From a virus: a stretch of DNA of 64,000 nucleotides. How positions within the stretch are numbered: position 1 is the stretch's first letter; every line of letters begins with the position of its first letter. Below, in pieces: positions 1-64,000 of the stretch. The notes below the pieces were generated by a model, which saw only the letters and a list, made by a program, of their open reading frames with translations, searched no databases and was not told the DNA's origin. The stretch is from the IMG/VR virus record IMGVR_UViG_3300021399_000164, positions 1,293 through 65,292 of that record. One strand, written 5' to 3'. The position numbers were made by a program, and so were the translations under genes.

Positions 1-49
1 GCGATGAAATGATTCTTGCAACATCACCCTTTTTAAAACGATTTTCCAT
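1..49 (-). CDS. 5' end of a gene running off the left edge (MENRFKKGDVARII...)
   Basis: ATG at 49 after an A/T-rich leader, just downstream of the promoter at 72-105; frame open to the edge. Confidence 0.55.
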   Translation of the reverse strand, partial: MENRFKKGDVARIISS

Positions 50-71
50 ATATTAATTAATTAAATGTTTT

Positions 72-105
72 TGCAAAGATATGCTTATATTTTGAATATT
101 CCAAA
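72..105 (-). promoter_or_regulatory. Bacteroidetes-type promoter with conserved box
   Basis: Minus strand reads TTTGGAATATTCAAAA-N8-TATCTTTGCA (-33 TTTG, -7 TAnnTTTG). Confidence 0.8.
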
Positions 106-665
106 TTTTTTTGAGAAAAAGTTTAAAATTTTTGTTTTTTGTTTTTTTTAGACAAAAATATTATATAGTTTACCCTTTATATCCTTCACACTATATATAT
201 TATCTATATAAAGCACGAAATGGATATTTTCAAACAATTAACTTTAACTTTGTTATCAACTATACATAAAAATTAGTATAGTAGTTATATTGTTTGCATA
301 GATTAAACAACTACCTATCTCCTTTAGTATTCGGCTGACTTTTACTTGTCTTCATCAGAAAAGAAATTTTCGCCTTTTTTTGTTTTTCGTGAAGTCGGTG
401 GTCGTGAGGGTTGCACGTTGCCACCACTTGCGGCATTTCCAGTCTGATATACGTTGCTAATCTGAACACTTTTATGTATCGGGTGATAAGTCCGAAGAGG
501 AGTGTACTGATTCAACCTCGCTATGATGTCATAAAACAAAAAACCCAACAGGCGTTGACTGGATTGCCTGTTGGATTTTTATCTATATAGTTTGGCATGA
601 TTGCCTATTATAGATTCATTAAATTATGTCCGTTAAACAAGTTCCAGCCATTCTTGTTTTACACT

Positions 666-698
666 TGCAAAGATAGATAAAAGTTTTAATATACCAAA
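666..698 (-). promoter_or_regulatory. Bacteroidetes-type promoter, variant box
   Basis: Minus strand TTTGGTATATTAAAA...TATCTTTGCA. Confidence 0.7.
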
Positions 699-727
699 AT
701 AATTTTCGGTTTTTTTTAAAAAAAAGT

Positions 728-1165
728 TCATTTTTTCTCAATTTTCTGTTTTGTACATTCAAATTCCATGTAAAACTCATCATCCAAGTACAAGTCAAAG
801 TGCATTTTCCATTCATTGACACCATTCACGACTTTGCCAACATAAATATCCTTGACATCAAAAACTGCCTTTTCTTCTCCGTTTACAAAGTCGCATTCAA
901 CTTTATTTCCTTTCCAGCCGTACGAACCGAAATAGGTGTCTTTGCCGATAAACATCTTCACGGATTGAAATTCATTGAATGTGATGATGCAAAATGCCAT
1001 TCGTTCTTGTTCCTTGTCATGTCCTATGCAGACCCAATTTCCAGTGATGTCTTTCCTGAAAGAATCATTTTCACCTTTATTGCATGATGAGAATAAAAGT
1101 GAAATAACAAGTCCGCTCACGCACATAGCCAATGCTATGATAAGTGCAATAAAAATCTTTTTCAT
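728..1165 (-). CDS. predicted lipoprotein, possibly lipocalin-like
   Basis: MKK plus hydrophobic stretch plus LLFSSC lipobox; ITGNW motif; beta-rich. Confidence 0.6.
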   Translation of the reverse strand: MKKIFIALIIALAMCVSGLVISLLFSSCNKGENDSFRKDITGNWVCIGHDKEQERMAFCIITFNEFQSVKMFIGKDTYFGSYGWKGNKVECDFVNGEEKAVFDVKDIYVGKVVNGVNEWKMHFDLYLDDEFYMEFECTKQKIEKK

Positions 1166-1584
1166 AATTTCAATAGTTTTTTAGTTAGATATAATTTGAT
1201 TCCATTCCAAACGCACAAGAAAGCGCACAAAGCGAGAAAAGTTATTATGCCTACAACTATCCCATCTTGTATGTAGAAACATTCCAGAAGCATTCTGAAA
1301 GCCAAATTAAGACTTATTACATGAACACACATAAACGTCCTCCAACATAATTCAAGTGCAAAGCATAAAGTGTATAGCAAAAGAACATCTATCCAATCTA
1401 TGTAGACAATTTCCGATATAAAATCTGAAAGGGGTGTATAATAAAAGCTGTCACCTTCGTTTGTATTCACAATTACATCAAAAATGATTGCATAGATGTT
1501 TTCAATATATCCTGCTAATAACAAGAACACAAACAAGAACGGCAGCAGCTTACCACACCAAATCAATGCTCGTTTAAAAAACAT
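1162..1584 (-). CDS. membrane protein with about 4 TM helices
   Basis: Several long hydrophobic segments; overlaps neighbouring genes. Confidence 0.65.
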   Translation of the reverse strand: MFFKRALIWCGKLLPFLFVFLLLAGYIENIYAIIFDVIVNTNEGDSFYYTPLSDFISEIVYIDWIDVLLLYTLCFALELCWRTFMCVHVISLNLAFRMLLECFYIQDGIVVGIITFLALCAFLCVWNGIKLYLTKKLLKL

Positions 1585-1766
1585 TATTTTTTTCTTTTTA
1601 TCCTTGCACGGATAAGTCCGACATTACTTTTTACAGAAGGATGCCCAATAACACCAACATTACTTTTTCGTGTAGTTGGTGTACCCGTGTATCTGAATTT
1701 TCTTTTCAATCCGCCAACAAATACAGGTTGAAATGAAAGTTTGATACTTTTCTTTGGTTTAGCCAT
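1584..1766 (-). CDS. small basic protein
   Basis: 60 aa, K/R-rich, internal KSNVG repeat, fits operon spacing. Confidence 0.5.
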   Translation of the reverse strand: MAKPKKSIKLSFQPVFVGGLKRKFRYTGTPTTRKSNVGVIGHPSVKSNVGLIRARIKRKK

Positions 1767-1773
1767 CGTCTAC

Positions 1774-2148
1774 TCAATATAGAAAATCTTTCACCTTCTC
1801 TATTTCCTCATCCAATGCTTGTTTCTTCTTACGAAGTTCGGACAAGTCTGCATGAGGACAACCCATACACCATGATTTCAGGTTTATCTGACGTAATCCG
1901 TATTCCATTATTTCCAAGTTATAATCATACCAAGAAATAAAATTACCGAAATCAACGTTATGTGTAAGACAATAAAGCATATCTTGCAAGTCAATGAAAA
2001 GTTCGCCAACCATTGCTATAGTTCCGACATCTCCACCGACCCACGCATCTTTTACATACGTCATGTCGTACTTTTTACAAAACGCTTGCAAGATATTCTC
2101 ACAAGCGTTATTGTAGTCAGTCCTTATTTGTTTAATATCCTTTCCCAT
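1774..2148 (-). CDS. hypothetical phage protein
   Basis: 124 aa ORF tightly packed in the operon. Confidence 0.7.
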   Translation of the reverse strand: MGKDIKQIRTDYNNACENILQAFCKKYDMTYVKDAWVGGDVGTIAMVGELFIDLQDMLYCLTHNVDFGNFISWYDYNLEIMEYGLRQINLKSWCMGCPHADLSELRKKKQALDEEIEKVKDFLY

Positions 2149-2495
2149 AGATTACGGCTTTTTAATTCTTCTATTCTTTTTTGTAGGACTGCGACATATT
2201 TGTCAATTCGACTCACTTCTTCTTTCAGTTCTTTGTTCTCTTTTTGTAGTTTCTCAATTGTGACCTTGCAAAGTTTTTCGACATCCTTCTTTACGTCTTC
2301 AAAATCTTCTAAGTCTATTGATTCTTCACCGTCATCATCTATGTAGCACACAATCACTCGTTGTCCTTCCTTTTCTTTCAACTCATCTATTTGGTCGGAA
2401 AGTGCCTTGTTGTGTTCTTCTAACTTGTGGATATAATCTACCATTCCCATCAGGGATTCCAATTCCACCGTTGTCTGTCCTTTTAATCTATCCAT
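2124..2495 (-). CDS. coiled-coil hypothetical protein
   Basis: Heptad-rich E/K sequence ending RNLWERILNK. Confidence 0.7.
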   Translation of the reverse strand: MDRLKGQTTVELESLMGMVDYIHKLEEHNKALSDQIDELKEKEGQRVIVCYIDDDGEESIDLEDFEDVKKDVEKLCKVTIEKLQKENKELKEEVSRIDKYVAVLQKRIEELKSRNLWERILNK

Positions 2496-2506
2496 ATTAT
2501 TTTTTT

Positions 2507-2671
2507 TTATTGTTGTTTATAATACTTGATTAGAACCCCACGTAATTTGCCACGCTGGAACTCCATCGTCTCATAAAGGTTTTCCCTTATCCTGTTATAG
2601 ATGGTCTGCGAGGTAACGTTTTCACGTTTCGCCACCTCGCTGACGCTTAGCCATTCAAATTCTTTTTCCAT
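2507..2671 (-). CDS. small excisionase-like HTH protein (not in ORF track)
   Basis: Manual translation MEKEFEWLSVSEVAKRENVTSQTIYNRIRENLY..., an HTH_17/MerR-like pattern; alternative ATG at 2680. Confidence 0.7.
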   Translation of the reverse strand: MEKEFEWLSVSEVAKRENVTSQTIYNRIRENLYETMEFQRGKLRGVLIKYYKQQ

Positions 2672-2699
2672 ATATTTCATTCTATCTTTCTATCTTGTT

Positions 2700-3275
2700 T
2701 TATTTCCCAGAGCTGCCATAGCCACCTTCGCCACGTTCTGACTCAGACAATTCGTCAGCCCATTCAAAGACTACATCAGGAATCTTCACCACGACAAGTT
2801 GCCCTATCCTATCGCCAATTTCATACATACGTGGCTGAAATGGCTCGCAGCCTTCCTCTACATCAGGATAGTTTTTACTACGTCCGTAGAATGACACGAA
2901 TTGTGTGTCGAAATCAGTTTGTTTTGTGCCAAGATAATCCGTTTCTGAAAGACCATGACCATCCTTATCACACACGGTCAATGACGGTTTGAATTTAAAC
3001 GTCACCTCACCCCTAAAACCAGCATCCAAAATTCCAACAGAGTTACTCAAAAGTAAGTCTTTCTTTGCGTTGCTTGACCTTGGGAACAGCATTCCAACAT
3101 ATCCTTCAGGGATTTCAAAGGCAATTCCAGTTCCATAAACTACCGCACCATGCTCATCAAACACCCTTGATGTTGCATAAAGGTCAAATCCTGCGTCCGT
3201 ATTATGCGCACGATATGGCATCTTGGCATTCTCATTCAGTTTCTTTATCTTTACGTTCATTTTCTTCTTGCTCAA
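2700..3275 (-). CDS. dut: trimeric dUTPase
   Basis: Motifs AGFDL, PRSS, GILDAGFRGE, RIGQL, RGEGGYGSSG. Confidence 0.95.
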   Translation of the reverse strand: MSKKKMNVKIKKLNENAKMPYRAHNTDAGFDLYATSRVFDEHGAVVYGTGIAFEIPEGYVGMLFPRSSNAKKDLLLSNSVGILDAGFRGEVTFKFKPSLTVCDKDGHGLSETDYLGTKQTDFDTQFVSFYGRSKNYPDVEEGCEPFQPRMYEIGDRIGQLVVVKIPDVVFEWADELSESERGEGGYGSSGK

Positions 3276-3939
3276 TTTTTTTAATAATCACTTCCTCGTT
3301 TTCTTGTTCTTGCATTGCTTCCATCTCTTGTTGTGCAAACTCGTCATCAGTCAGTTTGTGGAATATCACACGTTCATTTATGTTGTTGGTGAACTCCTTT
3401 ATGTTCTCGCACAAGTTTTCAATGAATTGCTTGTTCGTTAAATCATCCGTATGTTCACGCAACACGATTGCATTTCGTGCGATATTAAACACGTAATCAA
3501 TGTATGTGATGAATGTAGTCGCCTCGCTTTCTCCGATTGAATATAGTGGGCTGAAAACGTTAAATAGCCACATCGAATAATAATGGACAATAAGATACTC
3601 CGTCTGCTTTTCAGAATCTTCTTTCAGTGTCTGCATCAGCTTTCCGAATGAATAACTCTTATTCCCCTTTCCATCATCAACAACACAGTCATTCGCATTC
3701 GCCAAGTCAATAACCATGTCAGTATACACATAGGGTTTCGACACTCCACTTGATGTATATTTGTCAAATACGTGGCGATGGAATCCAGTTCCAACAATGG
3801 CATAATCTTCATTGACGGTAAGTCTCAGACCACGGTCGCTGAAGAAAATGTCCTTTGTGTCCTTTGTCTTGTCAACGTGGACAATGGCACGTCTTATTCT
3901 TTTCTGCAATTGTGAGTTACTTTCTTTCTTTGTTTCCAT
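3232..3939 (-). CDS. hypothetical phage protein
   Basis: 235 aa ORF in operon. Confidence 0.75.
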   Translation of the reverse strand: METKKESNSQLQKRIRRAIVHVDKTKDTKDIFFSDRGLRLTVNEDYAIVGTGFHRHVFDKYTSSGVSKPYVYTDMVIDLANANDCVVDDGKGNKSYSFGKLMQTLKEDSEKQTEYLIVHYYSMWLFNVFSPLYSIGESEATTFITYIDYVFNIARNAIVLREHTDDLTNKQFIENLCENIKEFTNNINERVIFHKLTDDEFAQQEMEAMQEQENEEVIIKKIEQEENERKDKETE

Positions 3940-4075
3940 TTTGTTTTATTTTATCTTGTGAATAAATTGTTTCATCGTAGTCATCATCGTCTATGCAATC
4001 ATGTTTCAGCAATATCAGGACAACAACGGCACACACCAATAATCCAATGCCAAAATAAAAAAGTATATTAAGCAT
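3917..4075 (-). CDS. small single-TM protein
   Basis: MLNILFYFGIGLLVCAVVVLILL followed by an acidic tail; start moved to the ATG at 4075. Confidence 0.55.
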   Translation of the reverse strand: MLNILFYFGIGLLVCAVVVLILLKHDCIDDDDYDETIYSQDKIKQNGNKERK

Positions 4076-4601
4076 CGTTTTCTTTGTGCTCTTCCATCCA
4101 TATAACACTTAACCGCATAACAAGTTCTTGGTGTGTTTTTGGCACTCTTGCATTCAACCGATTTCGTTTGTTATATGCCTTGATAAACGCCTTCGCTTCA
4201 TCGTCCGTTTTGATGTTGTCAAAGAAATATTCATTCTTCGGCATTTCAATCTCATCATGCTCTACATCTTCCATTTCAAGTTCTTTCGCCTCTTCTTGTA
4301 GCAATTTCATTTTAGCCTTGCTTTCCTCATCCAAGTCTGCGGTCTTGAAATCGACCTCATCCATGTATTGTGGCACGACAAAGATTTTTTTAATCGCACC
4401 AAATGGTTCCGTGTCGAATGTTTTCACCACATGTGGACTTGAATCGCCATCATCATATTTAACAACACAATAACTTTCAATGTCGCCATAGAGTTCAACA
4501 ACACCAACTCCACTTTTAAAAGTGGACTTATTATCCCATTCTTTTTTGGGGATAGCTGGTATCTTCAGGTACTTGCATACCTCTTGTTCATTTCTAATCA
4601 T
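4068..4601 (-). CDS. hypothetical phage protein
   Basis: 177 aa ORF with A-rich start context. Confidence 0.75.
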   Translation of the reverse strand: MIRNEQEVCKYLKIPAIPKKEWDNKSTFKSGVGVVELYGDIESYCVVKYDDGDSSPHVVKTFDTEPFGAIKKIFVVPQYMDEVDFKTADLDEESKAKMKLLQEEAKELEMEDVEHDEIEMPKNEYFFDNIKTDDEAKAFIKAYNKRNRLNARVPKTHQELVMRLSVIWMEEHKENDA

Positions 4602-4752
4602 GACTAATTATATATTAAGTTTTATCTTTGTATAACAAAAACAACATCTATTTTCACAAACCGATGTTGCAAAACTGGGATTTAAAAAACATTAATAAAA
4701 TACCAAAATCTTTTTCATAAACTTTTTTACAGTATGTAAAGTAAATTGTCCT

Positions 4753-4786
4753 TGCAAATTTACGAACTTATTTTGAATATTCCAAA
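4753..4786 (-). promoter_or_regulatory. Bacteroidetes-type promoter with conserved box
   Basis: Minus strand TTTGGAATATTCAAAA-N8-TAAATTTGCA. Confidence 0.8.
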
Positions 4787-4787
4787 T

Positions 4788-5447
4788 TTATTCTTCATAA
4801 TCTGATGTATCAACCTTTTCAAGTAACTTCAAGATAAACTCACCATCTTTTAATTTTGATATAATGATGAGGAATCCATTTTCTATGTCCGTATTCTTTC
4901 GCAAGTCACAATGATAATTTTTAATTTTGTCGTTTTCTTTTTGTACTAGCCTTGCAAATTGATGGAACGCTTCAGCAACTGATGTCAATTTGTATTTTCT
5001 CATTGGCAACGCATAGAACTTTACATTGGTTTCCAACGAATCAATTACCGCATCACAATTGGCAAGTGTGGCGTCGACCATCGTATATGCTATTGATAAG
5101 TTGACCATAAGTTCTATATTCGGCACATGACACCTTTGCAATTCCATCCTGACAGAGTTTTCCAATTTCATCATGTCAAGTCCTAAGGTGCTTTCAAGTT
5201 CGTCATTCAAATCCGCCAAGAAATAAGACAATTCTTTTATTCGCTTACCCATCTTTGCGTTATAGTCTCGCATCCGCTTATGTAATAAGTTTGCACGATA
5301 CTTAATTGCACCTTTGTACATCGGCATCTGTTCAATCAGTTCTAGTGACTTATAGATGTAGGACATTGCTACATCATTCGTGAATAATATATTATACATC
5401 GTGATGATGAGCAATGTCCTAGTTTTTTTGTCTATTTCTTTATTCAT
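4788..5447 (-). CDS. hypothetical helical protein
   Basis: 219 aa ORF translationally coupled to recT. Confidence 0.75.
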   Translation of the reverse strand: MNKEIDKKTRTLLIITMYNILFTNDVAMSYIYKSLELIEQMPMYKGAIKYRANLLHKRMRDYNAKMGKRIKELSYFLADLNDELESTLGLDMMKLENSVRMELQRCHVPNIELMVNLSIAYTMVDATLANCDAVIDSLETNVKFYALPMRKYKLTSVAEAFHQFARLVQKENDKIKNYHCDLRKNTDIENGFLIIISKLKDGEFILKLLEKVDTSDYEE

Positions 5448-6241
5448 TCTTGTGCGGTTTCAAAGTCTGCAAACTTGTTTGCGACCTCCTGTGCCTTTTC
5501 TTCATCCACGCCAGTAGTGGGATTGTCAATGTATTCAACCTCGGCATCGTCAATTTCATCCACATTGCTTATTTGTGTCAGGTCGTTCTTGACAACACCT
5601 TGGTCAAACTTGATTGCACGCTGCATCTCAATAGATAATATTCCGAATCGGGAAAGCAACATCTTCAAGACAGTTTTTCTTCCCATTGCATCAGGGTCGG
5701 TAGTCCACACACCTCGGCTGAAAGACTTTGAATATTTCTTGCCGTGAGCCAAAGCTTCTTCCTTGGTCATGTAGAGATATTTCTCAAATCCGCCTATTGT
5801 CCTGAAGAACGCCATATACCCTATCACCTTGTCAGAAACACGCTTGGTTGCATCGAACACATACTCATCGGTAAACGGGTCTGCCTTTATCAGTTCGCCT
5901 TCATGTACATCGCAATTCGTGATTTTCGCATATTGTCCTGAACGTATTGCAAGTTGTGTCAAGCCACGCACCATGATTTGAAATTGTGCCGAGCCACCGT
6001 AAGGTACGATAGCCGCAAATCCAAGATTCGGATTGATTGGCAAATCCAATGATGCTGCGACCATCGCACTTGAATAGATGGTCTTTGGGTCTGCGTTCTG
6101 CAAAAGCTTGTTGTTATTCACTACGGAAAGCACACTTGTTGCGAATCCTTGCGCTTTCTGCCCAAGCATTGCACGAAGGTTAGCTTTCACACTTTCATTC
6201 TCAAAATACCCTTTAAGGGCAACTAGATTTGAATTAGCCAT
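5444..6241 (-). CDS. recT: RecT-family single-strand annealing protein
   Basis: AASLDLPINPNLGFAAIVPY, QLAIRSGQY, W...DAMGRKTVLK motifs. Confidence 0.9.
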   Translation of the reverse strand: MANSNLVALKGYFENESVKANLRAMLGQKAQGFATSVLSVVNNNKLLQNADPKTIYSSAMVAASLDLPINPNLGFAAIVPYGGSAQFQIMVRGLTQLAIRSGQYAKITNCDVHEGELIKADPFTDEYVFDATKRVSDKVIGYMAFFRTIGGFEKYLYMTKEEALAHGKKYSKSFSRGVWTTDPDAMGRKTVLKMLLSRFGILSIEMQRAIKFDQGVVKNDLTQISNVDEIDDAEVEYIDNPTTGVDEEKAQEVANKFADFETAQE

Positions 6242-6243
6242 AA

Positions 6244-7245
6244 TTAATTTGTTTTGTTTTTAATAGTTATTTTTGCATAGCCTTTACGCTTTGTCATTTT
6301 TGCATACTGCTCCGCATATCGTCTTGCTTTACGTGGGTACACGTTCGCATAATAATCAAAGAAAGCTTTATAGTCAACGCTCTTGCTTTCAGTCGCATCT
6401 ATTCTTGTTATTGTGAACTCATCATTCTTGACAGACTTTATTTCTTTCTCAACCATGAAATCATACAATTTCTGCTTGAACTCTTCGACAGCTTTCTCAC
6501 GTTGTTTTATTTCCGCAAGTAGTGTTATCATCTTGTCGAACTCAGTCTTCACATTAACTGGCAACAAGTCCGCATTGACCTCATCTTCATCATAATACTC
6601 AACGAGGTCATCAAGATACTCATCTATGAGTTTTAGTGCTTTCTTGATGTTGAAAGGCGGGTTGATGAATCTGACTGTGCCGATTTCCATTCTGTCTGGG
6701 TCGAACTCGAGACCATTCGGGTCTGTTAAATCAAGACCATTCGTGTCATAAGTCACCAACATAAGTTTGGTCTTCCATCCTTCTTTTGTCCTGTCCTTAA
6801 TTTTTTCCCTTGCTATGATATGATGAATGTAAAGTTGTCCTTTGTATTGGTCTCTTGTTCCTTTCCAATTTTCTTTTGTGGTCTTTACTTCATACACATA
6901 CAACGTCTTTGTCTCTTCATCTTCAAGCACGATGTCAGGATGTGTAATCAACTTGAAATTGTGACCTCCATATTCTTTTGACACCCATAGTGGATTGGAA
7001 AGATAATGCTTGTCTGATTGCAAAGCCAGTTGCTCAAATATCGTGTTCTCGATGATGTCACCAAAACGCATTGCATCCGTCACGACATTCTCTTGCGGCT
7101 CTATCAAACCCTTTACTATTGCGAGTCTTTTTCGTGCCGACTTTGGCACATATCCCATCGTTGCCACTTGGGCGAGCAAACGACCGTCAGACGAGCCAAG
7201 ACAACCTTTTCTTGTGTTGATAATTTCTTGTTTGTAGTCTACCAT
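6244..7245 (-). CDS. YqaJ/lambda-exonuclease-like recombination nuclease
   Basis: RKGCLGSSD, AMRFG..IE, HPD...YEVKT (PD-(D/E)xK), QLY; adjacent to recT. Confidence 0.8.
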   Translation of the reverse strand: MVDYKQEIINTRKGCLGSSDGRLLAQVATMGYVPKSARKRLAIVKGLIEPQENVVTDAMRFGDIIENTIFEQLALQSDKHYLSNPLWVSKEYGGHNFKLITHPDIVLEDEETKTLYVYEVKTTKENWKGTRDQYKGQLYIHHIIAREKIKDRTKEGWKTKLMLVTYDTNGLDLTDPNGLEFDPDRMEIGTVRFINPPFNIKKALKLIDEYLDDLVEYYDEDEVNADLLPVNVKTEFDKMITLLAEIKQREKAVEEFKQKLYDFMVEKEIKSVKNDEFTITRIDATESKSVDYKAFFDYYANVYPRKARRYAEQYAKMTKRKGYAKITIKNKTN

Positions 7246-7249
7246 TTTT

Positions 7250-7594
7250 TTAATCTGCTAATGTTTTTATTACGTTTATATCTCTCACTACAACATCGTT
7301 CTGATAGAACGTCACACCATTTTTCTCTGCCTTGTAGGCGTTAAGCCGTCCAAGTATGTTGACCAAACATCCGTTGTGACAGTTAACAGCTTGCAAGTAT
7401 TTTACAAGTTTATGGTCAAAAACCTCTATCCTGATACTGATGTGTTCTTTGTTTTCAGTAGAGTCTTTCAGCTCCTTGTCGAATGATTTTACTTGGAGCG
7501 TGAACGATGCATACACACGCCCTTCTATCGTGCGAGAATATCGGAAATCATTTCCGACTCGTCCTTCAAGGACTAATATGTTCTTGTGCCGCAT
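7250..7594 (-). CDS. SSB-like OB-fold protein lacking an acidic tail
   Basis: N.LVLEGRVGND...VNILGRL pattern of SSB. Confidence 0.7.
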   Translation of the reverse strand: MRHKNILVLEGRVGNDFRYSRTIEGRVYASFTLQVKSFDKELKDSTENKEHISIRIEVFDHKLVKYLQAVNCHNGCLVNILGRLNAYKAEKNGVTFYQNDVVVRDINVIKTLAD

Positions 7595-7901
7595 ATCTTC
7601 TTACAATTTCTTGCCCAATATCATCCGCTTTCTTTCTGAACTCCGCATCATACTTGTAATCGTCACCATACTTTTTCAGGGAGTTGATTACGGTGGTATG
7701 ATGACGATTAAGGAATCGTCCTATTTTTGCACATCCTGCGCCACAGAACACGTTGCATAACTTTGCAAGTATTTCCCTTGCCTGAATTATATCTTGTGTT
7801 CTTCGTTGCTCTATGAGCTGTGTCAATGATATTCCATAATAATCACACACACACGATGCAACGTTTTCCAGTTCTATTTTTTTTCCCATATCAGAAATCA
7901 T
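7566..7901 (-). CDS. DnaA C-terminal-domain-like HTH protein
   Basis: VCDYYGIS...RR...AR...IGRFLNRHHTTVINS, matching DnaA domain IV. Confidence 0.75.
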   Translation of the reverse strand: MISDMGKKIELENVASCVCDYYGISLTQLIEQRRTQDIIQAREILAKLCNVFCGAGCAKIGRFLNRHHTTVINSLKKYGDDYKYDAEFRKKADDIGQEIVRRYAAQEHISP

Positions 7902-8271
7902 CTATAGGTTCTTCCAACTCCATAACATCATCCGTGTTCGGTGTGTCCTCTTTGACGACACGTGCGATAGTGATGTCACTTACAAGTACGGACAGTTGTA
8001 CAAATCCCTTGTTTGACTTTGAATTGCTCAACTTACCACGGACGTTGGCAAAGTCACCTTTCTTCACATCTATCTCTTTCAGATATTCAACTTGCTTTTC
8101 GTTGAACACCATCAAAGATATGAATGTCGGATAAGACTCCGTTTTGCCATTTCGGTGCTGGTAAGTGTTAGTTATAATTTTAATTGTCGCATATTGTTTT
8201 TCGGTCTTAGTGGTTTTGTAAGCCACATCATTGACACGACCGCTTAAAAACACTTCGTTTTGGTTTATCAT
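7891..8271 (-). CDS. ssb: single-stranded DNA-binding protein
   Basis: NEVFLSGRV, KKGDFANVRGKL, acidic C-terminus EEPIDDF. Confidence 0.8.
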   Translation of the reverse strand: MINQNEVFLSGRVNDVAYKTTKTEKQYATIKIITNTYQHRNGKTESYPTFISLMVFNEKQVEYLKEIDVKKGDFANVRGKLSNSKSNKGFVQLSVLVSDITIARVVKEDTPNTDDVMELEEPIDDF

Positions 8272-8273
8272 AT

Positions 8274-8468
8274 TTATTCGTTGTTTATGTATTTGTTGTA
8301 GTACTTATCCATACCCCACCATTGCCAAAGGTAGGTCATGGCAATCACATCAATCAGGAAAGCAATCTTCGTTGCTACAAAAGATTCAAAATTGTCTGTT
8401 TCCGCAATCAGCAAGATGAAACTTGCAATGAGCATAATTGCCAAGATAGTTGTTTTAATTGTTTTCAT
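8274..8468 (-). CDS. small 2-TM protein
   Basis: Two hydrophobic segments. Confidence 0.6.
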   Translation of the reverse strand: MKTIKTTILAIMLIASFILLIAETDNFESFVATKIAFLIDVIAMTYLWQWWGMDKYYNKYINNE

Positions 8469-8585
8469 AATCTCTATATTATATTGTTTTTAAGTTAATA
8501 AATAATTCTTTGAAATAATCGCACCTATTTTCACAAACAAGTGCGACCGAACACTATGAAAAATCTAACAAAACATTAATAACAT

Positions 8586-8630
8586 TTGTGGTCATAGTCG
8601 GAATCGAACCGACACTTAAACCGTTTGACC
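8586..8630 (-). ncRNA. tRNA-like minihelix (acceptor stem plus T-arm only)
   Basis: GGTCAAA-CGGTTTAAGT-GTCGG TTCGATT CCGAC-TATGACC-A-CAA. Confidence 0.6.
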
Positions 8631-8772
8631 GTCTATTTATAAAAGCAAGTCTATTTTCGCAAACCGACTTTGCTTTTTTGGAAGTTTCCGCAACTCCTTG
8701 CGTTCACTTCCCACACTCTTAAATACTAAATAATCTAAAATACCATAATTATTATAAATCACAAAATAATAT

Positions 8773-8806
8773 TGCAAAGTTAAGCAATAATTTTGAATAT
8801 TCCAAA
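8773..8806 (-). promoter_or_regulatory. Bacteroidetes-type promoter with conserved box
   Basis: Minus strand TTTGGAATATTCAAAA-N8-TAACTTTGCA. Confidence 0.8.
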
Positions 8807-8812
8807 TGGTTT

Positions 8813-9094
8813 TCAAGAAAATTTCTTTAGCATCTCTTGAAATTTACCAAGAAGCGAAAGAAACTTTGTTTCAAATTCTTTCTTGAGTATTTCTTTATCA
8901 AAAGGGGGCACATCGTCATCTTGTTCTACGTATATGCCAAATGTATGTAACATTTTGGCGGATGCAAGTGCCATTATCATCATCACATCCATTGTGCTGT
9001 TTGCCTCATCAGAGCAAAATGCAAGAATGGAATTTGCATAATCCTCAATTTTCCTCGCACTTTCTGGGGTAAATTTTTTCAATGAATCATCCAT
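8813..9094 (-). CDS. hypothetical protein
   Basis: 93 aa ORF, ACAACTATG start context. Confidence 0.65.
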   Translation of the reverse strand: MDDSLKKFTPESARKIEDYANSILAFCSDEANSTMDVMMIMALASAKMLHTFGIYVEQDDDVPPFDKEILKKEFETKFLSLLGKFQEMLKKFS

Positions 9095-9109
9095 AGTTGT
9101 TGTGTTTTT

Positions 9110-9313
9110 TTATTTGTTATACAATTCGTTTGCCCTGTCTACGACCATTTGCCGACATTCGTTGTCGAGATTCGCATACCAATATAAGGTGTTTTTTGAT
9201 TCCACCCATTTGTTGTATATATGCAATCCAAGGTTTTCACCAAAGACCGTTTGTGCCTCGTATGGTGTCCATTTGTTGAACATATACCACATGAAATTCG
9301 TTACTTCATTCAT
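9110..9313 (-). CDS. hypothetical protein
   Basis: Start moved to MNEVTNF, overlapping the upstream stop. Confidence 0.6.
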   Translation of the reverse strand: MNEVTNFMWYMFNKWTPYEAQTVFGENLGLHIYNKWVESKNTLYWYANLDNECRQMVVDRANELYNK

Positions 9314-9515
9314 CGTATAATAATTTTTTGTAATTATCTTTGTAATACTTTGTTGTAGCGTCTGCGATTGCGAGAGCATCAATCGGCTCTCGCTTTGCAA
9401 GGTACAACTTATACAATTCCCATGTGCGTTTTTCCCAGTCTATTTCGTGCTGGTCACACATCTTGCGGTTTATGGATTGCACCGCATTCATTGTTTGCAT
9501 TTCAATGTTATTCAT
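9306..9515 (-). CDS. hypothetical protein
   Basis: 69 aa, IDWEKR motif, operon-packed. Confidence 0.6.
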   Translation of the reverse strand: MNNIEMQTMNAVQSINRKMCDQHEIDWEKRTWELYKLYLAKREPIDALAIADATTKYYKDNYKKLLYDE

Positions 9516-9517
9516 AA

Positions 9518-9754
9518 TTATGTTGTTACTAAGTTAATATCAGGTGTTTCGATAACAGCACCGAATCTTGTAATCGGTCTGATTCTGTATCCGAACTTAA
9601 ATTCGGACACATCTATCAGTCCGTTTTCGGTCTGGACTTTGCATTCGTTGCGTTTGCAGAATGCCTTTATCTCTCGTTCTGACATAATCGTCACCATCTT
9701 CCCGTTAGGGAATGTTGCAACTACCTTGTAGCGGTCTTCCATTGTGTTTAGCAT
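9518..9754 (-). CDS. hypothetical protein
   Basis: 78 aa ORF in operon. Confidence 0.6.
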   Translation of the reverse strand: MLNTMEDRYKVVATFPNGKMVTIMSEREIKAFCKRNECKVQTENGLIDVSEFKFGYRIRPITRFGAVIETPDINLVTT

Positions 9755-9993
9755 ATCTTATTTGATTTGATTAAAGTTTTTAGTATTGCTTTATTTCGTT
9801 CCTGATTTTCCCAATTAACTCTTCTGGGGAAGTTGCATATATATATTTTATTTATATGTCCCCATTTCGGATTATAACTGAAATGTGCTTCAAACCATTT
9901 TCTAACTGTCGTAAAAGAAAACGATTTTGTGTCCGTCTATGTTTTCAGTAAAACATTTGTTTGGACTAGATAATGCTTCGTTTAATAGTTCTA

Positions 9994-10590
9994 TCATATG
10001 TTTAAGTCTTTAAATATATCTTCAATGTCGTTACAATTGTCAATATCAGGGAAATCAATCCCCAAAGAATCCGCAAAAGCGATAGCATCATCGGTTTCAT
10101 CAAAGAGGAAGAATCCTTTGCTTGATATGTTCAGCCATTGTGGCGATGTTCCGTAACCACCACCTCCAGTACGAATACGAATCCAATCGTTTTCAGGTGT
10201 GCCCTCAATCTCAATGAGTAAGCAATCCCATTGTCCGATACGACCTGCATCACCGTCAGCGCCATTGCCCTTGGCAAGGACTTTGTATGTAGCGGTGTTG
10301 TTTATCCAACCACCTATCCATCCATTGCCACGGCGTGTGTATCTTCCTTTAGATGAAAGCAACAAATAAACTTTGTTGTCGTTTAACTTGTTTATTCTTG
10401 GACGCCCTGATTTTGTCAGTCCTATGGTGTAATCGAAGTTACATCCACGGGTCAGTTCGCAATCAACAGGACAAGCAAGTCTTATTTCCTTGCGTCCACG
10501 CCCGTTTTCACCGACACAAATTTGATTCAATGTGCCAAACTCCATTTCCTTTGACTCGGCACTAAGCCTTGATACATTAGTAAAAATCAT
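9994..10590 (-). CDS. hypothetical Gly-rich protein
   Basis: 198 aa ORF, GADGDAGRIGQW motif. Confidence 0.7.
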   Translation of the reverse strand: MIFTNVSRLSAESKEMEFGTLNQICVGENGRGRKEIRLACPVDCELTRGCNFDYTIGLTKSGRPRINKLNDNKVYLLLSSKGRYTRRGNGWIGGWINNTATYKVLAKGNGADGDAGRIGQWDCLLIEIEGTPENDWIRIRTGGGGYGTSPQWLNISSKGFFLFDETDDAIAFADSLGIDFPDIDNCNDIEDIFKDLNI

Positions 10591-10621
10591 AGATAAGAAA
10601 ATTTTAAAAGTTATTTATTAT

Positions 10622-10822
10622 TTATTTAAAAGAAAGATAATAATCCGCTTCCTTTGCGATACGTTTTGCCCACTCATAAAACTCGGGGGCAAGGTCACGA
10701 CCATCGCAATCATCCAAAGGTTCATAGCCTTCTTCTTGGGTGTATTCGTATCGTTCCATTATTTGACGAGCCGATTTTAAGATGCTTTCAAACTGCTTTA
10801 CATCTCCATAAATTGTTGCCAT
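10622..10822 (-). CDS. hypothetical protein
   Basis: 66 aa, AAAACTATG start. Confidence 0.6.
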   Translation of the reverse strand: MATIYGDVKQFESILKSARQIMERYEYTQEEGYEPLDDCDGRDLAPEFYEWAKRIAKEADYYLSFK

Positions 10823-10842
10823 AGTTTTGTTGCGTTTTGAAG

Positions 10843-10879
10843 TTCCACGGCAAGTGATAGTGAACTTTGCCGTGGAACG
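10843..10879. terminator. intergenic stem-loop
   Basis: GTTCCACGGCAA...TTGCCGTGGAAC 12-bp inverted repeat. Confidence 0.5.
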
Positions 10880-10887
10880 TGTTAAAC

Positions 10888-11172
10888 TTACTTTACCATC
10901 TCGGAATCACAAAGAAGAACGTTGCCGACAATTATATCAGTCACTCCTCTTTTCTGAAAGATAAGCGAAAGACAGTTTGTAGCAAGTGCATTGACTGGGA
11001 GACCCAACAATTTTCCTTCTTCATTAACAACCATAATCTGACCATTATGCAGTTCTACGATTTCGATATGTCCACCTACAAATCCTCTTAGCTCCTCCAG
11101 AGAGAAGTCTGTTCCGTTCTTAGGTGTGACGTCTATTACGTCTAAATTTGTCTTTAAAAGTTTTGCTTTCAT
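10888..11172 (-). CDS. DUF3846-like protein
   Basis: LEELRGFVGGHIE, VVNEEGKLLGLPVN..AT, IVGNVLLC. Confidence 0.75.
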   Translation of the reverse strand: MKAKLLKTNLDVIDVTPKNGTDFSLEELRGFVGGHIEIVELHNGQIMVVNEEGKLLGLPVNALATNCLSLIFQKRGVTDIIVGNVLLCDSEMVK

Positions 11173-11224
11173 AATCATTGTTTTGTTTGTGGGTGACGGA
11201 AGAACCGCCACCCTGTTTAATAAA

Positions 11225-11386
11225 CTATCGGAGCATCATTGCCAGACGTGCTGGAATGACTTTGTTCATGTTGCAAGCATTGCAACAAACTCCGTTTGCT
11301 TTCACTGGCGTGGGATTGTTCCCGAATCCCCTAATAATCTGCTTTCCACAGATACAACACTTTCTTTCTTTCATAATTGTTTCCAT
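11225..11386 (-). CDS. small Zn-finger protein
   Basis: CCICG...GNNP...CCNACN; start moved downstream of the promoter. Confidence 0.65.
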   Translation of the reverse strand: METIMKERKCCICGKQIIRGFGNNPTPVKANGVCCNACNMNKVIPARLAMMLR

Positions 11387-11410
11387 AATAATTGTGATTT
11401 TGTTTTTCGT

Positions 11411-11444
11411 TGCAAAGTTAAGTAATAATTTTGAATACGTAAAA
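11411..11444 (-). promoter_or_regulatory. Bacteroidetes-type promoter, variant box
   Basis: Minus strand TTTTACGTATTCAAAA-N8-TAACTTTGCA. Confidence 0.7.
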
Positions 11445-11510
11445 TAATTTGTAGAAAAATCTTTACTTTTAAGAATTATTAACAAATATAAATAATATAC
11501 ACATATGATT

Positions 11511-12320
11511 TCAAGATAGAATAGAACGTCTGATGGATTTAATTGCACTTGACAATTTCAATTGGAATTGTAAGTCAGTCAGTCCAGCCAAATCCCACTT
11601 TAAGAACAATTTCCCAGTTCCGTCCATATCCTTGAAATCAACCATCAGTTGACGAATTTGACTTCTTACGTCAACTTTTGTGTTGATTTCATTCCACGTC
11701 CATTCTTCGGGATTATCGCTTTGTGTCGCATCAGGAAACACTTTACGGAATATTTTCATGAGTGCCTGTGTATCACGGTTTTCCTGAAAGTGTCTCTTCA
11801 TTGTGTTTCCACGTTTAGCCCCTTCTTCCTTGAGCTGTTCGTGGCTCTTGGCAGCTCTTGCAGCTTGCCACTTTTCGGTAGCACCACCCAGCTTGCATCC
11901 CTGACGTTTTTTCTCATCCAAGGCTTTCTTTGTGCGGTCGCTACACAACTCCCTTTCATACTGTGCTACCGAGGCGAACACTCCCAAAATCATTGTGTTC
12001 ACCTGTGGCATGTCGCAGAAGTGAATGTCAATGCCAGTGTTGATTACCTTAAAGGTAAATTCAACATCACGGGCAAGTCTGTCTAACTTGGCGATGACCA
12101 ATGGGATGTCTTTCTTGGAACAATATTCAATTGCTGTCCAAAGACCTTTGCGGTCTCGGTGTGTTCCAGATTCAACATCCGTAAATTCAGCAACCATCTC
12201 GCCGTTGTTGTGTGCTATAAAATCAGCACACATTTTTCTCTGGGCATCCAATCCCAATCCAGTAGCTCCTTGTTTCTGTGTAGAAACTCGAAGATATGTT
12301 ACATATTTTTTCTTTTCCAT
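11511..12320 (-). CDS. serine recombinase (resolvase/invertase family)
   Basis: YLRVST.KQ, DVESG, KLDRLAR, AQYERE...RTK.AL. Confidence 0.92.
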   Translation of the reverse strand: MEKKKYVTYLRVSTQKQGATGLGLDAQRKMCADFIAHNNGEMVAEFTDVESGTHRDRKGLWTAIEYCSKKDIPLVIAKLDRLARDVEFTFKVINTGIDIHFCDMPQVNTMILGVFASVAQYERELCSDRTKKALDEKKRQGCKLGGATEKWQAARAAKSHEQLKEEGAKRGNTMKRHFQENRDTQALMKIFRKVFPDATQSDNPEEWTWNEINTKVDVRSQIRQLMVDFKDMDGTGKLFLKWDLAGLTDLQFQLKLSSAIKSIRRSILS

Positions 12321-12342
12321 ATTTTAATTATAATTTATAAGA

Positions 12343-12627
12343 TTAGATTTCGTCTTCGTCTATTTCAAACTGAGAAAGGTATGTGTCAACGGCTTCAAAA
12401 GCCAATCGACCAACTTCTTCTGCTCCGCATACTTTATAGCATGCGTTCATGGCCTTGTCAAGGGCCACAGCATCTTCAAACGAGTATTGCCAGTCTGCGC
12501 CTTCAAAAGCAGCCCATACGAATGCTTCATCAGGTGCCCATACTAAGTTCAAATCTTCTGTTATGTACTTAAAGAATGCTTTCACATCTTCAATTGTCTC
12601 GATTTTGTTAATTTCAATTTTTTTCAT
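12343..12627 (-). CDS. hypothetical protein
   Basis: Start moved to MKKIEIN after an A-rich leader. Confidence 0.65.
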   Translation of the reverse strand: MKKIEINKIETIEDVKAFFKYITEDLNLVWAPDEAFVWAAFEGADWQYSFEDAVALDKAMNACYKVCGAEEVGRLAFEAVDTYLSQFEIDEDEI

Positions 12628-12785
12628 TTTTTCTCTATTATTAGATATTAATAACTTAATGCCCGTCATGCCGATAGCTCAGCAATCTTTTCTTATTCCT
12701 TAGGTTACTTACGCCAGCCACCGCCAAGGTAGTAGAAAATCATTCCGAAAAATATTATAAAACTCATACTGAAAAAAATTATTAG

Positions 12786-13067
12786 TTAAACAATCATCTG
12801 ATGTTCTTCTTTGTTTTTCTTTACCCATTCAGCGACTTGATTTTCAGATACATCATGATAAACATTCTTTGTAGCCACAATCACATTGAATAAATCAACA
12901 TAAACATCGTGTTGCCATATAATGTATTTCACGTATAACTCTGGTTTAACGCATCTTCTTAACCAATCGTTGTAATCAGCAATTCTTTCTTCAAGTGGTC
13001 TTGACGTGTCACCATACAAGACAGCATCCTTAATTTTTTGGATGTCTTCAAAAATCCATTTTCCCAT
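12786..13067 (-). CDS. hypothetical protein
   Basis: 93 aa ORF. Confidence 0.6.
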   Translation of the reverse strand: MGKWIFEDIQKIKDAVLYGDTSRPLEERIADYNDWLRRCVKPELYVKYIIWQHDVYVDLFNVIVATKNVYHDVSENQVAEWVKKNKEEHQMIV

Positions 13068-13262
13068 TTTTTAAATATTTTATTTGTTAATAATAATTTG
13101 CCCGTCAAGTCTGATAGCACATCTGTTCAACCACCGCTTTCAAATTTAGGCTATTGCCAAGGCACATTTTCAAAGGTTGGTTACGTACCGCAAATACAAG
13201 CCTTTTTTTGTGGGCGCAATCCTCATCAAAGGGTAGGCTCAAAGACCGTTGCGCCCTGTCTT

Positions 13263-13655
13263 TTATGCAGTTTCAGAAAGCCATTTGTCAACTTTAGAAT
13301 TATATTCTTCGTCTGACCAAGATGGGTCACGTTCAATCATACCATCAATGGTATCAGTCAACATATCACAATAGACATCATCAATATGTTTCTTGACAAC
13401 TATCACCATCTTATCTTTGTTTTCAACTGTAAAAAGCTCGTAAGTGTCAGTCCTTTCGTTGAGTGCAACGAACACCCATCCTTGATGAATGAATCCGTTC
13501 ACTAACAATCCGAGAGCTGGCATCTCGTTTACATAAACACAAATAATTTTTGATATTCCCCAGCTTGTTGCAATTCGCTGATTGATTTGGCAAAGTGAAA
13601 TCATTGCGACGTGCTTTGCGTACTCGTCACCTTTTCTGATTCTAATTGTTTCCAT
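13263..13655 (-). CDS. hypothetical phage protein
   Basis: Start moved to METIRIR after an A-rich leader. Confidence 0.7.
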   Translation of the reverse strand: METIRIRKGDEYAKHVAMISLCQINQRIATSWGISKIICVYVNEMPALGLLVNGFIHQGWVFVALNERTDTYELFTVENKDKMVIVVKKHIDDVYCDMLTDTIDGMIERDPSWSDEEYNSKVDKWLSETA

Positions 13656-13669
13656 AATGTTTTGTTTTT

Positions 13670-13933
13670 TTATTTTAAATGATTTATTCTTACGTAATAT
13701 AGAAAACTTAATGTCGGACTTACCGAATAGCACCGAGCCGACTTTATTGTAAAGATGTCGCCAACTTTATAACGTTTGTAGTTATAGTTGGCGGCGTTTA
13801 GACCTATCACGAATGCACGCCCCTGAGAGTCTTCACATATCAAGGACTCAAATTCATTGCCTTGCTCGTCAAATCCTGTTTGAATTTCTTTGACGAGCAA
13901 GACGAGATTGGTTACTTTTTTTGTTGTCTTCAT
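13670..13933 (-). CDS. hypothetical protein
   Basis: 87 aa ORF. Confidence 0.6.
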   Translation of the reverse strand: MKTTKKVTNLVLLVKEIQTGFDEQGNEFESLICEDSQGRAFVIGLNAANYNYKRYKVGDIFTIKSARCYSVSPTLSFLYYVRINHLK

Positions 13934-13937
13934 TTTT

Positions 13938-14234
13938 TTATTGGAGAATCTTTCCGATTTTAGCTGATGTCAAAATTGCGATGTCGTTGGCCTCGCTTAT
14001 TCTTTGCTTTTGCTCCGCCGTCTTCGCAAAGATATACCTGATGTCAGCACTCTCAATCCAGTGGTCAAGCATCCTCTTGATGAAGGCGGCCTCCATTCTT
14101 CTGAGTTTGACTTCCTTTTTTTGTTTGTTCTTAATTGCTTGCTTTGCAATTGTTATCTTTCCCATTGCTTTGGTTATAGATTCAATCATTGGTTGGTATG
14201 CAATTTCTTCCGTTAAATCGTCCAAGATTACCAA
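13938..14234 (-). CDS. hypothetical basic protein; 5' end possibly frameshifted
   Basis: The best-context ATG (14253) is one base out of frame at an AAAA run. Confidence 0.5.
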   Translation of the reverse strand: MVILDDLTEEIAYQPMIESITKAMGKITIAKQAIKNKQKKEVKLRRMEAAFIKRMLDHWIESADIRYIFAKTAEQKQRISEANDIAILTSAKIGKILQ

Positions 14235-14260
14235 CGCTTCTTCTAATTTTCATAATGAAT

Positions 14261-14647
14261 TTAAATTTTAACGATTCCCAATATTATGTTTCTTTGCCGC
14301 CCGAGCTTCGTCAACAGATTCACGCACGACTGATTGTCGCCAGCATTGTAATAAGAGACAGCACGATTCACCACTTCGTCATCCGTGCCCAATGAATCGC
14401 ACCAGCGTTTTGCAGATTCCTGTGCCATTTTCTTTTCGTCTTCTGTTTCGCAAGCCGAAAGTCTGGAAGCGTGAATCATAGACTCACACACTTCGCCATC
14501 GGAGAAAGAATATTTCACTCCCCAACAGCCGTGGGCGATGTAGTTTGTTATTACTCCGAAAGTGTTCACCTTTTTGCCAGCATCTGGCTGATAACATTTT
14601 TCTGCCTCAAACTTAACTGGCAGACCAATCATTGACTTTGTTTCCAT
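14261..14647 (-). CDS. hypothetical protein
   Basis: 128 aa ORF. Confidence 0.65.
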   Translation of the reverse strand: METKSMIGLPVKFEAEKCYQPDAGKKVNTFGVITNYIAHGCWGVKYSFSDGEVCESMIHASRLSACETEDEKKMAQESAKRWCDSLGTDDEVVNRAVSYYNAGDNQSCVNLLTKLGRQRNIILGIVKI

Positions 14648-14917
14648 AAAATATATTTAGTATTTATTTATTAATTTAATTAATTATTAATTATTAGAAT
14701 CTGCGTTTGTATGAAGTGCGACGCCATTTGTCGCACTCCTGACAGTTCTTGACCAGTCCCCAAATGAGGACTGTCGCAGACGTTATAGCAATTACGATAT
14801 CCATAGAAAAAACAAGTTTGTTAGAATGAACGAAATTGTTATTAATACGAGCTGTGCTGGGGTCTTTTCCCCATCACGAAAAAGGTTAAGAATCGTTTTC
14901 ATAATGATATGTTTTTG

Positions 14918-15094
14918 TTAGTTGAACGAAATAATGTTGTTAACTGTGTGGCACCAGGCTCCGAAACAGAACCTTGTCACGTCGGCAAATCTAGCTGACC
15001 GCCACGAATAAGCGGTCTTGCATACATCCGCTATGAAAAACGGAAATAACAAAACGTATGCAATAATAGTTATAATGTTTGTCAGAACTTTCAT
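14918..15094 (-). CDS. small hydrophobic protein (not in ORF track)
   Basis: MKVLTNIITIIAYVLLFPFFIA..., 58 aa, ACAAAAATG context. Confidence 0.5.
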   Translation of the reverse strand: MKVLTNIITIIAYVLLFPFFIADVCKTAYSWRSARFADVTRFCFGAWCHTVNNIISFN

Positions 15095-15157
15095 TTTTGT
15101 TTTTTGTGTTTGTGGGCGACTGACAAGCAGCCGCCCGATGATAGTGATTTTTCGGTG

Positions 15158-15325
15158 TTATACACCGTAGAACTTACAAATGTCTTCCGTTGAACCGTAC
15201 TTTGTCACGTACTCCTCAAGAGCACGGAACTCGTTGATTAACATTTCACGAGTTTCTTCGTCCATATAGATGTTGTTAACTACTTCGTAATCAATCTCAA
15301 TAGCTCTAGCAATTTTCTGTGCCAT
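15158..15325 (-). CDS. small acidic protein (not in ORF track)
   Basis: MAQKIARAIEIDYEVVNNIY..., 55 aa. Confidence 0.6.
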   Translation of the reverse strand: MAQKIARAIEIDYEVVNNIYMDEETREMLINEFRALEEYVTKYGSTEDICKFYGV

Positions 15326-15370
15326 TTTCTTATACCCTTGTACGTGTCGGGCGCAACGTTTTGTTATTAA

Positions 15371-16192
15371 TTATTTATTAGTAAATACTTTCTTTATGAG
15401 TTCGTCTGCATCAATGCAGTTGTATGCGTCATTGATGCCAAGCACATAGTCAGGTTTCAACTGTGGTAGGTTTTTCTTTATGAGATTCCTTACCACGTTG
15501 TTGTCGTATTGTGCGCTGCCATATCCGTGACCGAAAGACGAGCGAACACCCACGGTCACCTCTTGCCAACGGAACCCGTGCCGCCGCATCATAGCGGGGT
15601 TTACCAAAGGATAAGCGCATTTCAATAAGTTGAAATACTGACCGCTGTCCTTTATCTTTACAACTGGCATGATGTGTTGCCCTTTTGAATATGAGCAGTC
15701 ACATACGTATAAGTTTATCCTAATTCCGTTTTTCTGCTCAAGCTTGTAGAGTGCTTGTAACATCTTAAACGATGCCTGTGCCAAAGCCGTAGAAGACCAA
15801 CCGCCGTTTGCGCTGATGTTGTACACGACTGTTAGCACCTTCGCTTTCTGCTGAACGGTTACATTTCGCATCATATTGCGTGGACTACCAGCAAGGTATG
15901 CTGGTACGCAAGGAGCGTAGCCCGCATAACTCAGAATTTGTTTTTGCTTGCTTTGTGGCTTTACCGATTGAATCGGTTTGCCGTTGGTGGTCCCCTGCTG
16001 AATCTTTTTGGCGGCATCAGCGTCGCCAAACATCATCAGGGTTTGGGCATCATCCCATGTGCGGGTGCCAGCCCAACCTGATTCAGATGTTTTCAACGCT
16101 GACTCTCCTAAGAACGCCTTTTGCGTTTTTGCGTTCTTCAGGTACTCCCCGAATTCATTCAGGGAGTTGTATTTTAAAACTATATCTTTCAT
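15371..16192 (-). CDS. VWA-like partner of MoxR ATPase
   Basis: G.APCVPAYLAGSP..M, degenerate MIDAS (VYNISANG), P.MMRR; adjacent to the AAA+ gene. Confidence 0.65.
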   Translation of the reverse strand: MKDIVLKYNSLNEFGEYLKNAKTQKAFLGESALKTSESGWAGTRTWDDAQTLMMFGDADAAKKIQQGTTNGKPIQSVKPQSKQKQILSYAGYAPCVPAYLAGSPRNMMRNVTVQQKAKVLTVVYNISANGGWSSTALAQASFKMLQALYKLEQKNGIRINLYVCDCSYSKGQHIMPVVKIKDSGQYFNLLKCAYPLVNPAMMRRHGFRWQEVTVGVRSSFGHGYGSAQYDNNVVRNLIKKNLPQLKPDYVLGINDAYNCIDADELIKKVFTNK

Positions 16193-16206
16193 TGTCGGTT
16201 TGTTTT

Positions 16207-17337
16207 TTAACGATATACTTCAACACCGTTCTTGTATATTTTGGTCAATGCTTGCAACCACTTATTCTCGGGATGTGTCGCAAAGTCAAGATTAAGACCA
16301 TTACACATCATCCGTACCTCATCGGTGGATTTCTCTTTTAGCACAGATGATATAATGTTTTCTTCAATCGGCTCGCCTATCTCTTGGCCTTCAACCAAGT
16401 GATTTATATTTCGGTATGAGAGTATTTGAGAAACGCCGTTGCGCTTTGCAGACTCACGAAGCAAGTGTATAAAATCAACAAGCTGCTTGTCACCTTTCGC
16501 ACACTTGAGCTCAATACGCTCATCGTAATCAACGAAAATATATTTGAAACGATTGAGTGTGCTAGCGTCAATCATATTAGACGCTGTGTACTCTTCCGTG
16601 GCTCCAGTGCCGCCAGAGTTACCTGCGCCAATTACCCTGAAATCGGGGTGGGCTTCAACCATACCCTCGACAGGAAAAGAGAAACACCGCTGAGCCATAG
16701 CACCGTTAAACGCTTTCAGTGCGTTCTCGTTGGAGCAGTCCATTTCGTCAAACAGCAGCAAACCGCCGTGTTTCATTGACTTGTAGAAATCATTTTCCAC
16801 TAAACGGCCTTCAGCGTCTGCAAAGCCTTTGAGCTCAAATACATCACTAACTTTGCAAATCATGTAAAACGGCAAGCCTAACGCTTGCGCAGTTTGTTTC
16901 GCCAATTCGCTTTTGCCAGTACCCGACGGGCCCCACAAATACGGGGCGATTCCCTTCTTAACCATTTTGCAAAGCATATCAAACTTCTTGTGTCTGACGG
17001 GCTCATCTGTGTTCACGATTTGCACGGCGGGTTCTTCAACCTGAGGCTGTTCCTGTTCAACGTTTTCAGGTTCAGGTTGCGGTTTCGGTGTACGTGGCTT
17101 GCGTGGGCCACGTCCTCTGTGCTCTGCTTTCCATCCGCAAATAACCGTCAATAACGGGCATCCGTTTTCGTTTTCAGTCACACCGTCCCAATATAATTGG
17201 GTGTAGGTGTTAAAAAAACGGCGGCCTGGCTTGCTTCCGTCAGGTCTAAAAACCACTTTCCCGTCAGGGGTCACGCCCCTGAAATTAGTGTTCAACTCGA
17301 TTCTTTGTCCGCTTGTTGTGTTTGTTAAGATAACCAT
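16207..17337 (-). CDS. MoxR/CbbQ-like AAA+ ATPase
   Basis: Walker A GPSGTGKS, Walker B LLFDEMD, AHPDFRVIGAGN, D.STLNRF. Confidence 0.9.
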   Translation of the reverse strand: MVILTNTTSGQRIELNTNFRGVTPDGKVVFRPDGSKPGRRFFNTYTQLYWDGVTENENGCPLLTVICGWKAEHRGRGPRKPRTPKPQPEPENVEQEQPQVEEPAVQIVNTDEPVRHKKFDMLCKMVKKGIAPYLWGPSGTGKSELAKQTAQALGLPFYMICKVSDVFELKGFADAEGRLVENDFYKSMKHGGLLLFDEMDCSNENALKAFNGAMAQRCFSFPVEGMVEAHPDFRVIGAGNSGGTGATEEYTASNMIDASTLNRFKYIFVDYDERIELKCAKGDKQLVDFIHLLRESAKRNGVSQILSYRNINHLVEGQEIGEPIEENIISSVLKEKSTDEVRMMCNGLNLDFATHPENKWLQALTKIYKNGVEVYR

Positions 17338-17377
17338 AGTGCTTTAATTTTAGAAATTAATAAATGAATAAAAAAAC

Positions 17378-17478
17378 TTGAAGGAAAGGGCGGAATCGAA
17401 CCGCCCGTAATCAAGCAGCCAGCAAACGAAATTGCTCGGCCACCGTTACGTTGCGCCACAGCACATTGCAACTCTCCC
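17378..17478 (-). ncRNA. tRNA-like element with extended anticodon arm
   Basis: Acceptor GGGAGAG/CTTTCCT, D-like TTGC/GCAA, long CGTAA..TTACG arm, T-arm GGCGG TTCGATT CCGCC. Confidence 0.6.
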
Positions 17479-18302
17479 ACCTGATGGCTAGTCAGGTTAT
17501 AGCCAACTATCTTATCTCATAGGCAAATCGTTTTTAAATTAATAACTAGTTAGCAAACACCAATTGGAAAAACAACCCGTCCGCTTGCCGCTCCCTGACT
17601 GTTCACCCAATCAGGAAAGCGGCAAGCAAGGTACGTATGTTGCACACACCAAAACCGAAATGAAAATCAGTTGTAAGGTGTGGAGCAACGGCCCCCGTAC
17701 CTTTGTGCCCTCTTTGCTTAATCGGTTTGTCAGGCGGCAAACGAAAGCAACCGCAAATAAAACGCTTTCGTTTCAGGTTGCAACCTGATTGCAAACCGAT
17801 TGGCCCGCAAAGTTTTCTGGTCCGCCGTTTCTTTTTCATCAATCGTTATTCGCTTTCACTTATTGATTTGTTCTGCTTTCAGATGTTTCTCAAATTGTCA
17901 AGCTCGCTTGAAGTGGCCGCGCTGTCACAGCGCTATCGACTAGCAAAGCCTTAAATGAGCTAACAACGGGTTGTCAGCAGAACAAAAGCCGTAAACTACT
18001 CACTTTGGCGCAATGATTAAATTGCAGAAACGGGCCTTTGTTTGATATCCCATATTTCAAAGCGCGGCTTGCTTGCTTTCGCTTGCTTGCTTATTTGCGC
18101 TCGCTGTCAGGTGTCAACCTGAGTGACTGACTATCGACTTAAAATAAAATAGACTGATTTGCACTTTGCTAAAATCAACCTGATTAAATCAAACCCGCAC
18201 TTTTGCAAAGGTTTTAGTCAGGCACAAAAATTTATCTTTAACAGCGTACCGATTTGCCACCGCTGTGGCCGGGCATCAGGTTTTTCTAAACCTGATAAAA
18301 AT
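17479..18302 (-). ncRNA. candidate large structured non-coding RNA
   Basis: No credible ORF; several perfect 8-11 bp local and long-range helices; bracketed by tRNA-like elements. Confidence 0.55.
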
Positions 18303-18372
18303 TTGTGGGCCGTGGCTGATTCGAACAGCCGCAAAGCTAGTCAGAACTAGCAAAGCACCGAATTAACGGCCC
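18303..18372 (-). ncRNA. tRNA-like element without D-stem or canonical anticodon loop
   Basis: GGGCCGT/ACGGCCC acceptor then A-CAA, GCTAG/CTAGC arm, T-arm GGCTG TTCGAAT CAGCC. Confidence 0.65.
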
Positions 18373-18381
18373 AACCTGAAT

Positions 18382-19029
18382 TTAGGCAATTTCCGCCAAT
18401 TTAGTATTCATTTCGCATTCTGAAATTACGCCCTGATTATAGGCGGCAATGATGGCGGCGGCGGCGCGCTGCTGCTCACGCTCGCGCTTTGCGGCTGATT
18501 TGGCGGCTGCTGCTAGCTGCTGCTCGTTGATTTTCACGATTTCAGCGAAAGCGCCCAAAAATCCTAGAAGCGTGAAAGGAATTGGCTGTAATACGCCGTA
18601 GCCGTTTTCGGTTTTAACCACATCACGGCCTTTCGTGTCGAAACGCACATCTACTGTGTCCGTGTCGTAGTCAAAGACAGGGGCATTATCGAGCTCTTCA
18701 GGCGTAAAGAATTGGCCCATCAGGGCAAACGAATGCAATTTTCGCGGCAAGGAATAGCAGAACCGGCCGCGGCTATCCTTAGTAAGCAAGTCAGCGCAAA
18801 AGCCATAACGGCCGCCCACGCCCTTTGCTTTAGCAATATCCTTGATTTTGTCACATACAACCTTTACGTTTTTGTGCTCGCAAAACTCATTCTTTTTAGC
18901 TAATTTAGTCAGCGAATTAATGTAGAAAAACGGACTGATATTCTTGATATCAGATTTTGCGTTGTTGATAACCTGACTAGTTGTTGCCTTGCTGTTGGCC
19001 TTGTTTGTTTTGTTATTAGAAGTTTTCAT
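18382..19029 (-). CDS. hypothetical protein, first gene of the leftward transcript
   Basis: 215 aa, ATTATG start directly after the promoter at 19095-19127. Confidence 0.7.
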   Translation of the reverse strand: MKTSNNKTNKANSKATTSQVINNAKSDIKNISPFFYINSLTKLAKKNEFCEHKNVKVVCDKIKDIAKAKGVGGRYGFCADLLTKDSRGRFCYSLPRKLHSFALMGQFFTPEELDNAPVFDYDTDTVDVRFDTKGRDVVKTENGYGVLQPIPFTLLGFLGAFAEIVKINEQQLAAAAKSAAKREREQQRAAAAIIAAYNQGVISECEMNTKLAEIA

Positions 19030-19094
19030 AATTAAAAAAAGATTTTAAATGTTATTAAAAAATTGTTTTGTTGTCGCTGTTTTCAAAATTGTAT

Positions 19095-19127
19095 TGCAAA
19101 GTTACGACTATCTTTTTGTTCTGTCAA
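19095..19127 (-). promoter_or_regulatory. leftward promoter lacking the conserved box
   Basis: Minus strand TTGACA...TAACTTTGCA. Confidence 0.65.
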
Positions 19128-19409
19128 TAGTTTAGTGTAATTATTTTTTTCAATTTAAATGTTTTTAACAATTAAGAAAATAACTTTCTCTATAAAAATA
19201 TCACTATCATTTTCATTTATAGGTAGTTATAAAGAAAGTGAAAAATATCTGCATTTTTACCAATTAACAAATTTTAAGTCAGAAAAGGACAATAAATTTA
19301 GCAAAAAAAGTAATATCGTACAAAAAGCAAATTTTAAGAATCTGACAAAATGTAAGCAAAATAAACAATTTAGTAACATTTTGTAAAGTAAAATGCCTTT
19401 TTTACTTAC

Positions 19410-19452
19410 TGACACTTTTACGATTTGACACTTTTTACGTATTGACACTTTT
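19410..19452 (+). repeat. three direct repeats TGACACTTTT
   Basis: Copies at 19410, 19426 and 19443. Confidence 0.8.
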
Positions 19453-19595
19453 ATTTTGTGTACTATTTTACTTTTTTTCTGTCAATTATCAGAATAAAAA
19501 AACACTTATTTTAAATGCCTGAAAAACAAACAAAAACAACCTATTTTCTTTGCATGCTGCTTAAATAGTGAAAGATTAAAAATATACAATGCAAA

Positions 19596-19955
19596 TAACT
19601 AAAAATCAGCAATCTAATAACAAAATATGCGAGAATATTGTATATTTTACCAAAATTGCATAAAAATTGAATATTACAACAACAGAAATAAACCTGAAAG
19701 AATGCATCTATATAGTTAGTATTACTATTTACTAATTATAGTTTGTGTGTAGTTAGTAAATAGTAGATAGTTAGTAATAGTGTGTATGTAGGTAGTTAAA
19801 ATAAATCAATATATTATAAAGATATTCTTATATAGATTTATTCTAATTAGTAAATCAGGTATATTTTAAACAATTAACTGAAAATCAATGATATATCAGC
19901 ATTTTAGGCAATTTGAAACGAACAATATATTTTGTCTAAATTACTGAAAATCAGC
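19596..19955 (+). repeat. three dispersed repeats TwACTrAAAATCA
   Basis: Copies at 19596, 19875 and 19941. Confidence 0.65.
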
Positions 19956-20494
19956 GAGTTGATACCGGTACATCTTCATTTTTCAGGTGGCGGGGGGGGG
20001 CGTGTGCGGCGGCGGCAGGGATGGTGCATATCACCCTCTTGTCGAAAAAAAAATTTCCGAAAAAAATTTTCAGAAAAACGAAAAAACGGAAAATTTGTTT
20101 GTTTGTCATTTATATTGTTTATTGTTTTGGTTGATTAAATTAAGAATTGTGCTTGATTTAGTGTCTGCGGTGCGTTGTATTGCGTTTTATTTATTCAGAT
20201 GATAAATTGTCCATCTTTTTATTTTTCGTGCGTTACATGGCATTTTATGGAATTTTTGCTTAATTAGTTATAATTTTGCATGTTTTTTTTGTTTATGGGG
20301 TATAAAAAATTTCTTTTTTTTTGTTTTTTTTCTTTTTTTTATAGTACATAGTACATAGTGTTTAAATATATTAGTTATGCATACTAGTATAGTGTTTTAG
20401 TTAATTGTTATTGTTAATATTTAGTAGTTGTTGTATTTATTTTTATATATTATATATATAATAGTTGTTTTGTTGTTTTTATTTTGCCAAAATA

Positions 20495-20528
20495 TTTGGA
20501 GTATTTAAAATTTTTCTTTAACTTTGCA
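20495..20528 (+). promoter_or_regulatory. rightward promoter, variant box
   Basis: TTTGGAGTATTTAAAA-N8-TAACTTTGCA. Confidence 0.75.
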
Positions 20529-20643
20529 GAAGGAAATCGCAAAACAGGTTATAAGATATAAATATATAGGCAGGTGTTTTTTGATTTTGGTGAAGTGTTT
20601 TTTGTTTAAAAAATATATCAACAAACGTTTTATTTTTATTTTT

Positions 20644-21411
20644 ATGGAAGTAATGAAGATTGATTACACGGAAGGTTGCAAGTTGCGTGTTGTGACGTTG
20701 TTTAGTGGTTATGACAGTCAATGTTTGGCATTAGACCGTTTGCGTCGTGTTTATCCAGAGTTCGCATATGAGTTGGTCGGTTGGTGTGAGATAGACCGTG
20801 GTGCGATAGTTGCCCATAACGCATTATATCCAGAGGCTGTGGATTTGAATTTGGGTGACATAAGTTTGGTTGACGCGAAAGATGTGCCTGATTGTGATTT
20901 GATGACGTGGAGTTTTCCTTGTACTGACATAAGTGGTGCTGGTCGTCAGGCAGGATTGTCGAAGGACAGTGGTACCAGGAGCAGTTTGGCATGGGAGGCG
21001 TTGCGTATATTTCGTGTCAAGCGTCCGAAATATTTATTGATGGAGAACGTGTCTGATTTGGTTGGCAGTAAGTTCATAAAGGATTTTCACGCGTTGTTGC
21101 GTGAGTTGGATGACATAGGTTATGACAGTTTCACTCAGGTGTTGGACGCTCGTGATTATGGTGTGCCTCAGCACAGGGAGCGTGTGTTTGTGGTGTCGAT
21201 ATTGCGTGATGCTTGTGATGGTGTTCCGTATTATAATTTTCCAGAGCCGTTTGGTTGTGAGAAGGTGTTAGAGGACTTATTGGAGGATGAGGTTGACCGC
21301 AGTTATTATTTATCGAAGGACAGGGTATTGAATTTTTCTGATGGTTCGGAATTGTCTGATTCTGATTCTGATTTTGGTATGTTGTTTGATGATGTTGAAG
21401 AAATAGATTAA
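20644..21411 (+). CDS. C5 cytosine DNA methyltransferase, N-terminal part (motifs I-VIII)
   Basis: LFSGYD, CEID, GDI, SFPCTDIS.AG, MENV, YGVPQHRERVF; stops before motifs IX-X; start moved to the ATG at 20644. Confidence 0.9.
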   Translation: MEVMKIDYTEGCKLRVVTLFSGYDSQCLALDRLRRVYPEFAYELVGWCEIDRGAIVAHNALYPEAVDLNLGDISLVDAKDVPDCDLMTWSFPCTDISGAGRQAGLSKDSGTRSSLAWEALRIFRVKRPKYLLMENVSDLVGSKFIKDFHALLRELDDIGYDSFTQVLDARDYGVPQHRERVFVVSILRDACDGVPYYNFPEPFGCEKVLEDLLEDEVDRSYYLSKDRVLNFSDGSELSDSDSDFGMLFDDVEEID

Positions 21412-21415
21412 GATT

Positions 21416-21631
21416 ATGTATAAGCGAGTGATTCCAGTTTTGCATCGTTTTCTTGTAGATTGCAAGAAAGACGGTCGGGTCGGCAAGTATTACATAGATT
21501 GTCAGTTTGGCAGGGTGGGTTATGTTGATGACAAGATAAGTGGTACGATAAACACCCGTGTAGATGCGTCTGGTGCAACATTTTTGGTTGAGGTGTATGG
21601 AAAAGTTCATAATGCAGAAGCAGGGTCGTAA
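21416..21631 (+). CDS. MTase variable-region-like mini-ORF a
   Basis: ISGTINTR...TFLVEVY. Confidence 0.55.
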   Translation: MYKRVIPVLHRFLVDCKKDGRVGKYYIDCQFGRVGYVDDKISGTINTRVDASGATFLVEVYGKVHNAEAGS

Positions 21632-21908
21632 GGGTGGCAAGATGCGGTTATTCAAGATTTATTCGCCCACGATTTGTTGTAATTATTTTAGTGATATGGT
21701 TCCGTATGTTGTGATAAGTAGGCAAAGGGCGGTTATTTCGCGTCGCAGTTGTGCTTTACGTAAGCGTTTTCGTGCTGACGGTACTACGGCCAGGTATTTG
21801 GAGATAGGTACTGACAAAGGTGTTTCGTTGTGTTTGTCTTCAAATTTTGTTGAAAAAGATTCGGTTATATTGGAAATATATGATAAGAAAGTTGATAAAC
21901 GTATGTGA
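21597..21908 (+). CDS. MTase variable-region-like mini-ORF b (two units)
   Basis: YSPTICC...PYVV and LEIGTDKGVSLCLSS..VEKDSVILEIY. Confidence 0.6.
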   Translation: MEKFIMQKQGRKGGKMRLFKIYSPTICCNYFSDMVPYVVISRQRAVISRRSCALRKRFRADGTTARYLEIGTDKGVSLCLSSNFVEKDSVILEIYDKKVDKRM

Positions 21909-22095
21909 CGATGGCAATGCTCGTACGATTTTAAGCGGTTGTTTCAAGTTCGGTTGGAAGAATCTGCTGAATTACGGTGGGGCGTCTATGACATACGTTA
22001 TTGAAATTTATTGGAAAAAGAAAGTTAAAACCATACATGATAGTAGGCAGTTTGCAGAGAAACGCTGCGAAAGTACTTCTAAATCAACGATTTAG
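21880..22095 (+). CDS. MTase variable-region-like mini-ORF c
   Basis: INVCDDGNARTILSGCFKFG..N...MTYVIEIY. Confidence 0.6.
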   Translation: MIRKLINVCDDGNARTILSGCFKFGWKNLLNYGGASMTYVIEIYWKKKVKTIHDSRQFAEKRCESTSKSTI

Positions 22096-22191
22096 GGGGG
22101 GTATTGTCCTACGATTGGCACGACTGATGTCGGATTGCCAATATTAATATTGGTAAGAAATGAAAGAAAAGAGACTGATACAGTTGTTTAA
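22037..22191 (+). pseudogene. mini-ORF d interrupted at a G7 tract
   Basis: MIVGSLQRNAAK... and ...GYCPTIGTTDVGLPILILV lie in different frames across G7 (22095-22101); G8 would join them. Confidence 0.5.
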
Positions 22192-22330
22192 TTTGTTCCC
22201 TGACAGGTTCCATGGTCGTTGTGACAGGGGAAAAGTATTTAGCGTGAAGGGTGTTGCCCCGACAATACACACTATGGGTGGTGGTATGTTAGAGCCGAAG
22301 ATAATAAAAGTGAATGGAAAGTATTTATGA
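22160..22330 (+). CDS. MTase variable-region-like mini-ORF e (not in ORF track)
   Basis: GKVFSVKGVAPTIHTMGGGMLEPKII, the typical phage Dcm variable-region unit. Confidence 0.7.
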   Translation: MKEKRLIQLFNLFPDRFHGRCDRGKVFSVKGVAPTIHTMGGGMLEPKIIKVNGKYL

Positions 22331-22566
22331 AGAAACTTGGAATCAGGATATGTAACGGTGTTGACATGACAAGGAGTTGTTCTTGTCAGATTCGTGGCGG
22401 TGTGCGTGGCTTTGACGACAGGACAAATGCGATAGACACGTTTTCTAACGACACATTCCCTACGATTCGTACAATAAGCGGTTTTGTTGGTGTGATAATA
22501 CCTAAGCAACATAAAGTATGTGGATTTGGCGATACCCGAGAGGTTTGTTCTGTGGCGGATTCATGA
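22327..22566 (+). CDS. MTase variable-region-like mini-ORF f
   Basis: TFPTIRT; ATGA overlap with ORF e. Confidence 0.55.
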   Translation: MKKLGIRICNGVDMTRSCSCQIRGGVRGFDDRTNAIDTFSNDTFPTIRTISGFVGVIIPKQHKVCGFGDTREVCSVADS

Positions 22567-23096
22567 AAGTTGGTGAAATGCCGACAATATCTTGTTCTTC
22601 TTTTGAGCACAACAATTATTTAGTAATTCAAGATAAAATGAACAAAATGGGAACTGGAATAACGGTCGGTAAATTAAGACCGACAAAAGGTAAGGTTCAT
22701 CAGCAGGACTTTGTGCAACGTTCAGATGGTGTATGCCGTGCGATTCCAGCTGGAACGCATGGGTCGACGCCGCATTTGCTGAAGACTATAATAATTAACA
22801 AAAAAAACAAGAAAATGGAAACAAAGAAAGAAAAAAAGAGTTTGATTCCTTTGACATTGCCGAAGGAGCTTGAGGATTTGGATTTTGAGATACGCAAGTT
22901 GACGCCTAGGGAGTGTTTCAGGATTATGGATGTTGATGACGCGGACATTGACAAGATTCAGTCGACAGGATTAAGCAAGAGCGCCCAATATAAGTTGGCT
23001 GGAAATTCGATTTGCGTGAATGTTTTGTATCATTTGTTCAGAAAAATGTTCATCGAGAAAGAAAATGAGTCTCGTCAATTGAATTTGTTCGGATAA
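22518..23096 (+). CDS. C5 methyltransferase C-terminal part (motifs IX-X) with two variable units
   Basis: MPTISCSSFEHNNYLV; DGVCRAI; IRKLTPRECFRIM; QYKLAGNSI. Confidence 0.88.
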   Translation: MWIWRYPRGLFCGGFMKVGEMPTISCSSFEHNNYLVIQDKMNKMGTGITVGKLRPTKGKVHQQDFVQRSDGVCRAIPAGTHGSTPHLLKTIIINKKNKKMETKKEKKSLIPLTLPKELEDLDFEIRKLTPRECFRIMDVDDADIDKIQSTGLSKSAQYKLAGNSICVNVLYHLFRKMFIEKENESRQLNLFG

Positions 23097-23098
23097 TT

Positions 23099-23132
23099 TT
23101 TTGAATATTCAAATTAATTGTTTACCTTTGCA
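23099..23132 (+). promoter_or_regulatory. promoter with palindromic box
   Basis: TTTTGAATATTCAAAT-N8-TACCTTTGCA. Confidence 0.8.
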
Positions 23133-23279
23133 TTGTAGAACGCATGAGAAAGCATTGTCAACCACAAAAGATGCTTTTGACTTATAGGATAAAGTTATAA
23201 CTGATTTGTGTAACTGGCGGGTATGAAGAGGAGTGGTTGCCTTGGATTATCCGCCAGCTGCCTTAACAACCACAATATT

Positions 23280-24149
23280 ATGATAGAAAACAACAATTAC
23301 ATTACGGTTTTGGGTTGGATGGTAAATGCCCTAGGATTAAGTGGCAATGAATTATTATGCTATTCTGTTATTTACGGCTTTTGTCAGGATGGTGAGAGTT
23401 GTTTTAATGGGAGTAGGAAATACATTTCAGATTGGTTGGGATGTTCGTTGCCGACAGTAGACAAAGTATTGAAGAGTTTAATGGAAAAGGGGTTGATAAC
23501 AAAGACGGTTGAAACACGGAACAAGGTTGTTTTCAACTCTTACAGAACAGTCAAAACATATCAGAATATTAAGTTTGGGGGGGTAGCAGAAAATTTTACA
23601 GGGTATAAAAATTCTTTACAGGGGTATAAAGAAATTTTACATGATAATAAAGATATATTAATAGATATAGAAAAAAAAGAAAATATACTAAAAGAAAAAA
23701 AAGACGAGCTTTTTGAGGAATGTTGGAAAGCATATCGGAGAAAAGGTAGCAAAGGAAAGTCGAAAACATATTGGGATAAGTTGACGAATGAAGAAAAGGA
23801 AATGGTGTTGCCGCATATAAGGGCATATGTTGAAAGCAGGGAAGTCAGATTTCAGAAAGACTTTGAGCGTTATTTACGTGACAAGATATTCAAGTCGGTA
23901 GTATATAAAGACAACAACGTGTCCTATGACCCATCAATGTTTATTGATGGAAAGTATATGCCTCAAGGTTTCAATATCTGGTATGATGAGGATTGCGGTA
24001 TGTATTGCAGCATGGACAATTTTTATGATGAAAGAATCTATGACGGGTATACTGACGAGAATCGTCCTGATGGTGCGAAGATAAAGCTTAACAATGCCCG
24101 TGGGGTTATAGTATGGGATAAGAAAACTAAAAAGTGGAACAAATACTAA
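23280..24149 (+). CDS. phage replication initiator (N-terminal winged HTH)
   Basis: NYITVLGWM...LSGNELL.YS.IYGF, L.EKGLI.K; C-terminal FEECWKAY.RK..K domain; upstream of the helicase. Confidence 0.75.
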   Translation: MIENNNYITVLGWMVNALGLSGNELLCYSVIYGFCQDGESCFNGSRKYISDWLGCSLPTVDKVLKSLMEKGLITKTVETRNKVVFNSYRTVKTYQNIKFGGVAENFTGYKNSLQGYKEILHDNKDILIDIEKKENILKEKKDELFEECWKAYRRKGSKGKSKTYWDKLTNEEKEMVLPHIRAYVESREVRFQKDFERYLRDKIFKSVVYKDNNVSYDPSMFIDGKYMPQGFNIWYDEDCGMYCSMDNFYDERIYDGYTDENRPDGAKIKLNNARGVIVWDKKTKKWNKY

Positions 24150-24160
24150 CAAGAAGAAAA

Positions 24161-26257
24161 ATGGACATTGACGAAATATATAAGTGGCATAAGGTCTTCA
24201 AACGGCCTGATGAACTGTTTGAGATAAGGATATTGGGTAAATTCCAATATAGCGGTTATTTCAAGTCGGTTGACAAGATGATTGACGCAATAAAGCCTTA
24301 TTGTGAATTAGATGATGAGCAGATTTATTTCACGTTGAATGAGATAAACGAGGCTTGTTATGGGAGACAGCAATGCGAGAAGATTGTGAAATCCCCGAAA
24401 GCGACAACTGCTGACGGTGACATAACTCGCAGACGGTGGCTTTTGATAGATTTTGACCCGAAGCGTGCGACTGGTGTCAATTCGTCTGATGAGGAGTTAG
24501 AACTGGCGCATAAGAAAGCGCAGAATGTGTTTATCTATCTTCGCAGATGCGGATTCGCAGACCCTGTGATATGTATATCGGGCAACGGATGGCATTTGTT
24601 GTTTCGGATAGATTTGCCGAATGACAATGAAACGACAGAACTTTTGAAGTCTTTCTTGCAGTCTTTGTCTGTGATGTTCACTGATAATGATGTTGAGATA
24701 GACGAGAAGGTGTTCAATGCTGGACGTATATGCAAGTTGTACGGCACGACCGCAAAAAAGGGGGCGAATCTTGACAACCGTCCGTGGCGTGAGGCGATGA
24801 TTGTCTATGTTCCTGACGAGATAAAAACGGTCACGATTGAGCAGATAAAGTCGGTGGCTGGCTTGTTGCCGAAAGAGTCTGTGCAACCTCTACCGTCAAA
24901 TTGGCACGGAAACAGGGATGAGAAATTTGACTTGGAATCTTTCTTGAATCAGCATAACATAGGATATAAGAAAGCTAATACCGCTGACGGAGTGAAATAC
25001 ATACTTGACCATTGTTTCTTCAATGAGGCACACAAAGGGAAAGATGCGGTGATATTCCAATATAACAGCGGTGCGATAAATTATATATGCTTACACAATT
25101 CTTGCAGGGGGCATACGTGGCGTGAGATGCGTCTTGCGCTTGACCCACACGCATACGATTATGAGAATCAGCCGAGGCAATACAGGCAGATAATTCCGCA
25201 ACAGGCAAAATATGTGCCGCAACAAAAGCCGAAATATGAAATCAAGGACGAGTTACCAGAACTTGGTGAGAAATGGTTGTCGATGTCAAAGATAAACAAA
25301 GTTGATTTGACGAAACTTGACAAGGTGAAGACTGGGTTTGTGGAATTGGACAAAAGGATTGGCGGACTTTATTTTTGTGAGGTGACAATTGTTTCTGGAA
25401 GTAATGCTAGTGGCAAATCAAGTTGGCTGAACACGTTATTGTTGAACATCATTCAGCAGGGATATAAGGTGGCATTGTGGTCAGGAGAGCTACGTGCGGA
25501 CATCCTCAAGTCATGGATTCAGATGGTGGCGGCTGGAAAACAATATTTACGTGAGTCGCAATATGATGATGGACGTTATTATGTTCCAGATGTCATAGGT
25601 GCTAAGATAGATGATTGGTTGGATGGCAAGTTTTACTTGTATAACAACGAATACGGAACGAAATCATCACAGATATTGAATGATATGGGGATATTGTTGA
25701 AAGCAAATATCAAAGTGTTTATTCTTGACAATATGATGTCAATGGATATAAGCGATTATGACGGGGATAAAAATGACAGGCAAAAAACATTTATTCTCAA
25801 CATAAAGGATTTTGCGATGAAGAATCAGGTGCATGTTATATTGGTTGCACACCCAAGGAAATCAATGGCATTTTTAAGGAAGACTGATATAAGTGGTTCT
25901 GGCGATATAACGAATGCCGTTGATAATTGCTTTATAATACATAGAACCAACGAAGATTTTATTCATGCAATTTCAGATTTTTACGACAATGGGAAAGCAA
26001 ATTATTTCAGGCAATTTGGCAATGTCTTGGCAGTTGAGAAGAATCGTCTTTATGGTGTTGTTGATTTAATGATTGGCATGCATTATGAAATTGAAAGTAG
26101 ACGATTCAAGAATACAGCTGATGAACAAGTGCATTATGGATGGGAAGAAATACCAGAACAACAACAAGTGACGTTTGAACAGCCCAAAGTTGTTTATGAT
26201 ATGCCAAAAAACAATATAGATTACTATTTGGACGATGATTCGGACAGACCATTTTAG
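24161..26257 (+). CDS. primase-helicase fusion (AEP-like primase, Zn motif, SF4 helicase)
   Basis: LIDFD, SGNGWH, C.F...H/CLHNSC, Walker A GSNASGKS, ILDN, LVAHPRK, DISGSGDI. Confidence 0.88.
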   Translation: MDIDEIYKWHKVFKRPDELFEIRILGKFQYSGYFKSVDKMIDAIKPYCELDDEQIYFTLNEINEACYGRQQCEKIVKSPKATTADGDITRRRWLLIDFDPKRATGVNSSDEELELAHKKAQNVFIYLRRCGFADPVICISGNGWHLLFRIDLPNDNETTELLKSFLQSLSVMFTDNDVEIDEKVFNAGRICKLYGTTAKKGANLDNRPWREAMIVYVPDEIKTVTIEQIKSVAGLLPKESVQPLPSNWHGNRDEKFDLESFLNQHNIGYKKANTADGVKYILDHCFFNEAHKGKDAVIFQYNSGAINYICLHNSCRGHTWREMRLALDPHAYDYENQPRQYRQIIPQQAKYVPQQKPKYEIKDELPELGEKWLSMSKINKVDLTKLDKVKTGFVELDKRIGGLYFCEVTIVSGSNASGKSSWLNTLLLNIIQQGYKVALWSGELRADILKSWIQMVAAGKQYLRESQYDDGRYYVPDVIGAKIDDWLDGKFYLYNNEYGTKSSQILNDMGILLKANIKVFILDNMMSMDISDYDGDKNDRQKTFILNIKDFAMKNQVHVILVAHPRKSMAFLRKTDISGSGDITNAVDNCFIIHRTNEDFIHAISDFYDNGKANYFRQFGNVLAVEKNRLYGVVDLMIGMHYEIESRRFKNTADEQVHYGWEEIPEQQQVTFEQPKVVYDMPKNNIDYYLDDDSDRPF

Positions 26258-26296
26258 AGATAATAAATAAATGTTCAACTAAATAATTTTCAAGAA

Positions 26297-28219
26297 ATGA
26301 AAACAAGTTTGTTAGATGTGCAAAAGGTTGATACAGAGTTTCGTTTGAATCACAACCGTATTGGTTTATTTAATTCTCATTTTCAGAATTTCAAGCAATT
26401 CGGAGTTCCAAAGGCACAGTTAATTATTGCCGATGTTCCATATTGTTATGACGCGGAAACAGAATGTTTTACCCGTAATGGGTGGAAACATTACAATGAA
26501 ATCACAATGGATGATGAAGTTTTGTCGCTTAATCATGAAACACAAGAAATGGAATATAGCGGCATCGCAAATATAATAGTTCGTGATTGCGATGAACCAA
26601 TGGTAAGTTTTAGTACCACAGACTTGAACTTATTTGTATCATCAAAACATCGGTGTTATACTGTGGAAAAGTTTATTCCTAATCTTAAATATGGGAAACG
26701 GATACGCAACAGAAAAAGAAATAATGTTGAGAATATACGTCTTGCAGAAAGTATAACGGATACTTCTTCAATTCCAAGAAGCGGTTATAAGTGGATTGGT
26801 GGACATATTGAGGAATATGTGGAAATCCCATGCGTTAAAATAAAACACAATGGGAAAACACGAAAATACCACATGACGAAAAGCATAAAGGTTGATACAA
26901 GAACATGGTTGCGTTTCTTTGGATTATGGCTTGCCGACGGTTGTACCACGAAATCTGGGTCTGGCTATGTTGTTAGCATAAAACAACACAACAACAACCG
27001 CTACAAAGTTGTTGAAATCTTAAACGCCTTACCATTTGATTATTCCGAACATCAAAACATCGGTAGAGACGTGGCTAATTATAACATATATTCAAAGCAA
27101 CTTTATTCTTATCTCACACAATTTGGCAAAAGCAGGGGTAAGTTTATTCCTCGTTGGATATTAGATTTGCCAAAAGATTATCTAACCATCTTTTGGGAAG
27201 CATATACGTTTGGTGATAGCCATCCGAATGGGCAAGGAATTAGAATAAGTTCTATGTCTGAAAAACTTATTATAGGATTGCAAGAAGTTGCACTTAAACT
27301 TGGAACAATATGTCAAATACGCACACAAGAAACAAGGACTGGTGTGCTATATTATTTCCAATATAATCCCAAATCACGCAATATTAAATATGGGAAAAAG
27401 GAAATTGTGGATGGGTACAACAACTTGATGTGGTGCTTAACACTCAAAAAGAATAGTGTTTTTTTGGTAAGAAGAAACGGACTTATATGTTTTAGTGGAA
27501 ATTGCATTGGGGTTAATGCTTACGGCAGCAATCCTAAATGGTATGTTGATGGTGACAATAAGAACGGTGAAAGCGAACTGGCTGGCGAGGAGTTCTTTGC
27601 AACCGACAAAGATTTCCGTCCAGCAGAGTTTATGCACTTTTGCAGCCAAATGCTCCGTCCAGAACCGAAAGAAAAAGGCAAAGCACCATGTATGGTGCTG
27701 TTTTGTGAATTTGAACAACAATTCTATTTTATTGAACTTGCAAAAAGATATGGGTTTAAACATTATATCAATCTGGTATTTCGCAAGAACTACAGCGCAC
27801 AGGTCTTAAAGGCAAATATGCGAGTGGTCGGCAATTGTGAATATGGATTGATTCTTTATCGTGACAAACTGCCGAAATTCAACAATAACGGGCAGATGGT
27901 CATGAATTGTATTGATTATCCTCGAGAATTGGGATGTGAGCGGATTCATCCGACACAAAAAAGCTTGCCGTTATTGAAATTCTTGATTGAGTTATTCACA
28001 GATGTGGATGATGTTGTGATTGACCCTGTTGCTGGAAGTGGTTCTTCACTCATTGCTGCTATGCAGTTAAATAGGAAAGCTTATGGATTTGAGATAAGCA
28101 AAAGATTTTATACGGAAGCTTGTGGCTTGATAAGGAAGAATGGGGGGCATGTTGATTTATTCAATGAAAGTCCTCAGTTAAAGAAACGTGAATTATATAC
28201 ACAGCAAAAATTATTCTGA
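26297..28219 (+). CDS. N6A/N4C DNA methyltransferase (beta class) containing an intein
   Basis: DVPY catalytic motif, HPTQKS, VIDPVAGSGS; about 353-aa insert. Confidence 0.9.
   Translation: MKTSLLDVQKVDTEFRLNHNRIGLFNSHFQNFKQFGVPKAQLIIADVPYCYDAETECFTRNGWKHYNEITMDDEVLSLNHETQEMEYSGIANIIVRDCDEPMVSFSTTDLNLFVSSKHRCYTVEKFIPNLKYGKRIRNRKRNNVENIRLAESITDTSSIPRSGYKWIGGHIEEYVEIPCVKIKHNGKTRKYHMTKSIKVDTRTWLRFFGLWLADGCTTKSGSGYVVSIKQHNNNRYKVVEILNALPFDYSEHQNIGRDVANYNIYSKQLYSYLTQFGKSRGKFIPRWILDLPKDYLTIFWEAYTFGDSHPNGQGIRISSMSEKLIIGLQEVALKLGTICQIRTQETRTGVLYYFQYNPKSRNIKYGKKEIVDGYNNLMWCLTLKKNSVFLVRRNGLICFSGNCIGVNAYGSNPKWYVDGDNKNGESELAGEEFFATDKDFRPAEFMHFCSQMLRPEPKEKGKAPCMVLFCEFEQQFYFIELAKRYGFKHYINLVFRKNYSAQVLKANMRVVGNCEYGLILYRDKLPKFNNNGQMVMNCIDYPRELGCERIHPTQKSLPLLKFLIELFTDVDDVVIDPVAGSGSSLIAAMQLNRKAYGFEISKRFYTEACGLIRKNGGHVDLFNESPQLKKRELYTQQKLF
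26444..27502 (+). mobile_element. intein with LAGLIDADG homing endonuclease
   Basis: Begins CYDAETECFTRNGWK, block B SSKH, FFGLWLADG, ends WCLT...VRRNG..FSGN followed by a +1 Cys. Confidence 0.9.
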
Positions 28220-28220
28220 C

Positions 28221-29006
28221 ATGATAATACCGAACAACATATATCTTGGTGATTGCCTTGAATTGATGCCACAGATTGAAGAAAAATCAGTCGATTTGAT
28301 TCTATGTGATTTACCATACGGTGTTCTGAATCAAAGAAACAAACACGCACAATGGGATTCCATAATCCCTTTTGAACCGCTTTGGGAACAATATAAGAGG
28401 TTAATTAAGGACACAGGAATTATAGTATTGTTCGCACAAGGAATGTTCACGGCAAAATTAATGATGTCAAATCCTGATTGGTGGCGGTATAATCTTGTGT
28501 GGCACAAAGAGATGGTAACAGGATTTCTTGATGCGAACCGCAAACCGCTAAGATGTCATGAAGATATTTGTGTGTTCGCACCCAATTTCTATCAGACAAC
28601 TTATAATCCGCAAATGACCAAAGTGCCATGGGGAGAGAGAAATCATCGTCATGTAAACTCTATAAGAAAAAATTCATGCTATGGTAATTTCAAGGCAAAA
28701 CCGACAAGGATTGCGGATGATAAATATCCGAGGTCAATTATAAGTTTTCCGAAACAAAAAAAAGAAGACGAGATGGAATATAAATATCATCCGACAAACA
28801 AGCCTGTTGATTTGCTCCGCTATCTGATTCTGACTTATTCAAACGAGGGCGATTTGGTTCTCGACAATACTATGGGCAGCGGGTCAACATGTGTGGCTGC
28901 AATAAAGGAAAAGCGGAAGTTTATCGGTATTGAGATTACAGAAGAATATTTTGATATAGCCAAAAGTAGGATTGAAAGGGAGTTGTCACAACCAACATTA
29001 TTTTGA
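28221..29006 (+). CDS. N6A/N4C DNA methyltransferase (beta class)
   Basis: GDCLELM, ILCDLPYG, HPTNKP, VLDNTMGSGST. Confidence 0.92.
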   Translation: MIIPNNIYLGDCLELMPQIEEKSVDLILCDLPYGVLNQRNKHAQWDSIIPFEPLWEQYKRLIKDTGIIVLFAQGMFTAKLMMSNPDWWRYNLVWHKEMVTGFLDANRKPLRCHEDICVFAPNFYQTTYNPQMTKVPWGERNHRHVNSIRKNSCYGNFKAKPTRIADDKYPRSIISFPKQKKEDEMEYKYHPTNKPVDLLRYLILTYSNEGDLVLDNTMGSGSTCVAAIKEKRKFIGIEITEEYFDIAKSRIERELSQPTLF

Positions 29007-29016
29007 TTAAAATAAA

Positions 29017-29050
29017 TTTGGAATATTCAAAAGAAATAACTAAATTTGCA
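29017..29050 (+). promoter_or_regulatory. promoter with conserved box
   Basis: TTTGGAATATTCAAAA-N8-TAAATTTGCA. Confidence 0.8.
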
Positions 29051-29104
29051 AAAGATTTTGTTTTTCTTTCATTGTTGTTAGATTTTTGATAAGTTAAGAT
29101 GGAT

Positions 29105-29176
29105 TGCCATATCGTATAATGGTCAGTACAACAGATTTTGGTTCTGTCGGTCAAGGTTCGATTCCTTGTGTGGCAA
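29105..29176 (+). tRNA. tRNA-Gln(TTG)
   Basis: TGCCATA/TGTGGCA acceptor, GTAT/GTAC D-arm, ACAGA TTTTGGT TCTGT anticodon arm, CAAGG TTCGATT CCTTG T-arm; CCA not encoded. Confidence 0.9.
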
Positions 29177-29219
29177 CAAGTAGTTTTATTTTTTTTATTC
29201 ACCAAAACTGATTTTATTT

Positions 29220-30347
29220 ATGGGAACATTTAGATTCAATGTTGATTCTGTTCTTCCGAAACTTACACAAGTTTCAAATGTCATTGGCAACAAGTCCACC
29301 TTGCCAGTTTTTGAATGCGTATATTTCACAGAGAAAGAAGGTAATCTTTTCCTGAAAGCAAGCGATGGGGAAACTTGGATTGAGATGCGATGTGACGGCG
29401 TGACGATTGAATCAAAGATTGACTTTTGTGTCAACTCAAAGAATTTCGTTTCAACATTAAGAAATTTGTCGGGTGCCGATGTTCGGATTGATATTGATGA
29501 GCAAAAGAACCTGTTGTATGGATTCTATGGAAAGAAAGGTAAATTCAAGTTGCCAATCAGGAAAGGCTCAGAATTTGTTAACGAGACATCAATTGACACA
29601 AGTAAAGTCGTTTCATTGTCCGTTGGTCAGCAAGCATTGGCAAATGCGATACAAAGTACTGACTTTGCGGTCGCCAATGATGAGTTGCGTCCGATAATGA
29701 ATGGAATCCATTTTGATTTTTCACAAAACGGCATGGAGTCAGCGGCAAGTGACGGGCACAGATTGGTTCATTATGTTGACGAAAGTACAAGAATTGATAA
29801 TGAACCAAAGGGATTCACGTTGCCGACCAAACCTTCAAGAATCATTCTCCCTTTGCTTTCAGAATCGTTTATCGACATAGAATTTACCGATGAACAATTA
29901 AGACTGAAATCAGACGATTGGTTCGTACAAACCAGACTTTGCGTAGGTCGTTATCCTAACTACAAAGGAGTGATTCCAAGGAATAATGAAAATCATTCTG
30001 TAGTCAACAAATCGCAATTGCTGAACGTGCTTAACAGGGTTATCCCGTTCGGGAGTGTGAATACCAAGATGGTTAAGATGTTGTTCGGTAACAATGAGAT
30101 TCTCATTTCAGCAGAGGATATAGATTGGTCGACATCTTCTGAGGAGTCGGTCGATTGCCAATATGATGGTGCTAATGGAATCCTGATAGGTTTCAAAGGC
30201 GATTTGCTGACGCAAGTTGTCAGGAACATACAATGTGACGAAATAGCAATTGATATACGAGATTCAAGAACAGCAGCCGTGTTCCGACCATTGAATGACA
30301 TTGAGAACACCAAGTATGTTTCAATTCTCATGCCATTGATGTTATAA
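29220..30347 (+). CDS. dnaN: DNA polymerase III beta sliding clamp
   Basis: FAVANDELRPIMNGIHF, ASDGHRL, GRYPNYKGVIP, C-terminal ILMPLML; 375 aa. Confidence 0.92.
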   Translation: MGTFRFNVDSVLPKLTQVSNVIGNKSTLPVFECVYFTEKEGNLFLKASDGETWIEMRCDGVTIESKIDFCVNSKNFVSTLRNLSGADVRIDIDEQKNLLYGFYGKKGKFKLPIRKGSEFVNETSIDTSKVVSLSVGQQALANAIQSTDFAVANDELRPIMNGIHFDFSQNGMESAASDGHRLVHYVDESTRIDNEPKGFTLPTKPSRIILPLLSESFIDIEFTDEQLRLKSDDWFVQTRLCVGRYPNYKGVIPRNNENHSVVNKSQLLNVLNRVIPFGSVNTKMVKMLFGNNEILISAEDIDWSTSSEESVDCQYDGANGILIGFKGDLLTQVVRNIQCDEIAIDIRDSRTAAVFRPLNDIENTKYVSILMPLML

Positions 30348-30358
30348 TCGGCTCAGTA

Positions 30359-31066
30359 ATGATGACACTGGAAACTATAAATAAAGCATATGAAGTGGAT
30401 ACGGACGATGCATATGTGTCGTTTTTGTCCACTTTTACTGCTGATTATGATTTGCTGGTCGCATCAATACTTACGGCGTGGCTTCGTAATGATGACAATG
30501 ATAATTTCTCCGCAATATCAAAGATAGTCAAGGAACGTCTGAAACCTACCCCGATTGCCTTTGTCCTTAATTTCAAAGATACTGATGAGTTCCATGATGA
30601 AAGCCTTTATGGGAATGTGTCCGAAAAGAATTTCCGTAATTTGATACTTCTGATTAAGAAAGTCACTACTATGCAAAATGGTGTGAAGAATACTTATCAG
30701 AACTATATGACTTCACCAAGACATAAGTGCAAATACGGACATGATGCCATGGCTTTGATGTTTGGTTACAACACCCATTTCCCCACAACAGATTGCAAGG
30801 GTACTTTTTACAGATATAATCTTTTGCTTTACTGGTTTGTGTATAAATTCAGAATTTGGGATGATGTGGACACAAGTAAACTGCTGTTGCCTTGCAATGA
30901 TTTTATCTTTCAGCGAGCCAAGGAACTTGGTGTCACAAAGAAAAAAATGAAATCCACATTGAGCAACACGATAAAACTCACAAGAGATGCGAGATGGTAT
31001 TATGGTGAAAATGAATTTTGGAAAATGTTTGAACTGCTAAACTTTTATAGCCATGACAAAAAATGA
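30359..31066 (+). CDS. hypothetical protein, weakly resembling TIGR02757/DUF2400
   Basis: RYNLLLYW...IW....SKLLLP....Q.AKELG pattern. Confidence 0.55.
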   Translation: MMTLETINKAYEVDTDDAYVSFLSTFTADYDLLVASILTAWLRNDDNDNFSAISKIVKERLKPTPIAFVLNFKDTDEFHDESLYGNVSEKNFRNLILLIKKVTTMQNGVKNTYQNYMTSPRHKCKYGHDAMALMFGYNTHFPTTDCKGTFYRYNLLLYWFVYKFRIWDDVDTSKLLLPCNDFIFQRAKELGVTKKKMKSTLSNTIKLTRDARWYYGENEFWKMFELLNFYSHDKK

Positions 31067-31235
31067 GTTCTGCAAACGTATGGAATCTTTGGTTCGTGAA
31101 TATTGTAAGGAGAATGACGAGTATGATGATGTTGATGAGTATTATGATTATTGGAGTAATGGCGAGCATGCCAATTACAGTGTGAAACTTGAAATTGACA
31201 GGGAATGTTTCAAAAATGAGGAAGAAGAATATTGA
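31053..31235 (+). CDS. small acidic protein
   Basis: 60 aa, overlaps both neighbours. Confidence 0.55.
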   Translation: MTKNEFCKRMESLVREYCKENDEYDDVDEYYDYWSNGEHANYSVKLEIDRECFKNEEEEY

Positions 31236-31668
31236 ATTGTTTGAGAACGCTTATTCCAACGGGTATCTTGAAAGATGCGCTGGTGGGAAATACGAAGGCA
31301 TGATTGAGGTAGATGGTGTCAGTCTTTCCCCGATAGATGGTTTGTATTTCAAGGAAAAAGGCAAGAACTGGCTGTGGGTTAAAAGGAAAGAGACGATTGA
31401 ATATGACTATATGAACGACACCTACATAAAACGCAAGGCGAATCCGTATTGGGAATGTTATATGGAGAAACAACGTGGCGGTGACATAGCATATGTGGGT
31501 TATTTCGTGTTCTGCCATTTCAGATACGTAATCAAGGGCATATGGGATAGATTCATGAAAGATGTAGACCGAATCAACTTTTATGTTGAAAGACTTCCTA
31601 TGAGTGACCAGACGATAATCAATAATATTAACCTAAAAAACAAAGAAAAATATGAAAACCGAAAATGA
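31216..31668 (+). CDS. hypothetical protein
   Basis: ORF in operon; start moved to the ATG. Confidence 0.7.
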   Translation: MRKKNIELFENAYSNGYLERCAGGKYEGMIEVDGVSLSPIDGLYFKEKGKNWLWVKRKETIEYDYMNDTYIKRKANPYWECYMEKQRGGDIAYVGYFVFCHFRYVIKGIWDRFMKDVDRINFYVERLPMSDQTIINNINLKNKEKYENRK

Positions 31669-32167
31669 AATCAAGAATGAGTGGCTCAGGCTTGACAAGA
31701 AAGTGTTCAAAGAGATAGAGATGATTCTGCAAAACTTTGCCTATGATGAGCAAGTCATGGTGGGCAGTTTCGTTGCTGCATTGTGCGGTGTTGACTATGC
31801 GGACTTGTTTACTGAAAGCAAGAAGCAATACAACACCCATGCAAGATGGCTCTATTGGTATTCACTTCGATATATGTCTGGCGAGACATATGAGAGGATT
31901 TCCGTAAGGACTTACTTTGACGGTTGCAAGTTCTCTAGTCAGAACATCGGAATCGGCATATCAAAGATGACGAAGATGATTGCCCTTGAGTCCGAGTGGA
32001 GAAAAAGATGGCGAATCGTAAAACACCTGATTGACCTGAAGAAAGACCCGAACTCATATCATCAGAATGATTTCACGAATGAGATGCCGCAGAAATACAA
32101 GCTTTCCTTGAATGTTCCGAAGGGTATGAAAAAGAATGTTGAAATAGAAGTGAAGGAGGAAAAATGA
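31652..32167 (+). CDS. hypothetical protein, possibly DnaA-domain-IV-like HTH
   Basis: VAALCGV...L....K....ARWL.WY.LR...G.TY..I. Confidence 0.6.
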   Translation: MKTENEIKNEWLRLDKKVFKEIEMILQNFAYDEQVMVGSFVAALCGVDYADLFTESKKQYNTHARWLYWYSLRYMSGETYERISVRTYFDGCKFSSQNIGIGISKMTKMIALESEWRKRWRIVKHLIDLKKDPNSYHQNDFTNEMPQKYKLSLNVPKGMKKNVEIEVKEEK

Positions 32168-32697
32168 TGGACAAGATATATATTGGCATTGATGTAGGCT
32201 CAAAAGGTTTCATAGCAATTCAGAAAAACGGCGTTTTTAGACACGTTAGCATTGCCGACAATGATTTATACCAATTAAGCGATATAATGCGTCAGATAAG
32301 CGAAGAAGGGGCAAAAAACGGCATTTCTTGCGTTATAGAGGATGTAAAGGCAATATTTGGCAGCAGCGCGAAGGCGACATTCCAATTTGGATTCAATAAA
32401 GGTTATCTTATAGGATTGCTTTGTGCTAATAAAATTCCATACACACTTGTAGCCCCGAAAACATGGCAGAAGGAAATGTGGGAAAATTCAGACATGGTTG
32501 TCACGTACAAGACTGTTACGGTGAAAGGAAAGCAAGTAACGAAGAAAGATGTGAACACCAAGCAGACATCCATCAATTGTTGCAAAAGGCTGTTTCCGAC
32601 TATGGATTTGAGAAAGTCAGATAGGGCAAAGAATATTGATGACAACAAGGTCGATGCCACTCTAATGTGTGAGTTTGCAAGACGCAAAAACTTATGA
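32164..32697 (+). CDS. RuvC-like Holliday junction resolvase
   Basis: YIGIDVG, VIEDV, FQFG...G, V.PKTWQK, D...DATL. Confidence 0.85.
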   Translation: MMDKIYIGIDVGSKGFIAIQKNGVFRHVSIADNDLYQLSDIMRQISEEGAKNGISCVIEDVKAIFGSSAKATFQFGFNKGYLIGLLCANKIPYTLVAPKTWQKEMWENSDMVVTYKTVTVKGKQVTKKDVNTKQTSINCCKRLFPTMDLRKSDRAKNIDDNKVDATLMCEFARRKNL

Positions 32698-32698
32698 T

Positions 32699-33319
32699 AT
32701 GCAAAGTTATAATGACATAAACCAGACTATATTCAATCGTGGACTGACATTCACGATTCAGGATTACACCTTCGTCACATTCGTTGTACTTGGTGAGGAT
32801 ATTGCCGTTGCCTATGCTTTGTCTTATGAACCATCAGAATACAAGAAAGTACAAGGAACGGAAAACGAGCAGGAATATCTTGCTGAGAAACGCAAAGAAG
32901 CGGAGGTGACATTACAACAACAAGAAGTTATACAGTTGCGTGAGGAGATAAGCGAGGGATATCGTGCCGATATTCAGCAAAAGGCTTTATCCCTTGAACA
33001 AATTGAGTTCACTGCGGCTGATATTAATGCCTTGTTGAATAAATTACTTGCAACCCAAGCCAAGGACTTGGACAGCGCGTCAATACGTGAGATGCTGTCA
33101 ATTATTCATGAGTTGGTGAACAATTTTGGTCTGTCGTCAGGTAATGATGCGTTTGCAAAACATTTCATAACAATCCAGCCTAAATTCAACGCATTGTGCC
33201 ATTGCGGACACGAAATGGACATCGTGAAAGGAATGGATTGTATTTGCCCACATTGCAAGGCGGTGTATAAATGGTCAGAAGACGAACAAAGATATTATCC
33301 AGATTATTCAGAACTATGA
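32699..33319 (+). CDS. hypothetical protein with C-terminal Zn ribbon
   Basis: CHCG...CPHC. Confidence 0.7.
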   Translation: MQSYNDINQTIFNRGLTFTIQDYTFVTFVVLGEDIAVAYALSYEPSEYKKVQGTENEQEYLAEKRKEAEVTLQQQEVIQLREEISEGYRADIQQKALSLEQIEFTAADINALLNKLLATQAKDLDSASIREMLSIIHELVNNFGLSSGNDAFAKHFITIQPKFNALCHCGHEMDIVKGMDCICPHCKAVYKWSEDEQRYYPDYSEL

Positions 33320-33699
33320 TTGAAATTTTAGATATTCCAATTTACGAGACAACATTTGTGTTTGTAGTTGAAGCGTCAGTTGAAGAATGGAAAGACTTTT
33401 ATTTGAAATGGTCTGACATGCTTTCTGATGACGATAACAAATCTGTAGTTGATACAATAAACGATGTGAGATATAATGGTTGTTGCATCCTGACAAATAA
33501 AAACGATTATATAATCTACATACGTGAAAAAACAAATCATGGTGACATCGCACATGAGATTTTTCATGCTTGCAACCGATTGCTTACCAGGCTTGAATTT
33601 GCCCATGAGGAAACGGCGGAGGGGTGGGCATATCTTATTGGCTATGTGACAAATAAATTCTACGAAATGATGGAAAGAAACAAAAAGGGTAGTGAATGA
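33316..33699 (+). CDS. HExxH metallopeptidase-like protein
   Basis: AHEIFH...EGWAYLIGY. Confidence 0.7.
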   Translation: MIEILDIPIYETTFVFVVEASVEEWKDFYLKWSDMLSDDDNKSVVDTINDVRYNGCCILTNKNDYIIYIREKTNHGDIAHEIFHACNRLLTRLEFAHEETAEGWAYLIGYVTNKFYEMMERNKKGSE

Positions 33700-33710
33700 C
33701 GCTACCCTTT
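33684..33710. terminator. hairpin at the junction of convergent genes
   Basis: AAAGGGTAG...CTACCCTTT. Confidence 0.55.
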
Positions 33711-34097
33711 CTTCATAACACCGTCTTCCATCAAAATGCGTGTCACTTTACGCATAATAAACCCTTGAAGCCAAGCTCCATCTTCCCCGCCTTGTGGAAT
33801 CATATAATAGTCAAGTATGGATGCTTGTATATGGTCTATCTCATGTGATATGGAATCCATGAATTGTTCAAAGGAAGACGCTTCGGAAATAAACACCACA
33901 CTCATCTTGAGGTCACTTCTTGATATTGTCATACCTGTGTTAATACCCAAAAGGATTCTTATCGCCCTTGATATTTCACGTTCTGAAACACCAAAAGAAT
34001 CCATTATCGCAGACATCTCGTCAACATCGAGAAAGTCAAAATCATAGCAGAAAATGATTCCCCAAGACCCATCTATGTCAATGTAACGTTTCTTCAT
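33702..34097 (-). CDS. HExxH-containing hypothetical protein
   Basis: SISHEIDH...EDGAWLQG. Confidence 0.7.
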   Translation of the reverse strand: MKKRYIDIDGSWGIIFCYDFDFLDVDEMSAIMDSFGVSEREISRAIRILLGINTGMTISRSDLKMSVVFISEASSFEQFMDSISHEIDHIQASILDYYMIPQGGEDGAWLQGFIMRKVTRILMEDGVMKKG

Positions 34098-34492
34098 AAC
34101 ATTCTTTCCCAATGAATAGGTATGTCAGCATTACACATCTTTGCCTCAAAACAAGACAGAACATTGTCAGGCATGCCGTCTGGGTCGCAAATGGTTTCCT
34201 CAACGAACATAGCACGTTGCTTGTCGTTCACCAATGTTTTCGGATAATCGGCAACAGCCATATTGAAAAGATACCAAGCAGTGTAAATAAACTCGTCAGG
34301 CATCTCAACACCGTTTTCCTTTAATACCATTTGAACATCTTCAAGTGTTCTTTGCTTTATCTTCTTCATCTCCTTTGTGGTCTGGTCTTTGGACTCCATC
34401 TTGCTTATTGCCCATTCTGCCAGTTTCTTGCTAAACAACCCATGATTTTCATCCTCGTACATCGCACGACCTTCTGATATATAGTTCTTCAT
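34094..34492 (-). CDS. hypothetical protein
   Basis: HGLFSKKLAEWA...FNM..ADY...DPDG...W. Confidence 0.7.
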   Translation of the reverse strand: MKNYISEGRAMYEDENHGLFSKKLAEWAISKMESKDQTTKEMKKIKQRTLEDVQMVLKENGVEMPDEFIYTAWYLFNMAVADYPKTLVNDKQRAMFVEETICDPDGMPDNVLSCFEAKMCNADIPIHWERML

Positions 34493-34527
34493 AAACAAAT
34501 CATTTTAATTGGTTGATAATCTAATAA

Positions 34528-34560
34528 TTAAGGGGAAATCATACAAGAAATCCCCTTAAT
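34528..34560. terminator. intergenic hairpin
   Basis: TTAAGGGGA...TCCCCTTAAT. Confidence 0.45.
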
Positions 34561-34581
34561 ATAATCATGTGTCAATATGAA

Positions 34582-34818
34582 TTACACAAATCGTCCACGG
34601 CTGTCACGACTCCTACGATATTCTATATCGTCCTCATCTTCTTCCTTGTCTTCCCAACCGTGCTTGTAACCTTGACGATAGCCTTTCTCATAATCGTCAC
34701 GATAGTTTCCACCATCATAGCGATAACCGCCCCTGCGCATGTTTCTGCGCATCTGCGAACGCATCTGTTGCTGACTGCCACCGCTTTCGCTGTCTTTGTC
34801 TACAAATATCCAAGCCAT
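34582..34818 (-). CDS. small R/G/Y-rich low-complexity protein
   Basis: Ends RRSRDSRGRFV. Confidence 0.65.
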   Translation of the reverse strand: MAWIFVDKDSESGGSQQQMRSQMRRNMRRGGYRYDGGNYRDDYEKGYRQGYKHGWEDKEEDEDDIEYRRSRDSRGRFV

Positions 34819-34844
34819 AATTAATCTGGTTTTTAAGTTATGGA

Positions 34845-35384
34845 TTAAACAGTCGGTGAACCGCCATTCAACTGCCTAAGAATGGATAGTATTTCCGTGT
34901 TTTGCTTTTTCATTTCTGCAAGTTGAGCGTCTTGTGCTTGTTGCCGTTCTTGCAATGCTTTGATAGTTCGTGCGTTTTGTTTATTTTCTGCATATTGCGG
35001 ATTTAGTGCTTCTATCATCTTCTCACTTTCCGCAATTACAGACTTATGATAAGGCACTTGCTCAATTGCTTTCTTTGAAGTCTGCAACATTGCGTCCACC
35101 GCCTGAAGCATCGCCTCACGGCTTCCGCTGAATGTGTCATTGCCCCTTGCGGCTATCTCAACATTGATGGGAATTTCAGCAAAAGTCTCATCTTTCCCGT
35201 TTATCGTGGCGACAACATCAATAACTTGCTGGACTTGCATTCCTGCCATCACATTCGGCGTTTGCGTGGGAAATTTTGCCCTAGGTTGCGTCTTGGACTT
35301 TACCACACCAACATCCAACACAGGCTTTTCGCCTTTCCTTAAAACATAGAACGGATTGCCGTTCCCAAGACTATTGAAATCCAT
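34845..35384 (-). CDS. hypothetical protein with C-terminal coiled coil
   Basis: 179 aa ORF. Confidence 0.75.
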   Translation of the reverse strand: MDFNSLGNGNPFYVLRKGEKPVLDVGVVKSKTQPRAKFPTQTPNVMAGMQVQQVIDVVATINGKDETFAEIPINVEIAARGNDTFSGSREAMLQAVDAMLQTSKKAIEQVPYHKSVIAESEKMIEALNPQYAENKQNARTIKALQERQQAQDAQLAEMKKQNTEILSILRQLNGGSPTV

Positions 35385-35407
35385 AATTATTCGTTTTAAA
35401 TTTTAAA

Positions 35408-35746
35408 TTAAACAGTTGTACGTGACATCAATTGTAAGATTCCGTCAAAACGATTGTTGAACACCAGAAAAACACCAGTGCCGCCAATAAGTTCCGCAAC
35501 GGTCACAGGAGTACCATCAAACAAAGTCAAGGCTCTTGTCGTACCATTAAGGGTAAGAGTTATTGGCAAAGTTGTAGTAGTTCCAGTAGGTATAGCATCA
35601 GACAACCTTACGGTGAAATATCCGACTGGTTGGATTCTCCTGAATCCCAATGCAATGTCAACAGAATCAGTTCCTACAGTCACGTTGGTTGAAGGCAAGT
35701 AAGCGACACCACCTGCATTCGTTGTGATATTATTAAAACATCCCAT
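35408..35746 (-). CDS. small beta-rich protein
   Basis: 112 aa, Thr/Val-rich. Confidence 0.7.
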   Translation of the reverse strand: MGCFNNITTNAGGVAYLPSTNVTVGTDSVDIALGFRRIQPVGYFTVRLSDAIPTGTTTTLPITLTLNGTTRALTLFDGTPVTVAELIGGTGVFLVFNNRFDGILQLMSRTTV

Positions 35747-35766
35747 ACGTACCTCCTTTCGCTTAC

Positions 35767-36681
35767 TTAAAATATTATGTTGCCTCCAAATCCGTTACCA
35801 TAGTAGCCGTTGAAGCCTCCGTAGAAGCCACCGTTCACATAAGGCGTTGTGTTTACTGCGGTCAATTGAGGCCACTGAACGGGTACGGTCTGAGGCATCT
35901 TATTCTCGATTTCAGTAACACTCTTCTGCAATGGGGCAACCACGCTGTTGACGTAACCGATGATTTGGTTCGTCTGATTAGCATTGTCGGCTGCATTGCG
36001 CAACTGAGTGATGATGTCGGCTTGTGTGTCAATCTTAGACTGCATTTCACGCTCCTTAACATCACAGAACGACTGAATCATGGTAGCCTTGAGGTCTGCA
36101 ATAGCGTCAACGTTACGCTGACCGTTTGCGTTCATGGTGTTCTGTAAGGTGTTGGTCTGATTGCAAAGAGCCAACTGCTGTTCGCAGCAACACTTCTGGA
36201 AATAGCTTATGATGTTGGCATCGCCACTTTGGATTGAGTTGATGATTTGAGGAACACTTACTGCTTGCTGGAGAGCCATTGTCTGCAATGCGTTCTGCAC
36301 ATTCTGAACAGCACCGTTTACAAGGTTGAAGTCCTGACCAAGCATTGTGCTTAATGTCTGAATAGCGGTACGTGAAGCCTCACCTTGATTAGTGATTGCG
36401 TTCATGATAAGTTCACGCCCCGAGTCGTTATTGAGTTGATTAGCAATGAAACCCGCTGCGCCGTTACCTCCGCCAAAGCTTCCATTGCCAAATCCGCCGT
36501 TGTTCCAACCGAACATTGAAGCAATGATAGCAAGTCCAAACAAGTCAGCAATCCCGTTCATGCCGTAGTTGCCACCGAACAGACCGCCTCCACCGAATCC
36601 GCCAAGTGGAATAGAAAAAGGAATGCCATTGAAGCCACCATTTGTATTTTGCCCCTCGGGCAATTGATAGATTTCAGCCAT
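35767..36681 (-). CDS. Gly-rich membrane-anchored coiled-coil protein with CCC motif
   Basis: GGFGGGG, TM segment IADLFGLAIIASMFGW, QKCCCE, Q/N-rich coil. Confidence 0.8.
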   Translation of the reverse strand: MAEIYQLPEGQNTNGGFNGIPFSIPLGGFGGGGLFGGNYGMNGIADLFGLAIIASMFGWNNGGFGNGSFGGGNGAAGFIANQLNNDSGRELIMNAITNQGEASRTAIQTLSTMLGQDFNLVNGAVQNVQNALQTMALQQAVSVPQIINSIQSGDANIISYFQKCCCEQQLALCNQTNTLQNTMNANGQRNVDAIADLKATMIQSFCDVKEREMQSKIDTQADIITQLRNAADNANQTNQIIGYVNSVVAPLQKSVTEIENKMPQTVPVQWPQLTAVNTTPYVNGGFYGGFNGYYGNGFGGNIIF

Positions 36682-36801
36682 AATGAAATTAAGATTAAAG
36701 TTTTAAATTAGAAATTAGTTATATTTGTTGTACAACGTTGCAAATTTAATGACTGAAATCCATTCGATGAAAAGTAACTTTTGTAAGTCCAATTAAAAAA
36801 A

Positions 36802-36829
36802 TAGGAAACCGTTTCACAACGATTTCCTA
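36802..36829 (-). terminator. intrinsic terminator with GTGA loop
   Basis: Minus strand TAGGAAATCGTT GTGA AACGGTTTCCTA followed by a T-tract. Confidence 0.65.
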
Positions 36830-36892
36830 CCAATAATTACTTTTAACTAACTAAAAAATCAAACAACTCTAAAAGAGAAAAAACTACACATA

Positions 36893-39800
36893 CTAATCAT
36901 ATTGTATAAGTCCATTCACTTCAAATGAGATTTCCCAATATATACATTCATATCCGTTACAATTACCTAACTTGCATTCAGCAACAAACGTCTTCACCAA
37001 TCCTGACGATGGGATAATCTGACTTTCTGCCCTTACTTGCTCAGAATAGGTTTCAAATGAATACCCTACCCTGTCAAACATTTGCTCCAAGTCATCAGTT
37101 ATGACAGTTCCAAACTTGTATGTCTTTTCACGAACTATATATGGTGTGCCAACGGATGTATTTGATTTTAATCTCCATCCTATTCCATCAGGGATTGTTG
37201 AAAGGAAGACTATTTGTTTCCCGACGCATTGTCTAAGCTCTTCAAGATTTAGATTACCTGCAATGGATATACGACCTTGTGAGTCTGCTTTTGCACTTGG
37301 CAAATTTGCGTCCAAAGAACTTGTGAAATCATCGCTGAGTTTAAGGTATTTACCAATCTTTAATGGATTTAAATAAAGCTCTCCTGATATATATTCACCA
37401 TACTGTTCTTTGTTTGCTTGTGTCACGACTTGAATCAAGTTATTAATAACACCCTCCAATGTAATTGAATAGGCATACACTTGTCCTGTGCTTGCGTTCA
37501 TCACCATATTAGGTGTGTAGGTGTTCCTTGAATCCCCTTCACCATAGTACAATGCACCATCATCATAACTTGCTGAATTTCCATATTCATCTTTGCCTGC
37601 GTTGCTGAACATATACTCACCATTGAATATCCAGCTGCCAAGTCTTGCAAATCCGCTGAATATAGCATTTGAAATCAGGTATTGGAAATCCGTGGTCATT
37701 ATCTGCCAATTGGAATTGGTGTTACTTGGTCTGTTATCGTTGTCTATATCATATACTCCATTTTCACCAACCCATACCCAATAAGTGTAAGGACTGACTG
37801 ATGATTCTTGCATACGGAAGAAAGGAGTTTCATAGTCAGTAACTTCAAACGTATCAGGGTCAGTTTTTTCAATCCAATCTCCTTTGTAATAGAAATTCCT
37901 GCCCATTGCCCCTTGAATCGTCAAAGGGATAGTCGTTGTGGCGACAGAAACATTGTTTACGACATATGACAAAGTAAGTTCAGATGCATTGTCTATATCC
38001 TCTGAATCCCATTGTCCATTGAATGAACCACCAGATATCCATCTTTGTCCGCTTGTTGTGAAAGCAATTCTTGGATTATCCTTATATCGCCCGTATAATG
38101 TTCCGTTTAATGCAGTTGAGATAGATGCGCCTTCAATCTTGTTTACGTGACAAATAACGTCAACACTTACATAATTGCTTGCATTTACCAATGCGCTTGA
38201 ATTGTCAATTATGATTTGATATGCGACAGCATCAGCACCATCGACACCATTTGTTCCGTTTGTTCCATTAGTACCATCTTTGCCGAAATGCCCGATTAAT
38301 GCTATGTCGGTTTCAGATGTACTTCCGTCTGTATAAGTGATGATTTCATAATTGTAAAGGTATGGCTTCTGGGCTGTAGGAAAGACGACAGTATCACGCC
38401 AATCGAATCTTGATGTGTCTTTCGTAACACCACTTGAAAGATTAGTGATAAGATACATTTCTGCAATTGAACGTATGCCAACACCTTTTTCTCCATACAC
38501 ACCAATTACAATTGGACTAGTCGTAACAGAATTACCATTTGTGTAAAGAATTGTTTCCTTGTTCCACAAGTACTTGTTTGTCTGTGTCATTTGCGGAATA
38601 TCTGTTGACCATGTTGTCGGTGTCGTGTCTTTGCTTGAACTTATCGCATAATATTCCGTAACTGACACGATTCCAACTCCGTCTTGCAACATAGGAATTG
38701 TTTCCTTGTCAACCATCACATTGTTCACATACAATATGAAAGCGATGCTTGTGTGGATTGCACTTGGTAAAGTCGGATTATACAATGTTTCTGCTCCACC
38801 ATCTATGCTTTGTTTGAGAACATATTCATAAGCATCAGGTGTTGATTGTGTGCCACCAACATTCTTTGTTACACCACAAGTGATAGCATTGCTCGGAAAA
38901 TAAGTTCCGTCATCTTTCTTTATGATTTCATCAACACTTGGAACTAGACTATATACAACTGCATCATTTCCATCTTCTCCTTGTTCACCATCTTTCGTGC
39001 CTACTATAGTAAATCTCGCATTTCGTGTGCCAAATGTGGGGTTTGAACAAGTAATTGTTATATCATTGTTTTGGGCGAGAGCTGTGCCTTCATATATGTG
39101 TATTGTCATAACAACAATACCAGTGTCTTCATCCAAGTCAACATATATGTCAGAATCGGTGTGACTTTCGGTAATTGAGCATCTGTCTGTAACGTTCTGC
39201 GTTCCATAATAAGCCTTGATGTTGACCGTCTTGATAAAGTCAGTCTTTGTCTCGCCGTCAACATTCAATGAAACTGCGGTCATTTCATCATTAAGGTCTA
39301 TCACAAATGCACTGCTTCCATCATTTCCAGCATCACCCTTGTCACCCCTGATTTGTCCGCAATCATTCCAACGTGTGCCGTTCCACATATAAAGATGCCC
39401 GTTACTTTCAAGAATATATCCGTCACCAACACTTGCAGTACCCTGACTTACCCAAGAACCAGTATAAATATAGATTGTTGAACTATTCGTGACAAGTCCA
39501 AGTGAATAAGTTGAAGGACTAGATGGAAGACCGCTCACACTTGACGCAACTGCAACAACTGAACCTTTTATGGCAATACTTGTTCCGTCTGCACCTTTTG
39601 TCAGAACTAATTTCCAATTTGTATTCGTGTTGCTTGGCACACTATTTGTATTGTTGTTTGTCGCTCTCCATTTCTGGCCTCCATACCAAACCTCATGTGT
39701 TTCGTATTGCTTGTCATTGGCATCCCAACTTTCAAACAAGTAAGTTTTTCCACTTACCCAATCGCCTTTGTCAACGATATTGATAATAGGATTCCCTTGA

Positions 39801-42800
39801 TAGTCAACCTTAATAAAATCTTCGACTACAACACCTTGTGCGTACAAATAATCACGATTCGGATTTGCTTGTATACGTTGGGCAACAACGGCATAGTTCT
39901 TTACAAAGTCAGGAAGAATACCCAATGTAGTTCCATAGTTTTCGTCACGTAATATAGGATTGTTTACACCAATCAACTTGACTATTCTTCCTTCACTTGT
40001 TGAAAGATAGAATGATTGCTGACGTTGGGTGATTGTTCTTAATATAGATTGGTCAGTCGTTACAATTTGCACGCTGCAAGTGCTTGATGTGTCACGGCAT
40101 CCCCATCTTGTGACAGTCATAAATTCACATGGAGGAAAATTATACAGACTTGGGACATAATCACTAATATAGCACCTGACATACACTTGATTTGTCTGCA
40201 AGGCTGGCAATGTTTGTCCATAGTCAATTTGTATCTCACCAATTTCATCATCAGTAAGTATATACATCCACGATGTGTAATATTTATTGCCACCCCTGTC
40301 GCTTGATTGTGTGCCGTCTGTTGGTTCGACATCACTCACACGTCCATTCTTTGCCGCCAATGTATTGATGACACCTTTCAAAATGTTTCCTGCGACTTGT
40401 GAAGTCACATATCCATCCCACTTTGATTTGAATGTCAATCTATATACCGTGTTTTCATCGTCAGATATTACAGTTTCAACGTTGTCTATTTGGTCATTGT
40501 CAGTAAACATTGTATCACCTTCTTGTGCTTGCACTCTGTTTACCAACAATTCAACGACCTCCAAGAATGAACGGACTTTAAGACTTTCGATTTCCATGTT
40601 TCCCTGTGGTGTCAATTCCCATCCATATCCGTCATTGATTCCCTGACGATAACCAACTGAATGCATAACCCCGTCAAAGAATGATTCACCAAGAAGAGTG
40701 ATTCCCTTTTGGAACGTGATATGTCCTTTTGCTATGTCGTCTGCAATCTTTGAAATTTTTTCATCCAATTGTTTTTGCAAACTTGCATATCCTTCCACTT
40801 TGTCCATTCCGTAGTATTGTGCAATCTGCGACACCTGAACACGTAATTTGCTTACGTCTTCAGTTGTCTGCCCTAATTGGTTCATCACAATCTCAACATC
40901 GTCAGTCAACGTTATGGAATATTGTGGAAGAACACTTTCGCCAAACTTGATAGATATCTGCTTTACATACAATGCCAATAATGCGTTTCCATATTCAAAC
41001 CTGACTATCTTATTGTTGTCAATCTGATACAAAATGCTTAGATTTTCACGTAGGAATTTCTCATCAAAGTTCAATGGATAGTCAAAGTAATACACATTGT
41101 TTTCCAATATGTATTCCATCATGGTTTCGTCAAGTTCTTGTTCTGCGTTGTTAATGTAAGTCAAAGGTAAAGATATGCCGAGAATCACAAATGAATCACC
41201 AGCTTTCGGATTTTGATATTTGTTAGGCATGAGTGTGCCGAATGTATCAATGTCCTTTGCGACAATAACGGTTATAGACTGGCTGGTACTGTCGGGATAA
41301 TCGTCAATTCGTGCTTGTCGTTTTGCACCACTTGGGTCAAAGTTTCCATCATCATCCCAAAAAACATTCTTATAGTCTTCCCAATCACATTGTATCGTGA
41401 ACGTACACCCAAGACAAGCACCACTTCGCATATTGATATCCATTTGTTCAGTTATGCTTGCACAAGCATACAAGTCAAATCCCAATGGCGGCAATGTGAT
41501 TTTGAAATAACTTTGAAGATAATTTCCGTCATCATCCATTGTGTCATCCCAAATAACTGCTGGTGCAGAACTTTTACGAAGGACTTTATACGTGAAATTT
41601 ACAACAGAAGACGTATGATTGATAAATGCCCACGTCTTTTCATCAGAATCATATTCTATCTTTGCGGAGTGCGGATTAGTGCCGCCACCTGTGATATCGT
41701 CCATTGTCTCACCGTTTTGGACGGCAGAATATATCCTGTCTAAAAGATGAATCTCTTTTAAGTTATGTGCCTTGTCAGCAACAGATTTCGCCGCATTAAT
41801 TCTTAAAGCGAACTCATGCATTGTAAGATATTCGTCTTCATTCTGATTGTCATAAGGCTGTACATCAACTAATGTTTTCTCGCCATCAGACCAAAGTCTT
41901 GGATAAACATCTTCAAATTCATGCGTTTCATAACTTGGTGCAGAAACATTTATCGGATTCGGATAAGTGCTTGGTGCATCATAATAGTCAATGATTTCAA
42001 TGTCTGGATTATAGCCATCCGCATAGGGATTGACTTTCTTATTCACTCGTTCACGATAGATGCTTGGCATGAGATGTGTGCGTGTAAATGGGTGCTTGAT
42101 TAGTTGCACATATTGACCGCCGACAATGCCTTTGTAGATAGGATAAGAATCTGGGTCGTTCGGATTGTTCTTCGTGTCAGTCCAATCTGGATTTCCAACC
42201 CAAGGAATCTGAGGATAACCATAAGGAATATTTCTTTCACTTCCATATCCGCTCAGTCTTGTTACTATCTTGTTTCCTTTTGGTGTCGTTGAGTTGTTTT
42301 TCAATCCGACCCCTTTGCCAAACCTGAACAAGTACGCACCATCTTGTGTATATGTCACATTGCCAGAATCTCCACCAATCGCAACGTAGATTTCGGTAGT
42401 TTCTGTTGCTGTATATCTTGAATTTGCAATGTATTCCAAGTTGGAGTTCAATATAAGACCTTCATAGGCTTGGCCTTGTGGTGTGACAACGATTGAATCT
42501 CCCTTGAATAATCTTACCGGTTCTTCAAAATAGTAAACACCGCTAGTCGGGGCTTCATGACCGCAATAAATCGTCTTTGATATTGTGGACGTGATTTCCT
42601 TGCTTGGATATCCCCATTGAATAAGATAACGTTTCCCGTTGGCATAGTCTTCGTCATTGACATCAAGCATACTTACGACAAAAGGCACTTCCCACGTTTC
42701 ATATCCAGTCTTTAACGCATCACTTACAAAGTTGTTGTCAAAAGCAAGAACTTCACTTAATGTCTTTCTCTTTTCTTGCGTTACGGAATCGTCAATTCTG

Positions 42801-43270
42801 CAAATCCATTCAGTTTCCATTAGATTCGCATTGAGTTTCGCAACATAGTCAGTAAGATTGCCAATCCACGAAAATATCTTGTTTTGGGAAAGATACTTTT
42901 CCTGACTTTCTTCCACCGCAATATCGGAGAAAGGAAAAGCACCTAACATATATTCAGGATGATAGAACGTGACTGAATATCTTGTAGCTCCCTTTGTGTC
43001 GGAATTATCCTTGACCAGTCCGTTCCTTGTCACAGTAGGTGGATTGACGATATAGTATTTGACATCCTCAAATATCACATACTCTTTCATCGTGAATTGC
43101 AGTTTATTGTCAATCCACACAAAATCACCAGTAATATTTCTGCCCAACGACATAATCACATTGTCGTAGGTCGCTTTCCTTAATACTATGTTGTGGAATG
43201 GCTGACGATTTCCATTCGTATCATCATAGTAAATCGGAAACACAAGATTCAGTCCGTTTTGATTGTTCAT
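36893..43270 (-). CDS. large tail/baseplate and host-recognition protein
   Basis: 2125 aa; IVTRLSGYGSERNIP tail motif, collagen-like G-x-x-G runs, repeated YLWN/YLYN..ITYT modules. Confidence 0.8.
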   Translation of the reverse strand: MNNQNGLNLVFPIYYDDTNGNRQPFHNIVLRKATYDNVIMSLGRNITGDFVWIDNKLQFTMKEYVIFEDVKYYIVNPPTVTRNGLVKDNSDTKGATRYSVTFYHPEYMLGAFPFSDIAVEESQEKYLSQNKIFSWIGNLTDYVAKLNANLMETEWICRIDDSVTQEKRKTLSEVLAFDNNFVSDALKTGYETWEVPFVVSMLDVNDEDYANGKRYLIQWGYPSKEITSTISKTIYCGHEAPTSGVYYFEEPVRLFKGDSIVVTPQGQAYEGLILNSNLEYIANSRYTATETTEIYVAIGGDSGNVTYTQDGAYLFRFGKGVGLKNNSTTPKGNKIVTRLSGYGSERNIPYGYPQIPWVGNPDWTDTKNNPNDPDSYPIYKGIVGGQYVQLIKHPFTRTHLMPSIYRERVNKKVNPYADGYNPDIEIIDYYDAPSTYPNPINVSAPSYETHEFEDVYPRLWSDGEKTLVDVQPYDNQNEDEYLTMHEFALRINAAKSVADKAHNLKEIHLLDRIYSAVQNGETMDDITGGGTNPHSAKIEYDSDEKTWAFINHTSSVVNFTYKVLRKSSAPAVIWDDTMDDDGNYLQSYFKITLPPLGFDLYACASITEQMDINMRSGACLGCTFTIQCDWEDYKNVFWDDDGNFDPSGAKRQARIDDYPDSTSQSITVIVAKDIDTFGTLMPNKYQNPKAGDSFVILGISLPLTYINNAEQELDETMMEYILENNVYYFDYPLNFDEKFLRENLSILYQIDNNKIVRFEYGNALLALYVKQISIKFGESVLPQYSITLTDDVEIVMNQLGQTTEDVSKLRVQVSQIAQYYGMDKVEGYASLQKQLDEKISKIADDIAKGHITFQKGITLLGESFFDGVMHSVGYRQGINDGYGWELTPQGNMEIESLKVRSFLEVVELLVNRVQAQEGDTMFTDNDQIDNVETVISDDENTVYRLTFKSKWDGYVTSQVAGNILKGVINTLAAKNGRVSDVEPTDGTQSSDRGGNKYYTSWMYILTDDEIGEIQIDYGQTLPALQTNQVYVRCYISDYVPSLYNFPPCEFMTVTRWGCRDTSSTCSVQIVTTDQSILRTITQRQQSFYLSTSEGRIVKLIGVNNPILRDENYGTTLGILPDFVKNYAVVAQRIQANPNRDYLYAQGVVVEDFIKVDYQGNPIINIVDKGDWVSGKTYLFESWDANDKQYETHEVWYGGQKWRATNNNTNSVPSNTNTNWKLVLTKGADGTSIAIKGSVVAVASSVSGLPSSPSTYSLGLVTNSSTIYIYTGSWVSQGTASVGDGYILESNGHLYMWNGTRWNDCGQIRGDKGDAGNDGSSAFVIDLNDEMTAVSLNVDGETKTDFIKTVNIKAYYGTQNVTDRCSITESHTDSDIYVDLDEDTGIVVMTIHIYEGTALAQNNDITITCSNPTFGTRNARFTIVGTKDGEQGEDGNDAVVYSLVPSVDEIIKKDDGTYFPSNAITCGVTKNVGGTQSTPDAYEYVLKQSIDGGAETLYNPTLPSAIHTSIAFILYVNNVMVDKETIPMLQDGVGIVSVTEYYAISSSKDTTPTTWSTDIPQMTQTNKYLWNKETILYTNGNSVTTSPIVIGVYGEKGVGIRSIAEMYLITNLSSGVTKDTSRFDWRDTVVFPTAQKPYLYNYEIITYTDGSTSETDIALIGHFGKDGTNGTNGTNGVDGADAVAYQIIIDNSSALVNASNYVSVDVICHVNKIEGASISTALNGTLYGRYKDNPRIAFTTSGQRWISGGSFNGQWDSEDIDNASELTLSYVVNNVSVATTTIPLTIQGAMGRNFYYKGDWIEKTDPDTFEVTDYETPFFRMQESSVSPYTYWVWVGENGVYDIDNDNRPSNTNSNWQIMTTDFQYLISNAIFSGFARLGSWIFNGEYMFSNAGKDEYGNSASYDDGALYYGEGDSRNTYTPNMVMNASTGQVYAYSITLEGVINNLIQVVTQANKEQYGEYISGELYLNPLKIGKYLKLSDDFTSSLDANLPSAKADSQGRISIAGNLNLEELRQCVGKQIVFLSTIPDGIGWRLKSNTSVGTPYIVREKTYKFGTVITDDLEQMFDRVGYSFETYSEQVRAESQIIPSSGLVKTFVAECKLGNCNGYECIYWEISFEVNGLIQYD

Positions 43271-43271
43271 G

Positions 43272-43799
43272 TCATTTCAGAAATTTAAATAATTTATAAG
43301 CGAAGAAAGCGATGCAAGCAAGTCCTATGATGAACACAAAAAAGGTAATATATCCCAAATAGTCCTTTTTCTCTTTCACCACTTCCTTATCTTTTGAGTT
43401 TTGGATTTTCTCTTTTTCTTGAAGTAGTTGCGATATGCTCTTTTGTAAAGAATCAATCTTGCTTTTGTATTTGTCGGTGGAATCTTTCTGATAAACGTAA
43501 TGATATACGTTGTTCTGAACCACCTCACGTATTGTGTCACCACTCTCTTTCAATGTAATCACTCTTGTCTGAATATCACGTATTGTGTCAGTCTTCTGGA
43601 TAATCTGATAGTCACGTATCGTATCTACCTTATTATGTATTACAATCAACGTGTCGTTCGTTTTATTGTATATGGTGTCCGTGTGTGTCTCCGTGATGAT
43701 TTCACGCTTTGTAGTGCAATTTATGAAAGAAATAATAGTAGTGATGATAAACACCACTACCATTATCCTTGATGCTATGTTCATTCTTTCCATCGTCAA
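43272..43799 (-). CDS. putative spanin (lipoprotein signal plus C-terminal TM)
   Basis: Hydrophobic N-terminus ending in Cys, DT-rich linker, C-terminal TM; follows the endolysin. Confidence 0.55.
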   Translation of the reverse strand: MTMERMNIASRIMVVVFIITTIISFINCTTKREIITETHTDTIYNKTNDTLIVIHNKVDTIRDYQIIQKTDTIRDIQTRVITLKESGDTIREVVQNNVYHYVYQKDSTDKYKSKIDSLQKSISQLLQEKEKIQNSKDKEVVKEKKDYLGYITFFVFIIGLACIAFFAYKLFKFLK

Positions 43800-44422
43800 A
43801 GTGTTCTGAAATATTCGTTGATAGAATTAACGTGTAAGTTCACAATCGCATTCTTGCCTTTGTCACTTAACAAGAAATCCACATCTTCCTTGCTGTCTTG
43901 GAAGAGATTCTCCGTCAGCACCGCAGGGCATATCGTGTTGTTCAACACATAGAAATTACTTGAGTGATACTTACAAGTCGGAATTGAGCGGTTTCCACAA
44001 AGGTCATCCCTGATTGCATTGCTTGTGAAAATCTTTGCAAGTTTCTTTGACTTTTCAGACCCGACAATGCTTACGTGAACCGAGAACCCTTTCGCATTGT
44101 GCCATTCCCGTCCGTTTCCAGCGGCATCATTATGTATTGACACATAGATACAATTTGCAGTTCCGTGTTTTTTGCAAATCTCGTTGACAATCTGAACTCG
44201 TCTCTTCAATTCGCTTGATTGTGGCAACGGTACAACATCTGCTATTATATCAATATAGACGATGTAGCCCATTGCTTCCAACTTTGGTTTAATCATCTGA
44301 ATCACATCACGGCTGAACTTGTATTCACGGAATCGCCCATCTGGAGAACGTTTGCCAGCAACATTACTACCGTGAGCCGTTCCTAAAATCACCACTTTGG
44401 TATTATTCAATCGCTGTTCCAT
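43796..44422 (-). CDS. endolysin, N-acetylmuramoyl-L-alanine amidase (Amidase_3)
   Basis: AHG...GKRSPDG...E, VSIHNDA, PAVLTEN. Confidence 0.92.
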   Translation of the reverse strand: MEQRLNNTKVVILGTAHGSNVAGKRSPDGRFREYKFSRDVIQMIKPKLEAMGYIVYIDIIADVVPLPQSSELKRRVQIVNEICKKHGTANCIYVSIHNDAAGNGREWHNAKGFSVHVSIVGSEKSKKLAKIFTSNAIRDDLCGNRSIPTCKYHSSNFYVLNNTICPAVLTENLFQDSKEDVDFLLSDKGKNAIVNLHVNSINEYFRTL

Positions 44423-44873
44423 TTTTGTTTTCTAATAATTGTTTAGGTTTATCTTCTATTTCAACACCACTCACATCCACGTTTGTTCGGTTCGTACAAC
44501 CGATTACCGCACAAGTGAATGGTAATAATGCCTCTATCTTCCTGCCTTGTTTCGCCACAGTGCTTTTCAATGCAGAAATCTCATTTTCCATCTCATTATA
44601 CTTTTTCCGCAAATCATCATTTTCTTTTCGTAACAAATCCCTGTCCTCACGGAGATGCGCCCTGTCACTACGCAAGTCCTCGCAATATTTGTTCAAGTCC
44701 TCAATGGTTTGCTGATAAACATCTTGCATACTTTTCCAAGCGTCCACTTCGACTTGTTGTGCCTCACCATTCGCCTTGCGTTTGGACGCACCTATCGTGA
44801 AAAGCCAAGTAAGACCTCCGCCTGTCAAAGCACCAAGTAAGCTCATTATAATCGTGTTCCAATCCATCAGCAA
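44403..44873 (-). CDS. putative holin-like protein (TM plus coiled coil)
   Basis: LLGALTGGGLTWLF then coiled coil and CxxxxC; precedes the endolysin. Confidence 0.5.
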   Translation of the reverse strand: MLMDWNTIIMSLLGALTGGGLTWLFTIGASKRKANGEAQQVEVDAWKSMQDVYQQTIEDLNKYCEDLRSDRAHLREDRDLLRKENDDLRKKYNEMENEISALKSTVAKQGRKIEALLPFTCAVIGCTNRTNVDVSGVEIEDKPKQLLENKNGTAIE

Positions 44874-44874
44874 A

Positions 44875-46404
44875 TCAAGAATTAAGAATTGAAGGCTCTA
44901 CCAAATCAACAGTTTCAGTTTCTACATTATCAACGATTTCGTTGCTTGAGTTACGAGCTATGTTGTTTGCGGTTGCGGCATTGGAATCAATCTGCTGTGA
45001 ATCAACACCTACCAAAGCACCACGTTCCTTGATTACGCGTTCAGTTTCGTCAGGGGCGGCATCTGGCGATTTCTCAATGATTGTCTGAGTACTCAACCAT
45101 TTAGCCTCCATAGCCAGATTGGTAATCTTTGTAGTGTTTGTCTCAAGTGACCATGGAACAATCTTGACTCCGATTTTTAAGTCTGAATACTTGATTCCTG
45201 TTTCAAGTTCAAGTCCGCATTGATGCAGATATACCATGTCATTGACAAACTTTTGCCAATCCATAGCACTCTGAGTTGCCAACGCATAGTCATTTGACAT
45301 AGCCAATGCGATTCCGTTTCCACCGCTGTTTGATGTTGTGATATCCTTTGGTGTGATGAAAGATGTTGAGCTGAAAAGTGAAATCTTCTCTTCCAATGTC
45401 TTCAGATATCCGTCCATTGTCTGAGGTTCAGGGAAATTCAAAACCTTTGCATCTTGTTTTCCATTGGTGTTGTCGCTTGAAAGGTTGATTACAAGTGTGC
45501 TTGAATCACGTTTAAAAGAATCCTCATCCATCTCACCAATCAATACCAATGCGAATGTTCCGAAACGTTTCAATGCAATATCTTGTATATTTGCCATAAT
45601 CTCCCACATTTCGATGCTTGATTGGGCATACTCCCATGCTGGAAGACCACGTTTGTGTAGCAATGGACAAATCGGGAATCCATGTAGTTCACTTTGTATT
45701 TCCCATCCATTGTTAGCCATCTTACAACGATAATGCTTGGTGTTGTCGTATGTGTCAATCACGATTCCGCTATCTATCTTGTACACCAAAGAACGTGCTA
45801 TCTCATGTCCGTATTCATCATAGTTCGGGATAATCTGATAGCCGTCTTCATAGCTATAAGTTGTGATTTCGTATTTTCTCCGTTGACTGTCAAAACTAAA
45901 CAACACGCCGACATTACCGACTTTCTTACAAGTTGAAATTGCTTGATATTTTGCCCATTCGCAACTGCGCCAAACCCATTCTTGCTTTACGAAATTAAAG
46001 CCATCTTTCTCATCATCATCATTCTTTTGATTGCAAAGACTGAACTCCAATGGATTCGCAGTAAGGTTTCTTACGTGTGCTGCGTGAATAAGTTTTTGAA
46101 ATGATGCGGTTTGCGTGATTTCATCAAAGCCGAGATTCATTCCGTTATATACCACCTTGATTTTTGGGATAGCCTTGTTCAAGATGATATGATGCAAGTC
46201 TGGTCTATATTCGGTAAGATACAAGTCTTGCGATATAGGCATAAGTTCCAATTGTGAGAATCCTGTATTCAGAAACGAATTGTTTGAGATAGCAGCAGAT
46301 TCCCATCCGTGTGGCTTTTTCTCACCACCTCTTGTGAAAGGTTTCATGACCGTCAGCCTTGTTGGCTCATCCAAAAACCAATTGATGTTCCGTTCTACGT
46401 TCAT
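44875..46404 (-). CDS. portal protein
   Basis: 509 aa directly after the terminase; SGGNGIAL..., LSTQT.IE pattern resembling SPP1-type portals. Confidence 0.75.
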   Translation of the reverse strand: MNVERNINWFLDEPTRLTVMKPFTRGGEKKPHGWESAAISNNSFLNTGFSQLELMPISQDLYLTEYRPDLHHIILNKAIPKIKVVYNGMNLGFDEITQTASFQKLIHAAHVRNLTANPLEFSLCNQKNDDDEKDGFNFVKQEWVWRSCEWAKYQAISTCKKVGNVGVLFSFDSQRRKYEITTYSYEDGYQIIPNYDEYGHEIARSLVYKIDSGIVIDTYDNTKHYRCKMANNGWEIQSELHGFPICPLLHKRGLPAWEYAQSSIEMWEIMANIQDIALKRFGTFALVLIGEMDEDSFKRDSSTLVINLSSDNTNGKQDAKVLNFPEPQTMDGYLKTLEEKISLFSSTSFITPKDITTSNSGGNGIALAMSNDYALATQSAMDWQKFVNDMVYLHQCGLELETGIKYSDLKIGVKIVPWSLETNTTKITNLAMEAKWLSTQTIIEKSPDAAPDETERVIKERGALVGVDSQQIDSNAATANNIARNSSNEIVDNVETETVDLVEPSILNS

Positions 46405-48176
46405 ATCATACTTAATTTATTCATTATATTTTCGATTCTTGTTGAATGATGGATACGCATTTTTTGCTTTACAGCATTCTCTTCGTCATCGACATTGAGC
46501 ATACCCAACATTTCATCATCACTTATGTTTCTTTTGACCATACCTGCATCATCCCTAAGCATACGATAGCAATCATAACAAGTCGCGCCACAAAGCATAA
46601 TAACATTGTCAGTCAAGTCGGGCGACATTCCTTTCAGGAATTGTTTCATTTGCTCTTTACCGATGACGCATATTCTTCCATTTGGTGTCTTTCCGAATTG
46701 AAATATCTTGCTTTCAAAAATCATGTGTTTCAAGATTGTTGTCGCACCAATAGCACGCATATGTTGATGCATATATCTCATCGTTGCAAGACGTGGTTCA
46801 TAGTGTATAAGTCCTGACTTTATCATCTCCATAGCAAGATGTGTCGCTTCGTCTTTCATACTACGATATTGGTTCTTGCTTCTCCGCGATGTCTGACCAG
46901 CACCGCTGAAAAACAATCCTTTTGGATAACAGTCTTTCAAGAACCCGAATCCTTGCACGTCAAGAATGATTTCACGTTGTTGCAAGTCGTGTTTCCTTGC
47001 AAAATTGTTAATCATCATGATTGCCTCTTTGTTCGTGTTCTTGATTGAGTAATATATATCACGGCATACATATCCATAGTGCGACCACAATTCCCAATAT
47101 TTCATAACAAGATTATCAAAGCCAGTTGTAGCCATGTCCACCGTCATAAATCGTTTCAAAACAACGGTGTCATATTCTTGTCTGATTGGCTTGAACATAC
47201 GTTCTATATCCATCGGACTGACTTGTATGTTGGTCATGTCCTCTTCATCAGGCTCTTCATCTTCCAATGAATAATTCCAATTGACACTATAAGCACTTGA
47301 TGCACTGACCGAGTTGGCGGCAAGTCCACGATAACCTTTGTTTTTCGCCAACATCTTCTTGTTGTCACGAACATCAAACGTAAAGAAAACCATTGATAGG
47401 ATAAAGTCCTCATAGGACATATCAGGGTCTTGTGCTACAAGTGCATCAATATGGTCTTTGCATTTCATATAGACCTCACGTTTTGTCCTTCCGAAATATG
47501 TCTTATCCAAATCTCCTTCTTGCATATTGAAAAACATAACGACGCCATCCATTGACTTGTCGATTGTGCCATCATCGTTTATCCAACCGCCGCCATGTTC
47601 TCCTTTTCCACACAACTTACGCAAAAAACATTCACGTTCTGGATTCTGTGCCAAGAATATTTGCGCTTTTCCACTTGAATCTGAACGAAGACGGGGAAAG
47701 AAAGACGTGATAGTTCTCCATTGAAATTTGTTGCACTCATCAAAGATAAGTTTCTTTGCTTGTAAACCTTTGACTATCTTATCAATCACGACAGGACTTT
47801 CATTGTCAAGTTGTTGGAATTTCAGTTCACTTCCATTGTACAACTTCATACCCATATCCACTTGGTTTCTGATTATCTCGCCAATAGGGTCATGCGGTTG
47901 TTTCTTGACTGACCTGTCTATCAATGGGTACATTTTCTTTAGTGTGTCGTTCACTTTTCCAGCCCCCCAGAAGTCTGACACGTTACGCATGAAACAAACA
48001 ATCTTCGCATTGTCGTTCTCCGCAAGGTATTGTATTGGGGCATAATATAACGCATAAGACTTTCCACCGCCTGTTCCACCAGTAAAACAAACGATGTCAG
48101 CATTGGAACGGATTGCCTTTCTTTGGTTTCCCTCTTCCAATGGTGCGAGTACTATGTCGTTCTTTTTCTTTTTCAT
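46401..48176 (-). CDS. terL: terminase large subunit
   Basis: GGTGGGKS, IFDE, QNP, nuclease VDMA..G.D, SPDLTD. Confidence 0.9.
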   Translation of the reverse strand: MKKKKNDIVLAPLEEGNQRKAIRSNADIVCFTGGTGGGKSYALYYAPIQYLAENDNAKIVCFMRNVSDFWGAGKVNDTLKKMYPLIDRSVKKQPHDPIGEIIRNQVDMGMKLYNGSELKFQQLDNESPVVIDKIVKGLQAKKLIFDECNKFQWRTITSFFPRLRSDSSGKAQIFLAQNPERECFLRKLCGKGEHGGGWINDDGTIDKSMDGVVMFFNMQEGDLDKTYFGRTKREVYMKCKDHIDALVAQDPDMSYEDFILSMVFFTFDVRDNKKMLAKNKGYRGLAANSVSASSAYSVNWNYSLEDEEPDEEDMTNIQVSPMDIERMFKPIRQEYDTVVLKRFMTVDMATTGFDNLVMKYWELWSHYGYVCRDIYYSIKNTNKEAIMMINNFARKHDLQQREIILDVQGFGFLKDCYPKGLFFSGAGQTSRRSKNQYRSMKDEATHLAMEMIKSGLIHYEPRLATMRYMHQHMRAIGATTILKHMIFESKIFQFGKTPNGRICVIGKEQMKQFLKGMSPDLTDNVIMLCGATCYDCYRMLRDDAGMVKRNISDDEMLGMLNVDDEENAVKQKMRIHHSTRIENIMNKLSMI

Positions 48177-48196
48177 ATATTCAAACCTTATTCTTT

Positions 48197-48324
48197 TGCA
48201 AAGTTAACTACAACACATTATTATTTTTGTAAGTTTTTTCACTTTTCTTGATAAGAAAATAAGAAAGTAAATAACAAGTAAATGAAATGTAATTTAATTA
48301 TGTATAAATGAAATTATTTTTGCA
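48197..48324. promoter_or_regulatory. divergent promoters for the packaging/lysis and head/tail operons
   Basis: TAACTTTGCA on minus strand (48197-48206) and TATTTTTGCA on plus strand (48315-48324). Confidence 0.55.
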
Positions 48325-48364
48325 AAAATTTTATTTCTTATTAACCCTAAAATTGTAGAAAACA

Positions 48365-49021
48365 ATGACAAAGGAAGATGTTTTACAGAAAGTAAACGAT
48401 TATTGTAACGAGAAAAGTTACACAACGGAAACCCTGACTGATGATTTTAAGGAAAAGTTTGCTGATTTCTTCTCAAAGAAATATGCTGACGATGTTACTT
48501 TTGAGAGTGATGGAGTCCTTAATGACTTGCAATTCAATCTGAACACGGCTTTTTCAGCCACGTCAAAAGGTATAACGGCAAAGGTGAAAGCCTATGAGAC
48601 CCGTGAAAGCGAGTTAAAACGTCAGATAGCAGAGTTGAACAAAAGACTTGGCACACCTAGCCAGAATAAGGAGGTCGACGTTCAAACCCCAATCTTACCT
48701 CCTATTCCACAAGAACTGAAAGACAAGCTTGATAGACTTGAAAAGTTTGAAAACGAGCAACGTCTTTCGGAGAAGTTCAAGGAGGTGATGTCAATAGCGA
48801 AACGAAGCGTCCGTAACGACTTACATAAGTCACTTGAAAGTTATGCGGCTGATTTCGTTGTTAATCTAGAAGAAACGAGTGAGGAACAGGCAAAGAAATT
48901 GACCGCACGTTTCCAAGACATCTTTAGGGAGTCAATTGGCGATATCAAGCCACTTGCCCCACAAGTGACAAGAAAACGTGACGAGGAATTTCTCAACTCA
49001 ATACCAAAAGTGAAAATTTAA
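48365..49021 (+). CDS. putative capsid scaffold protein
   Basis: Charged helical protein upstream of the head genes. Confidence 0.55.
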   Translation: MTKEDVLQKVNDYCNEKSYTTETLTDDFKEKFADFFSKKYADDVTFESDGVLNDLQFNLNTAFSATSKGITAKVKAYETRESELKRQIAELNKRLGTPSQNKEVDVQTPILPPIPQELKDKLDRLEKFENEQRLSEKFKEVMSIAKRSVRNDLHKSLESYAADFVVNLEETSEEQAKKLTARFQDIFRESIGDIKPLAPQVTRKRDEEFLNSIPKVKI

Positions 49022-49043
49022 AACTATAAAAAAATAAGCTATT

Positions 49044-49709
49044 ATGCAAGTAACAAATTTAGCGTATTTTTACGAGACCGCAAAAAAGGTTCGTGGCGGA
49101 AAGTTTGTTTGGGTAAAGGATAGCAATGGTGAGCAGAGAAACAATATCCTCCTTGGGGGAACTATTGGCAACCCAAATAAAGGATTTGGGCATCTTTGGG
49201 CTGCACAGCTTTTGCAATACACCCCAGGTCAGGATATGCTGATTTTCCGCTCTTTTGCAGTCAAATCTGCAAGTGGTACGACTATCAACGTTAAGGCTGA
49301 TGGATATTCTGATGCCCCAGAGGTAGGACAACTTTTGATGAAAGCACCAACTGCAGCAACTGGTACAGGACAGTCGGGTAAGGTGACATCTGTAACATAC
49401 GATGAGACGAATGCACAATTCGTGGTAGTTGTAGACACAGCTCTTGGAACACTGTCTGCCAATGACATCCTTGTCGAGGCAAGTGGTACTGCGGCAAGCG
49501 CAGAGGCAACAGTCCTTGTGCCAAACCCGAATGTCTTTAACGAAGCTGACAGAGACCTTATGCCTACCCAAGGATATGGGCTTGAGAATGCTAATTATAG
49601 TGTTTCTGCCGTTTATAACAAACAGGCTTGGATTGCACGTATGCAGCCGCTGCCACAATACGTTCTTAACAAGAACCGCTCTTACATTGACGGAATTTTT
49701 TGGATTTAA
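49044..49709 (+). CDS. putative head decoration/structural protein
   Basis: A/T/G-rich; between scaffold and capsid. Confidence 0.55.
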   Translation: MQVTNLAYFYETAKKVRGGKFVWVKDSNGEQRNNILLGGTIGNPNKGFGHLWAAQLLQYTPGQDMLIFRSFAVKSASGTTINVKADGYSDAPEVGQLLMKAPTAATGTGQSGKVTSVTYDETNAQFVVVVDTALGTLSANDILVEASGTAASAEATVLVPNPNVFNEADRDLMPTQGYGLENANYSVSAVYNKQAWIARMQPLPQYVLNKNRSYIDGIFWI

Positions 49710-49729
49710 AGAAAGGAGGAAATTAGATT

Positions 49730-50977
49730 ATGGCAAATGCATATAAATACCAATGGACTCCCGATGAGGCGATAGAAAAACTCTATCAGAAGGGATTTAT
49801 GGACGGAACGAACACAGGTTTCCTCCAAACGCTCATAGACAACACGATTGAAATCGAGTCAAACTCGTTCTTTTGGCAAGAGCATTTCGTTGTTGAGGGT
49901 AACGAGTACGACATTGACCTTGGCGACCTGAAAAAGAACCCTGCGTGGACTGTCAACCAAAAGACTGTGAGAACAGTTCCTATGGCTGATGCTATGGCAC
50001 CGCTTTCCGAAACCGCACAACTTGACAACGAAGGTTGGGAGGCAAAGACAGGCTCAATCTACCAATATGGTAAAGGACTTTTTGAAACTTCGATGTCCAA
50101 ACTTGAGCTTCAGGCACGTCTGCAAGAACTCAATGCAACAGACCAGAACCTTGTGACAGGATTTGTTCGTGGAGTTGCCGACTTGGTTAAGTCACACAAC
50201 TACCGTCTTTCACATATGGCAGCACAAGTTCTTTCCTATGGTGGTGCATACACAAATGCAAACACAATGGGATTCAGCGGTGTGAGAACTGTTCAAAGTG
50301 CTTACATTCCTACCGCCAACTTTAAGAATGCTGGTACAAAGGTGTGGAATGACGCAACTTGTGATATTCCGTCACAGATGCAGAAGATTGAGTACGATTT
50401 CAAGGTAGCGAACAACATTCCTGAGGACACTCCATTTGTATGGAACATCCCTTACGATATGGTTGTGAACGTTCTCTTGAAGAACACTTATTTTATCGCT
50501 GAGGTGAATCGTTTCATCCGTCTTTATGCACCTGACAAGGTTGTCATCATCAACAATGGGGCAAGTTCGGTTGACACTAACATAATCACTTGGGAGCAGC
50601 TTGTCGCTTATTCACGTTCAAGTGTATCTAAGATTTCCCCGATTATGATTGTCAAGGAATCTCAGACAGTACAAGACATCACTACCACAACGACTGTCAA
50701 AGGATGGAAACCGAATGTAGCTGTTCTTCGTCCGCTTGGCAACGCTGGTGTGATTGTTCACGCAAAGACTGCCGATGTTCAGTTGATGCAAAGTGGAGAG
50801 ATTAACCCTGCAATCCAGTTCTCTCTTGCGAAGATTCAGAACTTCTTGTATGTAATCAACAAGGTTACACCGAATGGTATGCTGAAATCATATCACACGG
50901 ACGTTATCGGACGTTATGCTCCAGTTCTGAACGAGTCCACATACCATGTATGTGTAGACACGCAGACCGCAGGATAG
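49730..50977 (+). CDS. major capsid protein
   Basis: 415 aa, position in the head module, biased codon usage. Confidence 0.7.
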   Translation: MANAYKYQWTPDEAIEKLYQKGFMDGTNTGFLQTLIDNTIEIESNSFFWQEHFVVEGNEYDIDLGDLKKNPAWTVNQKTVRTVPMADAMAPLSETAQLDNEGWEAKTGSIYQYGKGLFETSMSKLELQARLQELNATDQNLVTGFVRGVADLVKSHNYRLSHMAAQVLSYGGAYTNANTMGFSGVRTVQSAYIPTANFKNAGTKVWNDATCDIPSQMQKIEYDFKVANNIPEDTPFVWNIPYDMVVNVLLKNTYFIAEVNRFIRLYAPDKVVIINNGASSVDTNIITWEQLVAYSRSSVSKISPIMIVKESQTVQDITTTTTVKGWKPNVAVLRPLGNAGVIVHAKTADVQLMQSGEINPAIQFSLAKIQNFLYVINKVTPNGMLKSYHTDVIGRYAPVLNESTYHVCVDTQTAG

Positions 50978-51034
50978 TAAACACAAAGCAACGTTTTTTG
51001 TTTTCATAATAAAATCTGATAAATCTTGTAAGCG

Positions 51035-51415
51035 ATGACAGTATTAGAATGGCTAAAAGCACGAACACGATATAGTTTCAACGAGGACACGTTGATGACT
51101 ATCGCATTGGACAGGGGATGTGACCCATCGGAGGATTTTTATGGCGACACCATCACGGAGCGTCAGAAAGAACTGATGAAAGCTGACATCATCTTCACCG
51201 CAGTTTTGCTTAGTCCTTCTAATACTTCATCATTAAGTCAGAGCCACAATGGTTATCAAAAGACCATAGGGCAGGAACAGGATTTTTATCAAGATAAGAA
51301 GATAGCCTATGCGATTCAGATATATAAGAAATATGATGATGAGAATGCGGCTATTCTTGAAAACACTAAACGTAAAATAAGACAAGTACCTATTGTTGAC
51401 GTTCTGAAATTATGA
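51035..51415 (+). CDS. putative head-tail adaptor
   Basis: Size and synteny. Confidence 0.55.
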   Translation: MTVLEWLKARTRYSFNEDTLMTIALDRGCDPSEDFYGDTITERQKELMKADIIFTAVLLSPSNTSSLSQSHNGYQKTIGQEQDFYQDKKIAYAIQIYKKYDDENAAILENTKRKIRQVPIVDVLKL

Positions 51416-51756
51416 TTGACAAGACAAAAAATGAAATATCGGAATATCCGTACCAAGGTGTCATATATCGTGTCATTCAAGGTAGTGGTGACGATGATGA
51501 CGAGGAAACAATACTCTATGAGGGTATGATGGACGAGCATATGGTTACTGATGAAATAGGCAGTACGTTGCAGTCTTCTTCCTACATCATCTCGATTCCG
51601 CTTACCAAGGACACCGAAGGTCAATGGATTGTGCCACGGAAAGGTGACAGGATTTCTGTTACTGAATACGGCAACACGTTCAGTCTTGTCGTTGACAACG
51701 CAGAGCCGAGTCAGCTTGGCGGTGTAAGCATACACGCAACACGAAACACTTGGTGA
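51412..51756 (+). CDS. putative head closure protein
   Basis: Size, synteny, PRKGDRI. Confidence 0.5.
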   Translation: MIDKTKNEISEYPYQGVIYRVIQGSGDDDDEETILYEGMMDEHMVTDEIGSTLQSSSYIISIPLTKDTEGQWIVPRKGDRISVTEYGNTFSLVVDNAEPSQLGGVSIHATRNTW

Positions 51757-51761
51757 GATTG

Positions 51762-52277
51762 ATGAAATACGTTACAACTAAGTTCAACGCAGAGGTGTTC
51801 AGAAAATCATGGAGTAATGCCGTTGTTGTAAAGCAAACGAAGTTACTTGAAGACTATGCCGTTCAAGAAATGAACAAGATGGCAAAGACACATGATTTCA
51901 AGAATGACACATACAACTTGCAAGACAGTTTATGTTGGGCTTTATACTACAATGGTGAACAGCGCTCTTATGGATTTTATGGAGGTGGTCAAGCAAGAGA
52001 TAAATCATTTCTTCACGCATGGGGCAAGAAAGAAAGCCGTGTTAGTGTTGATGGGCGTGGACTAGCTGAAGCGTTTGTTAATGAATATGAGCCAACAGTC
52101 AAGAGCGGATGGGAAATAATCTTTGCTGCGGTTGCACCTTATGGTGCATATCTTGAATTAGGTTCTACACCAAGAGGAGTCCTTTTTCGTGTGATTTCAC
52201 AAGAGTATGACCAAATAAAGCGGACGCTAAGTTCTCCATGCGTTGTTACCTTTGAAATTAACGCACCTACTTATTAA
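51762..52277 (+). CDS. HK97 gp10-like neck protein
   Basis: TYNLQDS, APYGAYLE.G. Confidence 0.65.
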   Translation: MKYVTTKFNAEVFRKSWSNAVVVKQTKLLEDYAVQEMNKMAKTHDFKNDTYNLQDSLCWALYYNGEQRSYGFYGGGQARDKSFLHAWGKKESRVSVDGRGLAEAFVNEYEPTVKSGWEIIFAAVAPYGAYLELGSTPRGVLFRVISQEYDQIKRTLSSPCVVTFEINAPTY

Positions 52278-52292
52278 TAATTTTTTTGACAA

Positions 52293-53033
52293 ATGATAGA
52301 CAATTCACGTATAAAGATATATGATTTCTTGTACTCGATGTTTTATGATGTCGCTACAAAGAATGTGTATAAGATGGAATGTCCTCAGGAATTGACTGAA
52401 AGTGATGCTATGGACGGTTTCATTGTGTTACGTGTTGGCTCTATCAATGACGAAAGTGAGTTTAGTGGGAATGCTTATATTTGGTCTAGGGTCTATGTGG
52501 AGGCTTACATACCGCCAAAGTCAAGGGGCAGACTTAATAAGAACAAGTTCAATGCATTTGAGAATGCTATAAACGCAATCATAAGAAATTGGAATGACAA
52601 AGTTGGTGACGATGGATATTCCATAGAAGAAGATTCGTTGATATCAACTGATGATTACTATGCCAACAATAAGGATAATCCATTCCATGTTCTTATTAAT
52701 TCTTTTGTCGTATACAAGAATGATGATGTTGATGTTGCTTATTTAGGCGACTTGTATATAGGATTGGGTGGCGCTGAATTGGTTGATGAGTCCTCCGTAG
52801 AAAATCTTGTCAATGTTCAGCATTTTAACATAGATGAGCCGACAGGCGATTATATGATAGCCTTTCCTGATACACATTATTTGTGGTTGTGTACGACAAA
52901 TGTAATATCCAAAGTGGTTTCAAGTGAGATTGACGTTCCGATGGAAGAGCCTATTACTATAGGGAATCTGAAATGCTATCGTTCGTCAAATGCGATATTG
53001 GAAGGCACGATGGAATTTGAGATAATAATTTAA
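52293..53033 (+). CDS. putative tail terminator with extra C-terminal domain
   Basis: Synteny before the tail tube; C-terminal domain shared with 62627-63412. Confidence 0.55.
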   Translation: MIDNSRIKIYDFLYSMFYDVATKNVYKMECPQELTESDAMDGFIVLRVGSINDESEFSGNAYIWSRVYVEAYIPPKSRGRLNKNKFNAFENAINAIIRNWNDKVGDDGYSIEEDSLISTDDYYANNKDNPFHVLINSFVVYKNDDVDVAYLGDLYIGLGGAELVDESSVENLVNVQHFNIDEPTGDYMIAFPDTHYLWLCTTNVISKVVSSEIDVPMEEPITIGNLKCYRSSNAILEGTMEFEIII

Positions 53034-53058
53034 AACTTTAATATTAATATTAAAAGCT

Positions 53059-53568
53059 ATGGCAAAAAAGACAACTGTAAAACCTATCGCATTGGGTTAT
53101 CGTGAGGTTGGTGCAACTGAAGGTGAGTACACCAAACTGATGGGAGTTCTCAAGGGTCTTGCTATTTCTCAGGACGACCCAGAAAGCACCGAAATTGAGG
53201 CTGAATTTTATGACAGTCCGTTTGACATCTTCTATGATGGCAATCCTGTGACTATGACGTTCGAGCTTGCTAACTATGAGCTTTCTGAGCTTACCGCATT
53301 GTTCGGTGGTACGGTTACTGCTGCATCAGCAACCGTTGAGGAATCTTATGAAGGTGCTGCAAACGCATACACAAGTGAGCATGAGTGGAAGCTTGATTTC
53401 GGACGTGGCTACAAGTCACTCGTTATCTTCCGTGGACTGACCATCGGTACTTTGAAGAAGGATGCTGATGGCGCGCTCAACTACAACGTTACAATCACCG
53501 CACTTGTATATACTGATGCGTCTAACAACGACCACATGTACAAGATTGTGGGTGAAAAAAACGGATAA
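53059..53568 (+). CDS. major tail tube protein
   Basis: 169 aa, acidic, upstream of chaperone and tape measure. Confidence 0.75.
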   Translation: MAKKTTVKPIALGYREVGATEGEYTKLMGVLKGLAISQDDPESTEIEAEFYDSPFDIFYDGNPVTMTFELANYELSELTALFGGTVTAASATVEESYEGAANAYTSEHEWKLDFGRGYKSLVIFRGLTIGTLKKDADGALNYNVTITALVYTDASNNDHMYKIVGEKNG

Positions 53569-53954
53569 CGCCTTATTCGGGTAAGATTTCGGGTACTGTT
53601 CCAAGTCTTCCACACTACTTGAATCCAAATACTAATATTAGAATTGATTTAAGTGAGTCATGTAATCCTGTCGATGAGAATAGTCATTTCGTTTGTGAAA
53701 TAGAATATTCAGTAGATGGATATTCAGACCATCCATATATCATTGATTGCATTATAGGGTCGTCAATAACGGGTTCACTCCAAGGTATATTCTTGGATGA
53801 CGAAAACAATAGAGTAGACTTGATGGTTAACTTGCCACGGATTTCAGACCCTATGGTCGGATATATTTATTTGGACAATTGGCGAACATATCAATCGTCA
53901 CGTGATTTTGACAGGGTCGTGATAAAGTCAATAAGGATTGATTGGGATTCGTAA
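53556..53954 (+). CDS. -1 frameshift extension of the tail tube protein
   Basis: A AAA AAC at 53556-53562; -1 frame open from there to 53954. Confidence 0.65.
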   Translation, partial: KKRITPYSGKISGTVPSLPHYLNPNTNIRIDLSESCNPVDENSHFVCEIEYSVDGYSDHPYIIDCIIGSSITGSLQGIFLDDENNRVDLMVNLPRISDPMVGYIYLDNWRTYQSSRDFDRVVIKSIRIDWDS

Positions 53955-54000
53955 TACTCGGATAAGGCAAAAACGCATATAAACGTTTCTCGTGAACTTT

Positions 54001-54040
54001 GGGGCATGGTGTGGGTAAATTGCCCATAGCATGCCCTTTT
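54001..54040 (+). terminator. stem-loop/terminator after the tail tube gene
   Basis: GGGCATG..TGGGT AAATT GCCCA..CATGCCC TTTT. Confidence 0.6.
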
Positions 54041-54114
54041 GTTTATGAGAACGCATTAAAACAACGAATAAAAGCATTTTTTATAATTTATCATAAAACA
54101 AAGTTCACGAAAAT

Positions 54115-54717
54115 ATGAAAAAGAAACAAGAAATAGAAGAAACACTGCAAGACAATGTTAATAACGATGACGAATTGAAAGATTTCAGTTTGGATGTTAA
54201 GAAAGACATTGTTGATGTATTGAATGACTGTCCGTCACTCGTCAGGCTTGGTGAAAAGGAATTTGCAGTCAAGAACATGAGATATTATTCTTTGTTCAGA
54301 ATTTGCAAGTTGGCACTTGCGATGAAAGAAAACGAGGAAATGGACGATGACAATAAGTTGGTGACTGCATTGTGTACGGACTTGGATGCGATGTGTGAGA
54401 TAGTAGCGATAATCCTATGCAACCACATGTTTACAAGTGATGGCGACAAGATTGACGACTTTGGTGAATATATGTCAAGAAATGACAAGTTGATTCAGAA
54501 AGCGAAGATGTATGTAATGGAAAGTACTTTCGATGTAGGGCAATGGGCTGCCATAATACTTGGGGCTATAAAAAGCATAGACTTGTCTGGTTTTTTTTTA
54601 CTCAAAAAATCGGTGAGTACGCTTACGGATTCGCTCTTGACGAGGAAGAAGAAGTCAGCGGAGACAGCATCACAGTTTATGGAAGCACTGTCATTGCAGA
54701 CGCAAGTGACTTCATAA
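54115..54717 (+). CDS. tail assembly chaperone (gpG-like)
   Basis: Between tail tube and tape measure; contains a slippery T9A site. Confidence 0.75.
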   Translation: MKKKQEIEETLQDNVNNDDELKDFSLDVKKDIVDVLNDCPSLVRLGEKEFAVKNMRYYSLFRICKLALAMKENEEMDDDNKLVTALCTDLDAMCEIVAIILCNHMFTSDGDKIDDFGEYMSRNDKLIQKAKMYVMESTFDVGQWAAIILGAIKSIDLSGFFLLKKSVSTLTDSLLTRKKKSAETASQFMEALSLQTQVTS

Positions 54718-54962
54718 GGACTTTCACACAATACACGTTGTCGGATTATATGTACAATCTGAGTATAGCACAGATTCAGTTCATGTCCGTTGACAACACC
54801 CACACCAAATACCTTAAAGGCAAGGACAAGAAGGCTTGGGAAAACTACAAAGAAGCTTTGAAGGCTCAGCAATCCCTTGATAACTTTATTGGTAACTTTG
54901 ACATTCCAGACCTTGCCGAAGGTGAAGAATACGAAATTCCTGTAAGGAAGAAAAAACATTGA
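54591..54962 (+). CDS. tail chaperone -1 frameshift part (gpGT-like)
   Basis: GGT TTT TTT TTA at 54589-54600; -1 frame open to 54962. Confidence 0.7.
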   Translation, partial: FFFTQKIGEYAYGFALDEEEEVSGDSITVYGSTVIADASDFIRTFTQYTLSDYMYNLSIAQIQFMSVDNTHTKYLKGKDKKAWENYKEALKAQQSLDNFIGNFDIPDLAEGEEYEIPVRKKKH

Positions 54963-54988
54963 ATTTCAAACGATAAAAATATTTAGAT

Positions 54989-57900
54989 ATGGCAAATTCT
55001 GATGGAAACGTCATAATATTAGGAAAACTTGATGATTCCGCATTAAGGAACTCAATAGATGAACTTGTGAAAAAAGTTGAGGAATCAACTAACAAAATGG
55101 CTAAATCATTTGATGATGGCATATCTGACATGATTAAGTCATTTGGCAAACTTGGTGCTGTCTCAACAAATGTCGAGAAACAAAGCGGTGCGAGAACTGA
55201 AGCTGCAAAGAAAGAAAAAGATGCGATAAAAGAAACCACTGCAACTTATGACCAGATGGCTCAGGCACAACAAAAGGTGACAAAGAATACTTCTTTGGAA
55301 ACCAATTTAAAAGCTTTACGGGAACAAGCAACTGATTTACAGATTACATTAAAAAGTGTAGAGAATACATCATTTTATAAGCAATACGCAGAATTTCAAA
55401 GATGGGAAAAGCAAATTATTTCAACAAAAGAAAGAATTGAAGAGCTTAAAAATCAGATAAGAGGAGGTGCTGACAAATTTGTTAGATTGGCAAATGAACA
55501 AGAAATAGCAAGGCTTGAACAACAACTACGTAATCTTACCGAACAGCAGACTCTTGGCGTAAAAAGGATTGAACAGGAAGATAAGCAATGGGCGGAAATG
55601 TTGCGTCAGGAATATAATACAATATACAATAAAATACAAGAGATGCTTGGCGTGAAAAGACAAGATGTGCAATTCTCGCAACAACAAGCAACTGCCGCAC
55701 AAAAACACACGGAGGAAATAAAAAAACAAGCACAAGCCATCCGTGAATCGAAGGAATTTCAGGAAAGAGGTTTGGTGTCAATACCATCAAAATATCAGTC
55801 AACAAATTACACCGTCCTGAAAAGCAATGAATTGAGTATTGAAGACCAATTATTGCAGATAATGAAGCAAGAGGAACAACTCACAAAATCTCATTATGCA
55901 ACTGAGGAAAAGACAACTCAACAAAAAGAACAACAAGTCAATCTTACAAGAACACAACAAGAAATATATAATCGTGGTGTAGCGGCTCAAAGAGATTGGC
56001 TTGGCGGTAAAGTCGACCCTAATAGTTATGACAGGCTCAAACAAGCAATGCGCGATTTGAATAACGCATATGAGATAATGAGACAAAATGGTTCCGGGCA
56101 AACCGCTGAAGCACAAAGATTCAAACAAAGTGCCATTGAAGTTAGTAATGCACTAAATAGACTCGCTCAAACAGGCTTAAACGCAAAAAAAGAATATAAA
56201 ACACTACGTGATGTCGTTGCTGATTTGTTAAACATTGAATCCAGGGAAGTTGTTATGGCTAATGATGCCACTTGCTCTTACAAGAGGCTTCAAAAGATGT
56301 TAAGCCAGCTTAGAGATGCTTATAGTAGAATGAATGCCGAACAACGTAATAGTGATTGGGGGATGACTCTCAAAGCGACTATTTCCGAAACCGAACTCGC
56401 TGTAAGAAATCTAAAGAAAGAAATGTCAAGACCTATGAGTTTGAGGCAAATTATGGGTCTTGATGAGAAGACTCTTGACAATATATCATACAAGATACAA
56501 CAATTAACGGCTTATCGCGCAAACTTGAATCTAGACACACAATATGGTGAGATTCGTAAAGTGAATGCAGAGCTACAAAGATTGCAAAAACAACAACAAG
56601 AGGCGATGGCCACCAATAATAGATATGCTCGTTCAAATGATGCCTTATCAAGGTCATTCGCATATATCAGGAACCGTCTTGCTTTTTATTTATCCGTAGG
56701 CGCAACAACTGGGTTTGTTAAGCAAATCATTGAGATTAGAGGTCAATATGAAGCCTTGGAACGTTCCATTAGTGTGTTGACAGATTCTGCACAAAGAGGA
56801 CATGAAATCTTCAACCAATTGAATCAGATGGCAATGAACTCCCCATTTACAACTATTGAATTGGGCGAGGCTGCTCGTCAGTTGGTCGCTTATGGTGTCG
56901 CCGCAGAAGATGTAGTTGACACGACACGAAGACTTGCAGATATATCAGCAGCAGTTGGTCAGCCAGTTGACAGACTTACATACGCACTAGGACAAATACA
57001 AACATATGGTTATTTGACTAGTATTCAGGCAAAGACATTTATGCGTGCTGGTGTTCCATTGGTGAAAGAACTTGCAGACAGGTACTCTGAATTGGAAGGT
57101 AGAATTGTAAGTACTGGCGAGGTTTATGACAGAATGAAACACAAAGCTGTTTCATATGCAGATGTTGTGTCCGTAATTAACAAGGAGACTGATGAAGGTG
57201 GTAGGTTTTTTGACTATCAGTCAAAGATGGCAAGTACCTTGAAGATTCAGTTGGCGAACCTTACACTTGCTTGGAACACGATGCTTAATGATATAGGTAA
57301 AAGTAATCAAAGTCTTATAGCTGCTCCGATAAAAGGTCTTAAAACATTATTTGCGCATTGGCAGTCAATAGATAGAATAATCAAAGCTCTACTTGGTACT
57401 TTTGCATTATTTAAGTTAGCACAAGCCGCAGTTCTATTACGGGCTGGTAAATTATCAACGGTATTAGGATGGCAAACATTGATAGGAAAAAAGCTCACGT
57501 TTGCTTTCAAGTCATTAGGATTGGCAATGAAACAAGCATTTACTAGTCCTGCAACTTGGCTTACTTTGCTTACATTCATGCTCGTTGACCTTTTTGCACA
57601 AATTGGTGCTAATAAGGATGCCATTATTGAGATGAATAGAGAAATGAAAAATATGGCATCTGAAAGTTCAAAGGCGCTTGATGAGTTTCTTGACAAAAAT
57701 AGCGAGTTGGAAAATTCGTTATACAAACGTAATGCCAAGGGTGATATAATTGGATATAACAACTTAGAGGCGTCAGAGGCTGGGAAGGTATGGGCTGAAA
57801 TCCGTGAAGAGATTTCCAACTCATCAAACGCATCTGACTATTTCATTGCAAAGTTGACACAGATTGCTGATATAAATGAAAGAGTGCGTGAGGGATTTAA

Positions 57901-60900
57901 GTATGCTAGACTTATACGGGAAGCAAAAGGTACATTGACTGAGTTGGGTGATGAGGCCGTTAAGGTAGAGAAAGATTTAGGATGGTGGGGAATGTTCGGT
58001 GAAGGACTAAAGTCTGACACCGAAGACTATATCAAGCAATTGGGTGTGATAAAAGAACGATATGGAGGTATCTATGAGCTAGAACAAATGATAATGGAGG
58101 CTCGCGCAAAAAACACATCACCTGGTTCTGCAGCTAATGACTATATTGATTACAATCGAAATCTAAAAGAGTTCCAAAATGAAATAAAAACCACAAGGGA
58201 TTCCATTGTTGAGATTCTTGATTCTACCACTATTGATTTTACATCGAAGATGTTTAATCCTGAAGATTTTGAATCTCAAATACAAAAAGCTTTGGAGATA
58301 GTTGATTCAGCATCAAAGTCCATCATTGAATCTGAAAAGATGGGTTCACAAGAGGCTTTTGAATTTAGACGGGAATTAGACAAGCAAATCCGTGATTTAT
58401 ACCAAGCAAGGCTTAATGCTGAAATAAAATTATCCGACAGCTCCGAACGGGAAAAATATGCAAAGGCAGTCGAAATTTTTAATAACACTTATTATGAGAA
58501 CCGTGTTTCATTCCAAAGATTCACGGAGTGGCTTAAACGTACCCATAAAGTTGCCCTTGATGATATGTACAATAAGTGGACGGAAAACGGCACAAAGGGT
58601 CTTAACTTTATGGATGAAAAAGTCAAAAAACAATTTATGGATTGGTTGCAGTCTTTTAAAACAAACAACCAATCCGCATATAATGACCTTGTAAGTTGGG
58701 TTAACCTTGCCAATCTTCTCAAAATCAATATTGGCGTATTGTTTGATACTGAAGGGGAAGCACCAAAGAGTGCTCTTGAAGGACTAAAAGAAGCAGACCA
58801 GGCGGCTAATCAAGCTTGGCAAGACGTAGAACGACTTACATTAAGACTTTCACAATTAAAGAAAGGCTCTGATGAATATTTGAAAGTTCAGAAAGAACTA
58901 ACGGATGCACGGAATAGATATAACAAGGCAGTTCAGGCAGGTGGCAAGTCAAGTAAGAAAGAATCAGAAGATAAAAAAGCTGAACGTGATAGAATTAATG
59001 CAGCAAAAAGAGCCGAGAATGAGCGTAAACGTGAAGCCGCAAAGGAAGAGGCGAGAAGAAAGCGAGAAGAAGCTGCAAGAAGACGTGAACAGAAACAACA
59101 AGAAGACGAATTAGCCAAGGCTCTGAAAGATGAGGTCAGTCTTGTTGACAAGTTACGTTCGTCTTATGACAAGTTGCGGAAGTCTGGTGTTGCACCCGAC
59201 ATGATTGCTTCTGTCTTGTACACAAACTACGAAGACACATTCAAGGACATAAACAAATCCTTGAAAAAATACGGTTTGGAAGAAATTAGTGTGTTCGACT
59301 TAATAGACCCAATAACAAAAGAATTTAAGAATGACCAAAATGTATTTGAGTTTTTCACACAGCAACTTGAAAAAGTAAAAAATTCAGGTCGTTCAACGAG
59401 GGAAGCAATAAAAGCTCTTGAAGAAGAACTTGCAAAGATGCGAGAGGAACTTCAAATCAAGGGTATGGAAGGCATTTTTAAAACATTGAAAGAAAATTTA
59501 GATTTCGCTTCAAATGAATATGAATTATCTTTAGATGTTGAAGAAAATCCTGAACTTGCAGATTTGATGTCAAGCATGATGAATGTTGATATTACGGATA
59601 TGCTCAAGGATGCACCGAAATCTTTACGTGAATACACGGATAAAGTAAATGACATAATTGATGGTGCTATAAGAGCGTATTGGGTGAATATGAATCCAGA
59701 AAAAGGACTTGATGAATATTTTACAGAATTTAACGCACGGAATTTCAACATTCTTGACAAAGACACATTTGACAAAATCCGTCAAGAACTTACACCAGAT
59801 TCTCAATTGTTTAAGGAAATTGAAAAACTGCGTGAGGACTTGTTGAAGAAGAATCGCAAGTTCTTTGACGATATGGAAAAAACATATGAGCAATACTTGC
59901 AAAAGCATGGTGATTATGCGGATAAGATACGTAAGATAGAAGAAAAGAAATATTCCGATTTAAAAACGCTTGATGACGTATATAATACCGATGCGTTAAA
60001 AAGCACTTATGATTACCAACGTAGACGTGAAGCGATAATACAATCAGCAAAGGAATCAAAGCAAAAGACCGACTTTGAAGAGTTTAAAGAAAGCGAAACT
60101 TACTTGGAGTTGTTTGACAATCTTGATTATGCATCAGAGACTACGCTCACTATGATGATTAACAAGATTCGTGAGATGCGTCAGGAACTGACAGATTTAG
60201 ACCCGTCTGAATTAAAGAAACTTGCTGAATACGAGCAGCAGCTGCGTGACCAGATGATTAAACGTAATCCATTTAAGAATTTCAAGAAAGAATTTAAGGA
60301 ATATATAAGTTTACAAAAGCAACGCAAACAGATTGAGAAAAATGCGGTAAAGGCAGAAGATGAGGTTAAAACCCAGCAAAAGATTGTTAGTGTTTTGTCA
60401 GACCAACTTGAGCAGATGAAAACTAATGGTGAATATGGAACTGACGCATATAAGAAAAAAGAAGAGGAATTAAAGAGTGAGAATAAGAAACTTGGTGTGC
60501 TAAAAAAGCAAAACAAAGCTGCGCAACAACAAGTTACCACGTTGAATCAATCGGAGACCGCAATGCGTCAACGTGCTTCTTCAATGGCAGATTTCCTTGG
60601 ATATGCATTGGATGCAGTGAACGCATTGAACCAAATTGCGCAAGAATCAAACAATATTGACTTGCAAAATGCGACAGAGGCGACAAGTGATATTCTTGGA
60701 AACTTGCAAGCAGCTGCGCAAGGATTTGCCCAAGGTGGCGTATGGGGTGCTGTCGCAGCAGGTGTTATGGACTTAGCACCAAAATTGGTTAAATGGTTTA
60801 ATAAGGAATCTGGAATAGACAAAGCAATACAACGTTCCGAGCGTGAGGTCAAGAAATTGCAGAACACGTTAAAGAACTTGGAGGACACTGCAGAAGATGC

Positions 60901-61990
60901 CTATGGTGCGGTTACGATAGGCGCACAAAATGCGATACGTGCCAACAAGGAGTTGCAGTTGGTTGAGTTGGAACGTCAGTTAAGGCTTGAGCAGTCACGC
61001 AAGAAGAAGAAACGTGACCAAGACAAGATAATTGACTTGAAAGGACAGATAATTGATTTAAGGAATGAGATTAACAATTCAAGTGAGGATGTTGTGAACG
61101 ACTTGCTTGGTATATCTGGTGCTGGCAGTTGGGCTGAGGAACTGGTTTCGTCAATGATAGAGGCATTCCGTAATGGCGAGGATGCAATGGAGAAGTTCTC
61201 TGAGAAATGGGATGAGATGATAGACAATATGATTATGAAATATATTGTCAGCACTGTGATGCAACGTTGGTGGGATAATGTGTTGAAGGGTGTTGAGGAT
61301 ATTGAGGAATCATACACGAAGGATATTGCGAAAGAAAAAGCTGATGCACAGCGTGAGTACGATGAGATACGTGACAGGTCTGACAGGGAAATCAAAGACC
61401 AGATGATTAAAGATGGATATTGGAACGCATTGTTGGAAAAATACAAAAACACCAAGGTGATGGCAACCAATGCCAGATACGACTTGATTCCGAAAGAGGA
61501 TGTTGAGGCATTCAGAAATGGTCTTTTAAATTCCGCATTGACAAAAGTTGAGGAAGTTGACGGGCGACTTGACCAAGCAAGTATTGACGCAACAAAGGCA
61601 ATAACTGATTATATGTTGGGTCGTAAAGGAGAAGGTGAAGCAATAGCACAACAATTAAAAGACACAATCGGACAATACTATCAATTCGGTGAAAGTGCCA
61701 ACAAGGACTTGTCACAATTACAACAAGGCATTCAGGGAATCACAGAAGATACTGCCTCTGCTTTGGAAAGCTATATGAACGGAGTTTCGCAACAAGTGTA
61801 CCTTCAAAGTGACTTGATGACGCAGATACGTGATGTTGTAGTCGGTTATGACCCTGTATTGTCAATGGGTTTGCAATCACAGATGTTGCTGGAATTGCAG
61901 AACAGCTATCAGATACAAGTTGCGATACAGAACATATTGGTTGGATGGTCAAATCCAAGTGGAAATGCCGTTCAAGTTTCTTTGATATAA
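54989..61990 (+). CDS. tail tape measure protein
   Basis: 2333 aa, coiled coil; SPFT..EL..AARQLVAYG, LTYALGQI tape-measure domain. Confidence 0.92.
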   Translation: MANSDGNVIILGKLDDSALRNSIDELVKKVEESTNKMAKSFDDGISDMIKSFGKLGAVSTNVEKQSGARTEAAKKEKDAIKETTATYDQMAQAQQKVTKNTSLETNLKALREQATDLQITLKSVENTSFYKQYAEFQRWEKQIISTKERIEELKNQIRGGADKFVRLANEQEIARLEQQLRNLTEQQTLGVKRIEQEDKQWAEMLRQEYNTIYNKIQEMLGVKRQDVQFSQQQATAAQKHTEEIKKQAQAIRESKEFQERGLVSIPSKYQSTNYTVLKSNELSIEDQLLQIMKQEEQLTKSHYATEEKTTQQKEQQVNLTRTQQEIYNRGVAAQRDWLGGKVDPNSYDRLKQAMRDLNNAYEIMRQNGSGQTAEAQRFKQSAIEVSNALNRLAQTGLNAKKEYKTLRDVVADLLNIESREVVMANDATCSYKRLQKMLSQLRDAYSRMNAEQRNSDWGMTLKATISETELAVRNLKKEMSRPMSLRQIMGLDEKTLDNISYKIQQLTAYRANLNLDTQYGEIRKVNAELQRLQKQQQEAMATNNRYARSNDALSRSFAYIRNRLAFYLSVGATTGFVKQIIEIRGQYEALERSISVLTDSAQRGHEIFNQLNQMAMNSPFTTIELGEAARQLVAYGVAAEDVVDTTRRLADISAAVGQPVDRLTYALGQIQTYGYLTSIQAKTFMRAGVPLVKELADRYSELEGRIVSTGEVYDRMKHKAVSYADVVSVINKETDEGGRFFDYQSKMASTLKIQLANLTLAWNTMLNDIGKSNQSLIAAPIKGLKTLFAHWQSIDRIIKALLGTFALFKLAQAAVLLRAGKLSTVLGWQTLIGKKLTFAFKSLGLAMKQAFTSPATWLTLLTFMLVDLFAQIGANKDAIIEMNREMKNMASESSKALDEFLDKNSELENSLYKRNAKGDIIGYNNLEASEAGKVWAEIREEISNSSNASDYFIAKLTQIADINERVREGFKYARLIREAKGTLTELGDEAVKVEKDLGWWGMFGEGLKSDTEDYIKQLGVIKERYGGIYELEQMIMEARAKNTSPGSAANDYIDYNRNLKEFQNEIKTTRDSIVEILDSTTIDFTSKMFNPEDFESQIQKALEIVDSASKSIIESEKMGSQEAFEFRRELDKQIRDLYQARLNAEIKLSDSSEREKYAKAVEIFNNTYYENRVSFQRFTEWLKRTHKVALDDMYNKWTENGTKGLNFMDEKVKKQFMDWLQSFKTNNQSAYNDLVSWVNLANLLKINIGVLFDTEGEAPKSALEGLKEADQAANQAWQDVERLTLRLSQLKKGSDEYLKVQKELTDARNRYNKAVQAGGKSSKKESEDKKAERDRINAAKRAENERKREAAKEEARRKREEAARRREQKQQEDELAKALKDEVSLVDKLRSSYDKLRKSGVAPDMIASVLYTNYEDTFKDINKSLKKYGLEEISVFDLIDPITKEFKNDQNVFEFFTQQLEKVKNSGRSTREAIKALEEELAKMREELQIKGMEGIFKTLKENLDFASNEYELSLDVEENPELADLMSSMMNVDITDMLKDAPKSLREYTDKVNDIIDGAIRAYWVNMNPEKGLDEYFTEFNARNFNILDKDTFDKIRQELTPDSQLFKEIEKLREDLLKKNRKFFDDMEKTYEQYLQKHGDYADKIRKIEEKKYSDLKTLDDVYNTDALKSTYDYQRRREAIIQSAKESKQKTDFEEFKESETYLELFDNLDYASETTLTMMINKIREMRQELTDLDPSELKKLAEYEQQLRDQMIKRNPFKNFKKEFKEYISLQKQRKQIEKNAVKAEDEVKTQQKIVSVLSDQLEQMKTNGEYGTDAYKKKEEELKSENKKLGVLKKQNKAAQQQVTTLNQSETAMRQRASSMADFLGYALDAVNALNQIAQESNNIDLQNATEATSDILGNLQAAAQGFAQGGVWGAVAAGVMDLAPKLVKWFNKESGIDKAIQRSEREVKKLQNTLKNLEDTAEDAYGAVTIGAQNAIRANKELQLVELERQLRLEQSRKKKKRDQDKIIDLKGQIIDLRNEINNSSEDVVNDLLGISGAGSWAEELVSSMIEAFRNGEDAMEKFSEKWDEMIDNMIMKYIVSTVMQRWWDNVLKGVEDIEESYTKDIAKEKADAQREYDEIRDRSDREIKDQMIKDGYWNALLEKYKNTKVMATNARYDLIPKEDVEAFRNGLLNSALTKVEEVDGRLDQASIDATKAITDYMLGRKGEGEAIAQQLKDTIGQYYQFGESANKDLSQLQQGIQGITEDTASALESYMNGVSQQVYLQSDLMTQIRDVVVGYDPVLSMGLQSQMLLELQNSYQIQVAIQNILVGWSNPSGNAVQVSLI

Positions 61991-62025
61991 TTTTGTGTAT
62001 TCAAAAATTAATTCATAACTTTGCA
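61991..62025 (+). promoter_or_regulatory. promoter, variant box
   Basis: TTTTGTGTATTCAAAA...TAACTTTGCA. Confidence 0.65.
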
Positions 62026-62039
62026 AGAAACAAGTTGAT

Positions 62040-62630
62040 ATGGTGAATGATATGTTCAGATACTACAAAGAGGCTTTGGTCAATAACCTTTGTGACGAAT
62101 ACAAGGGTTATTGGCGAAAGTCCATGCATGACAAGGAAGCGTTGATGCGACTTGCGTTGCAACAACAGTCGTTACCACACGTAATGACTTATTCATATGA
62201 CGGACACGGATTGTCGAAGGAATATATAAAAAAGGAATTTGGTGAATACATCAACGGAAAGAGGACGTTCTATGATGTGGATGGTGTCAAGGGATATTCA
62301 TATTCGATGTGTGTTGACTTGCGTGACACTACTGCATTCGTGAATGATGATGTCAATGCCTATCTTTATTGTGATGACTTGTCGTTGAATGTCAATAAAA
62401 GCAAATGCCCGATATTATATATCGGTTGCAAAAGCAATGTGTATTTGTTTTGCGATGGATATAACAATGTTCAGGTTTATCTATTTGATGAAAGCACATT
62501 GCACATAGAGGAGGCAGATGACACTTGTTCCGTGTCGGTGTTGAAATATTCTGAAAAGTGCAAAGTCGAAATTGGTGACTACTGTTTGACTCCCAAGATA
62601 AGACAATTTGATAAAGAGTTGAGATTATGA
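62040..62630 (+). CDS. hypothetical protein with beta-repeat-like C-terminal half
   Basis: 196 aa, LCDEY...W motif. Confidence 0.7.
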   Translation: MVNDMFRYYKEALVNNLCDEYKGYWRKSMHDKEALMRLALQQQSLPHVMTYSYDGHGLSKEYIKKEFGEYINGKRTFYDVDGVKGYSYSMCVDLRDTTAFVNDDVNAYLYCDDLSLNVNKSKCPILYIGCKSNVYLFCDGYNNVQVYLFDESTLHIEEADDTCSVSVLKYSEKCKVEIGDYCLTPKIRQFDKELRL

Positions 62631-63412
62631 AGAATAACGGACTTGTTGAAAAATATTATGTGAAACGTGGTTCGGAACTATATGCGGATGTGACTGACAA
62701 ATTTGATGGTGTCCGCATATTGAAAGTTGACGGAATGTTTGACAAAGGCGAGCCAGTTAACATATACAACGAGCAATGGGCTGGAAACCAGTCCGAGGAC
62801 TATATGGTCACGACATTGGATGACGACCAGAATCCAGTCGTTGTTTACAAGAACACGGACATAAAAGTCGTGTTTGCGGTTTCCACAAGATATGCTGACG
62901 GTGTGATAGATGTCGGACGGCAGCATGATGCGTTTGTGGACTATATGACAAATGGGGCATTGTGGATAAAGTCTTATTATGCCAACAAGGAAACATATTG
63001 TTGTTGTATGAGTGGCTACACACCGCAGAACATCAAGTTGCAACGCGGACTTGACAAGAACTATATGATAGGGGAATTGACATTCCATCAGTTAGACTTG
63101 CCGAGTGAGATTCAGATTGAGATACTTGGTGACTTGTACATAGGTCTTGGCGATGCAACGTTGTCTGATATATCATCGCTTGTGAATCCACAACATCACA
63201 ATGTGCTTGACCCGAGTGGTACATATACATATGCCTTGTCGGATATGGGTTATTTGTGGATATGCACAAGTGCTACAATAGATGGTGTGACATCAAGCGG
63301 ATATGAGGTTCCGCTGAATGGTAGTGTGGTAGTTGGTAATTTGCGTTGTTATCGAACGACTAACAAGATATTGCCACACACTATGTCTTTTACGATAACA
63401 TCGAACCAATAA
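62627..63412 (+). CDS. putative distal tail protein with extra C-terminal domain
   Basis: Synteny after the tape measure; C-terminal domain shared with 52293-53033. Confidence 0.55.
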   Translation: MKNNGLVEKYYVKRGSELYADVTDKFDGVRILKVDGMFDKGEPVNIYNEQWAGNQSEDYMVTTLDDDQNPVVVYKNTDIKVVFAVSTRYADGVIDVGRQHDAFVDYMTNGALWIKSYYANKETYCCCMSGYTPQNIKLQRGLDKNYMIGELTFHQLDLPSEIQIEILGDLYIGLGDATLSDISSLVNPQHHNVLDPSGTYTYALSDMGYLWICTSATIDGVTSSGYEVPLNGSVVVGNLRCYRTTNKILPHTMSFTITSNQ

Positions 63413-63426
63413 AAATATATTAGATT

Positions 63427-64000
63427 ATGGCAAATATAAACGTATATGGAACATTTAATTCGATGGCTGAAGACCAGACTGTTGCCAAGGCGGCTCAGAT
63501 ATATGACGACAACAAGTTAAAGAATCAGCAGACCATCAACGAAGAATTGGAAGAAAAGATAGACAATCTTGATTTTTCTGCGAATAATATTGAATACGAC
63601 CTTACCTCCACCCCTGACTTGGGTGATGGTGATGTTCAGAGTGCGATTGAGGCTCTGGACGGGAAGGTGGAGGCAGTTGACGCGAGGATTGACGATGAGA
63701 AAGTGGAGTTTATAAAGGAGAGGTTTCCGAGTGAAACGTCTATTCCTAAACTGTATGGCAGAAGTAATTTCAACGGTGCGCAGTTTGCAAATACTGACGA
63801 CAATACCACTTGGACTATTACTGCTCAGTCGAACACGAGCTACAAGTGCTTTTGGACTAAGGAACTTGTGCCGAAAGGAACGCATATCATCTTCAAGATG
63901 GTTTCAACCGCGAATACGAATTATTGGCGCATACTTGGCTACTCTACTGATGTTAGACCACAAGATTATTATGCGTCTCACTCAAATACGATTGTAGGCT
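63427..64000 (+). CDS. 5' part of a probable tail fibre/structural protein, truncated by the window
   Basis: MANINVYGTFNSMAEDQTVAKAAQIYDD...; frame open to the edge. Confidence 0.65.
   Translation, partial: MANINVYGTFNSMAEDQTVAKAAQIYDDNKLKNQQTINEELEEKIDNLDFSANNIEYDLTSTPDLGDGDVQSAIEALDGKVEAVDARIDDEKVEFIKERFPSETSIPKLYGRSNFNGAQFANTDDNTTWTITAQSNTSYKCFWTKELVPKGTHIIFKMVSTANTNYWRILGYSTDVRPQDYYASHSNTIVG

Follow-up and report, generated by a model that had tools for sequence, protein, structure and literature searches.

The window is a 64,000-nt stretch from a phage of gut Bacteroidales. In it lie three elements (E1, E2 and E3; Table 1) that retain the top half of a tRNA and lack a usable anticodon arm, and we tentatively favor the view that they are tRNA-derived, t-element-like marks at which RNase P and RNase Z process the transcript. 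The sequence-only reading had described three tRNA mimics on the early strand, and this was borne out to the nucleotide, with all three lying on the minus strand. It had also credited each with an acceptor stem and a perfect 5-bp T stem closed by a TTCGAWT loop; the T arms are as described, while the acceptor of E1 forms only 6 of its 7 pairs. With that one mismatch, the features of a tRNA top half (7-bp acceptor, 5-bp T stem, UUCRANY loop, G53:C61) are complete in all three elements, down to the 12-bp stack and residues U54-U55-C56-R57-A58, and each element ends in an N-CAA tail. Perfect helices of 6–12 bp stand in for the lost arms. In 300 shuffles, T arms with a perfect stem and a TTCGAWT loop arose 0.18 times per shuffled window, compared with 4 in the real one; the expectation was 0.02 for T arms with a 7/7 acceptor (3 found) and 0.047 for those passing a relaxed acceptor rule (4 found). 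The fourth perfect T arm belongs to tRNA-Gln(ttg), so that 3 of the 4 tRNA-shaped sites are of the non-decoding kind.

Table 1. Positions of the tRNA-like elements and associated features in the window.
Feature	Position	Strand	Description
E1 minihelix, 45 nt	8586..8630	-	acceptor (6/7 pairs), 10-nt linker, canonical T arm
Bacteroidetes-type -7 box TAACTTTG, then CAATA	8775..8782	-	upstream of E1 leader
Accessory module	14895..19021	-	absent from related contig
E2 four-way tRNA-like element, 101 nt	17378..17478	-	7-bp acceptor, canonical T arm
Hairpin CCUGA-CUAGCCA-UCAGG	17479..17501	-	ends 1 nt before E2 5′ end
ORF-free, strongly folding stretch, 824 nt	17479..18302	- (from flanking genes and elements)	bracketed by E3 and E2
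Hairpin AUCAGGUUU-AGAA-AAACCUGAU	18273..18297	-	5 nt past E3 3′ end
E3 tRNA-like element	18303..18372	-	7-bp acceptor, no D arm, canonical T arm
Bacteroidetes-type -7 box TAACTTTG, then CAATA	19097..19104	-	upstream of 215-aa ORF
tRNA-Gln(ttg), bona fide	29105..29177	+	sole decoding tRNA of window

E1 combines the acceptor GGTCAAA/TATGACC with the T arm GTCGG-TTCGATT-CCGAC, followed by A-CAA. Aligned to the Rfam tRNA model RF00005 with the D arm and the anticodon arm treated as deletions, it scores 20.4 bits, below the 29-bit gathering cut-off that none of the three elements reaches, and its fold z of −1.2 is not significant against shuffles. E2 (acceptor GGGAGAG/CTTTCCT, with two G-U pairs; T arm GGCGG-TTCGATT-CCGCC, then discriminator T and a CAA tail) bears a long D-like hairpin and a 12-bp middle arm with a 6-nt loop; its fold z is −3.6, and its sole Rfam match is to tRNA-Sec at 15.5 bits (E 7.2), with none to RF00005. 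For E3 (acceptor GGGCCGT/ACGGCCC; T arm GGCTG-TTCGAAT-CAGCC, then discriminator A and a CAA tail), a 9-nt linker replaces the D arm, the middle arm has 2+6 bp with a 4-nt UCUG loop, and the fold z is −4.1. An Rfam scan of E3 at E ≤ 10 gave no match, RF00005 included, and ARAGORN called it tRNA-??? with a 2-nt anticodon. The ARAGORN tmRNA search of the window returned none, and direct reading of the three acceptor stems revealed no G3:U70 pair.

Compared with canonical tRNAs, E1–E3 are alike in acceptor stem, T arm, discriminator and host-type trailer, but all three lack the canonical anticodon arm (5-bp stem, 7-nt loop), and E1 and E3 lack the D arm as well. The earlier suggestion that the tRNA elbow is what has been kept does not apply to E1 and E3, since without a D loop the D-loop/T-loop contact cannot form in them; what they retain is the stack of acceptor and T arm, with the T loop. 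Nor is the N-CAA tail a sign specific to mimics. Among Bacteroidales tRNA genes, C follows the discriminator in 82/84 (32/32 and 50/52), CAA is the commonest trailer (32/84; 16/32 and 16/52), and a CCA trailer is found in only 2/32 and 3/52; the phage tRNA-Gln(ttg) itself has the trailer A-CAA, as in E1 and E3.

Conservation in relatives, which the sequence-only reading had named as a check, was found for E1. Its positional orthologue in phage L137, whose RecT is 44% identical, has an identical T arm and an acceptor that is wholly different yet paired and fully covaried. Homologue searches for E2, E3 and the 824-nt stretch between them found no relative, and hence these yield no covariation. 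A survey of 143 related phage loci recovered 27 strict tRNA-shaped sites, 11 of which were not called by ARAGORN as decoding tRNAs; shuffles gave 0–3 sites each. One element of this kind, 64 nt long, anticodon-less and from a different phage group, shows variation in 2/64 columns, versus 25/100 and 18/100 in its flanks, and is under purifying selection. The proposal of selection on the acceptor/T-arm half is therefore upheld by the intact top-half features, the perfect replacement helices, the L137 counterpart and the conserved 64-nt element.

These comparisons also bear on whether E1–E3 are functionless relics of tRNA genes, their decoding half having been lost by deletions and insertions. 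Real tRNAs do occur at similar places in the group: in L137 an intact tRNA-Gln lies some 110 nt upstream of the E1-like element, and phages L141 and L006 carry real tRNAs beside their shortened ones. The tail is an ordinary tRNA-gene trailer, and the elements are dispensable, as no tRNA-like elements were found in the closest accessible relative (G001; RecT 74%, 72% complete) and the module that includes E2 and E3 is missing from a related contig. Against a relic origin, the stems still present are perfect, as are the long helices of the substituted arms, the shortened form of E1 recurs at the same site with compensatory acceptor changes in a phage as distant as L137, the comparable 64-nt element varies far less than its flanks (43/200 columns), and non-decoding sites predominate in the window. 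Simple decay is unlikely given the perfect replacement helices, the L137 orthologue and the 11/27 non-decoding sites, and we regard the relic explanation as a whole as doubtful.

All three elements are intergenic and share the orientation of the flanking genes. E3 starts 9 nt past the stop codon of the 215-aa ORF and E2 ends 40 nt ahead of the start codon of an AAA_5 ATPase gene, a placement that fits punctuation. E1 lies in an ORF-free leader of ~340 nt and is flanked by two hairpins; a hairpin with a U run, resembling a terminator, stands directly upstream of it, so that E1 may be reached by read-through only. The two −7 boxes are identical. The one upstream of the 215-aa ORF is likely the promoter of a transcript through E3, the non-coding stretch and E2, and from these boxes we infer that the elements are co-transcribed with their neighbors. 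The accessory module comprises the 215-aa ORF, E3, the non-coding stretch, E2, the AAA_5 ATPase, a DUF7192 protein and two small ORFs, and a related phage contig joins position 14894 straight to 19022, without these 4.1 kb.

The 824-nt stretch is a candidate large non-coding RNA. Its fold z is −5.7 on the minus strand, versus +0.8 to −3.2 in five control stretches, and −6.3 on the plus strand; folding cannot distinguish the strands, and with such similar values the stretch could have its role at the DNA level, for instance as inverted repeats bound by protein. TCAGG and CCTGA reach densities of 13 and 11 per kb, versus about 2 elsewhere, long-range complementary arms are present within the stretch, and the hairpin just past E3 belongs to the CAGGUU/AACCUG hairpins enriched in this region. 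Assembled contigs from one run of an RNA library, made from a sample that may have yielded this DNA too, cover 560/824 nt of the stretch versus 730 of the other 12,177 nt compared, and the deepest of them (8.2) falls within it. They lend slight support to transcription of the stretch, with DNA carry-over possible, and as assemblies they do not resolve transcript ends.

Alternatively, E3, the 824 nt and E2 could make up one RNA of ~1 kb in which E2 and E3 are built-in domains and not mere cutting marks; the tRNA-like ends would then serve the RNA itself, for example by stabilizing it, by allowing it to be tagged with CCA or by tethering it to machinery that binds tRNA. The whole 995-nt piece folds at z = −6.75, repeats of 16 nt (88% identical) and 11 nt (100% identical) are common to the interior and the non-tRNA arms of E2 and E3, the D-like arm of E2 is complementary (10/11) to a segment of the interior, and RNA-library contigs cover that interior. 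GOLLD and ROOL are described in excerpts of PMC5737381 and bioRxiv 10.1101/2024.12.08.627333 as large ornate RNAs of phages and prophages that sit beside tRNAs or carry them, a parallel to the present arrangement, although here the flanking elements are non-decoding and neither homologues nor covariation were found. The short repeats could be chance or duplication leftovers, and the RNA contigs stop short of both E2 and E3, which at this depth is uninformative. No Rfam family matches such an RNA at E ≤ 10: an all-family cmscan of 17300-18450 at this threshold detected neither ROOL nor GOLLD, and RF03087 (ROOL) at E ≤ 10 had no match in the record, with the search control likewise at 0/14 named genomes. 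We consider a single large RNA unlikely, with some chance of being right.

Two functions had been put forward from the sequence, and of these the processing signal fits the gene context, whereas no evidence was found for a decoy. As decoys or sponges, E1–E3 would lure host factors directed at the tRNA acceptor end or T arm, such as toxins modifying or cutting the 3′ end or tRNA-sensing enzymes, off real tRNAs during infection. The points in favor are indirect: exactly the acceptor/T half is kept, such elements recur in related phages, and E1–E3 lie in a minus-strand block with RecT, RecE-like and dUTPase genes; phage tRNAs have moreover been proposed, in part of PMC10264068, to counter tRNA-targeting defences. 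The phage-related tRNases in the literature extracts examined, however, act on the anticodon arm or loop, with cleavage of the anticodon arm reported for bacterial Schlafen (excerpt of PMC13056530), and what anticodon nucleases target cannot be mimicked by elements with no anticodon loop. Among 40 ORFs scanned with Pfam or PHROGs, no defence or anti-defence gene was recognized beside the elements, and one copy of each would make a weak sponge unless very highly expressed. Mimicry toward acceptor-end enzymes is possible, but a decoy role for E1–E3 seems to us improbable.

We also considered whether the elements are attP-type copies of host tRNA 3′ halves used for integration. A serine recombinase is encoded at 11511-12320, one of the RecT relatives is classified as a provirus, and partial tRNA genes often stem from mobile-element integration (bioRxiv 10.1101/2022.07.05.498093, in part). 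That recombinase is nonetheless of the small resolvase/invertase type (269 aa), and the elements have a matching 5′ acceptor strand, for which an attP site has no need. The 25-nt 3′ half of E1 was present, at up to 2 mismatches, in 0/401 sampled Bacteroidales genomes, and no match in 401 genomes fell on the T-arm/acceptor halves of E2 and E3; the genomes only sample the Bacteroidales, and the actual host of the phage may lie outside them. An attP origin is largely refuted for the sampled genomes and very improbable overall.

The P1/P7 C4 and P4 CI RNAs are phage regulatory RNAs that are processed by RNase P and act by antisense pairing; like the T4 species 1 and 2 RNAs, they are small tRNA-featured phage RNAs matured by host tRNA-processing enzymes. 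An antisense role of the C4/CI type found no support here. Four of five unpaired segments have no 0-mismatch complementary site beyond their own strand, and a 9-nt E2 linker has 6 other complementary sites in the window, about chance for such a length; unlike C4 and CI, the unpaired parts of E1–E3 have no complementary target in the window beyond chance. A Y RNA-like (YrlA) identity likewise found no support, with no Rfam match and no TROVE domain in the 30 larger ORFs scanned with Pfam.

Processing by tRNA enzymes remains the explanation that we favor. Bacterial RNase P, tRNase Z and the CCA-adding enzyme all accept minihelices built from an acceptor and a T arm as substrates. In the vtRNA-miRNA units of murid gammaherpesvirus, tRNA-like RNAs are joined to hairpin RNAs, and there, as with the MALAT1 mascRNA, processing of the tRNA-like unit by tRNA enzymes frees the neighboring RNA; these systems are eukaryotic, however, and the viral units double as pol III promoters, which is inapplicable in a phage. 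A close likeness is to the t-elements of plant mitochondria, which excerpts of PMC1920247 describe as non-decoding tRNA-like structures within longer transcripts, at mRNA 5′ and 3′ ends, and as presumed signals for RNase P and/or RNase Z. E1–E3 likewise lie at gene borders and are co-oriented with their neighbors, in what would be longer transcripts. They differ in belonging to a Bacteroidales phage and not an organelle, in the elaborate substituted arms of E2 and E3 and the bare minihelix of E1, and in that their cleavage is only predicted.

On this processing model, to which the position of E3 and E2 at gene borders around a structured stretch and that of E1 between hairpins in a promoter-driven leader both conform, the elements would keep what host tRNA end-processing enzymes read (the 12-bp acceptor/T-stem stack, canonical T loop, discriminator and Bacteroidales-type C-A-A trailer) and would have lost the ability to decode. 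They would be transcribed within long minus-strand transcripts from the −7 boxes at 19104 and 8782, with RNase P cutting the 5′ end of each and RNase Z, or an equivalent 3′ pathway, cutting past the discriminator. Cleavage at E3 would end the mRNA of the 215-aa ORF 9 nt past its stop codon, cleavage at E2 would create a new 5′ end for the AAA_5 mRNA, 40 nt ahead of the start codon, and the two together would free the 824-nt structured RNA. At E1, cleavage would part the leader hairpin RNAs from the mRNA downstream. Once excised, the elements may themselves gain CCA and last as small stable RNAs.

The three tRNA-like elements E1, E2 and E3, which have an acceptor and a T arm and no usable anticodon arm, lie on the minus strand exactly where the sequence-only reading had placed them (see the table). 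Its expectation that tRNA finders would call them pseudogenes or miss them held for ARAGORN, which reported E3 as a tRNA-??? with a 2-nt anticodon and missed E1 and E2. At curated thresholds the sole Rfam match was the window's true tRNA-Gln(ttg); below threshold, E1 reached 20.4 bits on the Rfam tRNA model with both lower arms deleted, E2 reached 15.5 bits on Rfam tRNA-Sec, and E3 had no score. E3 and E2 fold much better than their shuffles (z = -4.1 and -3.6, respectively); E1 does not (z = -1.2). Counts in excess of a 300-shuffle control indicate that the elements are real and not chance occurrences: the window contains 4 perfect 5-bp T stems around TTCGAWT compared with 0.18 per shuffled window, 3 of these T arms have a 7/7 acceptor (0.02 expected), and 4 T-arm sites pass a relaxed acceptor rule (0.047 expected).

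Positions of the elements and associated features in the window
Feature	Position	Strand	Description
-7 box	19104	minus	TAACTTTG then CAATA
-7 box	8782	minus	TAACTTTG then CAATA
Accessory block	14895-19021		4.1 kb
E3	18372..18303	minus	perfect 7-bp acceptor; 9-nt linker in the place of the D arm; 2+6-bp arm with 4-nt loop; canonical T arm; discriminator A, then CAA
-7-box-like site in E3	18332-18339	minus	TAGCTTTG, 3′ side of the substituted arm
824-nt stretch	17479-18302		ORF-free
Palindrome	17773-17788		perfect, 16 bp
E2	17478..17378	minus	101-nt four-way junction; long D-like hairpin; 12-bp arm with 6-nt loop; canonical T arm; discriminator T, then CAA
E1	8630..8586	minus	acceptor with 6/7 pairs, 10-nt linker and T arm, then A-CAA
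Repeat/complement	17416-17431 vs 17731-17746
Repeat/complement	18346-18356 vs 17939-17949
Repeat/complement	17451-17461 vs 18003-18013
tRNA-Gln(ttg)	29105-29177		true tRNA

The window covers bases 1293-65292 of a 65,292-nt IMG/VR virus record with an estimated completeness of 82%, and its predicted gene content fits that of a tailed phage. Structural genes include an SPP1-type portal, a large terminase and a weak major-capsid match, and replication and modification genes include a primase/helicase, a sliding clamp and DNA methylases. The first 19 kb carry, on the minus strand, a dUTPase, RecT, a RecE-like exonuclease, a small serine recombinase, an AAA_5 (MoxR/CobS-like) ATPase and a DUF7192 protein. 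An AAA_5 homologue of 44% identity came from a contig assigned to the bin of an uncultured Bacteroidales genome, and the homologue P0002, on a 73-kb contig, is 66% identical. The 215-aa ORF next to E3 belongs to no Pfam or PHROGs family and its Atlas matches are all below threshold, the DUF7192 protein remains a DUF after a Pfam scan, and no RNA-processing enzyme was found among the 40 ORFs scanned.

The stack of acceptor and T arm, together with the T loop, is what RNase P, tRNase Z and the CCA-adding enzyme recognize, and these enzymes accept minihelices. The upper half of E1-E3 is canonical throughout, with a 12-bp stack, U54-U55-C56-R57-A58 and G53:C61. E3 begins 9 nt past the stop codon of the 215-aa ORF, 40 nt separate the end of E2 from the AAA_5 start codon, and E1 occupies an ORF-free leader downstream of the 8782 -7 box, where it is flanked by two hairpins. 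Because the half read by these enzymes and a host-type trailer are kept, at the borders of genes or of a structured stretch, we favor the reading that E1-E3 are tRNA-derived processing marks, to which we give somewhat less than an even chance. E3 and E2 would then be co-transcribed with their neighbors, and cleavage, with possible CCA addition, would release a large structured RNA from a long minus-strand transcript, leaving one mRNA upstream of it and another downstream; cleavage at E1 would detach the leader hairpins from the mRNA. Read in this way, the elements resemble the t-elements of plant mitochondria, described as tRNA-derived processing marks (PMC1920247), which are likewise non-decoding. 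A role as decoys appears very doubtful: nothing was found in its direct support, and elements that have no anticodon loop cannot imitate the target of an anticodon nuclease. A bacterial Schlafen enzyme, as described in one report, cuts the anticodon arm (PMC13056530); decoys for enzymes acting on the acceptor end are possible. Antisense regulators of the P1 C4 or P4 CI type were considered and rejected, as no target was found in the window. The site in E3 resembling a -7 box fits the Bacteroidetes pattern TAnnTTTG and may well be due to chance, given 84 matches to the pattern in the window.

The 3′ N-CAA tail had been counted among the features of mimicry, a view that did not survive comparison with Bacteroidales tRNA genes. 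The window's tRNA-Gln ends with the same N-CAA. In canonical tRNA genes of one Bacteroidales genome the base after the discriminator is C in 32/32, with CAA in 16 and CCA in 2, a count drawn in part from a one-contig tRNA array that is possibly phage-derived. Twelve further Bacteroidales genomes gave C in 50 of 52 genes, CAA again being the commonest trailer (16/52; CCA 3/52), and for all sources combined (genomes G006-G018, read at loci L179-L254) C was found in 82/84, CAA, still the commonest, in 32/84 and a full encoded CCA in 5/84. Since these genes and the window's own tRNA-Gln carry it, N-CAA is the ordinary tRNA-gene trailer of the presumed host lineage. What it does show is that E1-E3 retain all of the genomic context that surrounds tRNA 3′-end maturation in the host. 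The lineage-wide convention of C or CAA after the discriminator may reflect the 3′-maturation pathway, and it is of use both in assigning hosts and in spotting such elements. The array that fed the 32-gene count, a dense run of about 20 tRNA genes in a Bacteroidales MAG (G006 contig C259:15300-22850), is possibly a phage or a tRNA-array element.

Several lines of evidence argue against simple decay, and we consider it quite unlikely that the elements are functionless relics. In addition to their canonical upper halves, E2 and E3 have long perfect helices, not eroded stems, in place of the lower half. Decay had been expected to show as intact tRNAs at these sites in relatives; instead, phage locus L137 has a truncated element at the same site. 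Its gene order matches that of the window (recombinase, two small genes, homologues of the 126-aa ORF, RecE-like, RecT and the 177-aa ORF), its RecT is 44% identical, and between the two neighbors of E1 it carries a 58-nt element with an identical 17-nt T arm and an A-CAA tail. The acceptors differ throughout and pairing is kept (GGGGGAT/ATCCTCC in L137, GGTCAAA/TATGACC in E1), and the hairpin directly upstream of E1 is also alignable. About 110 nt upstream of its element, L137 also carries an intact tRNA-Gln, so that a real tRNA stands beside the truncated element and not in its stead. The L137 element is spanned by a 211-aa ORF with a doubtful start and is treated with caution; in nhmmer searches of the fetched loci it was in L137 that the E1 region found its one borderline match (E 0.058).

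We surveyed 143 phage loci (2.33 Mb) fetched through their AAA_5 and RecT genes, under a strict rule of a perfect T stem, a TTCRANN loop and a 7/7 acceptor. Twenty-seven distinct tRNA-shaped sites were found, compared with 0-3 in five shuffles; 16 are ARAGORN tRNAs and 11 are not. Among the latter, 3 have odd loops and may be due to chance, 2 are variants of one element and 1 (L118) lies within an ORF; the other sites are 58-114 nt long with a stunted or aberrant anticodon arm. Two sites, in L126 (42 nt) and L118 (61 nt), fall within ORFs of at least 70 aa and call for caution. A 64-nt element of this kind, common to L053, L056 and L059, varies in 2 of 64 columns, compared with 25/100 upstream and 18/100 downstream. 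G001, the nearest relative that was accessible (RecT 74%, 72% complete), lacks any tRNA-shaped element. In a DNA contig of a related phage, obtained from a different sample of the same study, 14894 is joined directly to 19022, the junction sharing 11 letters. The 4.1-kb block missing there comprises the 215-aa ORF, E3, the 824-nt stretch, E2 and the AAA_5 and DUF7192 genes, and it thus behaves like an accessory module open to exchange. Where they occur the elements look maintained, yet they are dispensable.

Other contigs contain further odd sites. L225, a viral contig of 10.4 kb and of another kind, has three intergenic T-arm-like hairpins at 8900-10250, GGTCGG-TTCGATT-CCGACC twice and GGGCGG-TTCGACT-CCGCC once, and one and the same CGCAATGAGCGAGG hairpin comes after two of the three; they resemble repeated signals for processing or termination between genes, and their acceptor-like stems are short and treated with caution. 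In two IMG/VR viral contigs (L219:262-637 and L221:5470-5845) ARAGORN found a tmRNA gene (tag AEYDYSFEDEEVAIAA) within tRNA clusters. An 81-nt tRNA directly 3′ of the AAA_5 gene in L056 and L059 (10842-10922 in each) was called tRNA-Ser(act) in one and tRNA-Arg(tct) in the sister contig, the anticodon reading differing between close relatives. In L053, L056 and L059 the 64-nt element is followed by a long gap poor in ORFs, which was considered as a second case of a tRNA-like element with a large non-coding RNA. In three-way alignment this gap (L056:7230-8150, and likewise in the other two) shows codon-like variation with in-frame TAG opposite CAA, CAC and CAT, for which reason we rejected it. 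It is a gene, and TAG appears to be recoded to sense in these phages.

The 824-nt stretch between E3 and E2 lies within the window's most G+C-rich 2-kb bin (0.457). Each of the six frames of 17340-18400 has at least 13 stops, and at least 4 if any one stop is recoded. The stretch folds with z = -5.7, compared with +0.8, +0.5, +0.1, -2.6 and -3.2 for five controls of the same length, and with both elements included (995 nt) z is -6.75; the plus strand reaches z = -6.3, and folding therefore does not discriminate the strands. TCAGG and CCTGA occur at 13 and 11 per kb in 17000-19000, compared with about 2 per kb outside that interval, mostly as inverted pairs (CAGGTT...AACCTG), among them the perfect 16-bp palindrome at 17773-17788. 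The pairs may represent hairpins in RNA or be bound by a DNA-binding protein. One hairpin of this CAGGUU/AACCUG-rich kind ends 1 nt before E2 and another starts 5 nt after E3, and complementary arms lie 60-480 nt apart within the stretch. An RNA library, whose sample is possibly also the source of this DNA, yielded six contigs of 100% identity on 7000-20000; two, including the deepest (8.2), span 560 of the 824 nt and the other four account for 730 of the 12,177 nt outside it, weak support in that the contigs give neither strand nor ends and DNA carry-over is possible. The contigs of this run (X13) end short of E2 and E3 and leave much of 7000-20000 uncovered, and are uninformative on processing or silence at this depth. 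The small-share runs X4-X20 were left out as evidence of habitat.

Direct repeats of 16 nt (88%) and 11 nt (100%) link the non-tRNA arms of E2 and E3 to the interior of the stretch, and the D-like arm of E2 is complementary (10/11) to another interior segment. These repeats fit an alternative in which E2 and E3 are themselves parts of one RNA of roughly 1 kb, of the kind of GOLLD and ROOL, which are described as phage-borne, near tRNAs and at times with tRNAs in a linker (PMC5737381; bioRxiv 10.1101/2024.12.08.627333). However, no Rfam family match and no homologue were found, and we regard this alternative as unlikely. ROOL itself had no match in the record at E<=10, in a search that recovered ROOL in 0/14 named genomes. 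GenBank phages gave no match to 8000-19000 by megablast or to 17340-18400 by blastn, nhmmer found nothing for the stretch in 73 and then 70 fetched loci, and in BLAST the matches to the whole records of five related phages were at chance level only. A scan of JGI metagenomes with an alignment of P0001 and P0002 returned 305 pattern matches, 0 of them confirmed, and the 126-aa neighbor of E1 has no relative in IMG/VR. IMG/VR also held 0 matches to the exact 3′ halves of E3 and E2. The 3′ halves of the elements occur in no sampled Bacteroidales genome, which makes it most improbable that they are attP-type copies of host tRNA genes.

Phage tRNA genes are usually treated only as decoders, for codon supply or escape from anticodon nucleases. 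Non-decoding forms make up 3 of the 4 tRNA-shaped genes in this phage and 11 of 27 in the 143 related loci, yet look maintained. Processing marks resembling tRNAs and large phage RNAs linked to tRNAs are both known already; in open-access papers and preprints we found no description of anticodon-less tRNA top halves in Bacteroidales phages or of transcripts so punctuated. The fullest version of our proposal, rather unlikely to hold in all its parts, is that such top halves form an undescribed class in gut and rumen Bacteroidales phages, serving as punctuation for host tRNA-processing enzymes, and that two of them here bound a new large ornate RNA of about 0.8-1 kb, like GOLLD and ROOL in kind and unrelated in sequence, within a mobile 4.1-kb module with an AAA_5 ATPase and a DUF7192 protein. 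Punctuation by tRNAs is best known from organelles. If E1-E3 are processing marks, it would also organize the transcripts of Bacteroidales phages, and tRNA finders would silently miss a whole class of functional elements. The elements also suggest a candidate for a new large structured RNA of phages, and the interest would be greater if the 824-nt stretch represents a new large RNA family.

Follow-up and report, generated by a model that had tools for sequence, protein, structure and literature searches.

How can a phage DNA methyltransferase work when its gene lies in pieces? As far as our literature searches extend, C5-methyltransferases (C5-MTases) are known as one-chain or, in rare cases, two-chain enzymes with built-in specificity. 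Here we report the analysis of a locus in a 64,000-nt stretch of a viral record (IMG/VR IMGVR_UViG_3300021399_000164; hereafter the window), in which C5-MTase motifs I–VIII stop at a TAA (21409–21411), motifs IX–X sit in a separate ORF (22518–23096), and the 1.1 kb between the two ORFs hold six same-strand ORFs with changing frames. The split around six mini-ORFs had been proposed in the original prediction and was confirmed from the ORFs and Pfam matches; the whole locus comprises eight ORFs in three frames. We regard it as reasonably probable that it encodes a multispecific orphan phage C5-MTase made of several chains, with separately translated, exchangeable and partly phase-variable recognition subunits. 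The features are as follows (frames are given as start modulo 3).

20644–21411, plus strand: N-part (P0001), 255 aa, with motifs I–VIII, the proximal variable region and an acidic tail
21416–21631, plus strand: mini-ORF 1, 71 aa, frame 2; core of unit 1 at 21509–21595
21597–21908, plus strand: mini-ORF 2, units 2–4 fused in one frame (0); core of unit 2 at 21636–21719, units 3 and 4 at 21726–21806 and 21819–21881
21880–22095, plus strand: mini-ORF 3, frame 1; core of unit 5 at 21895–22008, ATG inside the end of unit 4, TAG at 22093–22095
22037–22191, plus strand: mini-ORF 4, frame 2, with unit 6; ATG at 22037, frame broken at the G7 tract, starting frame stops at 22147
22095–22101, plus strand: G7 tract, candidate on/off switch of unit 6, with the break inside that unit
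22160–22330, plus strand: mini-ORF 5, 56 aa, frame 2; core of unit 7, the most canonical TRD, at 22229–22312
22327–22566, plus strand: mini-ORF 6, 79 aa, frame 1, with unit 8 (core from 22417); ATGA overlap with the TGA of mini-ORF 5
22563–23096, plus strand: last ORF, ATGA start; units 9 (22557–22631) and 10 (22707–22802) fused to motifs IX–X
22800–22807, plus strand: A8 tract between unit 10 and the C-part
22815–23096, plus strand: C-part proper, 93 aa from an internal ATG at 22815, comprising motifs IX and X and the strand that precedes motif IX

Both catalytic halves were recognized by Pfam PF00145. The N-part matched positions 2–213 of 324 (E = 2.7e-43) and contains motifs I, IV, VI and VIII, which read FPC (IV, Pro-Cys), ENV (VI) and QHRER (VIII, QxRxR); motif I is a family variant, FSGYDSQ, that is invariant in 33 relatives. 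Its acidic tail includes a (TCTGAT)3 microsatellite (21355–21373) that shows in-frame indels of +12 and -6 in other sequencing runs. The last ORF has a further in-frame ATG upstream at 22518, and the resulting product (P0002, 192 aa) matched positions 252–322 (E = 3.2e-9), with motifs IX and X present. Residues R27, T30, E33 and G63-N64-S65 are invariant across 34 C-parts.

Between motifs VIII and IX we counted about ten units resembling target-recognition domains (TRDs), where the original prediction had about nine; the TRD-like pattern that it described was upheld, with units 3 and 4 assigned by eye only. One unit each lies in the ORFs beginning at 21416, 21880, 22037, 22160 and 22327, three lie in 21597–21908, and the last ORF has two that precede motif IX. 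Recent duplication of DNA does not account for the units: repeat searches found nothing above 23 nt in length and, except for the microsatellite and A-rich runs, no tandem arrays. Unit 7 was matched at E = 4.6e-18 by a profile made without the window and without its relative L085 (see below), and its core aligned weakly with residues 239–257 of M.HhaI (E of 0.2). The other units matched the window-excluding profile no better than shuffles, and their status as TRDs is based on type-specific relatives elsewhere and on a profile that was iterated from a seed including these units themselves.

Such relatives of the individual unit types were found in loci L001, L003, L025, L046, L049, L085, L095, L142 and L163. 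The type of unit 1 is the first ORF past the N-part in L025, L046 and L095, that of unit 2 is seen again in L001 and L095, and that of unit 5 in L003, L046, L049, L095 and L142; unit 6 is intact in L025 and L085, and both the N-terminal stretch and the core of unit 8 are conserved in L001, L025, L085 and L163. Stand-alone TRD proteins occur in many clusters, those related to unit 7 being 54–99 aa long. Among the best 150 representatives for the unit profile, 19 have at most 110 aa, and in 24 the unit begins within the first six residues.

A series of short TRDs at this position, between motifs VIII and IX, also characterizes the M.SPRI and M.Phi3TI-type C5-MTases of Bacillus phages, orphan single polypeptides with an anti-restriction role in which a single specificity is ascribed to each TRD. 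The locus resembles them as a phage orphan C5-MTase with serial short TRDs in the same position, but the TRDs and both catalytic halves are not united in one polypeptide: the TRDs lie in successive frames, in separate ORFs with their own starts, the core is in two chains, and homopolymer tracts interrupt units. M.AquI and M.EcoHK31I are natural two-chain C5-MTases, and M.AquI is split inside the variable region into motifs I–VIII and IX–X (PMC3404938). The split studied here is of this type, on adjacent ORFs, and the N-part and the last ORF would make such a pair. Whereas those enzymes have two chains and one specificity, there are 7–8 ORFs here, the middle ones without a catalytic motif, and the chains are not exactly two, with six extra ORFs under purifying selection between the halves.

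The layout is common to many related phages. The best 120 homologues of the N-part are nearly all short (223–315 aa in 116 of them). Among 161 viral and metagenomic loci, 72 are contiguous, 35 are split with a C-part, 43 have an N-part for which no C-part was found, 8 have no N-part and 3 were left open; after addition of L001 and removal of five duplicates, the split loci amount to 31 distinct ones. Motif X is missing from L001. Bacterial genomes contributed 80 loci, 30 of them contiguous and 26 split, and the genome records of the cultured Muribaculaceae Paramuribaculum intestinale DSM 100749 (L212) and Lepagella muris (L207) contain related split loci. The family also includes contiguous enzymes with 5–7 TRDs (P0124, P0125, P0187). 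Since such enzymes exist, and since units 2–4 and units 9–10 are fused in the window, separation is not required for function.

Fragmentation of this kind could arise if a once contiguous gene had gathered frameshifts as a decaying pseudogene, or from sequencing errors. Unit 6 broken at the G7 tract, strain-specific frameshifts in units 4 and 5, the missing motif X of L001 and truncated-looking mini-ORFs in L142 would agree with such an origin. We give it very little probability, and it is already largely refuted. The same frames were found in Logan contigs of runs X2, X3, X5 and X14, independent assemblies from four studies that are 95–99% alike (the X3 contig record covers the whole stretch), and the split is kept in L085, which is 81% identical (~19% DNA divergence) and whose N-part is an intact 600-aa frame with an intein. 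A continuous ORF in reads or relatives, named in the original prediction as an outcome that would speak against it, was looked for: none of the contigs has one ORF, and L085 and all 31 distinct loci are split. In addition, all catalytic motifs of the window are intact, and seven of its eight frame changes fall at unit boundaries, all with ATGs.

Neutral evolution of the mini-ORFs, the second such outcome, was assessed by dN/dS against L085. Own-frame values of the units were 0.066 for unit 1 (1.5–1.8 in the other frames), 0.10 for unit 6 after the tract and 0.40 before it (19 codons only), 0.077 for unit 7, 0.31 for unit 8 and 0.21 for unit 9, next to 0.30 for the N-part and 0.036 for the C-part; the block of units 2–4 (mini-ORF 2) and unit 10 are absent from L085. 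Own-frame values of the shared units lie at 0.07–0.31, and those of other frames at 0.87–3.2, except around the short pre-tract stretch (0.34–0.89). A second pair, L116 and L120, gave 0.26–0.46 for the unit segments. Purifying selection thus acts on every shared unit in its own frame; the locus is neither an assembly error nor a product of decay. Single units have nevertheless been damaged in sister strains: the end of unit 4 is broken by +TTAT behind 21864 (X3, X5), and unit 5 by +G at 21978 (X2) or +ATTG at 21999 (X3, X5). These frameshifts remove terminal strands of both units; therefore, some units are dispensable or decaying, and activity need not be expected of all of them. In the window itself, unit 6 is out of frame.

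The junctions indicate how the pieces may be translated. The N-part and unit 1 are separated by TAA, four bases and ATG. Three junction ATGs claimed in the original prediction are present (21597, GTG TAT GGA; 21880, ATA TAT GAT; 22160, AGA AAT GAA), and ATGA stop/start overlaps, which, like the spacing between the N-part and unit 1, it did not include, occur at 22327 and 22563; every other junction in the window has an ATG as well. Possible ATG starts of mini-ORF 2 (listed from 21564) are 21597, 21612 and 21642, the listed starts of mini-ORF 3 are 21820 and 21880, and mini-ORF 4 is represented by an ORF at 22001/22037–22147. The window has six starts in common with L085, each of them an ATG in both, and the internal ATG 22815 is also found in L085. 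A complete chain of ATG-initiated ORFs from N-part to C-part exists in the window and was reached in 0 of 100 shuffles of the interval. Such a chain is found in 16 of the 31 split loci, and for all nine chains of at least three links 0 of 100 shuffles reached one; of the 15 loci lacking a complete ATG chain, 10 have G tracts and 5 do not. ATGA overlaps occur at 14 of 63 junctions, under a rule that chooses the ATG nearest the stop and with a rough chance expectation of ~1–2 in 63.

Ribosomal frameshifting or transcriptional slippage could instead fuse the products into a single long chain or a small number of such chains, similar to the contiguous relatives with 5–7 TRDs. A and G tracts are present in the array, and the frame shared by the C-part and the last units is lost at an A-rich run in X5 and L085, a site at which slippage could restore it. 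This explanation is nonetheless improbable: the window would require seven frame changes, some +1 and some -1, most junctions are without a homopolymer, and no X XXY YYZ heptamer was seen by eye at the two -1 junctions. A start codon at each junction would be superfluous for fusion, and a chain that depends on several inefficient shifts would be made only very rarely. Of the two mechanisms put forward in the original prediction, completion in trans fits better than frameshift fusion, because no junction lacks an ATG and many have ATGA overlaps, and because a TRD-less C-part and TRD mini-proteins stand alone and co-folding passes its controls. The stand-alone C-part is that of L142: it is 92 aa long, begins four residues before motif IX and has no TRD, and the locus also contains six mini-ORFs and an N-part that is likewise TRD-less. 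Some of the L142 mini-ORFs look truncated.

The co-fold of N-part, unit and C-part suggested in the original prediction was run with the N-part, the 93-aa C-part as chain 2 and the mini-protein of one unit type, the most canonical unit 7. The best control scored 0.27 and this assembly 0.87, a mark that 58 of 80 solved complexes attained, as did 2 of 110 mismatched pairs. Three runs agreed in at least 84% of contacts, with a partner pLDDT of at least 77. Predicted contacts connect unit residues 48–49 with C-part residues 26–29, and unit residues 27–34 with N-part residues 175–177 and 208–210. The score may stem from likeness to, or memory of, solved single-chain C5-MTase structures. When M.BspRI, M.BsuRI, M.HhaI and M.SssI are cut in the variable region, their fragments reassemble into active enzyme inside cells (PMC3404938). 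Those systems are laboratory bisections into two pieces, whereas three chains would have to make up the small domain here; the M.SssI data in the same source suggest that the small domain should stay intact, which argues against a three-chain construction.

Gain, loss and replacement of cassettes at conserved junctions, as predicted originally, were seen between the window and L085 and between the window and run X14. Cassette replacement is also what one would expect if the locus were a two-chain enzyme (N-part and last ORF) with a cassette store, in which the middle mini-ORFs, unexpressed or useless alone, recombine into the first or last expressed position. Relatives include two-chain forms, namely one-link chains in L029, L040, L103 and L135 as well as Lepagella muris L207, M.AquI provides a precedent (PMC3404938), and the broken units 4 and 5 of sister strains point the same way. 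Against such a store, which we consider unlikely, units 1, 6, 7 and 8 have dN/dS values as low as those of the catalytic parts across ~19% DNA divergence, every middle unit keeps its junction ATG, ATGA overlaps are frequent, and stand-alone TRD proteins are spread over many clusters. L142, unlike M.AquI, has no TRD in either core chain.

We favor recognition subunits that are translated separately, and part of them may also be switchable. Simple-sequence repeats in the coding sequence phase-vary the methyltransferases of Type III mod phasevarions. In the window, unit 6 is off with a G7 tract, and G8 or G5 in sister strains restores the frame, with read-through to the stop at 22189–22191; across the contigs, X2 has the same G7 as the window, whereas X3 and X5 have G8 and X14 has G5. 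The locus thus shares with such phase-variable methyltransferases a frame-setting tract within the coding region and differences in tract length between nearly identical genomes. The bacterial tract switches the whole enzyme, whereas here tracts lie in single units and one specificity could switch alone. The G7 tract is one of only four runs of at least six G in the 64-kb window, and such runs are ~48-fold enriched in the arrays (63 in 27.2 kb, 2.32 per kb) relative to the flanks (10 in 207 kb, 0.048 per kb). L036 and L142 differ at three places in ~1.8 kb, two of them in G tracts, and tract length also varies between L116 and L120. At the A8 tract, X5 has one extra A that puts units 9–10 out of frame with the C-part, and L085 has a frame break inside the same A-rich stretch. 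Neither this homopolymer layer nor the break of unit 6 at G7 was part of the original prediction.

In Type I systems, HsdS has an unrelated fold, acts in N6-adenine chemistry, and forms an M2S1 complex with two TRDs per S subunit. The locus resembles hsdM/hsdS in working logic only, without homology. HsdS is a separate specificity subunit that completes the methyltransferase, and its gene lies just downstream of hsdM, with a stop/start overlap and coupled translation (PMC3510504). By this analogy, a two-chain core could be served by exchangeable, separately translated subunits of 25–70 aa that are switched singly, yielding a methylome bet-hedged against Type II and Type IV restriction, a proposal that we advance tentatively.

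We infer separate translation, assembly in trans, several specificities and protection of the phage DNA from restriction, and the steps might be as follows. The N-part would provide the catalytic domain with motifs I–VIII and the C-part motifs IX–X, while the recognition modules would be supplied by a row of small genes, each with its ATG at or just before the preceding stop, so that terminating ribosomes can restart (translational coupling). A mini-protein, or a short fused run of units, would dock between the two parts, and the last beta-strand of the unit would pair with the strand ahead of motif IX and thereby complete the small domain. The outcome would be a pool of enzymes with one catalytic core that read different DNA sequences. 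The array would evolve by gain, loss and replacement of whole cassettes at conserved junctions, and slippage at G7 (unit 6) or A8 (before the C-part) would switch single units or the C-part fusion and leave the rest unharmed. In the more tentative Type I-like version, separate genes would allow poly-G/poly-A slippage and cassette exchange to toggle single specificities while the enzyme is kept working, and phage populations could carry a combinatorial, bet-hedged methylome that resists Type II restriction and escapes methylation-dependent (Type IV) restriction.

Cultured Muribaculaceae carry related split loci, which makes the question directly testable. The layout also matters for annotation, since gene callers take the N-part for a short methylase, while the mini-genes are overlooked or wrongly labeled; if our reading is true, it would explain why hundreds of 'truncated Dcm' genes of Bacteroidales phages are not pseudogenes. 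Split methyltransferases have already been engineered for programmable m5C writing (PMC3404938; PMC2836561), and the locus would represent a ready-made plug-in system for this purpose. The layout probably lets gut phages swap and switch the DNA sequences that they protect, and detachable recognition mini-proteins would then give phages a new means of acquiring, discarding and switching methylation specificities.

The C5 DNA methylase of this virus is encoded in pieces at window 20644-23096. The source IMG/VR record is 65,292 bases long and estimated to be 82% complete, and the window covers most of it. As the original prediction had it, and as the ORF map and PF00145 matches bear out, motifs I-VIII and IX-X lie on separate ORFs around a series of mini-ORFs. 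The N-part, with motifs I, IV (FPC), VI (ENV) and VIII (QHRER), ends with a TAA at 21409-21411, and the 1.1 kb between this stop and the ORF of motifs IX and X is filled with same-strand ORFs.

Features and junctions of the split locus (window coordinates; frame as start position modulo 3)
20644-21411, plus strand: N-part (P0001), 255 aa, PF00145 positions 2-213 of 324, E 2.7e-43
from 21409, plus strand: N-part/unit 1 junction, TAA, 4 bases, ATG
start 21416, plus strand: middle ORF, frame 2
start 21564/21597/21642, plus strand: middle ORF, frame 0
ATG 21597 and 21612 before the stop, ATG 21642 ten bases past it, plus strand: unit 1/unit 2 junction
start 21820/21880, plus strand: middle ORF, frame 1
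ATG 21880, plus strand: unit 4/unit 5 junction, within the last strand of unit 4
start 22001/22037, plus strand: middle ORF, frame 2
start 22160, plus strand: middle ORF, frame 2
ATG 22160, plus strand: unit 6/unit 7 junction
start 22327, plus strand: middle ORF, frame 1
22327, plus strand: unit 7/unit 8 junction, ATGA overlap
22518-23096, plus strand: last ORF (P0002), motifs IX and X, PF00145 positions 252-322, E 3.2e-9, frame 0
22563, plus strand: unit 8/unit 9 junction, ATGA overlap

Translated in the frames of these ORFs, the interval contains about ten TRD-like units rather than the roughly nine first counted; their shared pattern was confirmed as a core of a small residue, Pro/Arg/Gly, Thr and Ile, followed 10-25 residues later by a hydrophobic strand. 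The core of unit 7 aligned weakly (E 0.2) with M.HhaI residues 239-257, which we take to be a portion of that enzyme's recognition domain. The units of the window are not DNA copies of one another, and the locus had no match among the INPHARED phages (blastn in distant mode, query 20644-23096).

Seven of the eight frame changes in the window fall at unit boundaries, and the remaining one lies within unit 6 at a G7 tract (22095-22101). Stop-codon reassignment was rejected because the pieces are in different frames and recoded stops cannot join them; the G7 tract accounts for the only in-frame TAG (22093). Recent tandem duplication of DNA whose period would not divide by three was likewise rejected, the window being free of such repeats. 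By contrast, one 15-nt junction closes every unit of the related locus L003 (L003:5890-6860). Translated in one frame it gives Tyr-Glu-Thr-Glu-stop and in the +1 frame Met-Arg, with six successive +1 steps, and the bases that end a unit there also encode the Met-Arg with which the following unit begins. This repeated DNA could be a recombination site for cassette exchange. Inspection by eye revealed no -1 frameshift sites at 22300-22330 or 22518-22566, and joining of the window pieces by frameshift or slippage is, in our estimate, improbable.

Logan contigs from four other sequencing runs in four studies (X2, X3, X5 and X14) were compared over 20600-23150; one of the studies is probably also the source of the record, the run being from a different sample. 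A continuous ORF in reads or close relatives had been named beforehand as the sign of assembly error or decay. None was found in these contigs, all four of which kept the split layout (X3 covering the whole stretch in one piece), and decay or artefact is accordingly very improbable. A (TCTGAT)3.2 microsatellite encoding the Ser-Asp repeat of the N-part tail (21355-21373) varies in frame (+12 nt in X2, -6 nt in X14), unit 1 has +9 in X5, and X5 has one additional A in the A8 tract (22800-22807) preceding the C-part. The ends of units 4 and 5 are cut off by +TTAT behind 21864 and +ATTG behind 21999 in X3 and X5, and by +G at 21978 in X2. The G7 tract is replaced by G8 in X3 and X5 and by G5 in X14; with either length, the frame of ATG 22037 passes through the core of unit 6 to a stop at 22189-22191, so unit 6 is off in the window and X2 and on in the three other strains. 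Together with the frameshifts in units 4 and 5, this shows that the phage does not require all units simultaneously. In X14, the junction between units 1 and 2 is about 150 letters longer, and 22386-22577 is exchanged for 203 different letters, which is the predicted gain and replacement of cassettes.

Cassette gain and loss, also foreseen, were evident in L085, the closest relative that was compared (about 81% DNA identity). It shares units 1, 6, 7, 8 and 9 and both core parts with the window, has one different unit in place of units 2-5, and has no unit 10. In the frames of the window, dN/dS against L085 was 0.30 for the N-part, 0.036 for the C-part, 0.066 for unit 1, 0.077 for unit 7, 0.31 for unit 8 and 0.21 for unit 9; unit 6 gave 0.40 before the tract (19 codons) and 0.10 after it. 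The two other frames gave 0.87-3.2, except for 0.34-0.89 in the short stretch before the tract, and the low values of the shared units in their own frames argue against the neutral evolution that would have spoken for non-functional mini-ORFs. All six unit starts common to both loci are ATG in L085, and the unit 8 ORF has a conserved N-terminal stretch in four relatives (L001, L025, L085, L163). A second pair, L116 and L120 (88% identity), had dN/dS values of 0.26-0.46 in unit segments, 0.17 in the N-part and 0.06 in the C-part. L085 has an intein in its N-part, immediately ahead of the motif IV catalytic Cys (L085:1768-2819; profile matches Hint_2, Intein_splicing and LAGLIDADG_3), and the 600-aa frame around it is intact; the window N-part has no intein.

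Units exist both fused and free. A profile of unit-7-type units recovered 3265 cluster representatives (E up to 0.001), of which the best 150 had up to seven unit copies per protein and included 19 proteins of at most 110 aa and 24 with a unit start in the first six residues. Examples among these 150 are contiguous enzymes of 576-748 aa carrying 5-7 units and stand-alone TRD proteins of 54-91 aa that start 2-6 residues ahead of the unit's first strand. A word-matching search with unit 7 among proteins of 30-98 aa yielded no candidate, which is no evidence of absence, as the profile did recover short relatives. A profile built without the window and L085 recognised unit 7 (E 4.6e-18) as the sole window unit; units 6 and 8, at 4.1 and 3.0 bits, did not exceed the best score of shuffled sequences (4.3), so one profile does not cover all unit types. 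Window matches of an iterated profile (64 domains) arise by construction, since it was seeded with seven window units.

The split is widespread among relatives. N-part homologues measured 223-315 aa in 116 of the best 120 among proteins of 140-447 aa, some possibly cut by contig ends. The 161 viral and metagenome loci, which are not independent because the collections share contigs, comprised 72 contiguous enzymes, 35 split loci with a C-part found, 43 N-parts without one found, 8 loci with no N-part and 3 running off the contig end. After L001 was added and five duplicates were dropped, 31 distinct split loci remained, and in 16 of them a chain of ATG-started ORFs (each at least 20 aa, starting between -60 and +30 of the preceding stop) tiles the way from N-part to C-part. 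Shuffling gave no chain in 100 trials for those of at least three links (n = 9) and 0-8 per 100 for one- and two-link chains. ATGA overlaps occurred at 14 of 63 junctions, taking the ATG nearest the stop (rough chance expectation 1-2). In L142, an N-part without TRD is followed by six mini-ORFs and a 92-aa C-part starting four residues ahead of motif IX. In L001, a viral relative of 64% identity, motif IX is present in the C-part ORF and a stop precedes motif X (L001:7636-8969), and an adenine-methylase-like ORF with an NPPY motif follows directly; this copy may be inactive.

G tracts are enriched in the arrays. Runs of at least six G numbered 63 in 27.2 kb of arrays (2.32 per kb) versus 10 in 207 kb of flanks (0.048 per kb), and C runs 6 and 3. 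Such tracts were present in 10 of the 15 chainless split loci, and in many copies of the unit 7 type the break falls exactly on the Gly run following the core. L036 and L142 have three differences in about 1.8 kb, two of them within G tracts, and L116 and L120 differ in three G tracts. The whole 64-kb window has only four runs of at least six G, among them a G7 (23577-23583) within the HTH gene, which lies a short way downstream of the methylase, and a non-coding G9 upstream (19992-20000).

The methylase locus is the first gene of a rightward module that further encodes an HTH protein, a DnaB-like helicase, two N6/N4 methylases (26297-28219, 640 aa with a LAGLIDADG-like insert, and 28188-29006) and a sliding clamp; the phage thus encodes three DNA methyltransferases. 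No nuclease was found among seven scanned neighbours, and this together with the module content points to an orphan, early and protective role. Over 20644-30347 the plus strand is strongly depleted of C, and the depletion weakens away from the divergent intergenic region: GC skew drops from 0.42 in the N-part to 0.36 across the HTH gene, 0.24 across the helicase and 0.12-0.16 at 26-30 kb. Of the N-part third codon positions, 11% are C and 43% T.

The best reading is a multi-chain enzyme: N-part and C-part would make up the catalytic core, and TRD mini-proteins, each translated separately, would complete the small domain in trans. Co-folding the N-part with the 93-aa C-part (22815-23096) and the mini-protein of unit 7 gave a score of 0.87, a mark that 58 of 80 solved complexes and 2 of 110 mismatched pairs attain; the best of three controls scored 0.27. 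The pass may only show likeness to solved single-chain C5-MTases. Contact agreement among runs was at least 84% and partner pLDDT at least 77; the last strand of the unit contacted the strand ahead of motif IX, and its core the motif VIII region and N-part residues 208-210. Working split enzymes have precedents in the two-chain M.AquI and M.EcoHK31I and in four monomeric C5-MTases whose fragments complement each other; data on M.SssI from the same paper point to a need for an intact small domain, which speaks against three chains acting in trans (PMC3404938). An unlikely alternative is an enzyme of two chains whose middle units form a silent store; the low dN/dS of units 1, 6, 7 and 8 speaks against it. 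The full-text literature searched, with most subscription journals outside it, returned no description of TRD mini-gene arrays.

The nearest relatives in bacterial genome records are from Bacteroidales (Prevotella, Muribaculaceae, Alistipes and others); of 80 loci in bacterial genome records, 30 are contiguous and 26 split, and five of the split loci, with a 373-aa first ORF (L229-L231, L236, L241), may be two separate genes. If each unit is its own gene in the multi-chain enzyme, a slipped tract or swapped cassette would alter one specificity while motifs IX-X stay in frame, a possible rationale for the split. The genome records of two cultured Muribaculaceae, Paramuribaculum intestinale DSM 100749 (L212, three ORFs) and Lepagella muris NM04_E33 (L207, two ORFs), contain related split loci in which the last ORF fuses at least seven units; these are possible laboratory systems.
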